The translations under genes were made by a program, and so were the position numbers. A DNA stretch of 64,000 nt from Psilocybe cubensis (Eukaryota), in contig CM039007.1 in assembly GCA_017499595.2 (NCBI GenBank), positions 2,666,001 to 2,730,000 of the forward strand, written 5' to 3'. Below are positions 1 through 64,000 of the stretch, one piece after another. Below the pieces are notes generated by a model. It had not been told where the DNA came from. It saw nothing but the letters and a program-made list of their open reading frames with translations, and made no database searches. Within the stretch, counting starts at the first letter, position 1; each line of letters begins with the position of its first letter.

Positions 1-12
1 GCAGCTCCAGCG

Positions 13-3000
13 GTGGAGGATGTGTTGAAAACGGCGAGGCTGTTATTAGACGAGGATGTAGGGAAAGGGAAGAGAGCTGAGCGAGAGGAGAAGTTGAGGA
101 GGGCACAGAAGAAGCTGAAGAAGAAGGAAAAGCGGCGGAAGAAGAAACATGAGAGCAGCTCATCGGATTCATCATTGGATTCAGAAACCGAGTCAGAAAC
201 CGAGTCTGTGTCATCGGACACATCAGAATCATACACTGAATCGTCAGATAGTGAGGACGAGAGGAGGAAGAGGAGGAGAAAGGAGAAGCGACGGGATGCA
301 AAGGAGAAGAAGAAGAAAAAGAGAGAAAAAGAGAGGGAGAGGGAGAGGGAGAAGGATAGAGAGCTGGCGGAGTTGAGGGCAAGATCAGAGAGGCGGAAGG
401 AAGAGGAGATTGCAAAGGTGAAAGAGGAGGAGGATGTGGTGCGAACTCGACGAGTCTCATTTGGCGAACCAAAGAAGAAGACTCGAGAAGAGGATATTGG
501 TGACTTGACACGCAAGCTAGCAGGATTGAAAGTTGGCGACGCAAATTATGCTGCAACCTACGGTCAACTCTGTGCTATGGACCCAAACGCGCATATCTGG
601 ATACCAACACTACTGGCAACAACTCAGCAGGCGGCAGCAACAAACATGGCAGTACACGCACCCTATCAGCCACAATTTGCACCAACGTATCAAACTCAGG
701 CTTATCATACGCAGGCACAAACATTCGCCGCTCCGCAAATGCAAATCCCACCACCAATACAATACGCCCAGGCGGGTATGTCAGGCCCAAGTTCAAACAG
801 CTGCTATTTCTGCAAAAAAGGACAACATCGCATACGTGACTGTGTAGCCGCAGCCGAATACGTTAAAGTTGGCCGCATCATGTGGTTTGGAACTCCAGCT
901 CGATTGACATATGCAAACGGAGAGCCTATCCGTTTTGAATATGGGCAGAGTTTGAAGGACGCTGTTGATAAGCGGTTCGGGTCAGCAGTTCCAACCCCAG
1001 GTCAAGAAGGGTGGCAGAGGGATCAACCACCACATGTCAATGTTGCAACAAGCGGTTATTATACGCAGACTACCAGAAACGCTAAGACATACACCACAGG
1101 GCGCAATGGAGAACAAGTGAAAGTGGAAGCAAGTAGCGGGCGGAAGAAAACAGTGGAGGAAGTGCGAAACGAGTGGAAGGAGATCCCATGGGAGAACGGG
1201 TACGAAAGCGAGGGCAAAGTGGAGTGGATGGCATGGCAAGAGGTGGCCACAGCGGAGGCATTGCTGCAGACACGAAGCGGGAAGAAGACGGGTGATGATG
1301 ATGAGGAGAGCGGGAGGAAGGAGCAGGAAAAGAGGATAGAGAGAGAGATGAAGGAGAGAAAAGGAAAGGCAAGGGCGGAGGAGGGAGAAGGACACCACAC
1401 TGACATCAAACACATCCGTTTCGATCCCAATGCCATTCAGCGAGGAGGACACGAGAAAGCATACACATACGAGTCCAGCATATCTGATCCAAAAGCGGCT
1501 TTGAAGATGGCAGAGAAAATCTTCAAAACTATTATACCTGAGGTTACGGTCGGCGATATTTACGCACTCAGCGGGGACGTACGAAAAACAATGGTTGAGA
1601 AACTCAAGGTTGTGCGAGTACCTAACGAGGCATTCCCCAAAACCTCACTATTGGATACAGAAAAGAAGTCAGCAACGACAGCAACAACAGGAGCGGCTAC
1701 CTTCAAGATGCCAACACTCGAATACTGTACACCACTTCGGGAAATTGATGTCGTTGTATGCGGGACGGTTGCATCGGTCGGGTTGTTAGATGAAGGGTCA
1801 GAGATTGTGGTGATAAGGAAAGACTTGTGGGAGAGAACAGGGCACAGCGTCAACAAAGAGCAACAAATGACAATGGAAACAGCGACCGGCGAAAAGGAGG
1901 AGATGGGAGGATGTGCCGAGTTTATGGAGATTGAGGTCGGAGGCATTGCATCAATGGTACACGCTTTCATCGCACCTCTCGATGCCCCATTCGAGTTGCT
2001 GTTGGGACGACCGTGGCAAAAGTACGTGAGGCTAGGGAAGGTTGAGCATAACGATGGGCGGGTAGATGTGATTGTGCACGATCCTAAAGACCAACGTCAA
2101 GCAAAGGTTATACCAACAAGAGAGCGAGCGAGGAAGGTTGTGAAGAAGGTGTTGATGTACAGGGAGGCAAGAGCAGAGCAACCAAGAGAGGAGGTGGTGG
2201 AATTGAGTGTGGAGGAGGTGGTAATGATGGCGCACAGTCAAGCTCGTACAAAACTCGCAAATGAGCTTCTAGGATCAACATTCACCTATGATCAAGTTCA
2301 GCACACATTGTTGTATAAGCCAGCAGCAAAGAAAACTCACCCGGTTGCAACAACAATGCCAGAATATGCGAATGTTCAACGTCGCTTTCCAGAGGACCCG
2401 CTGTTGACGTTACCGACAATACCAATGACGCCAGGGCCATTTAAGCCAGGAGAAAGGTTGACAGAAGAGAGGTGGAAGATGCTTGGAGTGGAGGAGAATG
2501 ATTTTTTGTGGGAGGAAGAGAAGAAAGTGGTGGCGGCGGTGTTACGAGCAAACGAGAAAGGTTTGGCATGGGTGGAAGCTGAGAAAGGAAGATTTCGAAG
2601 TGACTACTTCTCGGATGTCGTCATACCGGTCGTCGAACATGAACCTTGGGTAAAGCGCTCGTTTCCAGTTCCACCAGCATTGCGAGAGCGGTTCAACAAG
2701 CTCATCGACGAAAAGTTAAAAGCTGGTGTCATAGAACCTACGACAAGTGCATATCGGCATGCAACAATCACGTTCGAGAAGAAAGGATCAAAAGACTTAC
2801 GCATTGTGCACAACCTTGTCCCGCTTAATGAAGTCACTATCAAAGACTCTGCGCAACCACCATTGATTGATTTGTATGCTGAGCAATGCGCCGGCCGCTC
2901 GATCTATACAACAATTGACCTTTTCGTGGGTTACGATCACCACACGCTGGACAAACGGTCGAGAGAGTTAACAGCCTTTGAAACACCAACGGGAACATAC

Positions 3001-5634
3001 CAGCTTACTGTGTTGCCTCAAGGTTGGACAAACTCGCTGCAAATCTTCCATCGTGATGTAGCATTCATCCTACAACACGAAACAGAAGTTGCACCGAATT
3101 TTTCCGATGACATAGCGGTCCTGGGTCCAATGACGAGGTATGAGTTGGCGGGCGGAGGTTATGAGGTGATGGAGGAGAATCCGGGAGTGAGGAGGTTTGT
3201 GTGGGAGCACCTGATGGACGTGAATCGAGTTCTTCACAGACTAGCACACGCTGGCGCCACAGCATCTGCGAAGAAACTGATTTTGTGTCAGCCGGAAGCA
3301 AAGATAGTGGGACAGATATCGACATACGAAGGGCGTAAACCGGATAAGTCGAGCGTGATAAAAATTGAGAACTGGCCACCATGCGAAAACGCGACCGACG
3401 TGCGAAGCTTTCTAGGAGTGGCGGGTGTGGTGAGGAAGTGGGTGAAGGACTTTGCGGCGATTGCAATCCCATTGGTCAACCTAACGAAGAAGCAAGTTCA
3501 GTTTAAATGGGACAAGGAACATCAAAACGCAATGAATTCACTGAAGACTGCGGTCACGACATGCCCAGCAATCCGCCCCATCGATTACAAGAGTGGCTTT
3601 ACGGTCATTCTTCAAGTTGACTCCTCAAACATTGCAGTTGGTTTCATTCTCATGCAGTTGGATGCAAACGGCGCACGTATAATTGCACGGTTCGGTTCTA
3701 TACCATGGAACCCACGAGAAGCTCGCTACTCGCAGGCAAAGCTGGAATTATACGGCCTGTTTCGAGCAATTCATTCAGTCAAAATTTGGATTGTTGGGGT
3801 GCAAAATCTTACCATCGAAGTGGACGCAAAATATATCAAGGGTATGATCAATAACCCTGATACGCATCCAAACGCAGCTATGAACCGATGGATTGCTGCC
3901 ATTCTGATGTTCGATTTCAAGCTGGTCCACGTCCCTGGGAAGAACTTCAAGGGTCCAGATGGGTTGTCACGGAGGCGGAAGGTTGAAGGCGAGGAGGACG
4001 AGACAGAGGAGGATGCAGAACAGTGGGTGGAGGAGTTGTATCAATGTGGGGTGTGGATAGTGGCAGGAATGGGATGGAAGAAGGGAGATCAATGGCCGAG
4101 GATAGGAAAGCGAGGTTTAAAAGGGAAGAACAAGAGAAGCGAGGGGAAGGGTGCAGTAGGAATGGATGTGAAGGTGAAGGAACCAGGGGTTAAAATTAGC
4201 GAGGGAGCGAAAGAGGGAGAAGTGATGAGTGTGGAGGAGGCAGTGGTAGCAGCATTCAAGAGAAAGATGGCGGAAGCGACAGAAAAGGGAGGGTTACCAG
4301 ACACAGAGGAAGTCAGACAACTCGACGACGAGCTCATGCAAATCAAGACTTACCTGGAGACACTGAAACCACCACCAAATCTCGATAGGGTTGCACTGAA
4401 GAGATTTGTGAAGAAGGCCAGTCGGTTCTTTGTCCAGGCGAACAGATTATGGCGTCGAGATAGCGGCATACGTCACAAGCTCGTGCTATTTGGAGAAGAC
4501 CGGCTTGAGGTTCTAGTCGAAGGACATGACATGTTAGGTCATCGAGGGTACTTTGCGACTCGCCATAACGTTGCCGATCGCTACTGGTGGCCAAAAATTG
4601 ATAAGGATATTCGATGGTTCATCGACACCTGTCACCAATGTCAATTGATGTCGCTCGAGAAAGTTGTAATCCCACCTACCGTAATGATACCCGAAAGGCT
4701 GTTCTGCAGATGCCATATCGACACAATGCACATGCCACCCTCAAACGGGTACAAATATATTGTCCAAGCAAGATGTGGGATGTCGACATGGCCAGAATGG
4801 GATAAGTTGAAGACGGAGACGGCGGCGGTGATAGGCAATTTCATTCTAATGAAGTTGATGTTGAGGTGGGGAGTAGTATTTGAGATGATAACGGATAACG
4901 GACCTCCATTCGTGGCGGCACTAGAATGGCTGGCCGAGCGATACAACGTGAGCCATATTCGAATTTCTGGCTATAATTCGAGAGCGAACGGTGTCGTCGA
5001 AACAACGCACACCCCAATTCGTACAGCGCTGATCAAGTCGGGTGACGGGTCCTTGAAAAAGTGGGACGAGAGGGTAGCATTCATGTACTGGGCTGAGCGA
5101 ATTACAATCAGGAAATCAATCGGGTACTCACCATTCTATGTTGTGCACGGAATCGAGCCGCTCCTACCATTTGACCTCACTCACGCAACATTCCTACTCC
5201 CGGACATCGACCGTTCGCTTTCAACCGCTGAACTCCTCGGTATGCGCGCAAGACAACTTGAGCGACGCGACGACGACCTAGCCCTGGTCCACGAACGTGT
5301 TCTAAAGCGAAGATATCAGTCCATTGCCGAATTTGAAGAGAAAAACAAACATAAGATCATTGATTATAATTTTCAACCCGGAGAACTAGTGCTCGTCTTG
5401 AACAAGAAGGTCGAGGCTGAAGTGGGAAGGAAGGGCAAGCCGAGATACATGGGACCACTTGTCGTCGTACGCCGCTCCGAAGGAGGTTCATACCGTCTGG
5501 CAGAACTCGATGGAGCTGAATCAAAGCTGAAATACGCAGCATTTCGTTTAATTCCCTATTATCCGCGGAATCGACAGGTCATCGAGGTCACGGAGGTCCT
5601 AAACAGCGAGGAGTTCGACGGCGACGAGGAATAG
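13..5634 (+). CDS. Gag-Pol polyprotein (zinc knuckle, protease, RT, RNase H, integrase); frame is open from base 1, so probably 5'-truncated
   Basis: CYFCKKGQHRIRDC knuckle; LLDEGSEI protease; LPQG...FSDD RT; VDSS...KLELYG RNase H; H-H-C-C plus TDNG...NGVVE integrase; RYMGPL GPY/F-like motif. Gypsy domain order. Confidence 0.95.
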   Translation: MEDVLKTARLLLDEDVGKGKRAEREEKLRRAQKKLKKKEKRRKKKHESSSSDSSLDSETESETESVSSDTSESYTESSDSEDERRKRRRKEKRRDAKEKKKKKREKEREREREKDRELAELRARSERRKEEEIAKVKEEEDVVRTRRVSFGEPKKKTREEDIGDLTRKLAGLKVGDANYAATYGQLCAMDPNAHIWIPTLLATTQQAAATNMAVHAPYQPQFAPTYQTQAYHTQAQTFAAPQMQIPPPIQYAQAGMSGPSSNSCYFCKKGQHRIRDCVAAAEYVKVGRIMWFGTPARLTYANGEPIRFEYGQSLKDAVDKRFGSAVPTPGQEGWQRDQPPHVNVATSGYYTQTTRNAKTYTTGRNGEQVKVEASSGRKKTVEEVRNEWKEIPWENGYESEGKVEWMAWQEVATAEALLQTRSGKKTGDDDEESGRKEQEKRIEREMKERKGKARAEEGEGHHTDIKHIRFDPNAIQRGGHEKAYTYESSISDPKAALKMAEKIFKTIIPEVTVGDIYALSGDVRKTMVEKLKVVRVPNEAFPKTSLLDTEKKSATTATTGAATFKMPTLEYCTPLREIDVVVCGTVASVGLLDEGSEIVVIRKDLWERTGHSVNKEQQMTMETATGEKEEMGGCAEFMEIEVGGIASMVHAFIAPLDAPFELLLGRPWQKYVRLGKVEHNDGRVDVIVHDPKDQRQAKVIPTRERARKVVKKVLMYREARAEQPREEVVELSVEEVVMMAHSQARTKLANELLGSTFTYDQVQHTLLYKPAAKKTHPVATTMPEYANVQRRFPEDPLLTLPTIPMTPGPFKPGERLTEERWKMLGVEENDFLWEEEKKVVAAVLRANEKGLAWVEAEKGRFRSDYFSDVVIPVVEHEPWVKRSFPVPPALRERFNKLIDEKLKAGVIEPTTSAYRHATITFEKKGSKDLRIVHNLVPLNEVTIKDSAQPPLIDLYAEQCAGRSIYTTIDLFVGYDHHTLDKRSRELTAFETPTGTYQLTVLPQGWTNSLQIFHRDVAFILQHETEVAPNFSDDIAVLGPMTRYELAGGGYEVMEENPGVRRFVWEHLMDVNRVLHRLAHAGATASAKKLILCQPEAKIVGQISTYEGRKPDKSSVIKIENWPPCENATDVRSFLGVAGVVRKWVKDFAAIAIPLVNLTKKQVQFKWDKEHQNAMNSLKTAVTTCPAIRPIDYKSGFTVILQVDSSNIAVGFILMQLDANGARIIARFGSIPWNPREARYSQAKLELYGLFRAIHSVKIWIVGVQNLTIEVDAKYIKGMINNPDTHPNAAMNRWIAAILMFDFKLVHVPGKNFKGPDGLSRRRKVEGEEDETEEDAEQWVEELYQCGVWIVAGMGWKKGDQWPRIGKRGLKGKNKRSEGKGAVGMDVKVKEPGVKISEGAKEGEVMSVEEAVVAAFKRKMAEATEKGGLPDTEEVRQLDDELMQIKTYLETLKPPPNLDRVALKRFVKKASRFFVQANRLWRRDSGIRHKLVLFGEDRLEVLVEGHDMLGHRGYFATRHNVADRYWWPKIDKDIRWFIDTCHQCQLMSLEKVVIPPTVMIPERLFCRCHIDTMHMPPSNGYKYIVQARCGMSTWPEWDKLKTETAAVIGNFILMKLMLRWGVVFEMITDNGPPFVAALEWLAERYNVSHIRISGYNSRANGVVETTHTPIRTALIKSGDGSLKKWDERVAFMYWAERITIRKSIGYSPFYVVHGIEPLLPFDLTHATFLLPDIDRSLSTAELLGMRARQLERRDDDLALVHERVLKRRYQSIAEFEEKNKHKIIDYNFQPGELVLVLNKKVEAEVGRKGKPRYMGPLVVVRRSEGGSYRLAELDGAESKLKYAAFRLIPYYPRNRQVIEVTEVLNSEEFDGDEE

Positions 5635-6009
5635 CGAGCGGGCGATGGTGCAAAAGAGGGGGGAGGAGGTGTGAAAGAGGGGGGAGGAGGGAAAGAGAAA
5701 TTTGGAAGAGAAAAGATATTGAGTGAGATCGGAGACGAGAGACGACGAGCGAGGGCATATAGACAATGGAGAGAGCTAGTTAGAGAGTTAGAAGGAAGAA
5801 TGAATGGCGAGGGGAGGAGGACTGACCGAATAGAGAGGAAAGGAGGTGATAGAGGCCACTTGAGACTGGGTCTTGAGCAGGCCACATATCAGGTCGTGAC
5901 TGGATGGATCCATATCACGAATAGCACTAGGGAGTGGGCCGCAGGATGTAGACTCGAAACCGAAACCGAAATTTCAGCCAGGAGCCTGAAATTTAAAGTG
6001 GGGGGGAGA

Positions 6010-6295
6010 TGTAGGGATTTGGATACGCGTGCGCGCGACGCGACTCACAACAAACACGTCACATGACGCTTGCGGACACACTCACTTGGCATCGTCGACG
6101 CCATATGGCCACAGCATAGACGCGTAGTCAGTAGTTAGCACCTTACCGGAGACGTCGTTACACACCGAAGGACGTATCGAATCATATTTCCTATTTTTTT
6201 CCCATCTCTTTCCGTGCTAAACACATAAATATCTACAAAACTCTGTCCGTACTCAGGCTACTTTGTCCTCTCTCGAACTCGCCCCCTTCCCTACA
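6010..6295 (+). repeat. 3' LTR of the Gypsy element (286 bp)
   Basis: Starts TGTAGGGA right after the PPT and ends TCCCTACA, a perfect 8 bp terminal inverted repeat. Confidence 0.85.
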
Positions 6296-6850
6296 ACATA
6301 TTTTGTCAGTTAAAATAATATACAAAAGTTCAGAACTGCAGCCATACCAACAGGATGTACTGCCAGTCCCCGGGTCCACGACGCCTTAACAGTGGCAACT
6401 CTAGAACGATCATCGACTCTGGGAATTTGAATGCTATAAGCGTGACCTATTTCGGATAGAACCAGCCTAAAGGTCATCGAAAGTTAAATCAAAGAAGCAA
6501 CAATATCGTACCAGTTTTGAAGCAAGTTCGGCTGCCCTGTGTGTCATAATAACAAGGTGCCCTACAACGCATATCAGCCACAGCGTCTACGCCTCGTTCC
6601 AATCCGAGAAGCTCACCAGATACCAAGCTAGAGTACACATGTAAGTTGTAAGTTACCTATGCGCAATACGAATGGTCAATCTCACTCTAATTTGCCTCAA
6701 GTCTACGCCGCCTTGACGAGCCTCCCCTTGAAAGTTGGTCCGGACTATGTCAATTGCTGGAAGGAACGGCAGTGATACCGATACCAAGAAACTAAGGATG
6801 AGGGAAATGGCAAGGAAAAGGATGCCTGGGATGCAGAATATGCGCGACAT
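6296..6850 (-). pseudogene. PalI/Sur7/Rim9-family membrane protein, 5' exons only; interrupted in an intron by the Gypsy element
   Basis: MSRIFCIPGILFLAISLILSFLVSVSLPFLPAIDIVRT... is collinear with the paralog at 7309-8299. The intron after the ...LAVHPV exon (donor at 6347) runs into the LTR. Confidence 0.75.
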
Positions 6851-7308
6851 CGTGGTATCGAAGAAAGAGGGGTATTGGAAGGTAACTGACGAGCTTTTGA
6901 GCTAACCACCTTTTAATATGTCCGGATCCAGGCTAACTGCCATGCAGCACATCAACATTTTTACAATGACCTCATTTTTTGAATATTCTCACCCTCATGT
7001 GCCTGAATGTCTCCTATTTTCTCCTAGATTTTTCGTCAGATAGTGTTTAGTGAGTATAGTCATGGTGTTTTATTCGTGTATGACACCTGTATATTATTTC
7101 AGATTTTTGTCATTAATTTACAGAAGAAACTTTGTATTGTCTCCGATTAATGAACTGAAGATGACTGAATCGGTAGGATTGTTGAGAAGTCAAATCTACA
7201 TTGTCGATGAAATGCAAAAAAATTCAGAGTCGGCTAAACTTTTGCGTTAAATCAAATACTACTCAATACAATTTTAAATCACGAAAACGGGAGGTGTGCA
7301 TAGCTGGA

Positions 7309-8299
7309 TTAGTTCTGGCGCAATCTAGAGAAGAATCCTCCTGTGGCCTTCGACATTGGGTACGAGCTACTAGCACCTGACTCTCTCCGACGGGCAACGA
7401 TTATAAGATAACCAGATGCGATGAGCAATATGAGGCTGACAAATGTCATCCAAAAGGCTGAAAAGTAGAGGTCATCAGTTTATTGTACCGTGTTTCTATT
7501 AGGACGGAAAAGGGAAATTAAAATTAAAACATTGTAGAAATGACGAACCAGATGATGTGTGAGTATTAGCTCCAATATTGAGGTCGTTTAAGGCACTCCG
7601 AACTAGAGCAAAAAGCGCGATATCAATGGCGAATGCTATCAGAGTAAGAAGGGCGGCTAAGAAGGATGTCAACAGTGCCCAGAATGTCATCGTCATATTG
7701 TTGGAAAAAGATAGTAGCAACGCAATTAAAATGGCTCCCGCAGCTGCATATAAAATTTTAGTCATATTCATTTATAATAGCAAGGCAGAGGCATAGCGTA
7801 CCGACTGGATGTACTGCCAAGCCACGAGTCCACGCAGGTTTGATTATGGCAAACTTAGACAGGTCATTGGCTTTAAAAATAGTAACCTTATAACCATGAC
7901 CTATTTCGCCAAAAAAAAAATAATATTCGACAGGAGCGGAATGCCAAAAAACTAGGTTTTACCTTCGTGACCGCAGATTTTCGTTCCATCTACAGCATAG
8001 GCGCATGGTGCCCTGAAAAACATGTCAGCAATTGGTATACCTCTTTGCCTTATACAATAAAGCTCACCAAATACCCAACTGGTGGACGCCAATTATTAAT
8101 TTGAACAATATACAATTGATATATTAAATCTCACCCTAACTTGATGTAGAAATACATTGCCTTGATTCACCTGGCCCTGGAAATTTGTCCGGACAACATC
8201 AATTGGTGGTAGGAATGGTAATGAGATAGACACCAATAAACTGAGTAGAAATGCACAGGCAAGGAGGGAGACTCCAGGGATAGAGAATGCGCGCGCCAT
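7309..8299 (-). CDS. PalI/Sur7/Rim9-family membrane protein (multi-exon, apparently intact)
   Basis: MARAFSIPGVSLL...SLPFLPPIDVVR, LAVHPV, LTLIAFAIDIALF, FWMTFVSLILL...RLRQN*; GT-AG introns; hydrophobic segments typical of pali-domain proteins. Confidence 0.8.
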
Positions 8300-9231
8300 G
8301 GGGGTATTAGGAGCAAGGTTGCGATTCGTTAACTGGAGATTATTGTGCTTTATATATGTTCGAATCCTTTTATTTGTCATATCAGCAAGATTTACACCGC
8401 CTCGATATTCCCACCTATCAGCCAACTTTAGCTCTTTCCATTTCTTAGACTTTGGTGCAATCTGTTGGGTTCATGATGGTTGCTATTCTTAACAGAAAAT
8501 GTTGAATCATGAATCAAGTGCATTGGTCCTATTTTCTATGTTTTTCGATATCGTCCTCAAGGAAACCTGCTTGATTTGTATGCATAGATTGGTATCTGAA
8601 TGTTACTCCCAAATACATGTCCAACATTGTGTGTTTTGCATAGCATTCCGGTGTCCAAAGTTATTTTGTTACTATATCGGCTTTCCCATTGGTTTCCTTG
8701 TTTCTTGATCAAGTTCCCAAGCGACAGAAGCAGCGCATCGCTTGTAAATTCCCAACGTCAGTTGCCGGTACGGCTGTCCAATAAAAGTATCTCGATATAT
8801 GAGTGAAAATAAACCACTTTATTTTTGACAGTCTTCCGACGTATATGGATCAGTTGAAGAAGCGCCGTGGAGAGAACATTTCCACAATAGATTTATGATG
8901 GGCGTATGAATCGATTAAGCGAACAAATGAGCTTCAACCCTTCAGGTTTATCAATCGTTTGTACGGCCTCACAAAAAGGTTCCTGCATGAAATGGCATGA
9001 GTGTCGTGAGAAACCTGCCTCGTTAAGTAACACACTGAGATCAGCATTTGTAAGGCATGTATGAACCAACAATGGCAGGGATGGGGGACTTAGCGCTGTC
9101 ACAAGGGGGCCTTGTCCAGAAAGCCCTGGAAAAAAAATCTTACTAATAGGGCATTCACAATGTTAAACGGTAATAATTGCTACAGTTATTTGGCATACAG
9201 AGAAGTTGTACTGAATTGAATGTTTTTTTCT

Positions 9232-9630
9232 TGCGTAAATGAGGAGATCAAACGAGTTTGATCCGGGTCTATGAGAGGAAAGGAGACTCGCGCGTCGCGT
9301 CGCGCAGATTAGATTAGATATGCTTCGCATCTCATGAAAGGCCTTTGTCTGTTAGCTCGTATATAGTTCTCGCTCGCGTTTTTCCCCCTTCTTCATCTCT
9401 CTTCTTACTCACACAGCTCGTTAGGCTCTGCCTAGAGCTTGTTTTTGCTTCCCCACCCTTACCACTTCCCATTTCTTTTTTCTTTTCTTGTGTTTTTGTT
9501 CTTTTCATTCTCGTTCTACTCATTTATTCGTACATACACTCGCCTGTTCCGGCTTGAGCCTGGGCACACACCCTCGCCGAGACTTCACGTGTCGGTTTGG
9601 GTGTCCCCACGCGAGAGAGATTTGGCGACA
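9232..9630. mobile_element. Possible solo LTR or LTR remnant
   Basis: CGCGTCGCG motif similar to the LTR at 6010, TATA-like TATATAG, pyrimidine-rich U5-like tract, ends ...TTTGGCGACA. Left end and TSD are not clear. Confidence 0.3.
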
Positions 9631-11571
9631 AAAATTTAATATTTTTGCACCCAACCTCGCGTGTGAACTTCACTGTTTTTCTGGGACTGGACTCACCATA
9701 GATATGTATATAGTCTAGAGGTTTCAAAGCAATACGAGGAATAAAAAAAATTAGAGAGAGAGAGAGAAAAGAATTAGCCTAAAAAAGTATTTCTTTAATC
9801 TTTTTAGCGTACATAAAGTCACAGTCGCACTGCGTACCTTGTCTACATACAACGACATACCGGCACACAACCTGCACCAAGTACCTCAACAGGCGGAGAT
9901 TGAACTAGGGGCCGACTCGGAGTGTCAATTACTTCATGCCCACATCTTACATAATGGTTAACCCGAAAATTGCCGAACGTAGGGATAAGAACAAGGAATG
10001 TGGATCAGTAGATGGCACTTTCAGTAAAGCAATGCATAAAGCTTAATGTATGCATATATCACTGATTATCTTAGCACGAAGTAGAATCAATGATCAGTAC
10101 TCCATCTGAATCGGCGTATTTCAAATGCCCATTGAGTAAATACTATTATCAACCAGGACCTGGCAGACATGCGTTCTCACCGCTGATTCGTTCAGAAATA
10201 ACTCTGACTCCGATATGGCCTGTTGACTGCACAATTATACCGCCCACTCCTTCTTTTCTTGATGGCGCTGATGGCGTTCACTTTTGAGTCACATTTGTTT
10301 TGCTCATTTCTGCATAGTTTTTTGTCCACCGGAAACAAGAATAATGATATATAATATCTTCTCGAGCTTATAATCCAAGTTTGGAAAGAAAAGGGTCACA
10401 AGAATGTGGGTAAAACGAATCAGTAATGAAAATGAACGTCTGGTTGATAATTGTACACACGCAATCGCCTTATCGTCCCACTGCCCCTGAGCATGAGCGC
10501 CGATGCGCGCTTAATTAGCATAGGCCCTAGTACACCGCTACTTCCGCGCCTGCCGCAGTCATAGGACAGGAAACATTGCTTAGGAGTTCTTTTGTAGGAT
10601 GTTATGTGTGCGGATCCCAGGGTGCTATAAACTAAACTCAATCAGCATATGCAGCCAATCTGGACAGTCATTCCCTCCCATTGACCATGGGTTACGACAT
10701 CGTTCCAGATGATCCGGCTGTATCTTTGCTTAACACACTCCTTCTCTTATCTTCCTTGCAGTCCTTCAGTAAACTTTATCAATTATGAACGCAGAGATGT
10801 TTCTGCATTGTCACAGACGTTTGGGAGTGCAATCATCACGCTCTTTGTTATTTTTACATTGTTCAAAGTATGGCCGGTGTTATCCCCGTTACATCCAGAT
10901 TGACATGAAATCATGCTCAGAATTATCTCATGTTTTCTTTCCTATACTTAGCTTTCTGTCGCCTCAAGCTGATATGTTGAGCTTTGGATGAAAATTGTTA
11001 TCGGTCTGTTTAGGAGAATCTATATTTGATTGTTCGATATACGCAATTACATTGTTATTGACTGTTTCTCTCATGCCGCGATTGCGTGGCGCCTACAGTC
11101 AATACAATGACTGGGAACGGACCATATGTTAGTCAGTAACCAATATTAAAATATAGGGATTTTAGCTTGTTTTGATTTAAGGATTCTGAGACCGTGACGG
11201 GTCATATACAGGAGTAAGAGCATACCCTGAACATTATAGGAGACACATCATGTAGGATGATTCTGAAATGTCAGATCTGTTTTACAGACAGACAATTTGT
11301 TCATGATTTCAATGTAGTGCACAATGTGGTTGAGTAATGGAATTGAAGCAAACGCCAGAGTAAAGTGAGCTTTATATAAATCTCACAAAATTTTCCAATA
11401 CATCCTGATTTACAAAGCATCCTATTGATATATTCTGTTGATACAAATGTGAAAAACGTAAAACCCAATCCGACAGTTCTCTCAACGTTCTCCCAAATTA
11501 TACACCTCGACCTAAAACCAAATATTTAATCTCGATATTATATTTCCCGGTGCTGAAAAGCACACCCGCTC

Positions 11572-12037
11572 TTAAACAACGGCCGCGAGGATTCCAGCAA
11601 GGACGCCGACAGCAACTCCCTGTGCGCCGTTCCCATTCAGCGACGCTGCATTTGCGCCCGTACCCGAGGGGCTCACAGCCGTGCTGGCAGCAGATGCAAT
11701 ACTCGAGAAGATGGACGTCGCGGAGCTCAGGGCGGAGCTGGCGCCGGAAGCTGCTGACGAGCTGGCGGACGAAGCTGATGACGATGCTTGCGACGACATG
11801 GACGACATGGAAGAGGCGCTGCTCGAACCGCTGCTGCTGGATCCGGTGTCGGTGCTCCTGACAATGACGAAGGATAAGTCAGTACGGTATCACATTAGTA
11901 AGGGAATTAAATAGTAGGACCACGTACGATGCGCCGGTTGTGGTATCAGTAGCTGTGTCACTGGGCTGAACGGTGGTGGTGACCTGTGCGCCGGCGGACA
12001 GGGCGAAGAGAACCACAGAGAAGACGGTGAACTTCAT
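11572..12037 (-). CDS. Small secreted Ser/Ala/Thr-rich, probably GPI-anchored cell-wall protein (2 exons)
   Basis: Signal peptide MKFTVFSVVLFALSAGA, one GT-AG intron (~11859-11927), Ser-rich body, hydrophobic tail ...GANAASL...GVLAGILAAVV*. Confidence 0.8.
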
Positions 12038-12967
12038 GATGGAGCTAATGTGGTGTGGTTGTGGTGGTGGTGTTTATTGTAGGAGGTTATTGATGTGGCA
12101 AACGTTGGTGGACAGTAATGTGTTTGCGTTCAGGAAGTGGGGTGAGTAGGTAAGTTGTGCGATTTGTGCAGAATTTGTGCGACTGCATGCCCATCTTTAT
12201 ACACACGAAGAACATAGGAGATTTTGAAATTTTGTCGTCTCAGATCGAGCATACGTTAGGACGCAGACGTGACCTTAGACATGACTACATACCCAAGAAA
12301 ATGACAAGTAGGTTTGACCGCGCCAAGTGTCTAATCTATTTTGGGAACATTTCTGCTGGTCGACTTCAAAACTAAAGCATAGACGTCGACTTTGAAGAAA
12401 TACAGTAGCATTACTGGGAGATATCTTCCATCGAGCTCTAACATCTTTGACTATATTCAATTAACAATAACACTCCAATGACTCGAAACCATAGAGTATA
12501 TCATTTTCATTGCGAGCAAGGGATTTTCTGTGGGCGTTAAACTTTATACCTATAAATAGAATCGGGGTGCCCTTGGCAGAAAAATCACGGGTACGAATGC
12601 GATGCCTGCGGAACTGCGGACAAGGTAACAAGGGTGAAAGGTCAGGCCGATCGTTCATTCGGTTGCGAGGTTCTAAAAGCAATGGGGAGTGCATCTAACT
12701 TATGCCAAAAGGTATATAACTGATGTCACTTGGTAACCGAAATGCTCCACCGACAACATCACAAAGCGGGTAACTATCAAAATTTTTAAAGAATGGAGTC
12801 CGTCGCTAGCATTGTCTATGTGTCGAGAAATAAAATAAAGGAAATGAATGAAAGTACATAAAATACGAGTCCATTAAGGATTGTGTGCGCTAAGAATGTG
12901 GATTTTGCGCGGTGACGACTCGGACGTGTGCAGTGGTGGCTTGTGGGTTCGTATTCCAAATGGGGTA

Positions 12968-13398
12968 TTAGACGAGGGCGGCAAGGACTCCTGCAACAAC
13001 GAGAGCAGCCACGCCGTGCGCGCCGTTGGCCAAAGCAGCGCCAGTACTAGATGGCGCAGCTGCGCTATCCGTCGAGGTTTGGTTGGCAGCGGCACCCGAA
13101 ATGCTTGCAGAGGCAGAGCTGGCTGACGCGCTGACGGAAGATGTTGCGTTAGATGCGGCATCGCTGACGGATGCCAATGCAGATGAAGCCGAGGCGGATA
13201 CCGAGGAAACGGAAGACGATTGAGCGCTGGACAAGAAAGGTTCAGGTTGCAATTATAATATCAAGACATCTATGTAGATAAATACCTCGCTGCAGCGGAG
13301 GAAGCACTACCAGTGGGTGCGGCAGATCCAGGAGAAGTCGATGTCTGCGCATATGCAGCAATTGCAAAGAGGGAAAGGATGGTAATGGAGAACCTCAT
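12968..13398 (-). CDS. Small secreted Ser/Ala-rich, probably GPI-anchored protein (2 exons); paralog of 11572-12037
   Basis: Signal peptide MRFSITILSLFAIAAYA, one intron, Ser-rich body, tail ...STGAALANGAHGVAALVVAGVLAALV*. Confidence 0.8.
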
Positions 13399-14319
13399 CG
13401 TGTGTTGCTGTAAATTTGTTTTGGGTATGTGACTGCGAACAAAGAGGCAGGAATAAAGACCTCCAATTCGAATGATTGTATTTTATATGCTTTCTAAAAG
13501 TGCTATTCACATGACGTCTAACATTGCGTCAAGCTCTCGGTAAAGTAATGAATTCTTTCCACATCAACAATCCAATGAAGTTGAACGGTGATGCAAAATG
13601 CCGCCGATCAATATTCCTGGGGAGCAGTAGGCTATTTTTAACTGTAGAAATGACATACAACTCTGATTTCTAGGGCACAACATTGACCATAGAATAGCTC
13701 GCATGTACGCAGTATCTTTGTCCACATTTTCCCGTACACTAAATGTCGAGCTTTGTTAAACAAAGGATGGCACCAGCAAGTATGTACAATAACCTCGTCG
13801 CCAGCATGACGACGAGATTCTGTGGGGCCGAATCAAAGGCCCCACGACAGGGCTATTTCAATCGACATTTTTGGGGCACAAATCAACTGATATGTGTGAA
13901 TGGAAGTATATAAAACAGGTGTATGAACCTGAACATCACACGTATTGAGTAATTTTGTGCACTGTCGCGCCATTCTGCCAGATACATAGCTGTTGGAAGA
14001 GTCTAGTTGCTCCACCTGACTATGCTTCTTGCGGAACCATTATCGCGCAGAGCCCGCTCCCCGATGCCAATGGACGCCTGCTGGGGTATGGGGCAGCTCT
14101 GTAACAACAGCGTATACCTGTAACTGCGAGCATAACGAACAAATCAAGATCATGATGTGATAGGGGTTCAATAGGGGCCCTACAACCCGTATACGTTCTC
14201 ATTTCTATTATGTAAAGATAGATTTAGTCTGAGGGACTGTGAGTTTGACCAAATCCGTTATGACGCACTGGACCATTCTGGCCGGAAAAAAGCGGTCAGG
14301 CGTAGGGCATCGCACCTTA

Positions 14320-14496
14320 TTGAACAAACAGTTGTTCTTTTACAAGTTTTATGTAAGTTCAGCTGTAAGTTCGACATACATGGAAATTATTTGAGTAAGT
14401 TTGACATACATCATGACTTACACTCAAATAATTTCCATGTATGTCGAACTTACAGCTGAACTTACAAAACTTGTAAAAGAATAGCTGTTTGTTCAA
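14320..14496. mobile_element. MITE-like foldback element (177 bp hairpin)
   Basis: TTGAACAAACAG...CTGTTTGTTCAA arms of about 80 bp with few mismatches; CTTA on both flanks (14316-14319 and 14497-14500). Confidence 0.7.
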
Positions 14497-14724
14497 CTTA
14501 CAGCATCTGCGGGTAGTCGATCGTGCCGTGTTTTTGGAGCCGAGATTGAAAGTCCGCCTGTACGTGAACATTGTCCGGCCATCACTCGGCGGATAGTATT
14601 GACTCAGATCTGGCTTTGATAATATAAACAAATAAGACCAGTGGCCCAAGGTCGTCGAGTTGACGCGACTTTCCAATACCATCACCTATTCACCAATCAT
14701 TCAGCGCCCAGCTGTTGAACATCA

Positions 14725-15410
14725 ATGGATACCGCATTCCGAAAGATTGATATCGATATCTACGATGAAGATGTGCTTCAAGAATCGGAGCTGTACGAGG
14801 CAGATCCACGCGATCCTGCAGAAGTGCTTGAGGATGCGAAACAGAGAGCAGGGCATGTTAGGAGTTTGCTAGCAAAGTAGGTTTCTGTCTTTGAATGCAG
14901 ATATCAGAATGCCGTGCATTTTGCTGCGCCGCAGCTGCTTGTGTGGAGTTGACGAGCGCTTATAGATACTAACGGTTTCGTGTCAGGAACGATATTCCAG
15001 GCGCTCTGACCATCATCCTCGACAACGCCCCGTACGGACCAAACATTGACGATGCCAAGGTGAGTTCGTGTTTCGATTCTACATAAGAAGGCACTCATCT
15101 ATTCTTGAAGATCATCACTCTCCAAACCTTGCTGACTATTCTCAACACCACGAAATCCGCCGATATTCCAGGAGTCATCAAGGCACTGTCGATGGATACC
15201 CAAGATACCCTGATGAAGTATCTCTACAAAGGAATGGCGATGCCGGGCTGGGGGGACATCAGCGGGAGCGTTTTGTTGGGGTGGCATGAAAAGGTGAGTT
15301 CATTAATGTTTGATTCGTGTCTGTTGGCATTAACGATTTCTCTCTAGTTGACTGAAGTAGCGGGTGTAGGCTGCATTGTGCGAACGATGACCGATCGTAG
15401 GATTGTATAA
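14725..15410 (+). CDS. ARPC5: Arp2/3 complex subunit 5 (16 kDa), multi-exon
   Basis: MDTAFRKIDIDIYDED...DTLMKYLYKGM...LLGWHEK/LTEVAGVGCIVRTMTDRRIV*. Confidence 0.95.
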
Positions 15411-18400
15411 TGACTATTTTTAGTGCGAATTGAACTGTACATTGTAATTTTCTGATTGGGGAGCTTCCTAGATATCTATCCATCGGCTACGCGGAAAGCG
15501 TACGTGGCACCGAAAGAGCCCTGAGGAGAAAATCGAAATGTGTGCCTCGGATGTCGCCAGCTGTGAAGATCCACATTTCTTTCCCTTTGCATGTCTTCAT
15601 AAACTTGAACAACATGGAAAGAGTCCCTTCATGTCCTGTTGACAACAAACGGCAGGCTTTACTGACAGTTCTCAATTTCAGCTCTGTTCGGCACTGCAAC
15701 GAGGTCGTTGGAACGAGGAATAAAAATAGTGGAAACAGACAGAAGTGAAATGAATGGAACGATACCGCCATGAGGCATTCTCATGACCTTCAGCTCGCTT
15801 GCGACTTGCATCCTCATTATACTCCCTCCTCTTCGACCTCTGCATTTCTATACACTACGACCATGACCACCGACAAACAGTTGCTACTCAGTGCAATCCT
15901 ATCCAGTAAGAGAGCGAGGACCATACAGAGAGAGAAAAGTCCTTATTTTTATCTGCTATGTAGACATCAAAGTGACAGGCGAACTATTTGACAAAACCAG
16001 GATACGATCCTTCTACTGGTTTAAAATCTATGTCGACAACTGCAAAGTATTTAAATCAAATAAACGCAAGCCTATTTCTCAAATGCTTTCCTGGGAATAC
16101 GGCTCGGAGACCAAAATGTGAGCTTGGCTACAAATGTTTGTCTTGCTCCGTCGCTTAATACCATCCCAGAAACTTTTCCGCGTCATCAGTAATTAGAGTT
16201 AAACTCCACCGGGGATTTGGTTGGCGAATAGACAAGGTGCCGCTGACCAAGATACAAGTCACACACTTTGAGGGACGAATTGAGCAATTGCTTGACAATG
16301 GTATGTATCTTATTCGTCGCAATTAGGAAATGCAATTAAGGAATGCCTCGTATAGATTCCCAGTCGATCGCGTTGAAAAATAAAAAAGGAGGGACAATTG
16401 CACAGATGAACATAACTCTTTCTCTGCTCCCGGCAGGCGATGAATTCATCTCGGATTTCATGAAGAAAGTAGAATGCGATGTGGCCAATCTGAAAGGCAC
16501 TGAAGGCTTCAGCACCCGTGTGATGTCGGTTCTTGGACCTATCCTGCAGAATACGAGGACTTTGATGGACATTGTGGCTGATGTGAGTGACTCGTGTTCA
16601 GCAAAATATTATATTATTCAGCTTTAAATTAGGCAAATCCAATACTGAAGATATCATGGACCGTCATTTCAAGGGTCTACGATGTATGATGCTTCATATC
16701 CACAAGATACGCAAACTAATCCATCTTCACAACAGGCGACACAGGACACGGAAATCAAGGACCAATCAATCCGAGAGCTGGCTGAAACTTTGCGCGAAAT
16801 GCTCGCTACTGCGAATGAGAAACTGGATTTGCCGAGAATACCAGACGCGGTCGACATCATCAAAGAAATTGGCCTGCAAAGCATACAGGTTGCATCACTC
16901 GTCCACGAGTATACTCGATCGTCCTTCGCCGGTAATTGACCTATGTCTTGTGATGTCAATCAGACTGACCTATTTATGCAGTAAGGACATTGAAATTAGG
17001 TGCTGGGAGTATGAGCGAGCGCATTGAGGCATGCCAAAGCAGGTGTTTAGCTCTCAAGGATAGGTTCTACGAACGCGTGCAGCTTGAGACGAACAAAACT
17101 GTAAAAGAAAGTCGTATGTGTGTTTTATGTCTTATGAACGTTTTCGTTCAACATTGTTGGGGAATTAGAGGATGCTATAAAAAACATCAAGACCGAGGTC
17201 CGCAAGCTGAAGGACGATGCCATAGGTATCCAGTTTTTACTGCTGTTATTGATTCGTGTCTGAGACCAGCATTAAACGTCATGTACTGAAGCGGAAAAAT
17301 TTTTCAAATGGCTGTGGCCATCCGACCGCCCAATCGACATCTCCAAAAACTATAACGAAGCTCATGGGAAACGCCACCAACAGACATGTTCCTGGTTTCT
17401 CGAGGACGAGAGATTCGGACGATGGTTACATAAGCCTGGTTTCATCTGGGTACACGGAAAGGGTGAGCATTCTTGTTCTGTAATCTTGAACGTAAGACTA
17501 ATCTTCAACAGCGGGAAGTGGGAAGACGATCTTGATGTACGCGTCGAGTTTCTTGGATGATCTATAACCTAGATTTACGAGTTGCACAGGTCCTCGATCA
17601 TCGATAAACTGCCAAAGCCCAACTCGTCGACTGGTGTTGCCCATTTCTTCTTTGACGCCCGTGACGGCCAGACAGATTCCCAGCTCCATATGAAATTTAT
17701 ACGATCACTGGCCTACCAACTATGCGACTCCCGCCATGGAGGGATTCCACAACAAATGGTTGACCTTTATACAGATTGCGGTTCTTTGCAGCCATTGGAT
17801 GATCAACTCGAGGATGCATTGCAACAGATTCTGGTAGGATTCGAGCGTGTTTTTATTGTCCTTGACGCTCTGGATGAATGCTCAGATCGGGAACGAACTC
17901 TCGATTGGGTCCGGAAACTCCTCGCTCATGCACAAACGCAAACTAATATTCATCTGCTGATTACAAGTCGACGTGAGGTAGACATCACCGACGTTTTTCA
18001 CAATCTCGCTGGTGACCATGTTGACGTCGTAAATCCTGCAAACAAAGATATTGAGGGGTATATCAGCGAGAGAATCAAATCGTCCAAACTTCAGCGATTC
18101 AATGAAACAATTCGGGGTGACGTAGAGAGACGATTACGGGATCGTGCTGATGGATCGTAAGCTCCACAATATGGATCGTGATTATTGTACAGTGATACTG
18201 ATTATGGTCACAGGTTTCGATACACTGCGCTGATGGTGGCCGAATTGGAACAGTGTTCAAGCTTGGCCAAGTTGGAGAAGGCGTTGACCGAGTTGCCAGA
18301 TGGTTTGAACGAGATATATGCACGGATTCTGTTTAAATGCAAATCTGAAGACGCTTTGGATCTTCGGAAATTTCTACAGTTCCTTGCATTCTCGATGGAA

Positions 18401-19159
18401 GCCATACGACTTGATGAACTGGCGGAGATTATTACAATCGAATTCTCCTCGGATGATCAGACTGTTTTTAATCCAAACAAGCGGTATGCCGACCTCTCTG
18501 ACATCCTGGTGCTATGTGGGGGACTCGTTGTAGTGGCAAAAGATTCTTGGTATTCGCGTGAGTCCTTGTTCTTTCGGATATACATAAAAATTGGACTTAC
18601 CCAGGTGGGTTGAAGCGGGTTATATCAAATTGTCTCATTTTTCAGTCAAAGAATATCTCATCTCTTGCCGAGTTCAAGACACATTTCGTTTGGTCGAGAC
18701 CGCCGCTCACATTGATATATCGAAAACGTTACTCTCCTATCTTTTGGAGATGTACTCCATTAGCAACGACCCGTTCTCCCCTGCGTTCCCGCTAAGAAAT
18801 TATGCGGCACTGACGTGGGTCCGACATGTCCAGTATGATTCAGAAGGGGTAGAAAGGGACGCCGTCATCTGCAAGCTCGTCGCGCGTCTCTTAAGTATTG
18901 GGATTCCAGGGTTAGTTAGCGAAACCATACTCGAACTCACCTCGGAAGAATCGCCACGTTGGAATCCCAACACAGTGGTTGCCAGGGCATTGCATTGGGC
19001 ATCGATACTAGGAATTCCGGCAGTCATTGAAAACCTATTGGGAGAAGTAGGTAACAAAAACACAGGCATATATCCCGACGGAGAAAGGCAGCAGGCAGCA
19101 TCAGCCACTAAGCATCATGTCGCTAAGGATCATTCAATAAAAGGCAGCACAGGCTGGGA

Positions 19160-21280
19160 TGTCAATGCTGTGGGTGGCATGTACGGCACTGCACTCCAGG
19201 CGGCATCTGTTTCAGGTAATAAATCGGTTGTTGCAGCACTCCTTAAGCACGGCGCGGATATCAATGCTGTCGGTGGCAAGTTCGGCACTGCGCTCCAGGC
19301 GGCATCGTATGCGGGCCATCAATCAGTCGTTAGAGAGCTTCTCGAGTACGGAGCGGATGTAAATGTTGTTGGTGGCGAGTACGGCTCTGCGCTCCATGCG
19401 GCATCATCTGCGGGTCATAATTCGGTGGTTAAAGCTCTCCTACAGTCCGGAGCCGATGTCCATGCTATAGACGGCAAGTTGGGCATTGTGCCCGAGGCAG
19501 CAGCAACTGGGGGACTTATATCATCGGTTGAAGCGTTGCTCACGTACGGCGCACATTTCAATGGTGTGTGTGGCGGGTTTGGTACTGCCCTCCAGGTAGC
19601 ATCATCAGCAGGAAAAGAATTGGTGGTTGAAACACTCCTGCTGCACGGCGCCGATGTTAATGCTGTGGGTGGCAAGTTCGGCACTGCACTCCAAGCGGCA
19701 GCATACGGGGGCCATCAATCATTGGTTGAAGCGCTGGTCAAGCACGGCGCAGATGTAAATGTTGTGAGCGGCTACTATGGCACTGCGCTCCAGGCAGCAT
19801 CTTTTCGTGGTTATAATTCGATGATTGAGACACTCCTCAAGCACGGAGCATATGTGAATGCTGCTATAGGTGGTGTCTATGGCACCGCACTCCAGGCGGC
19901 AGCATGTACAGGCCATGGATCAGTGATTGAGGCACTCCTCAAGCATGGAGCAGATGTCAATGCTGTGGGCGGCAAATATGGAACCGCGCTTCAGGCGGCG
20001 TCGTATATACCAACGTATATTGGTAGCGGTAGCTTGCACACCATGGGAGACTTATATGGGGCCAATCAATCATTGGTCAAGAAATTACTCAAGTATGGAG
20101 CGGATAACAATGCTGTGGGGGAAAATTATGTCTCTGCGCGCCAGGCATTTTTACAATCGCTAGATGAAGCACGCACGCAGCGCAGCACAGAAATCTGGGG
20201 TGTGGGTGGCAATTCCGGCACTTCGATCCAGATAGCATCATCTGTTGGAAAAGATACAGTGGTTGAATTACTCCTGCAGCACGGAGCGGATGTCAATACT
20301 ATGGGCGGCAAGTTCGCCACTGCACTCCAGGCGGCATCTGTTTCTGGATGTACCTCGGTGATTAAAACACTCCTGCAGCACGGAGCAGATGTCAATGCTG
20401 TGGGAGGAATGTACGGAACTGCGCTTCAGGCGGCATCATACAGACCAAAGTATCATAATATGCGGTCCTCGGACCTCATGGAAGACCCATGTAGGGACAA
20501 TCAATCATCTAGCAAAACACTTCTGCAGCATGGCACGGATGTCAACCTTGTGCATGGTGATTTTGGCAAGGCTGCACTCCAGGCAATGTCAATTGGGGGC
20601 TCTTACCCTGTGGTTGAAGCACTACTGAAGCACGGCTCGGATGTGAATATTGTGGGTGGTGCGTTCAACACAGCGCTACAGGCGGCAGCATATGGGGGTC
20701 ATCAATCATTGGTTGGAGCACTACTCAAGCTCGGAGCAGATATCAACGCTGTGGGCGGCTTATTTAACACTGCACTCCATGCTGCATCGTCTGAGGGTCA
20801 TAATTCAGTGGTTGAAGCCTTGCTGCAACACGGTGCAGATGTCAATATTGTATGTGACAAGTTCGGCACTGCACTCCATGCCGCATCGTCTGAGGGTCAT
20901 AATCTGGTTGTTGAAGTACTCCTGCAATACGGCGCAGATGTCAATGTTGTATGTGGCAAGCTCGGCACTCCGCTCCAGGTAGCGTCTCGTTGGGGTCGCC
21001 ACTCGGTTGTCGAAGCACTGCTGCAGCATGGTGCGGAAGTCAATGTTGTCTGTGGCGAGTTTGGCACTGCACTCCATGCTGCATCGTCTAAAGGTCATAA
21101 TTCAGTGGTTGAAGCCCTGCTGCAGCACGGTGCGAATGTCAATGCTATCTATGGCGAGCTCGGCACTGCACTTCATGTGGCATCATTTGTGGGTCATAAT
21201 TCGGTGGTTGAAGTACTCCTGCAATACGGCGCGGATTTCAATGTCATTGGCAAATATGGCACCGCACTCCAGATGGCGTC
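19160..21280 (+). repeat. Tandem ankyrin-repeat coding array (units of about 99 bp)
   Basis: Repeated GATGTCAATGCTGT...GGCACTGCACTCCAGGCGGCATC units encoding 33-aa ankyrin repeats. Confidence 0.9.
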
Positions 21281-22111
21281 TGTCGGAAATTTCAGAACCG
21301 CCTTTTAAGGTCCGCAAGGCCGGAAAGATGCCGGCGGCCTTATGATGCCTTCGTATTTGAAAGGTTGTCTTACTAAGGACAGTCTGTGTTATAAGATAGA
21401 AGCATTATAATACATTTTAAGGGTTTTTGTGCATTTGAAGGTACATAAGGATGATAAGTTAACCAAGTCTTACAAGGCAAGAAATGACATTAGATAGCGA
21501 TGCAAAGATAACGATGAAGTAGACGGCCTAAGGGAGACTTACCTTATGTTCAATGCTCTTACAATTTAGACACTAGCCTTTACTATCTTACCATGACAGA
21601 CTTACCTTACCAGACGAAAGACGCACTCACCGGGGATTGAACACTCACCGCACCTTACAAGACAGAAGCCATAACCACTATACCATGAGGGAATTTCTAA
21701 TTCGTAAAGTGATCTGATCATACCACATTGGTATTATCTTATCTCTGAGATAATCCGCGAACTGATGGGAAGAAGATTTGCCACCGTTTTCGCAATCGAA
21801 ACGTGAACTGAGGACCTTGCAGTGTAAATGAGTGCATCGGATGCAGAGGAAAAAGAATGTGAATATAAAGGAATGTTAATATACACAGGTTGTATCCGTT
21901 GTAAGTGTCTACATAATGAATGGAGTGGTAAATACATCTATCAATCAAACTTCACTCGGTAGGCGAAAACAGATGCATAGACCAACAAAAAGGGAACAAT
22001 GAAGCAACCCATGGTTGGATAGCGAAAGAAGAGTAAGTTTTTTTTTAATGCATAACAACGGTACAAATGTGAATGAGACATCAAAAGACAAATAAACCAC
22101 TATACCAAGAA

Positions 22112-24077
22112 TCACTTTGGTGCATTGCTTCGAGAGCTAGCACGAGTACTGCGGGCCCTTGTTGGAACAATAGTTGCATCTTGTTGAAGAGGTGTGACGG
22201 CTTTCTTCTTCCTCGAACGGACAGGCTTCTGTGGAATAGAAACATGTGCCACTTGTTGTGGCGTGTTTGCGGTAACTGGTGCAGTGTTTGACGATGGATT
22301 TGAAGGACCAGAGTGGTCCTGGAATGAGGTGGAGATACTCGGCAATTCTACAGCAGCAGGGAGAGTGGAGTAAGATGGTAATGTACCCGGATTGTTTGTG
22401 ATTGGTGCATGGGCGCCATCTGAATCCGAATTGTCCGAATTGTCGAGTTCGGCTTCTGGATGAATAATATGCCCGATGTGGGACACTTGTGAGACCTGAG
22501 ATGCAGGGGGACCAAAGTATTCGATGTCCGAGTCAGTTTTATCACCCAAATTGTCGTCCTGTGTTTGAACGGGTGCCTCCAAGTCAATTGTAGACTGGCG
22601 ATTGAAGTTATTGATCACATGCTGCAATGGATCATCGGGGGCTGGCACTAATCCTGTTGATATGATTACAGTTGGCTGTGGGGCAAGCAGAGTTGACGGT
22701 GCTGTTTGCGAATGGGGAAATAATGATGTGTCCCAGAATGAAAAAAGCGATGTAAGGGATTTGTACTGTGTGATGAGATAGCGCTTGTACATATCAAAGT
22801 GGTCCAGATATCGTCTTCCAGTCCGAGATCCTACTCCGCTGCTTGTAAACTCAATATCGTCCGATAACATGTAAATTGCCTGAAAAAGATTTGACAATAT
22901 ATTCAGTAGGGCGTCAATCAAATGTAAAATTGTCAATTTGTTACTTACACATGTAGCGCACCATGCAATTAAGCCTGGAGTTGTGCGATTTTGGCGATTA
23001 TCCATATGCGCATAGGGACTGTCATCACGAGAGCGGCGTACTTCATCACTTTTCAATGCAGATGGTCCCACAATAATGGTTCGGCCAATCTTGTATGAGT
23101 AGTAAGTACAAATAGTTTGTTTAAAAGTTGTAATATAAAGCATACCCGAATGAGCTCATCGGCTTTAAACAGTCCAAGCGCATTTTGAATGTCTGCATGT
23201 GCGTAAAGAAGAGGCGGGAATGCTTCGAGATGAGGATTTGAATAGGATAGCTTCCATTCATTGGTTGTGGGGTCCTTGATACGAGATACGGCGAGCAATC
23301 GTTGTACCTCTGTGTGTTCGCTGAGGTGTTTAACGGGGAGATTAGATGGACGAGATGATGAGCACAAGAGAAAAACAGTCGCTGGAATGGTTGGGAAAAT
23401 AGTTGGAGCAACCCCGCGTAGCTTGTTCAATACGGAGGAGCGAAGATCCGAGATGCCTTTTAAGAACTAAAATCAATGTATACTAAGATTTAAACCTTGA
23501 AAACATTGAAAAATAACGTACCGCTGAGACTGCCAAATCCATATTATCTCCACTGATAATGGAATGGTACTTTGCAGGTATGCATTCGTATAATTCAGCA
23601 ATGTTGGCCAGCCGTGAATTTTCAGCGGTTAAATAACGCCTTTTTGCATCAAATGGGTCAATCGATGGCCTTGGAGACCCGAAGAAGTCCTTGGGGACTA
23701 TAATGCGGTAGAAAGTGGCGTGATACTTTCCAAGTCGATGGAGATCTTTGGTAAGAGCCAGCTCTGCAGAAACATTGACAGTACTCGCAGAGACCTTTTT
23801 CCGCTTAATAAGAGAAAGCTTTGCATTGCTTAGCTCCTCTTGAAGGCTTTTGACTTTGAGTTCTAGAAGCTGGATCGTCTCGCGCTGGCTATTGACCTGC
23901 TAAACATTGTCAAACAAGTGTTAGTGCTCAAATTTGTATACAACACAATATAATGGATGGTTAACTTACAGATTGAAGCTCGTCGTAGGTTGCACGACGA
24001 AATTGTACACCAGAGATAGACTCTTCTCCAGCAACAGAACTTGGAACAATAGATGATGATGCAGATACAGTAGACAT
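22112..24077 (-). CDS. Second (accessory) multi-exon gene of the Plavaka element; function unknown
   Basis: Probable start MSTVSASSSIVPSS at 24077, several GT-AG introns, long last exon ending in a basic, NLS-like tail (PVRSRKKK...RARSTR). Confidence 0.6.
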
Positions 24078-24433
24078 AGTAGAAGCTTGTTGATATTTTT
24101 CCTCGGGGTGTGAAAGAAGAAAATGCCTATAGAAACATACTGTCTGCTCTACATTTGTAGAATTTTGGATAGACAGAGATACACGAACATTTCGTCAACC
24201 TGCAATGAGGCCACACACTAGCTATCACGTGTGAGAATTATATTAAGCGCTCAACGTGGACTTCAAGTATTTTGGGTAGTATGACCATCTGACCTCACCA
24301 AATGAATAAATTTCTTTACAATTCCAGGATGCGATAAGAGATAGGGTAGATATGAGTTCATTTGAGTTCAGATAAGCCTAGAAGTTTAATTTACAGCTTC
24401 TACAAAATGAGTAGCCACTAGAATTTTAATTTA

Positions 24434-27400
24434 TCAGACTTGTACATGTGTACTTAATGTTATCAACTTTAATCGCCACCACATGTCTGGATCAGCTGTG
24501 TCTATGATAATAAACTCATTTGCATCGTGCCCAAAGTCTGCAGCTAGCAAGCCTCCACGTACTATCCGTTGTAGATCAATAACAATTGAATTTGTTCGCC
24601 TCCGGGCACGGACGCGCAAAAAGCGAAGATCCTTGTCGCGTTTGCGTGCCAAAACTGTTCTTCGGTCAATTGGTTCGTCAAATGGAAGTACGAGTGCCAA
24701 ATGATGAGGTGTATCGTCAACATAGACCGAATACATGAAGAGGAGCTGTGCAAAGCAATAATTGTTAGTATCTGATTTAATTAGAACATAGTCATTGCGA
24801 GGTTGGTGGTGGAAGCTTGCGCTAACGCGAACCATATCCCGCTCAAATGACCAGTTAATAATGGACTGGTAGTGAATTCTAGCGAGTTGGAATGGTGCAA
24901 GCTGTGGAAAAATCTATTAATGTCCGTTATAATTACTGTAGAATATATAATACCATGTTGTCAGGCTTCAGCCGAATGGTTTGATTGATGATTTTTGCAA
25001 GACATTTTCCAGTTTTAATTCGGAAACGTCGGAATGCATGATCCTCCTTGTGTGATTCTTCAATACTTTCAAATGAAACTGGATCCATTATGGATCCGAT
25101 TGACACATGGCTCTGTTCTGTATCATCTACAGACTGATCTAGAAGCTTGTTAGAATGGTTCTTGTACGGTAGATAATATTTGCCATATACAAACCTGAAT
25201 TCACTGCTGAAGCTTCCTCGGAAATGTCTTGGAGTGAATTATTGTCCGTTTCACTCGCCTTATTCTCCTCGTTTTCATCGAATGCGTTAATATCCATGCG
25301 AATTATCATTGAAATGAGATCGTCTTCATTCATTTTAAGTATCTGGAGAAGCTGTATAAGTGAGCGGCACTTAAAACATATATTAACTAAAAATACAACA
25401 CCTGTGGCGCCACATTCTTGAAGTTTGTGTGGAAGCGGTACCAGAGTTTCAAAAGCCCATGTGCTTTCTCATTTGGCTTTGTATTGGCATTGCGTGTAAC
25501 ACCCTTTGCCATAATGTCCCGGACCATGTGAATGTGCGAGTGATTTTTTGGAAAGTTCCAGTTCTTTTCTGGATGTAGCTCAGAATATTCCTGTATACAA
25601 AATTTAACAAATTTGCCGCCCTAAATCCAGGCTGAAAACACACCTTGAGAATTAAATTAAATATACCTAGCTCTCGCTCAATTCCAGCCAATGTAGTTGC
25701 ACTTTGGACAGTTAAGGATGAATACATGTCTAGTTCAAGAAAAGACCGCATGAGACGCAGCAGACAGTATCCTCTGTCCGATTTTTCAAGGACATTATGT
25801 GATGCGAATACTATTAACTGTGCAGCCAAAAAAATTGATAATAGTAAGCTCAGTTTGTAGTATTGTCATAAAATTATACTAACCTTTGCCATATCTTCGT
25901 ATTTGCTTCCATCTGCAAATTCACCTGTTTTGATAACAGATGAAAAGTGATTGAGGCCGCTCCATCGAGGTATGCAGTCAAATCTAAATGCATAGATATT
26001 AATTTGAAGAAATATGCAAAGAAATTGATTTTTAGACGTACTGGTTGTCAACCATTTCAGCATCTTTTCTTGTGGTAGTAGACTCTTCAATCACATTCTT
26101 AAATTCAACCCATAAATGATCAGAAAATAGTCCTCCATGGTAGGCATGTAATCGATCCCAGGATAGAGCTTGGTATACATCTGATCCATTCATCATCCAA
26201 AATACATTCTGTGAATATTCAGAAAAATTAAGAAACCAGTTTTGGCATCCATATATATCAAGAAATTATCACGCACCTCAACATTTCGTAGACCATACCT
26301 CTTTAGATGCTCTTCACGGTCTTTAGCATTGAGTTTCTGGGCTTCAGAGTGAATTCTTTCCATTCCGGCTGCTGATCGGATAGGATAACAAGCAGTAAGG
26401 TTTGATAGAGCATCATTTGGCACCAAGCATATAGGACAGGGATAGTTGCTTGTTGCACCACGAGTTAATGCAATGACACATCTAATCCAAACATAGGCAC
26501 CATATACAATTATTTTAGCGCCCAAGAGATTAAATGAAATATTCACATACTGTTCCTCATAATCGGCAGAAATGATAAGAACAAAAAAGAATAACCAACG
26601 CAATATTGCATCAGCACATTTGATGTGGAAACCAGTTGTTGCATACTGTTGGATTGACACTAAAATCTCGTAGAATCCTTTGTGCCATACAATACGCTTG
26701 AAGTTAATAAATAGTGTTTTTCCGCTCTCTCCTGAATCTTCCTCAACCTATAATTTACATAAACCTGAGCTACATACAGCACAGATAATCAGATTTATTG
26801 AATTAACGTACAATCGGGAGCCAACCAACTAATCTACCACCTCCAAGCCCATCTCCATTTCGATCATTTGCAGGAATATTTGCACACCGAGCAATTACCG
26901 GATATCCTTTGGCCGTGCCAAATGTTGAAAGCCTTGTTTTGTCTGCATATAGAACAATACAGAAGGGGAGCGCTCCTAGAGGAAGTTGATCCTAAACTTC
27001 TATGAGTGTGTAAAAAGGGAATATAGAAGTAATTGTACCTGAATTTTCCACCACGTATCTGCTGTCCATGGTTCTCCAATTAGTCTTTCACTGTGTGTAT
27101 TGGTTGTTTTATAATGTCTTTCTGCATTCCAGTGAAATTTTGAAAGAGAAATTGGGTTTAAAACAAGCTCGCTGCACCAATCAAGTAGAGGCCGGACAAA
27201 TACTTCGTATTGAATTTCTTCCTTTTTGTACGGGACCACAAATTCCTTCCGAACAAACTGTTGTGTCTGCATAAGTACATGTTCTTTATTCTGACAAAAT
27301 CACAGTACTTACTCCGCTTGAACGATAGCTTCTAGCAAATTCCCATGTTTTATCCATCTCAGAAGCATTTTCTATTGTAAAAAGGTGCGGATTAGCAATG

Positions 27401-28134
27401 CACTCTTTTATCAGGTTTAGAAGCGTAGCTTTTTGATTCTTGTTCATATGAGTGTCTAATGCAAGCTCTGCAATCTCGAAATCCAGTCGTGTAGCGAAAG
27501 GATGCCATGGTTTATCATGGTTTGGCTTTGGAAGAGCAGAAGTAGCATGTCGTGTGGAATGTGGATCATACTGTGATGTTGGAACAACCTTTGGAGATTT
27601 GTTTGCGCTTGGATGGTACTGTATTCGGACTTCATCTACTGTGTGTGATGAATAACCGCTAGACATTGCATCGAGCATGGAAAGAATTGAGCCACGAGGA
27701 ATAGATTCAAGATCTGGAGCCTCCAGCGCCTCAGATTCTGCATCAGATTGGGAATTAACCAATAGTGTGTCATCCTGCTCGTTGTATGCTGACAGGGCCC
27801 GCTTGTCAGGATTATTGGTTTGTTGCATGTTGACGGATGCGGCATTGGTTGTAGAGTAGGTATTTTGGAGAAGGGAGTTATAAGCACTATTTTCTAGAAC
27901 ATAATAAAGAACCATTTGTACTCATTTTCTATGCGAATGGATAAGCAATATTGGCGTACGCTGTGAGTAAAGTGTACCCGCAAGATTGGAAAATTCATTC
28001 TGTGCAAGCATTGTTGGAGCCTTCTGTTGGCAAGCTTGCATATGGCGGTTAATTCCCATCGTGGTAAATAGCTTGTTGCATCGAGGACAGCATTCAGTCC
28101 TTGGTATCTGACGTGAGCGGTCACGGTCCCCCAT
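24434..28134 (-). CDS. Plavaka transposase (multi-exon), copy 1
   Basis: Exons encode KPWHPFATRLDFEIAE, RPLLDW...EPWTADTWWKIQ, LYADKTRLSTFGTAKGYPV, GGGRLVGWLP, SADYEEQ, PCPICLVP, PRWSGLNHF and HHQPRNDYVLI. I recognise these as the basidiomycete Plavaka family. Confidence 0.8.
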
Positions 28135-31100
28135 AATATACTGCTGTTATTGTTACAGTAAGCAATGATTGATCAAGATACTAGTGAGAGCTAATTCAAT
28201 GAAAAGGGGATCAATGATCAACAGTCAAGTAAGATATGACCTTAAATATGCTCTCAGACGGTTATATATACCAGTATGCACAACCGCATGGCATAGTATG
28301 TTGAATTGAGGCCGCCGTGTTCCAATTCATATGATTGATCCACTCTGCTTTTGCATACCACTGTTTTTCCCATAGTCTTAAAATTAGAGCGTTGTCATGC
28401 CCAGCGTATACATCTTAATAAGACTCCTAACACAATTTTATCTCTAATAAAGCTACTACATCAAACTCACGATGTCAACTTGCAAGAGACATATCTTATC
28501 TCAAGCGTCAAGTTGTGTTATTACCCATCTGTCCGGTTATATTGAAGGCCGGCTTGCACAGCAGCTATAACTCACGGTTGACATGAAATTTAGTCTTAAT
28601 ATATCTCACATTGAACTCTGGTACAGAGAAACTTGAATCTACCATGCCGATAAATGCACTGAGAGGCTGGTATCTGTACTACCCGTCAATGATACGCGAT
28701 TACCTTCTAAGGCAGTGCTTGCCTTTATTTGGCTGCGCTCTCTATCCTTTATAAGGTAATAGCCAAATCTGTTAAGGCTGCCAAGATCCTTCAAAAGGCC
28801 AAATTCGGCCTAGCCAAGGCACGATGGTTATAAGGCTCCCCTGAAAATTCCGACATCATATAGTGGTTCCCACTTGGTAGTTGAAGCACTGATCAAGCAC
28901 GGGATGAATATTAATGCTGTGGGTGACCCGTTAGGTACTGCCCTCCAGGCGGCATCAATGGGGGGCCATCAATCCATGGTTGAAGTGTTGCTTAAGCACG
29001 GAGCAGATGTCAACACTGTGGGTGGCATGTTCAACACTGCACTCCAGGCGGCCTCTTACCAAGGCCATTATCACCTTGTTGACCTCCTGTTGAGTAAAGG
29101 GGCAGATGTGAACGCCTCCGGGGGTAAATCTGGCAATGCACTGCAGGCAGCATGCTCTCAAGCTTGCGAAAAGGTCATCGAATTGCTTTTGAGCCACAAC
29201 GCTAAAGTGACCTCCCTGAACCACCTGAATCGTATCAAAGACCCCGCGCTGAAGGAAAAACTTCGTGTCGCATATTTGGCAAACCAGGAAAATGTGAGTT
29301 CGTATTCCTCATTCATCTTTGACTATCCTGATAGATAGCCGTAGATATCCATCCCTGTTCAACCTATTCAAATTACGCAGGAGAGCTGAGCGGTTAGGGA
29401 TCCGTGTGTAATCTTGCTTCATTTATCTGTTTGAACATTCCTTTACACCTTACCAATGATTCATGTTTTATGTATACCAACGAGAACATAGATGTGTTAT
29501 CCGATACTGACATGCGGGAAATTACACTGTCAGCGCAATACGTTTACCTTGTACAGTTAGGCAATATTAGATATTCATCAAACCCATCAAGGTCTACCAT
29601 GTTACATGACTCGCAGAGAATCCAAGAACGACTCACAAGAGTGCACACAGATTCTGCGGCGAGTCTGATATGACTCGATGGGTCGATGGAGAAAGGCTGT
29701 CACAACATAGCGAGTTTATCAACATGGATCGTCAATGTGTAGGAGATCGACCCTCCGGGTACCCTGAAAGAGCGTGCATGTCAGAGATCTACCAGAACAA
29801 TGTGCTGAGGTGGGTATGCACAAGATTACACAATGGGCACTAGAATTCGAATAAGTTGTTCGGGGAATCATCATTTGAGCCTTCAACATTTCGCCAAAGA
29901 AGTGGGAGTAATATAAATGTGATTGATACGAATCACACTGAAAACTGATTTTGAGAGAGGATGGCAGTAAAAGGACACGTACGCGTATGATAATAAATGT
30001 CCGTCGCCTTGTGTGTGACTGACACTGAATGCGCAGGCTGCCACTGTTGTGGGTCAAAAGCCCACATCTCACGCCTTCCTCTCACACAAGTATGCATTTT
30101 CTTGCAGAAGTTGGGCAGGTATGAGCTTGTGCCTAAGGCACTCATGAGTCACACTCACATTTGCTCTCAACGTTTGCACTCGTACCCCACCCCCGCCTAC
30201 ACTCGTCTTTCAATGTGGCTCTTGGGTTGTCATTGAGCGCGGATTCGAGGGGACGATTGTGGGGAGCGATAGCAAGATAAACACATTGATAACCACTTAC
30301 TTAGTATAACAAGCAGTACACCCTCGCATCACTCCATTCTTTACAGCTCCTCACGAAGTGGTGAAGGTATGTCCTGCTTCATGCTTATGAATGTCGTCCT
30401 TTAAATACACCTTATGCGAGATCCATCTATGCGCGCTATCCCTGCCTTGATGTATGCGCTTCCAGACACGCGCCAAGGAAATAACGAAGGGGATTGTATA
30501 GGAGGTAGAGGACTGGCAGAGTGTGTGCACCTCAGTCAACTCTCTGAACACTATTGTGGTGAGTTGCATTCAAATGACGGTCGGGTATCTGTGTGGACCT
30601 GAGAAAAATTAACTACCATAGGCTCCTACTCTTTCCAAGAGTCCCTTGATGTTCCACCTGGTTCTGTGAGTTGTAAGAAGGAGCGCGGGCCACAGATGGG
30701 GATGGTGACGAGATGGTGGGCCAAGGGCTGAGTCGATGGGTTCCTCGCATGCTGTAGGCAGTTTATAGAGGTTTTTTTTTTTTTTTACAAAAATGGAGTT
30801 CCTTGACCTCGGTAGCACGACGAATGGTGGTTGAAGCAGATACAAAAGCAAGAACAGGGAAACTAGACTGCAGATTTCGTACCTTAGCACTGATGTGCAT
30901 GTACCGAAAATGACACAAGAATGTACAATGAGTCTGATATAGACCTGCGGGGAGAAAATCGTGTCATAGGGATACGTAGAGAAGGTGTGCTGAAATAGCG
31001 AGCTCGTCGACAAACCGTCGAGGTGGGAAGGCAAAAGATCGAACGTCCAGAATTTCAAGATTTAGTTGATGTTTCTGTTGTTGTTGCTGGCCTTCAAATC

Positions 31101-31613
31101 CAAACATAGCCAAGCATAGCAAACAACCGGCCGGCAACTCCCACCGGCATGTATTATCATTCACAGCGTTGCCCACAGCCTCTGCGTCAAATCGTCTTTT
31201 TGTTTTATTAAGTTGTATAATATGTATGTCCACACTAAATAGTCAACCGCACTGCGAGTTTTTGCGTGCACGCCGTGGCCGGATAAATCGCAACGTAGTA
31301 AATCTACTGGATACTTGTGCTTATGGGTTAAGTTATACCAAAGGTGCCATGAGTTGGGTAACGATTTTTTTCGTTTTGAGAACGGTTAGTTGTGTTATTT
31401 GCGCGCTGTCTTCATGTTCGTGAGATCGGTCAGTTTAAGCTGGTACTTGGGTCAGTTTGACCATAAACATATTTCAATTTAAAGTTGTTATTTAGAGCGA
31501 AAAAAGAACGATATTTAAGCGCCTGCGTGTTGCATATGGATGGCATAGTCCGAATCAGAACGTCAGACTCAATGCTTGTTTCCGTGCCATCATTTCCACC
31601 TGCTAAAGGTTGT

Positions 31614-32297
31614 CTAGGCGCTGCAGCTGCAAGCTAATAGGCATAGTTAGAACAGCAATTAATCAGAAAAACGCTTGAGTCACCTGGAATCAAAGGCAGG
31701 ACATAGCCAACGATGCCGGAATCGGTCCAGCCCCGATTATTGATCATGTCATCCCGCTCGCTGATAACAGTCGTATAATAATGGTAGGTGGCACTTGCCC
31801 GAGCAACCGAGTAGAGGGGGATGCTGTTGCAGACTTGAGTAGAATAAATATATGCGGTGATCAGATCGGTTTGGAAGCCCGGAACGACGGGTGGGTTGCC
31901 GTCCGTCGATAAGACGAAGAGATAGTCCAGAGGGGGAGGGGTGACGAGACGATACAAAGGGAAAGTGAAAGGCTGGGGTGTACTCCAAGCCCGGAAAATA
32001 TTTCCTTGGAACCCAAAGTCACCATTCCCATCAGTAAGCGAATCAACGAATTCGGTGCGCAATTGGAGAAGATGAAACTTGGAGGACGGGCTGTAGGATT
32101 CGACATAAATATCGGTAAGGGTTGGGTCAGCACAGGTAGCTGCAGCTCGCTCCTAGATGCAGCAATGAGAAACAAGCGACAAAAACTGAACAGGTATATA
32201 GCACCTCGATCGTTGAATTTGCAAATGTTGCTACGGTATGACCGCTCGCAACTTTGATGAAGAACGAGAGCAGAATGGATACGACAAATTTCATCAT
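31614..32297 (-). CDS. Secreted protein with a DUF5648-like domain
   Basis: Signal peptide MMKFVVSILLSFFIKVASG; PLYRL, CNSIPLYS, HYYTTVISERDDMI...GIVGYVLP motifs. The 3' end is approximate. Confidence 0.6.
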
Positions 32298-33639
32298 CTT
32301 GAATGTAAGGCTGTTAAGAAAGTTGCTGTTGTAGTGTTGCAAGTTGTTAAAAAATCGTTCAGAGAAATAGAGGTTATATCGGAAAACAGGCAGTGCCATA
32401 AATATACTACTCCGATATTGAGCGTGTAACACAATTATTTGGACCTGGATAATCTTCCAGTGAACATTGATGACTTTCAAGGGTGAGAAGATACTTGTAC
32501 ATGCTGCACATGCTACATATTTTTTCATGTGCTTTCTGTAACGTGGAATTAGCCATCCAACACGACTGTCGAGGAACCAAGTGCTTCCATACAAGGCAAA
32601 TGCATAGGATTGTCAATTTCATTTGCATGAAGTAGCATTATCTCACAAACGTACACAAAATCTTGATGGAACCTAGACAGCCGAAATGGACGCCGATGGG
32701 CGCTTCACTGGATTTGACGATGACAAAGAATATTGACACTTGTGCAGAAATATTTCTCTAATTATATTAAAACTAATGGAATAGCTTCAAGCTGTATACA
32801 CAGCTGTAAAGCATTAATTACCAGCGCTATGAAATGATTGAGTCGGTAAATTCTCGGGCGATAGGCTGAAATGGACTTTGGGCGCTTCGCCCAAAGCTTA
32901 CTGAAGGCGCTTAGTGTAATTTCCCATGTCATGATAGTCCCGTGATTGATCAAAGAATCACAAATGTCAGAATTTGTGCATAAGCGCACCGTTAAATGAA
33001 CGTGCGACTAAGTCTTTCAGGAATCTGGCATTGTTATCTTCATCTCCGCAGTTGTACCCATGTCTGTCAGAACTCGGGGTAGCTCTGATCCAATAGATTT
33101 GTTCCTTCTCGAAGAAGTGTCAGGGAGAATCTGATATACGGATTTTCACAACTACAGGGAGATCAGTGATTTACCGACATAAACGCGCTTAGGCGCTTCA
33201 ACAATTCCAATCCGTTGGATCTTTTTGTTATGTCACCATCGGCGCCTAATCACACCGCAAGCAGTACTTTACCATTGGAACGCCAGATTCGTGATCTCAA
33301 GAAGATAACTTTCCCCGACACTTGCTTCTCGCGGGTAAATCTGCCAGTGAAACATATGATTCGTGGACCTTCTGACATTGTACAGTCTAAGCTACTACCT
33401 GGGACAGTTTGACCACAAGCTGTTCGGTTTAAATCAGGGCCGAAATTATACGACAATGTCCACGTCCCCAGATTTGAGCAATTTGTCTTGGTAAAAGACA
33501 AGTCGCTTGGAAAATACCTCCTCTTGAAGGTCACGATGACACATCAAACTCTACTCACCCACAAAATCATTTGGTAAGACAAAGCATTAACTTAAAGGTG
33601 CTGTATAGTACCTAAAATACTCTGATTGGTGTTTCATAC

Positions 33640-33750
33640 TGGAGTGGCATGAAAAGGTGAGCTTACGAGGGTGTTTTTGCCAGTTGACTGGTGTACTGCG
33701 GATGTGAGCTGCATTCTACGAACGATGATCGATCCCAGAATATATTTTAA
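33640..33750 (+). pseudogene. Degenerate copy of the 3' end of ARPC5
   Basis: TGGCATGAAAAGgtgag...agTTGACTG...GCTGCATT...CGAACGATGA.CGATC matches 15282-15410, with a shortened intron and indels. Confidence 0.75.
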
Positions 33751-33940
33751 TCGAGCCAGAGAAGTAGGATTTAGTTGCGGCTAATCCGAATCACGCTCGA
33801 AATCGATTTGAATGTCAACTTGGAAATAGTGCTTACAAAACGGTTGGTCGAGGTATGTATTTCATTGTATAAATAAAGTACGTGTTTCATAAGACATCAG
33901 ATAAACCATGTTTGTGAAGCATAAACTATTTGCAAGAGTA

Positions 33941-36900
33941 TCAGTCACTCAGGCGCTTGCAATAGTCTGGATTTCCTTTCGGGTTCTGATAATGAACGGT
34001 AAGGTGTTATACAAAATCATGGATGCCATAGGAACACACCAGTGCCCACGTCGGAAATTGTGTCACCTTTCCGCTGCCTCCTCCAACGGCAAACGTAAAA
34101 ACGAAGATCATTACCTATGGGAAGAAGAATGAGGATGTCTGTCCAACAACGCGTTAAAGATTACTTTACCGAGGTCCCACCATCAAGAGCCGCACTCAGT
34201 AGGAAGCTATCGTGAAGTATTAGCAAGAAAAACAAAACAATGACGCAACGCAAAGGAAACGCACTTATACTTTCGGAACCATGTAGCACGGTATCTAAGG
34301 CATATGAACGATTAGTCACTATTAAATTTCCTGCAGGAGAATAAACCAACTTTCGAAGATAGTACTGTGACAATATTGTTACACCAAATCTGGTGAACAC
34401 GGCCGAGTTGATCCCCACACTCAGGAACCCCAGTTCAGCTTTTGAATTTTACAGTTAACGTGTTTATTCTCAAGTACTCTGACGTCACCGACACTCACCC
34501 ACGAGAACGGGGGTAAAAACAAGATTGAACCCGACTTTGGGGTATTTACGATGAAGGAACCAGAAGGGAAGAGGAAAGCCTAGTCCAACCAGCAGCATGT
34601 AGGGCACAAACTAACGTGATGAATCTCGTGTTAGCCCAACAATACCACAATTATTCCAGGACATACTCCATAACGTGTCCCCGGAGCGTAGAGTGGTTTT
34701 CCAAGCGCGCCCCAGGAGACCGCATCACTGTTGTATGATTGAACCTGCTGTCCTGACCATACATTCGACCCCTGGACAGCTAGAAGAATAGTACGTTGAG
34801 ATTCCAGGATGGTCTGAACAAATAATTAGAACAAAAGTCTTTTTGATGGTTACACTCCACCTTAGCTATGACGAAGTTCAAAAGACCCCCCTAGTAGACG
34901 TAAGGGGCAGATGAGCTTGTATATACAATAATCAGGATTTCAAACAAATTTACGGCGATGGTTCCGACAGTTTGAACAGTGAATGTCACCCGCGGAGGGA
35001 GCTTTGCATACTGGCCCTATTCGTCAGGTCAATTCTTCAGCTATTATCACCACTAGATATTGGAAGATTTAAAGGCACCAGTTTAAGATCCCGAAGCAGG
35101 CTCAAAGCTTGTGTCACGGGATTAAATCCATACATCGTAAAGTACATGTTTGCGACGGGCTTTCCAGGAACAAGAGCGCCTCCCAGCATCTAGAAATGGT
35201 CAAGATTCGCTACATCGAATAAAAGTTGATAGAAGTGACTACCTGAACCATATTTTCAATACTGGGAGCATATCCAACCGTTGCGTACAGCTGGTACAAA
35301 TTTCAGTGATGTACTACCCGCCATTGTACTGAATCACTCACTGTCCCTATGATGGGCACAAACATCCACGCAAAGATTAGAGCTATAAAAAACGCCCACC
35401 AGGGAAGCCCGGATTTTGCTGCATACGTTGTTCCTAACGATATTGCAATCGTGACAATCAAAACAACCAGATACCACCAATTCGAGATCTCTTTGTAGAC
35501 CTAGATAGACAATGTAAGAATGTGCAAGGATGCCACGAGATAGACTTCACCTTCATTCTACGGTAATGCGGGTCGTCACAGTCATTCTTCTGAGTTTCAG
35601 GATAGGTTAGATTAGAGTTCTCCCAATTGTTAGATAAAGCAACTCACACGGCTGTTTCGTACAATCTGATATACAGTTGGATAGTGCCATACAAGGAAAT
35701 GGGTGATTGCGGCTAGCGACGAGTAAAACGCGTAAGCAGGGTGAGCATGCAACTAAAAGCAAAAACGTACCGCCAATGTACATTGTCCTGCTAATTTTGA
35801 ATAACAACTGAGAGGCGGCATACCATGGGAGACCCTTGATAGAGGATTCAATCAATTATTAGGCTCGGCAACACACTTGCTAACCTCTTGAGCTAGCTTT
35901 TCTTCATTTAAGGTGAAGTCACTGTTTAAAATTTTAAGCTGGTCGTATTTGGTCCCTGCATGTTCCAGTGTTCCCAGAAATGAGTCTTGAATTTTATTTA
36001 ACTAATAAAAATAACTGCTAACCATTTTCGTAGAATAACAATTGCGTCAAAAATGGGAAGTTCTGAGTATTCCAGGTGTTGGAAGCATAACACGCACAGA
36101 ACGCGATACTGGACGAAATGCCTCAGTAAAACAAGTACTAATGGTCAAAATGTTTAGAAATTTGACTGACATGCACACCAAACAGCCCCCGTAAAGTGAC
36201 AGCTGGGTCGATAAAGGTGTAAACAATGCTCCAATCGAGTTTCCTCCGGGTCCGATATATGCCCAATCAAAGGAAAGTGAAAAGACCCCCAGTCCTTCGT
36301 TACCAGCAGCTCCGCCTATAGAAGGATGAATCGATATTCAAGATCTAATAAAAAAATCCGCACCAAAGATCCGCGTGAACCAAGCGCTGTCTTGATTAGC
36401 TAAGCAGAAGATACTAACACCCGTTAGTGTTCTGAAGATACGGATTCAGTGAGTAGAGTGTAGGAGAAAAGACGGAGAAACTCCTACGGAGCAATATATT
36501 CCTAGCCCTCAAAGTTAGTAATTCCTGAATACGATGCTTGATCGAAGTGTCACCCACAGGGAACCACTCCCAAACAAAAATCGCGATAAAGATGACCCAG
36601 AAGAACTTTAATCGCTTTTTTTGCATGACAGCCGCTTGTCCGCGATGCAGTGCATCGAATAATTGAACACTTGGGATGAGTTGTGGGTACAGTGCAAATG
36701 TCGGGTATACAAGGAAGCTCCTCATAATACCTATAAGAGAGTTTCAAAGATTTAGCCTGTTACAAGTTGTATTAAACGTCGAGAGAGATATATACCCGCT
36801 GTACCATACCCAATTAATTGAGAACCTATGAGGCTATGATTTGATCATTTTCAGTCAATGAACGACTTGCCCTCGCTAATGTGGGGAAATATACGCACGT

Positions 36901-37893
36901 GAAAATGCCTACTGCAGCGTTAGGTTTAACATTGTAATACAAGTCTTGTGCTGCGAATATGCTGATGGCCAGGGCCGACGACGAGGCAGTCGAAGCCATG
37001 ATCGTTATTGCTACATGTTCCTTGATATCTGCGGAGCGTAAGTCCAAGTCTCCTGACGTCTAAATGGATAGTACATACTAAAAGGCCCAGGGTTAAAGAA
37101 CCTAATATAAACTTTACATTATGAAACCTACGCTTTTGGTACAGTGCTACTTACCTCCAGAAGCGTGAGTCAGACGTTTTGAATCTCGAGTTACCAGGAC
37201 CAGGTAGTAGTTCTTCCAACACCTGCGACTCGTAAATCACTGTAGTTACAGTAATCTGGGGGATATACATACCTTGCCCATGATGTATGATATGATCTAA
37301 TGCGAAAGCCGAACGAGAGATTTACATCTTGCATTCAAGGCAATGGATTAAAATTTACCTGAAGGAACAGCTGGCTGACTGTTAACTTCAGGGTAAGATC
37401 GTAAGTCGACTGGTGCACGAAAGTAATAGTTACATACCGTTTGAGGTCGAAAGTACTGAGCCGAAAAGGGTCAATGTTTACAGGCAGAAAAATCTATGCG
37501 AAAAGGACATACAAAAATTTGGCCCAGCACAGCGCCAAAGCATGACAATCCAATAGACAAAAACCACATTCTGAAAGTCCATATAGGTAAGGTGGGGTCA
37601 TCATCAAGGGACAACAATCGAGTTGAATAATCCAAATCAGTTTCTGTTATGTCGAATGGTACAATCTTTGCGATACATATCGAGCACATAAACATACCGA
37701 TTGGCCTTTCTTTTCCGTCCTCCCCTAAGTCAATGAGACGTGGACCATCGGCGAACACCTCGCCAATCTCGGAGCTAGTGACTTCGGCTGCGCCTGTGCT
37801 GTCGTCCAAAGTTGTTAGAATCTTTTCCTTCGCGTCATATTTCTCCTCGTCCATGGAAGACGGGGGTTTCTCAGACGCCACTTGAACGGACAT
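33941..37893 (-). CDS. OPT-family oligopeptide transporter (many introns)
   Basis: DDDPTLPIWTFRMWFL, NPGPF, KEHVAITIMAST, FFWVIFIAIFVWEWFP, LLSAALDGGT, NPKGNPDYC. Confidence 0.9.
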
Positions 37894-39354
37894 GGTCTGC
37901 CACCTACAGGCAAAAGACACCTAGAGAGCAGTATCTTGTACGAAAACCGCCCCGCTTCGAATATGTCCTTCGGCATTCAGCAGATGCTAACGTGAAGAGA
38001 TAACACTATCATCTGACCCCTTGCGTGAGATAGCGCGATACTAGGAGAGTTGTGGAGTGATAAAAATACCAATATTTTCTCGCATAGCCGCGTGCCCAGC
38101 ATCTCGTCTCTCAAACTAATTTTTCGGAGATAGACTTGTAGTCCAATATCATAGCAGCATTATACCTGCAAATCGTTGTGACAAGTGACCTGTTGGCCCG
38201 TGCCGTCGACTGCCAAAAAATTGAAGTTTGAAAGTACGCATGCTTTGACCGGATAACAGGGAATCATTCTTGTAATAGAACGCATTTAGATCGCGTTCGA
38301 AGCCAAAGGAGGACATTTTAGCCATATGGCTATGGCTGCGGTGTTTTGATACGCTGATAAGACTTCGTAGGCTGTTTCTTTCCGTGATACGAGTAAGATG
38401 TTGAAAAAATAAATATTGTGGAGGTAACGGCTCGAAGTGCATGGTCTATATTGTAAGACACGAGACTGCGGTAAGCGGCAACCTAATTCAAGGATACATT
38501 GTGACCAACCAAACCGTAGGGGTAGAAGCTTGCTTACCTTGACCTGTCTAAGTTATGCTAATCTTTCACGTTTTCTTGTCCGCCAGATGATACTGTGCGG
38601 AACTTCTCTATACCCACACTTAGCCTGAAGCCTCAACCTCAGAGCCCTCAGATCTGAAGGAGAAGATTATAATGGAGCTGGGAGGTATAGATCGATGTCC
38701 ATATTTCTTGTAGATTAAGAAGCTGGCCAACAAGGGCCTCGAGGAGGGATTGCAAAGGGTCGAAACGATTGTTTGGATTCAAAAAAATCCAATTATTTCC
38801 GTCACGTGGTGCAGCACGACATCGGACGCGTGGATTTGTACGCGAAAAGTTGGGAGGCAATTTATCATGTTATTTCCCCAGTACTTTATTTCTCCAGTGT
38901 TTTCACATTTTCAGGCCCAACTACAGTGTTTGTGCTTTGCATGGAAAGACTGGAGGCAATTTATTATGTTATTTCCCGAGTGTTACCATATTTTCAGGAC
39001 CTTCAGACCCGATTACAGTGTATTTCAGTGTCTCCATGCCCTTCTTTTTGGCTGCTGGGGTGATTGGTTCAACACTTATACGATTGCTCACCGATTATGA
39101 CATGGCGCAAGCATTCCATCCACCGAAAGTCGAGATTTAGCATTGATATGAAGAGTGTGCTAAGTTTTGAGAAAGGGAGAATGTCGAATAGAATAGGGAT
39201 TTTAATTAACAGACTCGATCATAAATGGAATACTGGCCTGTTAATATGCAGTGGTCGCAGTCTGCAGTGAGCTGCAGGAAAGACTCTACTGTTTGCAATC
39301 GCCAACGAAATTAGTACTCTAAACCTCAATAAAACCATGTTCTTTGTCCAGGAA

Positions 39355-40921
39355 CTATAACTCTAGTACAGTAACTCTACCAAAACTCGAAGCTACTGCA
39401 ACCCTCCCACCAACTTCATCATAATCAAACGATGTCCATCCAGCATTCACTTCATTCTCAAATATCTTTTTCCCAATAACAGTCCCTCCATAATCATCCT
39501 TGATGCTCAAAGACCCAGGAAACGCCGTGATGATAAGACTTTCGTGTGCCACAGTTGACGGCACCAGATGCGTAGGGATATCAGCAAGAAGCCCACTGGC
39601 AAACCGATCGCGTGGTTGGATCCATGCCGCTGTTCCCAGACGACCCAGGACGATCCGTCTACATGTCAGCGACCCACGCAAGCATGCAACCTTATCCCTG
39701 AGCCTCGGAGGAAATAGGTATGGAGAGCCGTTGGAGGCAGTGTAGTCGGGGTTTGGCTCCAAGGTGTACAACTCTAGATTATAGATATCTGACGCCCAAG
39801 GATCATCGCTTTCTCCTCTAACAAAGATTGTGAGCGGGGTGTGCATTTTTGATGTCGTTGATCTTGAGGACGAGAGGAATGGACAAATATTAACAGATTG
39901 TCCGTCAACCCACCCGAAGGAGTGCTCTGCGAGTGGTTCGCAGGATATCTCTACGTGAGATCCAAGTTCGGGGAAAGGGAAAAGGTGTACAGTTTGTGCG
40001 CGAACTACCAGCACGCTCTGATACGCGAAGACAACTTGAATACATTCATTTACCTGCATATTAAATTACCACGCGACTGAATCGTAGACTTAGGAGACGG
40101 TCATACCTGAAGTGGAAGCAGTGCCAAATGCTGAAGCAGCCCGTATGTCTTCGTTTTCAAATTCCATATCACAGTTTGCGATACTTCATCGCTGAGCGCC
40201 AAAATATCACCCTCCAAGGTGATCGGCTTCATTTCAGCCTGTATTTCCTGCAACACCAGTAGTTCGTACAGCGATCCATCGTGTTTCAGAGAAAGAACTA
40301 CCACAGTCCGCTTCCTGTAAAAAAATTAGTTTGGGCGCCCCTTTGTGCGAGTACTCACTCGTTCAAATGCATTGCAACAGCGACCGTTGCCTCAGATCTA
40401 GGATCACCGTTCACTGCAACCCCCGAAAGAATTGCGCCTCTTGGACTCCACTCACACACCCTCTTCGACACCGCCGAGCCATAATCCCAAACCGACAGCG
40501 TCGACCAAACCGTCTTCGAGATGATTAGCAACAGCTTTCCAGGCAAGAATCGGACCTCTGGAGTAGTTCCAAGTCGTCCGGAGATGTACTTTATGCGACG
40601 AGGCTTGGAAATCCCGTCGTGCCATCGTCTGGCAAGCTGGTGCGAGTGGATGGTATGGAGCATGAGCTCCATCGTTGGAATTTCATCGAGTGGGATGGTG
40701 GGAAATGGATAGCCGTGAGCTATGATATGGTAGGAGCATGCATTTGTCCACACGATGCGTAGGTGTATTAGCTTGTTCATAGCTCTGCATGTCTATAGAT
40801 TGTTCAGAAGACATCAGGGACATGTAAACCGACGTACTTCAGATAGCCTAAGGATGTCGACGGGGTTCAAGAACGACGCGATGTGAACCAACACATCTTC
40901 GTCCAAGCTAACCAGGTTCAT
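39355..40921 (-). CDS. F-box domain protein (multi-exon)
   Basis: N-terminal MNLVSLDEDVLVHIASFLNPVDILRLSE/TCRAM...LRIVW F-box pattern; C-terminus DYDEVGGRVAVASSFGRVTVLEL. Confidence 0.75.
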
Positions 40922-41051
40922 TGTCCACTAATGATCACGCCCTTGCTGCTCTCTCTTGCATGGTTGAGTTTGTGATACAGTCAAGCGCTTTTACAAAACC
41001 AAAGAGGTGATATGGGAGAAGACAAGACTGCTTTGAACCCCTGTTGACGTA

Positions 41052-41397
41052 CACGCCGGACAAAAATGCTGACCAGTTAGCCTGGGTGTTGTCCTGACCA
41101 GTGACGTGACTAGTACCGTGACTGATTACATAGTGTCACAAATATGTTGTCACGCTTGTTCATTATTAGTAGGCTAGACAGTAACTAGCAAATTACTTGA
41201 TTGTCTTGCGTTGGAACTCAGTGCGTAGTAAGAAGAAATACTAAACAATCAAGTAATATGTTATTTACTGTTGAGCCTACTAATAATGAATTAGCGTGAC
41301 AACATATGTGTGACACTATGTAGTTGGTCACGATACTAGTCACGTCACTGGTCAGGACAACACCCAGGCTAACTGGTCAGCATTTTTGTCCGGCGTG
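41052..41397. mobile_element. MITE (346 bp) with long TIRs and CAC...GTG ends
   Basis: CACGCCGGACAAAAATGCTGACC...GGTCAGCATTTTTGTCCGGCGTG, about 150 bp arms, outer ~60 bp perfect; GTA on both flanks (3 bp TSD). Confidence 0.9.
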
Positions 41398-41785
41398 GTA
41401 ACACACGATCAAAACACTTGTGGATCACGTGTGCTTAAGCATTTTGGGTCCCCACCAGTACAAAGGGGAGCAAGCTCCCCAATGAAAATATACACATACA
41501 AGTGGTTGACAAGTGGACTTTGAACCTCTTGCAAGCGAGTCATTTCGGCTATGTTTCTATTTTGAGCTGATTATGGAGATCAAAAGGTAAGCCAGGGTAA
41601 ATAAATCTAACCTAAGTCCAATACACCCTTGATTTCTATTCAAATCCCGTTTCTTTCCTTTGTTCCCTCAATAATAATAAAGCCTCTGGTTTCAGAAGCC
41701 CGCCAAAATCCTCCCTTCCTCACGGAAATATTGACCATGCTGACTTGACAATTTCATGTGGCATCAAACATGTTACATGGATGGT

Positions 41786-41879
41786 ACACCTATGGTGAAG
41801 CGGTTATCATGCTTGCCTTCCAGGTGTCGCTTCGACGCTGAGATAGCAAGCGGCAGGGGTTCGACTCCCCTTGGGTGTA
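41786..41879 (+). tRNA. tRNA-Gly(TCC) with a 22 nt intron (41823-41844)
   Basis: Acceptor stem ACACCTA/TGGGTGT, D arm, anticodon stem CTTGC/GCAAG with TCC at 41819-41821, T arm AGGGG-TTCGACT-CCCCT. Confidence 0.88.
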
Positions 41880-44800
41880 TGTCTTTAATCTTTTCGTACA
41901 TCACTTGAATCTGTGTGTTATATGTTCGAACTTGCAGGTAGTTTTGTGTCTTTTGGGGCAAGCATCAATTGGCAGAAATCCAGACTCAGACTAGTATAGA
42001 TTGCTTTAGGGCCGAAATACCACCCATAACGGTCACAGTTTTTCCCGTTTACGCAATATTACACACACTATTGCGAGGTCAATGCGTAGAGCCAAAGGGA
42101 TTGCTTTGACCATTAGTGAGCCACTACAGTCTCGGAAAAAACGACCATTATCATGATTGATGGCAAATTTCAATATATTGGACAGCACGCATTGTAGGTA
42201 ACAAACGAGGCTCCAATCCTCTCCACTTACATTGCACAGAAACGCTTTGATGGTGGGAAGATATATAACTTGAGTCATTTGGTTGTAAAATTTAGAGACA
42301 TAGACTCGGACATGGATTCCTCTTGGAGACAGGGTATGCTGCAATACTAACATGACCAAAATCCAAACAATGTTCGTCGCCCCAGTTAGTAAGTGTATTT
42401 TGTCTGTGGTGTAGCTTCTTCAATAATCTGACTAATATTGACAGTACTATTGTGCCACAAAGCATCGCTTACACGCACCACACAGCTGATCCTGGGGGAC
42501 GCCAGCTTCCGGCCCATATCATCCGTCGTTCTGTCTGCTATAACTTTGATGTGTACTGGTTAGCAAATGAAATTCCAAACCGGGAGCCAAATATACAATT
42601 GATTAGAGGTTTCAACTCCCTCCCTGTTGGGCAAGCAACTCACTTCAACGCTGCGCTTGCATATTCCAATGCACATGATCCGAGGCTTCCTATCCCAAAC
42701 ACCGAGAGGACGTTTAGCGTTCAGCCAAATGTGAGAGTTGCAGTACCGATGTACTTCGCCTCTGCAGACATTCAGGCTCCGGTGAGAAACGCAGAACCAA
42801 TGACCCGCGCCTCTGAAGGCAACCTTCGGACTTCTCCCGGACCCGGGGAGCCCCACTATCGAGTTGCAAACTCCAGCAATATGGTTGAAAGGAGAGCCCA
42901 AGTTTCCCGCATGAAAGATGGTTATTCATGGCATCCTTATGATCCCCAAGCTGCCAAGTTTAAATCTAACCCCAAGGCATCCATGATCAGCTCGTCTGTC
43001 GAACCGTCGCATGATACTGTCACCGTCAAGACTGAAGTTCCATCCTTTGAGGAAACTGCTCTGGCCTGCAAAGCTCCAAGGTCTGAGAAATTCTCTCAGC
43101 TTATCAGCTTTTTTTCACCCCAGGGAGCTCTGAAACTCTTCCCCGTAATTGATTGTCAGTTCCAAAACTGCTCCGCAAGACTAACCGGACTGGACGCCTT
43201 TGCCAAACATATCTTCGGCCCAACCTCCGAGGGCGGGCATGGCCTCCTGTCGGAAATTTCAGAACCGCCTTTTAAGGTCCGCAAGGCCGGAAAGATGCCG
43301 GCGGCCTTATGATGCCTTCGTATTTGAAAGGTTGTCTTACTAAGGACAGTCTGTGTTATAAGATAGAAGCATTATAATACATTTTAAGGGTTTTTGTGCA
43401 TTTGAAGGTACATAAGGATGATAAGTTAACCAAGTCTTACAAGGCAAGAAATGACATTAGATAGCGATGCAAAGATAACGATAAAGTAGACGGCCTAAGG
43501 GAGACTTACCTTATGTTCAATGCTCTTACAATTTAGACACTAGCCTTTACTATCTTACCATGACAGACTTACCTTACCAGACGAAAGACGCACTCACCGG
43601 GGATTGAACACTCACCGCACCTTACAAGACAGAAGCCATAACCACTATACCATGAGGGAATTTCTAATTCGTAAAGTGATCTGATCATACCACATTGGTA
43701 TTATCTTATCTCTGAGATAATCCGCGAACTGATGGGAAGAAGATTTGCCACCGTTTTCGCAATCGAAACGTGAACTGAGGACCTTGCAGTGTAAATGAGT
43801 GCATCGGATGCAGAGGAAAAAGAATGTGAATATAAAGGAATGTTAATATACACAGGTTGTATCCGTTGTAAGTGTCTACATAATGAATGGAGTGGTAAAT
43901 ACATCTATCAATCAAACTTCACTCGGTAGGCGAAAACAGATGCATAGACCAACAAAAAGGGAACAATGAAGCAACCCATGGTTGGATAGCGAAAGAAGAG
44001 TAAGTTTTTTTTTAATGCATAACAACGGTACAAATGTGAATGAGACATCAAAAGACAAATAAACCACTATACCAAGAATCACTTTGGTGCATTGCTTCGA
44101 GAGCTAGCACGAGTACTGCGGGCCCTTGTTGGAACAATAGTTGCATCTTGTTGAAGAGGTGTGACGGCTTTCTTCTTCCTCGAACGGACAGGCTTCTGTG
44201 GAATAGAAACATGTGCCACTTGTTGTGGCGTGTTTGCGGTAACTGGTGCAGTGTTTGACGATGGATTTGAAGGACCAGAGTGGTCCTGGAATGAGGTGGA
44301 GATACTCGGCAATTCTACAGCAGCAGGGAGAGTGGAGTAAGATGGTAATGTACCCGGATTGTTTGTGATTGGTGCATGGGCGCCATCTGAATCCGAATTG
44401 TCCGAATTGTCAAGTTCGGCTTCTGGATGAATAATATGCCCGATGTGGGACACTTGTGAGACCTGAGATGCAGGGGGACCAAAGTATTCGATGTCCGAGT
44501 CAGTTTTATCACCCAAATTGTCGTCCTGTGTTTGAACGGGTGCCTCCAAGTCAATTGTAGACTGGCGATTGAAGTTATTGATCACATGCTGCAATGGATC
44601 ATCGGGGGCTGGCACTAATCCTGTTGATATGATTACAGTTGGCTGTGGGGCAAGCAGAGTTGACGGTGCTGTTTGCGAATGGGGAAATAATGATGTGTCC
44701 CAGAATGAAAAAAGCGATGTAAGGGATTTGTACTGTGTGATGAGATAGCGCTTGTACATATCAAAGTGGTCCAGATATCGTCTTCCAGTCCGAGATCCTA

Positions 44801-45312
44801 CTCCGCTGCTTGTAAACTCAATATCGTCCAATAACATGTAAATTGCCTGAAAAAGATTTGACAATATATTCAGTAGGGCGTCAATCAAATGTAAAATTGT
44901 CAATTTGTTACTTACACATGTAGCGCACCATGCAATTAAGCCTGGAGTTGTGCGATTTTGGCGATTATCCATATGCGCATAGGGACTGTCATCACGAGAG
45001 CGGCGTACTTCATCACTTTTCAATGCAGATGGTCCCACAATAATGGTTCGGCCAATCTTGTATGAGTAGTAAGTACAAATAGTTTGTTTAAAAGTTGTAA
45101 TATAAAGCATACCCGAATGAGCTCATCGGCTTTAAACAGTCCAAGCGCATTTTGAATGTCTGCATGTGCGTAAAGAAGAGGCGGGAATGCTTCGAGATGA
45201 GGATTTGAATAGGATAGCTTCCATTCATTGGTTGTGGGGTCCTTGATACGAGATACGGCGAGCAATCGTTGTACCTCTGTGTGTTCGCTGAGGTGTTTAA
45301 CGGGGAGATTAG

Positions 45313-45589
45313 TGTCAGGGTACGTATTAGTGCCACCCCTATCCGTTATCGTTATCTGTTACGGTCCCACGCTGTCATGCCTTGTTCTATCTTTGTGTTC
45401 GGTCCCACGTCTATCGTTCTCCTGTTTCATCTATTGATAGTTGTCATATGTCGAGTACTCTGGTCCGGGAAGTAGTTACTCCGGTCTCCATGTATATATA
45501 GGGTCCTGGGGTCAGTAGTCAGACCCCAGCTTCGATATCAACTTGGTCTTTGGGCATTCTTCTCTCTTGACTTAAGTCAATTCCTAACA
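45313..45589 (+). repeat. 5' LTR (277 bp)
   Basis: TGTCAGGG...TCCTAACA; TATATATA at 45493-45500. Confidence 0.95.
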
Positions 45590-45591
45590 GC

Positions 45592-45602
45592 ATATCGAAG
45601 CT
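45592..45602 (+). promoter_or_regulatory. Self-priming primer-binding site (Tf1-type)
   Basis: ATATCGAAGCT, 2 nt after the 5' LTR, is the exact reverse complement of AGCTTCGATAT (45528-45538), which lies ~28 nt downstream of the LTR TATA box. Confidence 0.8.
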
Positions 45603-45680
45603 ACCCAACGTTGCCCTGGTACTCTATCCACTGCAGCGCTCGTCTACTCTACTCTACCTTGCCCCCACCTACTATACTCT

Positions 45681-46577
45681 ATGGCCGACCCTCCTTCGCC
45701 TTACGATGGGTTCATGACGATGTCCCTCGAGGACCGTTTCGCCCTCCTCTTTAGGGCGCAGCAAGTCCGGTTCGACGCCGATAAAAAGGTTGATGACCGA
45801 CTGTCTGCCATCGAGTCTAAACTCGAACGCCTCACGGCCTCCCTACCCAAACCGCCTGCCGCTCCCACTCCCTCTGCTCGCGCACCTCGCGCTCGACGCA
45901 CCTCTAGGAAGGAACGCCCGGCTGCACCTACCTCTACCCCTACTACAGGGCCCCTGCACTCCCAATCCATCCGCTCTACTACTACCAGAGCCGCCCTCGA
46001 GAAGATCGTCGCTACCCTGTCTATCGCGGATGAACAGGCTGGCCACGTCATAGGGCGCGCGGGAACTGGCTTACGCCAAATCCATGACATCTCGCACGCA
46101 AAGATCTCGGTCTCCCCCGTCGTCACCTCCGGTTTGCGTGCCGTCACTATCAGGGGCACCGCTCGTGAAGTCGGTGATGCTCTTTCTGCTATCGGCAAGC
46201 GGATTGCCCGTCGTCGCATCCGCAACCCTAGGTCCAAGAAGCCTAAACAGCCTCCTGCGCCCACTGCCGCCCCTCCTACCCTCGTCGTTGAACCTCCTTC
46301 TCCTACTCCAACCTCGAGCTCTACCCCAACTACGCGGACATCCCGTTCCGGGACGGCTTCTCCGCATTCGCCCACTCCTACGGCTGTTGACACTCGCTCC
46401 AGCCCATCCTCGTCGCTCGCCCCTGGTTCGCCTATGGAGGTGGACGCTCTCAGGGCTCCGCAGCAACACTCTGACGGTTACTCTCGCCCCGGGCCTGTTC
46501 AGCCTAGGGAGGGAATTCAGACCGCGCGTCGTGGCGGTGGACCGCCTCGTGTCTTTGGTGCAAACCGTCCACGGTGA
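45681..46577 (+). CDS. 298 aa protein: short coiled coil, type I KH domain, Pro/Ser/Thr-rich disordered flanks
   Basis: LSIADEQAGHVIGRAGTGLRQIHDISHAKISV...RAVTIRGTAREVGDALSAI carries the KH signature (IGxxG loop, VTIxG). Intronless. Confidence 0.85.
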   Translation: MADPPSPYDGFMTMSLEDRFALLFRAQQVRFDADKKVDDRLSAIESKLERLTASLPKPPAAPTPSARAPRARRTSRKERPAAPTSTPTTGPLHSQSIRSTTTRAALEKIVATLSIADEQAGHVIGRAGTGLRQIHDISHAKISVSPVVTSGLRAVTIRGTAREVGDALSAIGKRIARRRIRNPRSKKPKQPPAPTAAPPTLVVEPPSPTPTSSSTPTTRTSRSGTASPHSPTPTAVDTRSSPSSSLAPGSPMEVDALRAPQQHSDGYSRPGPVQPREGIQTARRGGGPPRVFGANRPR

Positions 46578-46618
46578 AGACCAGGTCGTTGGGACACCGA
46601 CCTTTAGAGGGGAGGTGA

Positions 46619-46895
46619 TGTCAGGGTACGTATTAGTGCCACCCCTATCCGTTATCGTTATCTGTTACGGTCCCACGCTGTCATGCCTTGTTCTATCTTT
46701 GTGTTCGGTCCCACGTCTATCGTTCTCCTGTTTCATCTATTGATAGTTGTCATATGTCGAGTACTCTGGTCCGGGAAGTAGTTACTCCGGTCTCCATGTA
46801 TATATAGGGTCCTGGGGTCAGTAGTCAGACCCCAGCTTCGATATCAACTTGGTCTTTGGGCATTCTTCTCTCTTGACTTAAGTCAATTCCTAACA
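46619..46895 (+). repeat. 3' LTR (277 bp)
   Basis: Appears identical to 45313-45589 by eye. Confidence 0.95.
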
Positions 46896-47988
46896 ATTAG
46901 ATGGACGAGATGATGAGCACAAGAGAAAAACAGTCGCTGGAATGGTTGGGAAAATAGTTGGAGCAACCCCGCGTAGCTTGTTCAATACGGAGGAGCGAAG
47001 ATCCGAGATGCCTTTTAAGAACTAAAATCAATGTATACTAAGATTTAAACCTTGAAAACATTGAAAAATAACGTACCGCTGAGACTGCCAAATCCATATT
47101 ATCTCCACTGATAATGGAATGGTACTTTGCAGGTATGCATTCGTATAATTCAGCAATGTTGGCCAGCCGTGAATTTTCAGCGGTTAAATAACGCCTTTTT
47201 GCATCAAATGGGTCAATCGATGGCCTTGGAGACCCGAAGAAGTCCTTGGGGACTATAATGCGGTAGAAAGTGGCGTGATACTTTCCAAGTCGATGGAGAT
47301 CTTTGGTAAGAGCCAGCTCTGCAGAAACATTGACAGTACTCGCAGAGACCTTTTTCCGCTTAATAAGAGAAAGCTTTGCATTGCTTAGCTCCTCTTGAAG
47401 GCTTTTGACTTTGAGTTCTAGAAGCTGGATCGTCTCGCGCTGGCTATTGACCTGCTAAACATTGTCAAACAAGTGTTAGTGCTCAAATTTGTATACAACA
47501 CAATATAATGGATGGTTAACTTACAGATTGAAGCTCGTCGTAGGTTGCACGACGAAATTGTACACCAGAGATAGACTCTTCTCCAGCAACAGAACTTGGA
47601 ACAATAGATGATGATGCAGATACAGTAGACATAGTAGAAGCTTGTTGATATTTTTCCTCGGGGTGTGAAAGAAGAAAATGCCTATAGAAACATACTGTCT
47701 GCTCTACATTTGTAGAATTTTGGATAGACAGAGATACACGAACATTTCGTCAACCTGCAATGAGGCCACACACTAGCTATCACGTGTGAGAATTATATTA
47801 AGCGCTCAACGTGGACTTCAAGTATTTTGGGTAGTATGACCATCTGACCTCACCAAATGAATAAATTTCTTTACAATTCCAGGATGCGATAAGAGATAGG
47901 GTAGATATGAGTTCATTTGAGTTCAGATAAGCCTAGAAGTTTAATTTACAGCTTCTACAAAATGAGTAGCCACTAGAATTTTAATTTA

Positions 47989-50900
47989 TCAGACTTGTAC
48001 ATGTGTACTTAATGTTATCAACTTTAATCGCCACCACATGTCTGGATCAGCTGTGTCTATGATAATAAACTCATTTGCATCGTGCCCAAAGTCTGCAGCT
48101 AGCAAGCCTCCACGTACTATCCGTTGTAGATCAATAACAATTGAATTTGTTCGCCTCCGGGCACGGACGCGCAAAAAGCGAAGATCCTTGTCGCGTTTGC
48201 GTGCCAAAACTGTTCTTCGGTCAATTGGTTCGTCAAATGGAAGTACGAGTGCCAAATGATGAGGTGTATCGTCAACATAGACCGAATACATGAAGAGGAG
48301 CTGTGCAAAGCAATAATTGTTAGTATCTGATTTAATTAGAACATAGTCATTGCGAGGTTGGTGGTGGAAGCTTGCGCTAACGCGAACCATATCCCGCTCA
48401 AATGACCAGTTAATAATGGACTGGTAGTGAATTCTAGCGAGTTGGAATGGTGCAAGCTGTGGAAAAATCTATTAATGTCCGTTATAATTACTGTAGAATA
48501 TATAATACCATGTTGTCAGGCTTCAGCCGAATGGTTTGATTGATGATTTTTGCAAGACATTTTCCAGTTTTAATTCGGAAACGTCGGAATGCATGATCCT
48601 CCTTGTGTGATTCTTCAATACTTTCAAATGAAACTGGATCCATTATGGATCCGATTGACACATGGCTCTGTTCTGTATCATCTACAGACTGATCTAGAAG
48701 CTTGTTAGAATGGTTCTTGTACGGTAGATAATATTTGCCATATACAAACCTGAATTCACTGCTGAAGCTTCCTCGGAAATGTCTTGGAGTGAATTATTGT
48801 CCGTTTCACTCGCCTTATTCTCCTCGTTTTCATCGAATGCGTTAATATCCATGCGAATTATCATTGAAATGAGATCGTCTTCATTCATTTTAAGTATCTG
48901 GAGAAGCTGTATAAGTGAGCGGCACTTAAAACATATATTAACTAAAAATACAACACCTGTGGCGCCACATTCTTGAAGTTTGTGTGGAAGCGGTACCAGA
49001 GTTTCAAAAGCCCATGTGCTTTCTCATTTGGCTTTGTATTGGCATTGCGTGTAACACCCTTTGCCATAATGTCCCGGACCATGTGAATGTGCGAGTGATT
49101 TTTTGGAAAGTTCCAGTTCTTTTCTGGATGTAGCTCAGAATATTCCTGTATACAAAATTTAACAAATTTGCCGCCCTAAATCCAGGCTGAAAACACACCT
49201 TGAGAATTAAATTAAATATACCTAGCTCTCGCTCAATTCCAGCCAATGTAGTTGCACTTTGGACAGTTAAGGATGAATACATGTCTAGTTCAAGAAAAGA
49301 CCACATGAGACGCAGCAGACAGTATCCTCTGTCCGATTTTTCAAGGACATTATGTGATGCGAATACTATTAACTGTGCAGCCAAAAAAATTGATAATAGT
49401 AAGCTCAGTTTGTAGTATTGTCATAAAATTATACTAACCTTTGCCATATCTTCGTATTTGCTTCCATCTGCAAATTCACCTGTTTTGATAACAGATGAAA
49501 AGTGATTGAGGCCGCTCCATCGAGGTATGCAGTCAAATCTAAATGCATAGATATTAATTTGAAGAAATATGCAAAGAAATTGATTTTTAGACGTACTGGT
49601 TGTCAACCATTTCAGCATCTTTTCTTGTGGTAGTAGACTCTTCAATCACATTCTTAAATTCAACCCATAAATGATCAGAAAATAGTCCTCCATGGTAGGC
49701 ATGTAATCGATCCCAGGATAGAGCTTGGTATACATCTGATCCATTCATCATCCAAAATACATTCTGTGAATATTCAGAAAAATTAAGAAACCAGTTTTGG
49801 CATCCATATATATCAAGAAATTATCACGCACCTCAACATTTCGTAGACCATACCTCTTTAGATGCTCTTCACGGTCTTTAGCATTGAGTTTCTGGGCTTC
49901 AGAGTGAATTCTTTCCATTCCGGCTGCTGATCGGATAGGATAACAAGCAGTAAGGTTTGATAGAGCATCATTTGGCACCAAGCATATAGGACAGGGATAG
50001 TTGCTTGTTGCACCACGAGTTAATGCAATGACACATCTAATCCAAACATAGGCACCATATACAATTATTTTAGCGCCCAAGAGATTAAATGAAATATTCA
50101 CATACTGTTCCTCATAATCGGCAGAAATGATAAGAACAAAAAAGAATAACCAACGCAATATTGCATCAGCACATTTGATGTGGAAACCAGTTGTTGCATA
50201 CTGTTGGATTGACACTAAAATCTCGTAGAATCCTTTGTGCCATACAATACGCTTGAAGTTAATAAATAGTGTTTTTCCGCTCTCTCCTGAATCTTCCTCA
50301 ACCTATAATTTACATAAACCTGAGCTACATACAGCACAGATAATCAGATTTATTGAATTAACGTACAATCGGGAGCCAACCAACTAATCTACCACCTCCA
50401 AGCCCATCTCCATTTCGATCATTTGCAGGAATATTTGCACACCGAGCAATTACCGGATATCCTTTGGCCGTGCCAAATGTTGAAAGCCTTGTTTTGTCTG
50501 CATATAGAACAATACAGAAGGGGAGCGCTCCTAGAGGAAGTTGATCCTAAACTTCTATGAGTGTGTAAAAAGGGAATATAGAAGTAATTGTACCTGAATT
50601 TTCCACCACGTATCTGCTGTCCATGGTTCTCCAATTAGTCTTTCACTGTGTGTATTGGTTGTTTTATAATGTCTTTCTGCATTCCAGTGAAATTTTGAAA
50701 GAGAAATTGGGTTTAAAACAAGCTCGCTGCACCAATCAAGTAGAGGCCGGACAAATACTTCGTATTGAATTTCTTCCTTTTTGTACGGGACCACAAATTC
50801 CTTCCGAACAAACTGTTGTGTCTGCATAAGTACATGTTCTTTATTCTGACAAAATCACAGTACTTACTCCGCTTGAACGATAGCTTCTAGCAAATTCCCA

Positions 50901-51689
50901 TGTTTTATCCATCTCAGAAGCATTTTCTATTGTAAAAAGGTGCGGATTAGCAATGCACTCTTTTATCAGGTTTAGAAGCGTAGCTTTTTGATTCTTGTTC
51001 ATATGAGTGTCTAATGCAAGCTCTGCAATCTCGAAATCCAGTCGTGTAGCGAAAGGATGCCATGGTTTATCATGGTTTGGCTTTGGAAGAGCAGAAGTAG
51101 CATGTCGTGTGGAATGTGGATCATACTGTGATGTTGGAACAACCTTTGGAGATTTGTTTGCGCTTGGATGGTACTGTATTCGGACTTCATCTACTGTGTG
51201 TGATGAATAACCGCTAGACATTGCATCGAGCATGGAAAGAATTGAGCCACGAGGAATAGATTCAAGATCTGGAGCCTCCAGCGCCTCAGATTCTGCATCA
51301 GATTGGGAATTAACCAATAGTGTGTCATCCTGCTCGTTGTATGCTGACAGGGCCCGCTTGTCAGGATTATTGGTTTGTTGCATGTTGACGGATGCGGCAT
51401 TGGTTGTAGAGTAGGTATTTTGGAGAAGGGAGTTATAAGCACTATTTTCTAGAACATAATAAAGAACCATTTGTACTCATTTTCTATGCGAATGGATAAG
51501 CAATATTGGCGTACGCTGTGAGTAAAGTGTACCCGCAAGATTGGAAAATTCATTCTGTGCAAGCATTGTTGGAGCCTTCTGTTGGCAAGCTTGCATATGG
51601 CGGTTAATTCCCATCGTGGTAAATAGCTTGTTGCATCGAGGACAGCATTCAGTCCTTGGTATCTGACGTGAGCGGTCACGGTCCCCCAT
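47989..51689 (-). CDS. Plavaka transposase (multi-exon), copy 2
   Basis: Same exons as 24434-28134, with an R>W change (LMRSF to LMWSF). Confidence 0.8.
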
Positions 51690-53506
51690 AATATACTGCT
51701 GTTATTGTTACAGTAAGCAATGATTGATCAAGATACTAGTGAGAGCTAATTCAATGAAAAGGGGATCAATGATCAACAGTCAAGTAAGATATGACCTTAA
51801 ATATGCTCTCAGACGGTTATATATACCAGTATGCACAACCGCATGGCATAGTATGTTGAATTGAGGCCGCCGTGTTCCAATTCATATGATTGATCCACTC
51901 TGCTTTTGCATACCACTGTTTTTCCCATAGTCTTAAAATTAGAGCGTTGTCATGCCCAGCGTATACATCTTAATAAGACTCCTAACACAATTTTATCTCT
52001 AATAAAGCTACTACATCAAACTCACGATGTCAACTTGCAAGAGACATATCTTATCTCAAGCGTCAAGTTGTATTATTACCCATCTGTCCGGTTATATTGA
52101 AGGCCGGCTTGCACAGCAGCTATAACTCACGGTTGACATGAAATTTAGTCTTAATATATCTCACATTGAACTCTGGTACAGAGAAACTTGAATCTACCAT
52201 GCCGATAAATGCACTGAGAGGCTGGTATCTGTACTACCCGTCAATGATACGCGATTACCTTCTAAGGCAGTGCTTGCCTTTATTTGGCTGCGCTCTCTAT
52301 CCTTTATAAGGTAATAGCCAAATCTGTTAAGGCTGCCAAGATCCTTCAAAAGGCCAAATTCGGCCTAGCCAAGGCACGATGGTTATAAGGCTCCCCTGAA
52401 AATTCCGACACCGCCAGCCTTACTACAAACCACCGGCGTCCTGCCCGTGGACAGGCTGCGAGATGACTCGCAGCCCGGGACGGCTTGCAAGTCATATCCT
52501 CACGCATGCAAAAGTGCGGTATATATGTGTGTTGTGTGAGAGGTTGAAGACGACTATTAAATGCAAGGCGGCTAATCATGTGAAGGAGGAGCATTGGGAC
52601 GAAAGTACAATGGGAGTATGGAACTTGGAGGAAGCGGAAAGGTTTTGGAAGGAAGTACATTTCCGGGACGAGGGTTGTGAGTATGCTGCAAAGAGGGTAT
52701 AAGTATGGGTCGAGTGTTGGCATTTGGGTCTGAGATTTTATTTCTACAATATGGTTTATGTTTATAATATGATGTCTTTCCATCACGCCAGAATTAAAGA
52801 GCTATAAAAAGTGTGAATCCTTTCTTTATAACCTTACAGGAATTTGCATGGTATCTGGTATGCGTGCGTGAATAATAACTCGTTTATGGGCATGTATTCA
52901 CCCTTGTCAGAGTATCAATTAGTGTCCATGCTCCTCATATTGTATTAACGCTTTTATATAAAGCTCCTCAGCACTACATATATTCTACTCCCTTTATCAG
53001 TAGAGAACAGGCTGTAAATTGATCCCTAGGTAATTCAGAGGTAGGGAAGCCTTGAAATCACTGAGTCAGTACCTACATACTTACTGCCAGAGGCTTGGCG
53101 CCCACGATAAGATTACAGATCAGCGTGATATGTCATTGCCAATGAGCTGGCTCTGGCTGGATTGTCACCCCGTGCGAACTTACCAGCAAGAACTGCCGAC
53201 GTTTGTGATGCAGCAAGATTCTACCTAGAGCATGCCAGGTACTGGCATAGCAAATTAATCGTTCTTTTAGGTCTATCGATATGAAAGTAGCTGTAATTTG
53301 AAAAGCAATTTGTGCCTTTGGAAGCCTCCAAATGCATTGACAAGGCATTTGGGGACTTCGTCACTTTTGCCGATGGACATCCCACGCTTTTGATGACCAG
53401 ATTCAACTTAATTACACACCGCAAAGCGCCAAGTCCCCGACTTTCTGGTACTAGTATGTGAATATATCAACGGACTGGTCTTACACTTCAAGCTTCAATC
53501 TCAACC

Positions 53507-54667
53507 ATGTTTGGCTCAACAGCACTACTGGCCGCGGTCCTTGCTGGTCTTGCCCTTTCATCCATCTATTTCATCATCATCCTCCAGTTCCAGAATGGCA
53601 CCATGCGCATTCTTGACATTTATACCACTCACAACCCTGCTATACTCCCACCAGGCCCAGCTGGAGAATCTATAGCCCTTCGACATATTTACACAAACAT
53701 ATGGCCACTTGATGCTCTGATCAACCGCCTGACACCGTTCTTCTGGACACTCGTCACCGGGGTGTTGCCTGAACTGTCGTTGTTCGGGGTGTACATGGCT
53801 GGACAGCTCGTCGCATCCGAAACCCTACTTCTTCTCGAGGGCGCTCGGAGAGGGAATAAAGGACGGGTCGTATCATACTCAACACTGTGGGGCCTTGCGT
53901 GGCAGAACCTTCCGTGGGGATTCGTGCAGCCGGTATACAACCTCGTGCATGTTCTGGGAGCACGTTATTCGGAGGACCCGACGCCGATGACCATTACAGG
54001 CACCACGGACGCGATAGGGAGTATCCCAGGAGCAGTCGTCGTGGGGTACATTCTACCTTCTGTGATTATGTGCATCCCATCACCACAGTACCTCTCACAC
54101 GACACCCACCAGGCGCTCGTTTTTGCATGGCAGCTGTTCCCGCTCTGGATCTGGGCAGCACATACATTCATCACCCAACTCACCCCCAGAAGCACCTGGA
54201 GCAACCCTATCAAAGCACTAAGGAACACATACACATTTGCATTGCTTGTCGCGTGCCTTTCACACCTCTCCATCGTTGCTCTCGTCCTAGCGTTGATTTA
54301 TGGCCCAGCGGATGTACAGAAGCACCTCCGCGATACACTCCCTCCATCGTTTCTTCCATCCAATCCTGCACTAGTTTTCACGTTGTTCAAACCATTTGGC
54401 AAGGCCCAGGTGAGCGAATTGGCGGTTGGGGTGCTGAGTTTACTGCAGTACGATACGGTTTTTGCCGGATTCAGTGCGTTGCTGTGGGCGACGCATCTGC
54501 TTTGCTCCCGGAGGAAAAACAATGATGTGTTGAATGTCGTATTGGGAGGAGGGATCTTGATTCTGTTGTTTGGACCCTGTGGAGCTGCACTGGCTACCGT
54601 GTGGAAGAGGGATGAGGAGGTGTTTGCGGAGGCTGCGAGGGCTAGGAAAGGAAAGAAAGATTACTAG
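53507..54667 (+). CDS. Intronless multi-pass membrane protein resembling PaxA/AtmA/CtvD-like secondary-metabolism proteins
   Basis: 386 aa uninterrupted ORF with about 8 hydrophobic segments; LEGARRGN, AWQLFPLW and LLQYD motifs. The family call is from recall only. Confidence 0.6.
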   Translation: MFGSTALLAAVLAGLALSSIYFIIILQFQNGTMRILDIYTTHNPAILPPGPAGESIALRHIYTNIWPLDALINRLTPFFWTLVTGVLPELSLFGVYMAGQLVASETLLLLEGARRGNKGRVVSYSTLWGLAWQNLPWGFVQPVYNLVHVLGARYSEDPTPMTITGTTDAIGSIPGAVVVGYILPSVIMCIPSPQYLSHDTHQALVFAWQLFPLWIWAAHTFITQLTPRSTWSNPIKALRNTYTFALLVACLSHLSIVALVLALIYGPADVQKHLRDTLPPSFLPSNPALVFTLFKPFGKAQVSELAVGVLSLLQYDTVFAGFSALLWATHLLCSRRKNNDVLNVVLGGGILILLFGPCGAALATVWKRDEEVFAEAARARKGKKDY

Positions 54668-54926
54668 GGACATTTAGTCATCTTTTTTTAACATTATCAT
54701 GGCACTACGAGACCGACTCATTTCTCGTGCATAGTTGCATTTGAGATAGAATTTATGTGCATAACGTGAAGGTAACAGCAACAATTTCAAGGGTATCAAG
54801 GAGTTCAATTCTATCCCTGCTAGTCAAGTCATCGTCCATCCATCAAACCCGAGGGATACAGGCTAGAAGTCATCGGCCTAAAAAATGGTACAAAAGCGCG
54901 TTGAGTGCGCGGACAACTCGTCCACC

Positions 54927-55356
54927 ATGTTCTTCCCAATTTCCCCAACCAACAAAATCTTTGCCCTTTTCGTCCTAGCCTTCTCTTTGTCAGTGCAAGT
55001 GAAAGCTGCGACAGTTTCGGGCAACAACATCGTTGCCTTCAGCGGGGATGGATGCACGGGCAACCAAGGCTCCTCGATTCCGTGCGATTCAAGGTGCATC
55101 CCATTTGCCGGGAGGAGGTCACATATGGTTCGTTTCGTCTATACAGCATCTATGGCCTCTTACGCCCTTGTAACTGAATATGCACCAGACCGGCACAAAC
55201 TACCACTGCGTGCGCTACTTCACGGACGATTGGTGTATGAACGAGGTCGACGGTGCCAGCCTATCGGGCCAGAACGAGTGTCGGAATGTCGCGCCATCAA
55301 TTGGAGTGCGGTCCTTCAAGTGTGACCCAACGAGCGCGTGTCTGTGGGGACATTGA
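54927..55356 (+). CDS. Small secreted cysteine-rich protein (2 exons, 8 Cys)
   Basis: Signal-like IFALFVLAFSLSVQVKA; FSGDGCTG...PCDSRC, intron, then TGTNYHCVRYFTDDWC...NECRNV...SFKCDPTSACLWGH*. Confidence 0.75.
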
Positions 55357-57697
55357 TATGGGTGGCTGAAGTTCCTCCTAGGGTTAGAGTGGCATTTCAA
55401 GACGTGTACATCCCGAACCTCGTTATCGCGAATATTGTGATTTGCGGTGGAAGACGACTTGGGTCCCAATAGCAAATTTCGCCTCTGACAACTAAAACAA
55501 ACCCTCTCAGTCACTCATACCATTTTTGGTGTTCACGCTGTGCCAGCGTTGACCTACAGATCCGTTCGTGTCAAGATGTAATTAGATTTCTGCAGGCACC
55601 GATATTTCTAGGTTGACATAGCTGCGGAGGCGCTCAGATTGAGTGAAAAACATCAATGTATCAAAGAATATTTTCTCCTTCATATTTTGAGCACAAATCC
55701 CGGAACATGGAAAGGGTATTGTACGTATCTCCTTCGCATTAAAAGTGTTTATTATCTTTGTGGAATGGTAAAGCCGACTCGGGTGTCGGATGCTAATAAC
55801 AGGGGAATGCCGTATTGTGATGTCGAGAGACTGCTTATAACTTGAAGTCTCATTATCTATTTCTTGCCGAGTTGAATTCATTTTTCGACAATCGAATACG
55901 AGTGATGATCGAATGCCAATTGAATCAAAATAACGCCGTCAAACTACATAGTACTGGACATCAGTGCGTCAACGTTTAATTTTGTCTCCATTATTTCAAA
56001 CTACCCCGAGAATAACCTCCAGTTTCTTGACTACATCAAGACAAAGCATATCTTGAATCCATGCCAATGTTATTCTGGCTATCTGTACCCAGGTTCTGCT
56101 TTCCTACTCTTCAAATTGCTTTTAATAACGACTTGATTGATATGTAAAGTAGTCAGTTATTTTGATGGTGTCGTCTTTGACAACGATATGCCCATAATCG
56201 AGGCTGCACAGTATCTGAATAATCTTACGCAGGTCAATCTAAGCATTCGATGCGTTGCCCATTGGCCATTACCCACAACCTCAAGCACCTTTGGACCTCC
56301 TGATATCGGAGGTCTCTTCGTTGTTCAAATATTTCGGGATTTTCGACGGATGCTCCAATGGCATCGATGGTCCGAACGCCACTACAGCAGCCACTAAGCT
56401 GAAGTTGCCAGTCTGAGAGAATGTCAGTGTCACTGCGGATACGTTCTGAAAAGACGCACTTACTCCCCTCGTTGATATATATCTCGGATTATGCACCTCG
56501 TAAGCTCTATGAAGGAAGGGCACACACGTTAGTGGTGTTCAGGTAGATTGATTTGAGACCCGTGCCATTGTTCAGTAGCAAAACTTGCAAGGCTTCCTGT
56601 GCTTGGCGCTAGGCTTCGCAAACTTTCAAATGAATACGAACTTGACTTGACACATGAGCGAGTCACGGATATATATGTCGAGGATATTCATTTTCCACTT
56701 CCCTACATCCTTTGTACGGCATCTGCATGGATTGCGCAGTCGAGAGAAGACAGAACGAGGAGCAAAACTCCACGTCAACATCCTTGACAATGAGAATGTA
56801 CTGAATAATGTGATTATTTGTCAATTTATTTTGCAGAACCCTTTGCTTACCATTGATCTAGACCTTCGAGCTGGTGAATTTGCGACTCGTGGTAACGAAA
56901 AGCTTACGGTTTTATACAGACGTGCATGTGCAATGTTATTCGCTGGACTAGCTTCTCCAGGCAGCCAATGAGCGTCGGCGAGCTCGGCGTGATTTACAAG
57001 AGAAATTTGAATTACTTGAGTTGGGGTTCTGGCCGCCCAGATGGGTTCAATTCTTACGCCCTCCGAAGTCCGAAGGAATATGCGGATCACAGAAGACCGG
57101 GGTCTTGCGTCTTTGAGCGAAGGCCCGCCCGTTATTTCCGTCTTGACGATGGATTATAGGTTCATGGCACTGCTATTATTAGAGCTATGCCTCCCGCAAC
57201 ACGATTTATATTACGATGCATCTGTCTGGAAACTATACCTTGAACACGCACAACGAGATAATTTCGACCTGCGTTGTATCCGTTATGCATTGGTTAAAAT
57301 CATACATAACCATTGTGTCGCATGATCGGTGTAAATCCGGTGGCTTTACGGAGAGAAGGCTTTACTTGGGAAAGTATGTTAGAATATGGACCAGGCGGTA
57401 TGCAACGTCTGACACCGATATCTTTTCTTAGTGTCAGGTCCAAACCTATGGTGTAACAGAGGTCAGAGTAGTTGTGAGCATAAGAATTCCATGACAGCGT
57501 TTACGAGACTCGTGCTACAGCACATCATGAGATAACTTATATACGACTTTACGACGATAATATACAGCACAAGCGAGTTGTAATCAATCTAAATTTATAG
57601 TAGGGACACTTCGATATTTAAGCAGACATTGCCAGGTATCGCTACTAGTACAAGGCAAGTCCTGACCCTGAGCAGCTTGATTTGAGATCAGCCCGCC

Positions 57698-60335
57698 ATG
57701 CGTCTTCTAGTACTTTTATCGACACTTGTATCATTATCCCTGTACCCCTTTGTAGGAGGTTCCCCCGTTCGCAGGTCAACAGAACCCACAGTCACACTGA
57801 GCTATGGAGGATTCCAAGGAAAGACAAGTGGGAATCTTGTGAAGTTCCTCGGGATGCCATTCGCTGCACCGCCGTGAGTTTTTGTCTCTTGAGCCTTTCA
57901 GCAGATTAATGTAATAAATATATTGACGATTGCAAACAGTGTCGGGAATCTTCGATTCGCTCCGCCCCAACCTCCAATTCCCTTCGCCGGGGTCAAACCA
58001 GCCACCTCTTTTGGAGCAGCCTGCTTCCAGCAATTACCTCAGGGAATTTTTGCTGATTTAATTGCTCAAGGTGTAATCCTCAACTTCACCACAACGCCCA
58101 CTGAAGGGCCTGCTGGTATATCCGAGGATTGCAAGTGTTACATATTGACATCATTGAGGATGATGCTAATAAATATGACATAACTCTCTTGTTTAGGCTT
58201 GACAATCAACGTCGTGGCGCCAGCTACTCTGACACCTGGACAGAAAGTCCCTGTCGTATTCGTGAGTCACGGTATAATTACATCTAAGAATAACCGTTCA
58301 AGTATATTTATGCCTTCATTTAGTGGATGTATGGAGGTACGCAGACTTAGTCCTTGATTAAAATCGACAAATAACCTGAATGCCTTACTATGCCTAACTT
58401 TCAGGGGGGTTCCAGTTCGGAGATGCCTCTGTCAATCCAGGCGATACCCTAGTGGCAAGGTCCATTGAAGTCGGGGAGCCCATTATCTTTGTCTCGGCAA
58501 ATTATCGAATAAACGGTATGTCATGCTCCAAAAGTCAAAATTACCGTCGTTTCCTAACACGCCACGCATACAGCTTTCGGGTTCCTGGGAGGAAAAGAAG
58601 TTAAAGAAGCAGGAATAGGAAATGCTGGACTTCGTGACCGTATGTCCGTCATGATGATCATACTTCTTGTCCTAATTTCGTTTTAGAGCGTTTCGCTATG
58701 CAATGGATTCAAGAAAATATATCACTCTTCGGAGGTGATCCTACAAGAGTAACTATGTCGGCCCCCCAGTTCCGTTGTCGATTTTACTGTACTCATCTGA
58801 AAGCACAGATGGGGAAGTAGTGCCGGTGCTATATCCGTTGGATTACACATGGTTGCAAACAACGGAGACCCGCAGGGACTATTCCACAACGCGTTCATGG
58901 TATGCAATTTATTTTGATGAGAAAATGGTTTATGCGAGCGTGAACCATCCAGATATCGGGCTTCCCAATGGCTCTTCACGACATTGAACACCAGCAGCCT
59001 TTCTTTGACCAGCTTGTTAAAGACACTGGATGTACTGGCTCGACGGACCCCATTGCATGTCTAAGGGCCGTGCCTTATGACACCCTTGCTAACGCTGTCA
59101 ATCAATCCCCTGGGTTCTTCTCCTTCTCGAGCGTCCAACTATCTTGGCCGCCCACTGTCGATGGTCAATTTATCACTCAAGATCCACAGACTTCAATTCA
59201 GCAAGGCCGATATGCTAAGGTAGGTATTGGTTAGAATTGCTGACATTTGAACTAAGCGTTGTAGATCCCAATAATTGCTGGAGACTGTGACGATGAAGGA
59301 ACGTGAGTACTGCTCAGATGTACTTGATTTTACATAGAAGCTGACGGCCTTGTTACTGCAGGGTCTTTTCTCTTACTACTTTAAACATAACGTACATCAT
59401 CATGCTCTGCTTTTTCATGGTACTGTGCTCTAATGTGTGATTGTTTTCCCCTTTAGAAACGACAGTGAATTTATTGATTACATGAAAACAAAGTGAGCAT
59501 ACAACGTCTTTTGATATTTATATTTTCTGACGGAGTTGACAGTTACTTCGAAGATATCGCATCTGCGGAACAGTTGAAAGCTATTAGCATTGCGTACCCT
59601 CAGGATGTTACACAGGTGAGGCAGGCCAACTCTCCCCTTCAGTCAGCAGGCTAAACTGGAGAAAACATACTACAAGGGATCACCATTCAATACCGGAGCA
59701 TCTAATGCTTTAACGTCAGTGAAGGCAAAATGCGTTACTATTATTTAAGAGACTGACTCTGGGTTCAAGCCCGCAATTTAAACGCCTAGCCGCCATTCAA
59801 GGAGACTTGGAGTTCCAGGCGCCTCGTCGGTTCTTCTTGGAGACAGCTTCAAAAACACAACCAACTTATTCATACCGTCAGTCTCGCCTAATTCTCGGAT
59901 CATTGTATGACTCTACTGATCTCCTACTGGGATCCACAGTATACAAACGGGGCAAGTCTGTTCTTCTCTTTGGGGCTCAGCACGGATCCGACGTCAACGA
60001 CTGGTTCGGAATTGGAACCTCTACCGATTTTGTTGGAACCGATGCTGTTGGTACGTGAGCTCGTGTTACTAATAGTTGGTGCAGAATTGACCAAACTTCC
60101 AGTAAACTTTGTAAACAACGGAGATCCCAATACTTCCAATGCTCCAAAAGGTTCAAACATCACTCACATCAACTGGCCACTCTGGAGCTCCGACAAAGAG
60201 AATCCTCCTATGTTTACGTTCTTAGATAGTCCTCAACCAGGAGGGTCTCCAACCACCACCATTACCCCTGATACATACAGGACAGTTGGAATCCAACAGC
60301 TGATTGACATATACTTAAAGATCGGGACGGCGTAG
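57698..60335 (+). CDS. Secreted type-B carboxylesterase/lipase (many introns)
   Basis: Signal peptide; FLGMPFAAPP, GNLRF, SEDCL, WMYGGGF, NYR, NAGLRD, FGGDPTRVT, WGSSAG nucleophile elbow, GDCDDEGT, HGSD. Confidence 0.92.
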
Positions 60336-60768
60336 GAGGATTACGAGTACTCGTAATAAAGGAACAAAATATGCTTATGTATTCTATACATGATATTGAT
60401 ATTTTCAGCTGCGAGCCTTTTGAATAGGACCGTTATCAAAGTAACTTATTCGACTTACTTTAAACCAACGACTTTAAGCTTGGAAGAAATGTTTGTTGCT
60501 CTGGAGAGATAGTGCTCACGCATAATCCCTAGACCAAAATGAGGCTGTAAAATAATACAGGTAAAGGCAATCTAGCAAGGGATTCCCTCCCTAATATCTC
60601 CAATAGCCATATTGTGGACGGATTCAGTAGCGTTGAAGTTGAAAGACCGGGGCCCAATTCGAAGGCAGTGATTGGCTGATCCGCAAATTATTCCCACGGT
60701 CAGCACGCTTTCCGAGACTATCCGCAGGTAATTTTGAACCTCTGTACCATCACCAAACGCCCTCCAAA

Positions 60769-61428
60769 ATGAGTTCCATCGTGTCCTTCTTCTCTTCCTT
60801 TGTCTCGACCACCCACGCCGACTCCGAGAAGGAGGCCCCTGCCGACGCTGAGGTCGTCGTTGAGACACCTGAGGAAGAACCAGAGGAGCCCGAAGACGTA
60901 CGTGTCCTGGACCCCGTGCTTCACGCTGGCGTTACACAAAGGTCGATACTTACTAGACGTGGGGCGACTGAACCATAGGTCCACCCCGCCCTTCGCGAAG
61001 AATGCAAAGCCTCGGCAAAATGTGCTGCCCTGACGAAACACTTTGAACATTGCCAGGAGAAGGTTCAGTCTGGCCAAGGGTTCAAGGGCGAGGATTGTGT
61101 TGAGGAGCTGTGCGTTTTGAACTCTTTTCTCATGTGGAACAGGTTTACTAACGGTATATGCGCGTCGATCTATAGGTGTGCGTAGTCTGACGTCCAACCT
61201 GCCATATTTTATTACTGAATACTCTCCTTTTTCGTTATTTTGGGCTGTAGTCCAGTGCGTCACACAATGTGTTCCTTCACTAGATTGTACTAACTGAACG
61301 CTATATATCAGCATGATGCACTGTGTTGAGGTTAGTCTTTAATTCACCGTATTAAACACCACACCTCAATACTAACGTGAACCTTGCAGGAATGCGCTGC
61401 ACCCAAACTCTTCGCCAAGCTGCGTTAA
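60769..61428 (+). CDS. QCR6: Cytochrome bc1 complex subunit 6 (hinge protein)
   Basis: Acidic N-terminus; D/VHPALREEC...KHFEHCQEKV...EDCVEELFHMMHCVEECAAPKLFAKLR*. Confidence 0.92.
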
Positions 61429-64000
61429 GAGTCACCAACCCTTCTACACGATACCACTATCTAATTTAGGTGCGACGGTTTCTATACGCGGTTTCTCGTC
61501 CGCATCTGAATACCCCACCAGATAATTGTTGAGTTTTATGTCTGTTCGTTAAACCCAACATCACATCGTTTTCCCCATCGTCGTCGTCCCTACTATTTAA
61601 AACGCAAAACGGTGATATCAGGATCGATGAATGCATGTGCCTTCGAACTCTCCATATACGTGGACAGCAATAACCATATCGTAATGGCAAGATTCGCTTG
61701 AAATCTCTGTCGCTTCGAAGAATATTTTTACAACCTGCTAACCCTGTCTATCTCTTTTATCTTGAGGGACTCGCAACTATAGCGTGTCATCCTAATTTTT
61801 AAGAATGATGCTTTGGCGCCGAGACTAACCTTTTACTGATACATCGGCATTCCTTGTTTTTCTTTTGCAGTGCTGACATCATTCTGACTGAGTCGGAACT
61901 CACTTCTTCAGACCGACATCAATTGACGCTCATTGAGCCTTCAATATGTATCACGGAAGCGCTTTTCTTGGGTGTTCCTACTTGGCGTCTACCTTGGAAT
62001 GATTATCGTTCTCATGGTATGTTTCACCCTCGAGCAGATATTGTGGCGAATTCAGGACAACTGATGTCCCCTTTTCTAATTTTCTTCTTCTAGGATGTAT
62101 TCAGTGTCGAAACACGCTTTACCTTCCGCGATTCTTCACTTCTAGTTTTCCTTTCACGTTAGCAACAGTACACGCACCAGCGTCATTGTAATCGACCTAC
62201 CTGATGGAGTGGAAGAACGTCTTCAAGCTTCCGAAGCGCACATAGTCTACTTCGAACTGCCTTGGGCGCAGTGGGAACAAATACAAGGATATGTTATCGG
62301 CGTCGGCGCTGCGGCTTTGGATAGAACGGGAAGCAGGTCGCGCGAAGTAGGATACGGCGGCAAGGTAATAGTGCCGAGCACTTGTACTAGTTCGTGATGG
62401 CTGTTGTTTTCCTAATGGGTGGCTGTGCTTACAAGCTTTAGATGCGCTTGAACGCTAATTGAGGTACTGAGCATTGGACTTTCGTTGTGATTTCACTTCA
62501 AACAGAAAATGCTTTTCTTTATTAACTTTTGTTGTCAATCGTTTGAAAAGGAGACTGGATGTCAGAGAATATCGATACATGGCCGCCACATAATGCAAGG
62601 TCTAACTGAAAGCTTAGTGGACTTCGGTTGTTTAATGCCCCTCCTCCGAGTAAGCAGACGTATTGTGTTAATTTTGTGTGGGATATTTGGCCTAATATTG
62701 TTATAGCTTCCTTATTGTCAGTCCTGTTGTGTCATCAGAGACGAGCGCTGTTGCAGCTATTTATTGTAACTCAATGAATGCTTTGTAGGAAACAGGGAGG
62801 AGCCGGGCGTTATGCGATAATTTCGTCAGCGCGAATAAAGCGACACTGAAATCAGTAAGGGGTAGGCAGCGGTGATAGCCCACATGAATCAAACAAGAGT
62901 TGCGTATTTTCCTCCCCAAAATTGAGTAGTCGCAATCTAGTGCAACGCCTATCTAATCAAAGGTTTACAGGGACGATCAGAAATTAGGATCGAATAGAAA
63001 GCGGGTGTGAAGAATGAATTTTAATCTCGCCCAAAGGCCTTGGTTCCTTGCATTGCTTCCTTGTGCCCGTACTGCTGAATACAAGGATGAGTTCTTGGCC
63101 AGCCTCGAGGCGTACAAGCGATCTTCGCTTTTGGCTCGGGGCCGTTATTTTATGTTTTGTTATGTATCGGTGTCGCTTCGTCGATTTTTTTTCTTTTTTC
63201 TGGATGCAACTTCAATGACCTCTATATACAGATTCTTTGACCTTACAAACATGATTTCAAGGCCAGAGTGCATACATATGGTTGTCGTTGTGCTCAATTA
63301 GTAGTATGACTTGAGTATAACTCAAAGCTGAACATATACTTACTAATATACACGCTCGCGCACAGATACCCAAAGTCCGACCCCGTCACTTCAAACACCG
63401 ACATCTAGAAGAAAGAGAAGAAAACAATGATATTTCTCGAATTCCCGAGTCAACTTATCGCGCGTTGTGAATCATGATCATATGATAAGATGCGATAATT
63501 CGCTAGCGACCATATTCTGCCAATGTCATTGTCATTGCCATACCCCTTTCCATTCTATTTCTGTGATGGGAGGCTAGTGCTAGCGATGGGGTTCGATTTT
63601 TACTCTATTGGTTCCATCTGCCCAACCCCACACCCATACAGCAATACTTGCAAACTTGACATAGCCCCAAATTTAGGCATGTCAATCTTATCCCCGGATG
63701 CGAAAATCGCGGGTTTGAATACGTTGTTGCATCCGATGGACCGTAGAAATTTCACTCCAACGCCGGTGTTTGATATGGAAGGAAGGGGTGGTGTTTTGCT
63801 TTATATTAGGGATTAGCTGGTTATTGTTGGAGTTTTAAATTCGGATGCGCGCGCGTCCTTTGTGGTTTTTCTTTTCACTCTTCTGTACTTGACTCTCAGG
63901 TCGTTGCCGTATATCCAGCATCCTTCGGGCTCGAGGCCACGATACAACTCTCCCTCTTCATTTCACGCCTTAAGGGTGTACATCTCATACTGGGTGATCG

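Follow-up and report, generated by a model that had tools for sequence, protein, structure and literature searches.

A small, probably self-primed LTR retroelement family of Agaricales encoding a single KH-domain protein, represented by a recent insertion in Psilocybe cubensis

The element described here occupies positions 45313-46895 (1,583 bp, with an interior of 1,029 bp) of the window, the 64 kb stretch of Psilocybe cubensis DNA that was analysed; its LTRs, priming signals and open reading frame (ORF) are all on the plus strand. The two LTRs (5' LTR, 45313-45589, TGTCAGG...CTAACA; 3' LTR, 46619-46895) are 277 bp long and 100% identical to each other. They are flanked by the target-site duplication (TSD) ATTAG, which is read on the right at 46896-46900 and is matched by the same five bases on the left at 45308-45312. 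The 5' LTR can be subdivided into U3 (approximately 45313-45527) and R plus U5 (approximately 45528-45589), and a polypurine tract (PPT), AGAGGGGAGG (46606-46615), is located 3 nt ahead of the 3' LTR. The insertion resides in a 7.58 kb DNA transposon, and a sister copy of this transposon in the same window retains the empty target site, with a single ATTAG at 23341-23345 (...GGGGAGATTAGATGGACG...). Sequence comparison pairs the flanking blocks of the two copies (21273-23345 with 43239-45312, and 23341-28855 with 46896-52410), and the offset of 1,588 corresponds to the length of the element plus the TSD (1,583 + 5). The boundaries were checked independently with contigs from two P. cubensis DNA runs, which diverge into other flanks exactly at 45313 and 46895/46896. 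Because the copies of the host transposon are 99.76-99.96% identical, the insertion is younger than the duplication of the transposon. All structural hallmarks of an LTR retrotransposon are present, namely TG..CA termini, a TSD in the range of 4-6 bp with an empty site, a PPT and a primer-binding site (PBS). The first-pass annotation had listed the identical 277 bp LTRs, the ATTAG duplication, the PPT and the empty site, and had taken the element to be recently mobile; the sequence bears out each of these features, and the identity of the LTRs and the empty site in the 99.8%-identical sister transposon agree with recent mobility. The conclusion that the element is recently inserted, non-autonomous and multi-copy is supported.

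A joint that skips 1,588 bp in X1 and X2 is not taken as a sign of polymorphism: it possibly comes from the sister transposon or from a third copy rather than from an empty allele, and at 45257 and 45260 the X1 contig differs from each of the two copies in the window. Contig depths, which do not represent copy numbers, are 45.1 and 25.7 for the flanks, approximately 352 and 162-169 for unitigs of the interior, and 1,247 for one LTR unitig.

The only long sense ORF of the element (45681-46577) encodes a protein of 298 aa and takes up 897 of the 1,029 interior bases (87%). The N-terminal part of this protein forms a long helix (residues 16-53). It is followed by a basic patch, by a type I KH domain (residues 109-177, encoded by 46005-46211) and by a basic tail (KRIARRRIRNPRSKKPK); a P/S/T-rich, disordered region containing the motif SPMEVD comes next, and the C-terminal motif QTARRGGGPP is RGG-like. 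The KH domain is recognized by the Pfam profile KH_1 (PF00013; residues 112-171) with 35.6 bits (gathering threshold 21.5; E 7.6e-9). In the AF2 model, it shows the beta-alpha-alpha-beta-beta-alpha order of elements (E109-116, H117-124, H126-138, E141-144, E152-159, H161-177), with pLDDT of 83-95 for blocks of residues 111-170; the model comprises this domain and the helix 16-53, which is also confident, the remainder having pLDDT below 50. The GxxG loop (GRAG, G125-R-A-G128) is intact, with no variation at either glycine across 33 homologues. The ten best Foldseek matches are all KH domains of hnRNP K and PCBP (TM 0.80-0.89, E 2e-6; hnRNP K KH3 and PCBP1/2 at the top), and the best of these, hnRNP K KH3 and PCBP KH, are structures bound to C-rich single strands; the search gave 56 matches at E <= 1e-3 and, among the matches listed, only KH domains were found. 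The ESM Atlas search yielded only KH clusters from Basidiomycota, with scores of 0.85 and 0.81, which are below the level at which they would count as more than a lead. Like KH domains in general, this one may bind single-stranded RNA or DNA. The protein shares the type I KH fold and the GxxG loop with PCBP1/2 and hnRNP K, its best matches in both sequence and structure, but contains one KH domain instead of three, is only 20-33% identical to them, and is encoded by a transposon rather than by a single-copy host gene.

Protease (PR), reverse transcriptase (RT), RNase H and integrase (IN) are absent from the element, KH_1 being the only Pfam profile that scores above the cut-off, so that the element does not qualify as an autonomous Ty3/Gypsy or Ty1/Copia element. 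The traits of a Gag or nucleocapsid are missing as well: there is no Pfam gag or zf-CCHC match, no capsid fold in the AF2 and Foldseek analyses, and not a single cysteine in the protein sequence. These results agree with the first-pass reading of the ORF as a KH protein with an intact GxxG loop that is accompanied by no capsid, zinc knuckle, protease, RT or integrase. In LINE-1 elements, ORF1p combines an N-terminal coiled coil, one domain for binding single-stranded RNA, of the RRM type, and a basic C-terminal region. The protein described here has its parts in the same order and is likewise encoded by a retroelement, a likeness of architecture and not of descent; unlike ORF1p, it carries KH instead of RRM, belongs to an LTR rather than a non-LTR element, and shows no homology. 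Multimerization is conjectural in this case, and a complex prediction for the N-terminal helix (two copies of residues 1-60; score 0.04, mark 0.32) speaks neither for nor against self-association.

A feature of the element that went unnoticed in the first-pass annotation, which gave no explanation of the PBS, and is new here is a signature of self-priming. A TATA-like box, TATATATA (45493-45500), precedes the predicted transcript start at 45528 by 35 nt, and in the related elements a TATA-like motif is equally far from the primer. The first bases of the predicted RNA, at the start of R and directly after CCCC, are the putative self-primer AGCTTCGATAT (45528-45538), which is followed by ATCAACTTGG in the R motif. 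This 11 nt sequence is the exact reverse complement of 45592-45602, the PBS ATATCGAAGCT, which begins 2 nt after the 5' LTR; when the LTR was shuffled, 1 of 2,000 shuffles reached 11 nt. The 5' LTR is not followed by TGG, which led to the rejection of a tRNA-type PBS. Perfectly complementary primers and PBSs of 10-13 nt are present in 19 elements (that of the window and 18 related loci), with 9 nt in locus L020, and the PBS lies 0-3 nt behind the 5' LTR. There are 16 different primer sequences among these elements, every one matched by its own PBS. RNAalifold recovers the 11-bp helix, with compensatory changes in 11 of the 13 predicted pairs; the fraction of paired cells is 98.0% versus 74.2% in shuffles, none of 500 shuffles being as high, and sliding the partner by 1-3 columns lowers it to 30-46%. 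Compensatory cells number 59, compared with 15.8 expected. Within the 64 kb window, the combination of TATA box, primer and PBS is found in this element only. Two runs guessed to be RNA (X4 and X5) contain no match on the element and are uninformative on its expression.

In its layout, this arrangement corresponds to self-priming of the Tf1 type. According to the accounts cited here, self-priming is documented for Tf1 of S. pombe, proposed for Tj1 of S. japonicus (both Ty3/Gypsy elements of the Tf1/Sushi group) and reported as predicted for Tcn1, whose clade is present in basidiomycetes; it is described there as characteristic of chromoviruses of the Tf1/Sushi and Tcn1 groups and, among plant elements, of the TAR lineage of Copia (PMC4600332, PMC2864245, PMC6317226). 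As in these accounts of Tf1, Tj1 and the Tcn1 clade, the PBS complements the first approximately 11 nt of the element's own mRNA, here a predicted one, and not a tRNA, the primer follows closely on the LTR TATA box, the TSD is 5 bp long, and the LTRs have TG..CA termini. Unlike Tf1 and Tj1, which are autonomous elements of approximately 5 kb encoding Gag, PR, RT and IN, the element is 1.6 kb long and has none of these; the likeness concerns the priming layout, there being no RT for a phylogeny.

The element is not a single copy. In P. cubensis, the 90% cluster of the protein contains 14 sequences, 12 of which, including that of the window, are 298 aa long, and truncated variants occur as well; the 12 full-length variants are distinct and come from contigs of at least seven different sizes. 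A second cluster of 2 sequences and 5 partial paralogues are also found in this species, additional copies with different flanks are present in the two P. cubensis DNA runs, and relatives were detected in four other Agaricales. Among 29 environmental (metagenome) loci, 13 have the KH ORF framed by a repeat pair or a contig-end overlap at a distance of 1.25-1.85 kb, and complete elements with flanks are seen in L011, L012 (TSD ACAAC) and L017. In 11 elements (that of the window and L001, 4, 7, 8, 12, 13, 15, 17, 24 and 26), the ORF stops approximately 40-120 nt ahead of the motif that starts the LTR, usually TGTAAGGGGA, and 14 related loci also have a G-rich tract ahead of the start of the 3' LTR. 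Across Agaricales, the complete architecture, comprising helix, basic patch, KH domain, basic tail, SPMxxD and QTARRGG, is conserved only inside LTR-flanked units. The first-pass annotation knew of no description of such a family, and literature searches likewise yielded no KH-encoding LTR element; an entry confined to databases (Repbase, Dfam) or unpublished is possible.

Comparison of the ORFs shows purifying selection along the family line, with dN/dS far below 1 and no sign of neutral decay: for 15 intact ORFs out of 30 elements, a choice that favours conserved copies, dN/dS is 0.18-0.30 for the whole ORF and 0.02-0.14 for the KH part in pairs with dS of 0.25-0.8. In an alignment of 33 homologues that are 31-99% identical, 12 columns are invariant; these are confined to the KH domain and the beginning of the adjoining basic tail. 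The compact layout is kept among lineages with saturated synonymous divergence (dS >1). The paralogues within P. cubensis show many non-synonymous C>T changes, so that individual inserted copies do decay, as is usual for transposons.

With respect to the known classes of non-autonomous elements, LARDs as usually defined are non-coding and much larger, and TRIMs are shorter. The element shares with both the presence of LTRs, PBS, PPT and TSD, the absence of pol and the dependence on a helper. BARE-2 of barley is reportedly a gag-only non-autonomous LTR element that has lost pol; similarly, the element appears to keep one structural or RNA-handling protein and to borrow the enzymes, but this protein is not a Gag, having a KH domain and neither a capsid fold nor a zinc knuckle. 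It falls outside TRIM, non-coding by the usual definition as given in PMC6934838, because its 1,583 bp include an 897-nt conserved ORF under purifying selection.

The best explanation overall, and one that we regard as likely, is that the locus holds a young copy of a small (approximately 1.25-1.85 kb), non-autonomous LTR family of Agaricales that is self-primed, depends on a helper and encodes a KH protein. According to this scheme, RNA polymerase II would begin transcription at 45528, approximately 35 nt past the TATA box; the 5' end of the transcript would fold back onto the PBS, the RNase H of the helper would cut off the primer, and the RT and IN of the helper would copy the element and integrate the copy, generating a 5-bp duplication. 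The most likely helper would be a Ty3/Gypsy chromovirus that is itself self-priming, of either the Tf1/Sushi or the Tcn1 type. More tentatively, the KH protein might act on the element's own RNA in place of Gag or nucleocapsid, by binding the leader, multimerizing via the helix, chaperoning the annealing of the primer or delivering the RNA to helper particles. The first-pass annotation had proposed a parasite of an autonomous Gypsy element; the self-priming signature fits, indirectly, a helper of the Ty3/Gypsy type, but the helper itself was not found in the window. The sole autonomous element there, a Gypsy element at 1-6297, was rejected as a helper on account of its unrelated LTRs and the lack of similarity between its gag region and the KH protein. 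The termini of this Gypsy element and of the KH-encoding element are loosely alike (TGTAGGGA...CCCTACAACA and TGTCAGGG...CCTAACA, respectively) and both PPTs are G-rich, a likeness too weak to be of use.

If the KH protein were itself the Gag of an autonomous Gypsy or Copia family, the 1.6 kb copies would be gag-only deletion derivatives that have lost pol. The ORF does occupy the position of gag, directly after the leader, and Gags without a zinc knuckle exist, that of Tf1 reportedly being one; moreover, the genome was covered in the window alone, and a pol-bearing copy could lie elsewhere in it. Nevertheless, the predicted fold contains no capsid-like domain, and a tblastn search with the polyprotein of the window Gypsy element as the query detected no pol in the 29 loci of this multi-copy family, with flanks of up to 4 kb. 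A profile search of 1.84 billion representative sequences yielded 1,164 matches, of which the best 150 include none longer than 845 aa; a domain scan of 10 long or selected sequences from these 150 revealed KH domains only, and no form fused to pol is present among the 150. As weak additional evidence, no longer fused proteins were found at E <= 0.001 among 7,999 candidates. The protein searches cover fused forms, a separate gag-like KH ORF upstream of pol being beyond their reach. The short distance between the ORF stop and the 3' LTR in lineages with dS >1 also argues against this scenario: a compact layout shared across lineages with saturated dS implies that the mini form is old and is itself the propagating unit, rather than the product of repeated fresh deletions. 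We consider such a deletion origin unlikely.

The KH protein could, alternatively, shield the RNA from silencing or decay, or tune the translation of the element or its helper, with no role in packaging. Cellular KH proteins of the PCBP/hnRNP K type stabilize and regulate mRNAs, and the C>T changes in inserted copies suggest host silencing and mutation; however, the present results offer no specific support for such a function, which would be harder to maintain by selection in a parasite of a parasite given that a diffusible anti-silencing factor aids competing elements too. This role appears improbable. That the ORF is a mere passenger, a host KH fragment captured by an LTR element, without a role in transposition and retained, if at all, for a host-level effect, is least plausible and indeed very improbable: KH domains are ordinary cellular RNA-binding modules, this one is of the PCBP/hnRNP K type and LTR elements can transduce host sequences, but the full architecture is conserved solely in LTR-flanked units across Agaricales, the protein is only 23-30% identical to one of the multi-KH proteins that score best, which argues against a recent host capture, and purifying selection persists in a lineage that survives solely by transposing.

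Within the preferred reading, a self-primed and helper-dependent KH-encoding family, a more specific and still speculative possibility is that these are 'satellite' retrotransposons in which a KH nucleoprotein has taken the place of Gag. This protein would coat or mark their own self-priming RNA and hand it over to RT and IN supplied by an unrelated chromovirus. The KH protein might bind at the conserved C-rich end of U5 (CCCTAACA) that adjoins the PBS, a site consistent with the preference of PCBP and hnRNP K, its closest structural relatives, for C-rich sequences. If so, this would be the first lineage of LTR elements with a KH domain as the RNA-handling protein, and would parallel, among LTR elements, LINE-1 ORF1p or the hepatitis delta antigen.

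Descriptions of non-autonomous LTR elements usually present them as non-coding (TRIM, LARD) or as remnants that retain only gag. The present family is distinguished by being compact and old, with a layout common to lineages with saturated synonymous divergence, and still mobile, as indicated by the identical LTRs and the empty site in a 99.8% identical paralogue; by a non-Gag, predicted RNA-binding protein that is kept under strong purifying selection; and by a rare route of priming that appears to rely on the element's own RNA. At least 20 gene models of P. cubensis that are annotated as 'hypothetical' or 'K homology domain-containing' are ORFs of these transposons, and similar models exist in other mushrooms. 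Altogether, the family may provide a small, tractable system for asking how little protein a parasitic retroelement needs to contribute, how a hitch-hiking RNA gains access to the enzymes of its helper, and whether a KH domain can replace the function of a nucleocapsid.

The KH element, a mini LTR retroelement of 1,583 bp at window positions 45313-46895, is bounded by two LTRs of 277 nt each (45313-45589 and 46619-46895) that are 100% identical, start with TGTCAGG and end with CTAACA. A target-site duplication, ATTAG, can be read in the sequence at 45308-45312 and 46896-46900, and 3 nt separate a polypurine tract (PPT), AGAGGGGAGG, from the 3' LTR. The element is inserted in a 7.58 kb sequence that occurs twice in the window; the two copies are 99.76% identical between 21273-23345 and 43239-45312 and 99.96% identical between 23341-28855 and 46896-52410. 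The sister copy is uninterrupted at the insertion point, with a single ATTAG at 23341-23345; given this empty site, the insertion must be younger than the very recent duplication of the 7.58 kb sequence, in agreement with the identity of the LTRs. The first-pass annotation, which had described a recently mobile LTR element, is borne out on both counts by these features. The 7.58 kb sequence itself is probably a DNA transposon (21273-28855 and 43239-52410, the second copy being the host of the KH element), with terminal inverted repeats TGTCGGAAATTTCAG... and ...CTGAAAATTCCGACA; its ORFs (e.g., 44079-45122, minus strand, 347 codons) have no match in Pfam. The first copy seems to have inserted inside an ankyrin-repeat gene because, in addition to an ankyrin-repeat ORF of 906 codons (18588-21308) made of tandem 99 bp (33 aa) units, more ankyrin-like units are found at 28907-29206, just past its right end.

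Contigs from two DNA sequencing runs of Psilocybe cubensis (X1 and X2) switch to other flanks exactly at 45313 and 46895/46896, which independently confirms the boundaries and shows that other insertions exist. The KH protein has a 99% match among the annotated proteins of P. cubensis. Its 90% cluster includes 14 distinct sequences, 12 of which (window copy included) are 298 aa long, and the 298-aa variants are located on contigs of at least 7 different sizes; a second cluster consists of 2 sequences of 275 aa, and 5 additional partial paralogues were matched. Together with the alternative flanks, these sequences argue against a single copy, an outcome considered in the first-pass annotation. 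The 298-aa variants share 94-99% identity with the window copy, and the predominant changes are R>C/H, S>L and P>L/S, in line with the preponderance of C>T and G>A among the differences between DNA copies (42 of 56 in X1 and 16 of 21 in X2). The inserted copies therefore decay by transition mutations, as expected of silenced repeats. The mutation pattern on these repeat copies is of the methylation-deamination or RIP-like type.

The KH ORF (45681-46577, plus strand) accounts for 897 of the 1,029 interior bases and encodes 298 aa; further ORFs overlap the interior, and the analysis was performed on this one, which has the family match. Pfam KH_1 matches residues 112-171 with 35.6 bits, against a curated cut-off of 21.5 (E 7.6e-9), and no other family scores above its cut-off in the Pfam scan. 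In the AlphaFold2 model, built with 33 homologues, only two parts are predicted with confidence, a long helix (16-53) and the KH domain (109-177), which shows the beta-alpha-alpha-beta-beta-alpha topology; the rest of the protein has pLDDT below 50. Foldseek comparison of the model with the PDB yielded 56 matches at E <= 1e-3, those listed all being KH domains, with hnRNP K KH3 and the PCBP1/2 KH domains bound to C-rich single strands at the top (TM 0.80-0.89). The KH domain initially recognized from the sequence alone is thus secure, and the accompanying claim that the protein has no recognizable capsid or zinc knuckle holds as well: neither was found by Pfam, in the model or by Foldseek, and the sequence is devoid of cysteine. 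The G+C content of the ORF is 62%, compared to 45% for the window and 46% for the element's own LTR.

Relatives of the KH protein are encoded in Agrocybe pediades (76% identity), Psilocybe cf. subviscida (55% and 52%), Dendrothele bispora (47%) and a Termitomyces species, and many more on environmental contigs of 1-2 kb. Searching 1.84 billion representative proteins with a profile of the family retrieved 71 clusters at E <= 1e-30 and 257 at E <= 1e-10. In the 33-member alignment, the N-terminal helix (LxxRLxAxES) is followed by a basic patch, the KH domain, a basic tail (GKRxARRRxRxP...KKK), a disordered P/S/T region with SPMxxD, and a C-terminal QTARRGGGPP. None of the best 150 profile matches exceeds 845 aa; among 10 long or selected matches, Pfam detected KH domains only in 9 and nothing in the protein P0007. 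Three proteins of 759-781 aa (P0139, P0146 and P0148) are long variants of the same protein: the N-terminal helix and KH domain of the family are followed by a longer, disordered tail of low complexity (about 450 aa), and a short segment at the C-terminus is conserved.

A scan of metagenome contigs identified 29 loci of this family (L001-L029). In 13 of the 29, the KH ORF lies between two direct repeats, or between overlapping contig ends, spaced at a period of 1.25-1.85 kb, and three loci (L011, L012 with the TSD ACAAC, and L017) include the whole element and its flanks. The start of the LTR is marked by a conserved motif, usually TGTAAGGGGA, in 17 loci, in 14 of which it lies downstream of the ORF and is preceded by a G-rich PPT; in 10 of the 17, as in the window, it is found about 40-120 nt past the stop of an intact ORF. 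The ORF is intact (265-362 aa) in 14 loci, decayed in L006, L009, L011, L016, L018, L025, L027 and L028, and shorter or cut by the contig end in the remaining ones. With the Gypsy polyprotein of the window as the tblastn query, no pol was detected in any of the 29. In some contigs, the 5' LTR is immediately preceded by pieces of a second family member, an R-U5-PBS fragment in L007 (2-91) and the 3' part of an ORF in L015 (2-256), which points to putative nested or tandem LTR-interior-LTR-interior arrays.

Neutral decay of the ORF, the alternative raised in the first-pass annotation, is at odds with Nei-Gojobori estimates from codon alignments of the 15 intact ORFs among 30 elements (decayed ORFs left out). 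In pairs with dS of 0.25-0.8, dN/dS is 0.18-0.30 for the whole ORF and 0.02-0.14 for the KH part; at greater distances the pairs are saturated, with dN/dS still below 1. Hence the ORF is maintained along the transposing lineage; individual insertions decay nonetheless. Recent capture of the KH domain from a host gene is unlikely because it shares only 23-30% identity with the domains of a multi-KH protein that ranks among the best-scoring ones in the profile search.

A tRNA 3' end was rejected as the primer because no TGG follows the 5' LTR. The primer-binding site (PBS), ATATCGAAGCT (45592-45602), starts 2 nt after the 5' LTR and is exactly complementary, in reverse, to the predicted self-primer, AGCTTCGATAT (45528-45538). 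The self-primer lies within the LTR, immediately behind CCCC and 35 nt downstream of the TATA box TATATATA. Only 1 of 2,000 shuffled LTRs attained an 11-nt complement, and a scan of both strands of the whole window for TATA, primer and CA-proximal PBS returned the KH element only. Perfect complements of 10-13 nt are present in 18 other loci, and L020 has one of 9 nt, with 16 different primer sequences across the family, each with its own matching PBS. None was found in the decayed L009, L018 and L027, and seven loci with the leader or R region off the contig (L003, L010, L016, L021, L022, L023 and L029) fell outside the comparison. For the 19 elements with complements of at least 10 nt, RNAalifold predicts an 11-bp primer:PBS helix with compensatory changes in 11 of 13 predicted pairs. 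In this alignment, 98.0% of cells pair, whereas shuffles reach 74.2% (with 0 of 500 attaining the observed value) and sliding the partner by 1-3 columns leaves 30-46%; 59 cells are changed on both sides, against 15.8 expected. Judging by sequence, with a predicted transcript start, this arrangement is the layout of Tf1-type self-priming. Self-priming was first demonstrated for Tf1 and proposed for Tj1 (PMC4600332); it is described as common in Tf1/Sushi elements, and Tcn1 chromoviruses and the TAR Copia lineage of plants are predicted to use it (PMC6317226); the Tcn1 clade is reported in basidiomycetes (PMC2864245). A short hairpin (45503-45527; GGGGTC-AGTAGTCA-GACCCC) separates the TATA box from the predicted transcript start and terminates in the CCCC preceding the primer; hairpins of differing sequence occupy the same place in the LTRs of L004, L006, L012 (GCTGAGGTATCG-T-CGATACCTCAGC), L013, L014 and L017.

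The KH element has all the cis signals of an LTR retroelement, a self-primer, one conserved KH protein and no enzymes. A Ty3/Gypsy chromovirus that likewise primes itself probably mobilizes it in trans; the identity of this helper, like the transcript start and the cut by RNase H, is a prediction. No helper was found in the window: the Ty3/Gypsy element at 1-6297 has unrelated LTRs and gag, and no sequence similarity to the KH element. This element is cut by the left edge of the window and has an open polyprotein frame of 1,877 aa (1-5634) with aspartic protease, RVT_1, RNase H and integrase zinc-binding domains, and no rve or chromodomain match at E <= 0.001; its probable 3' LTR (about 6011-6297, TGTAGGG...CCCTACAACA) follows a G-rich PPT.

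The KH protein might act on the RNA of its own element, either in place of Gag/nucleocapsid or as a chaperone. In LINE-1 ORF1p, the order of parts is comparable, with a helix, a single-strand RNA-binding domain and a basic tail; the helix, RNA-binding domain, and basic and RGG-like tails of the KH protein resemble it in logic, not by descent. The C-rich U5 end (CCCTAACA or CCCTTACA, with an invariant C-T-.-A-C-A in the alignment) is conserved and adjoins the PBS. Since the nearest structural relatives, PCBP and hnRNP K, prefer C-rich strands, it is tempting to speculate that this is a candidate binding site of the KH protein, although integrase would recognize the same bases.

No description of a KH-encoding LTR element was found in the literature (Repbase and Dfam being outside the scope). 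Altogether, the KH element is a real, recently active member of a family of self-priming, non-autonomous LTR retrotransposons of Agaricales that, as far as literature searches reach, is undescribed and has a conserved KH protein instead of Gag; self-priming is the main new result on this family.
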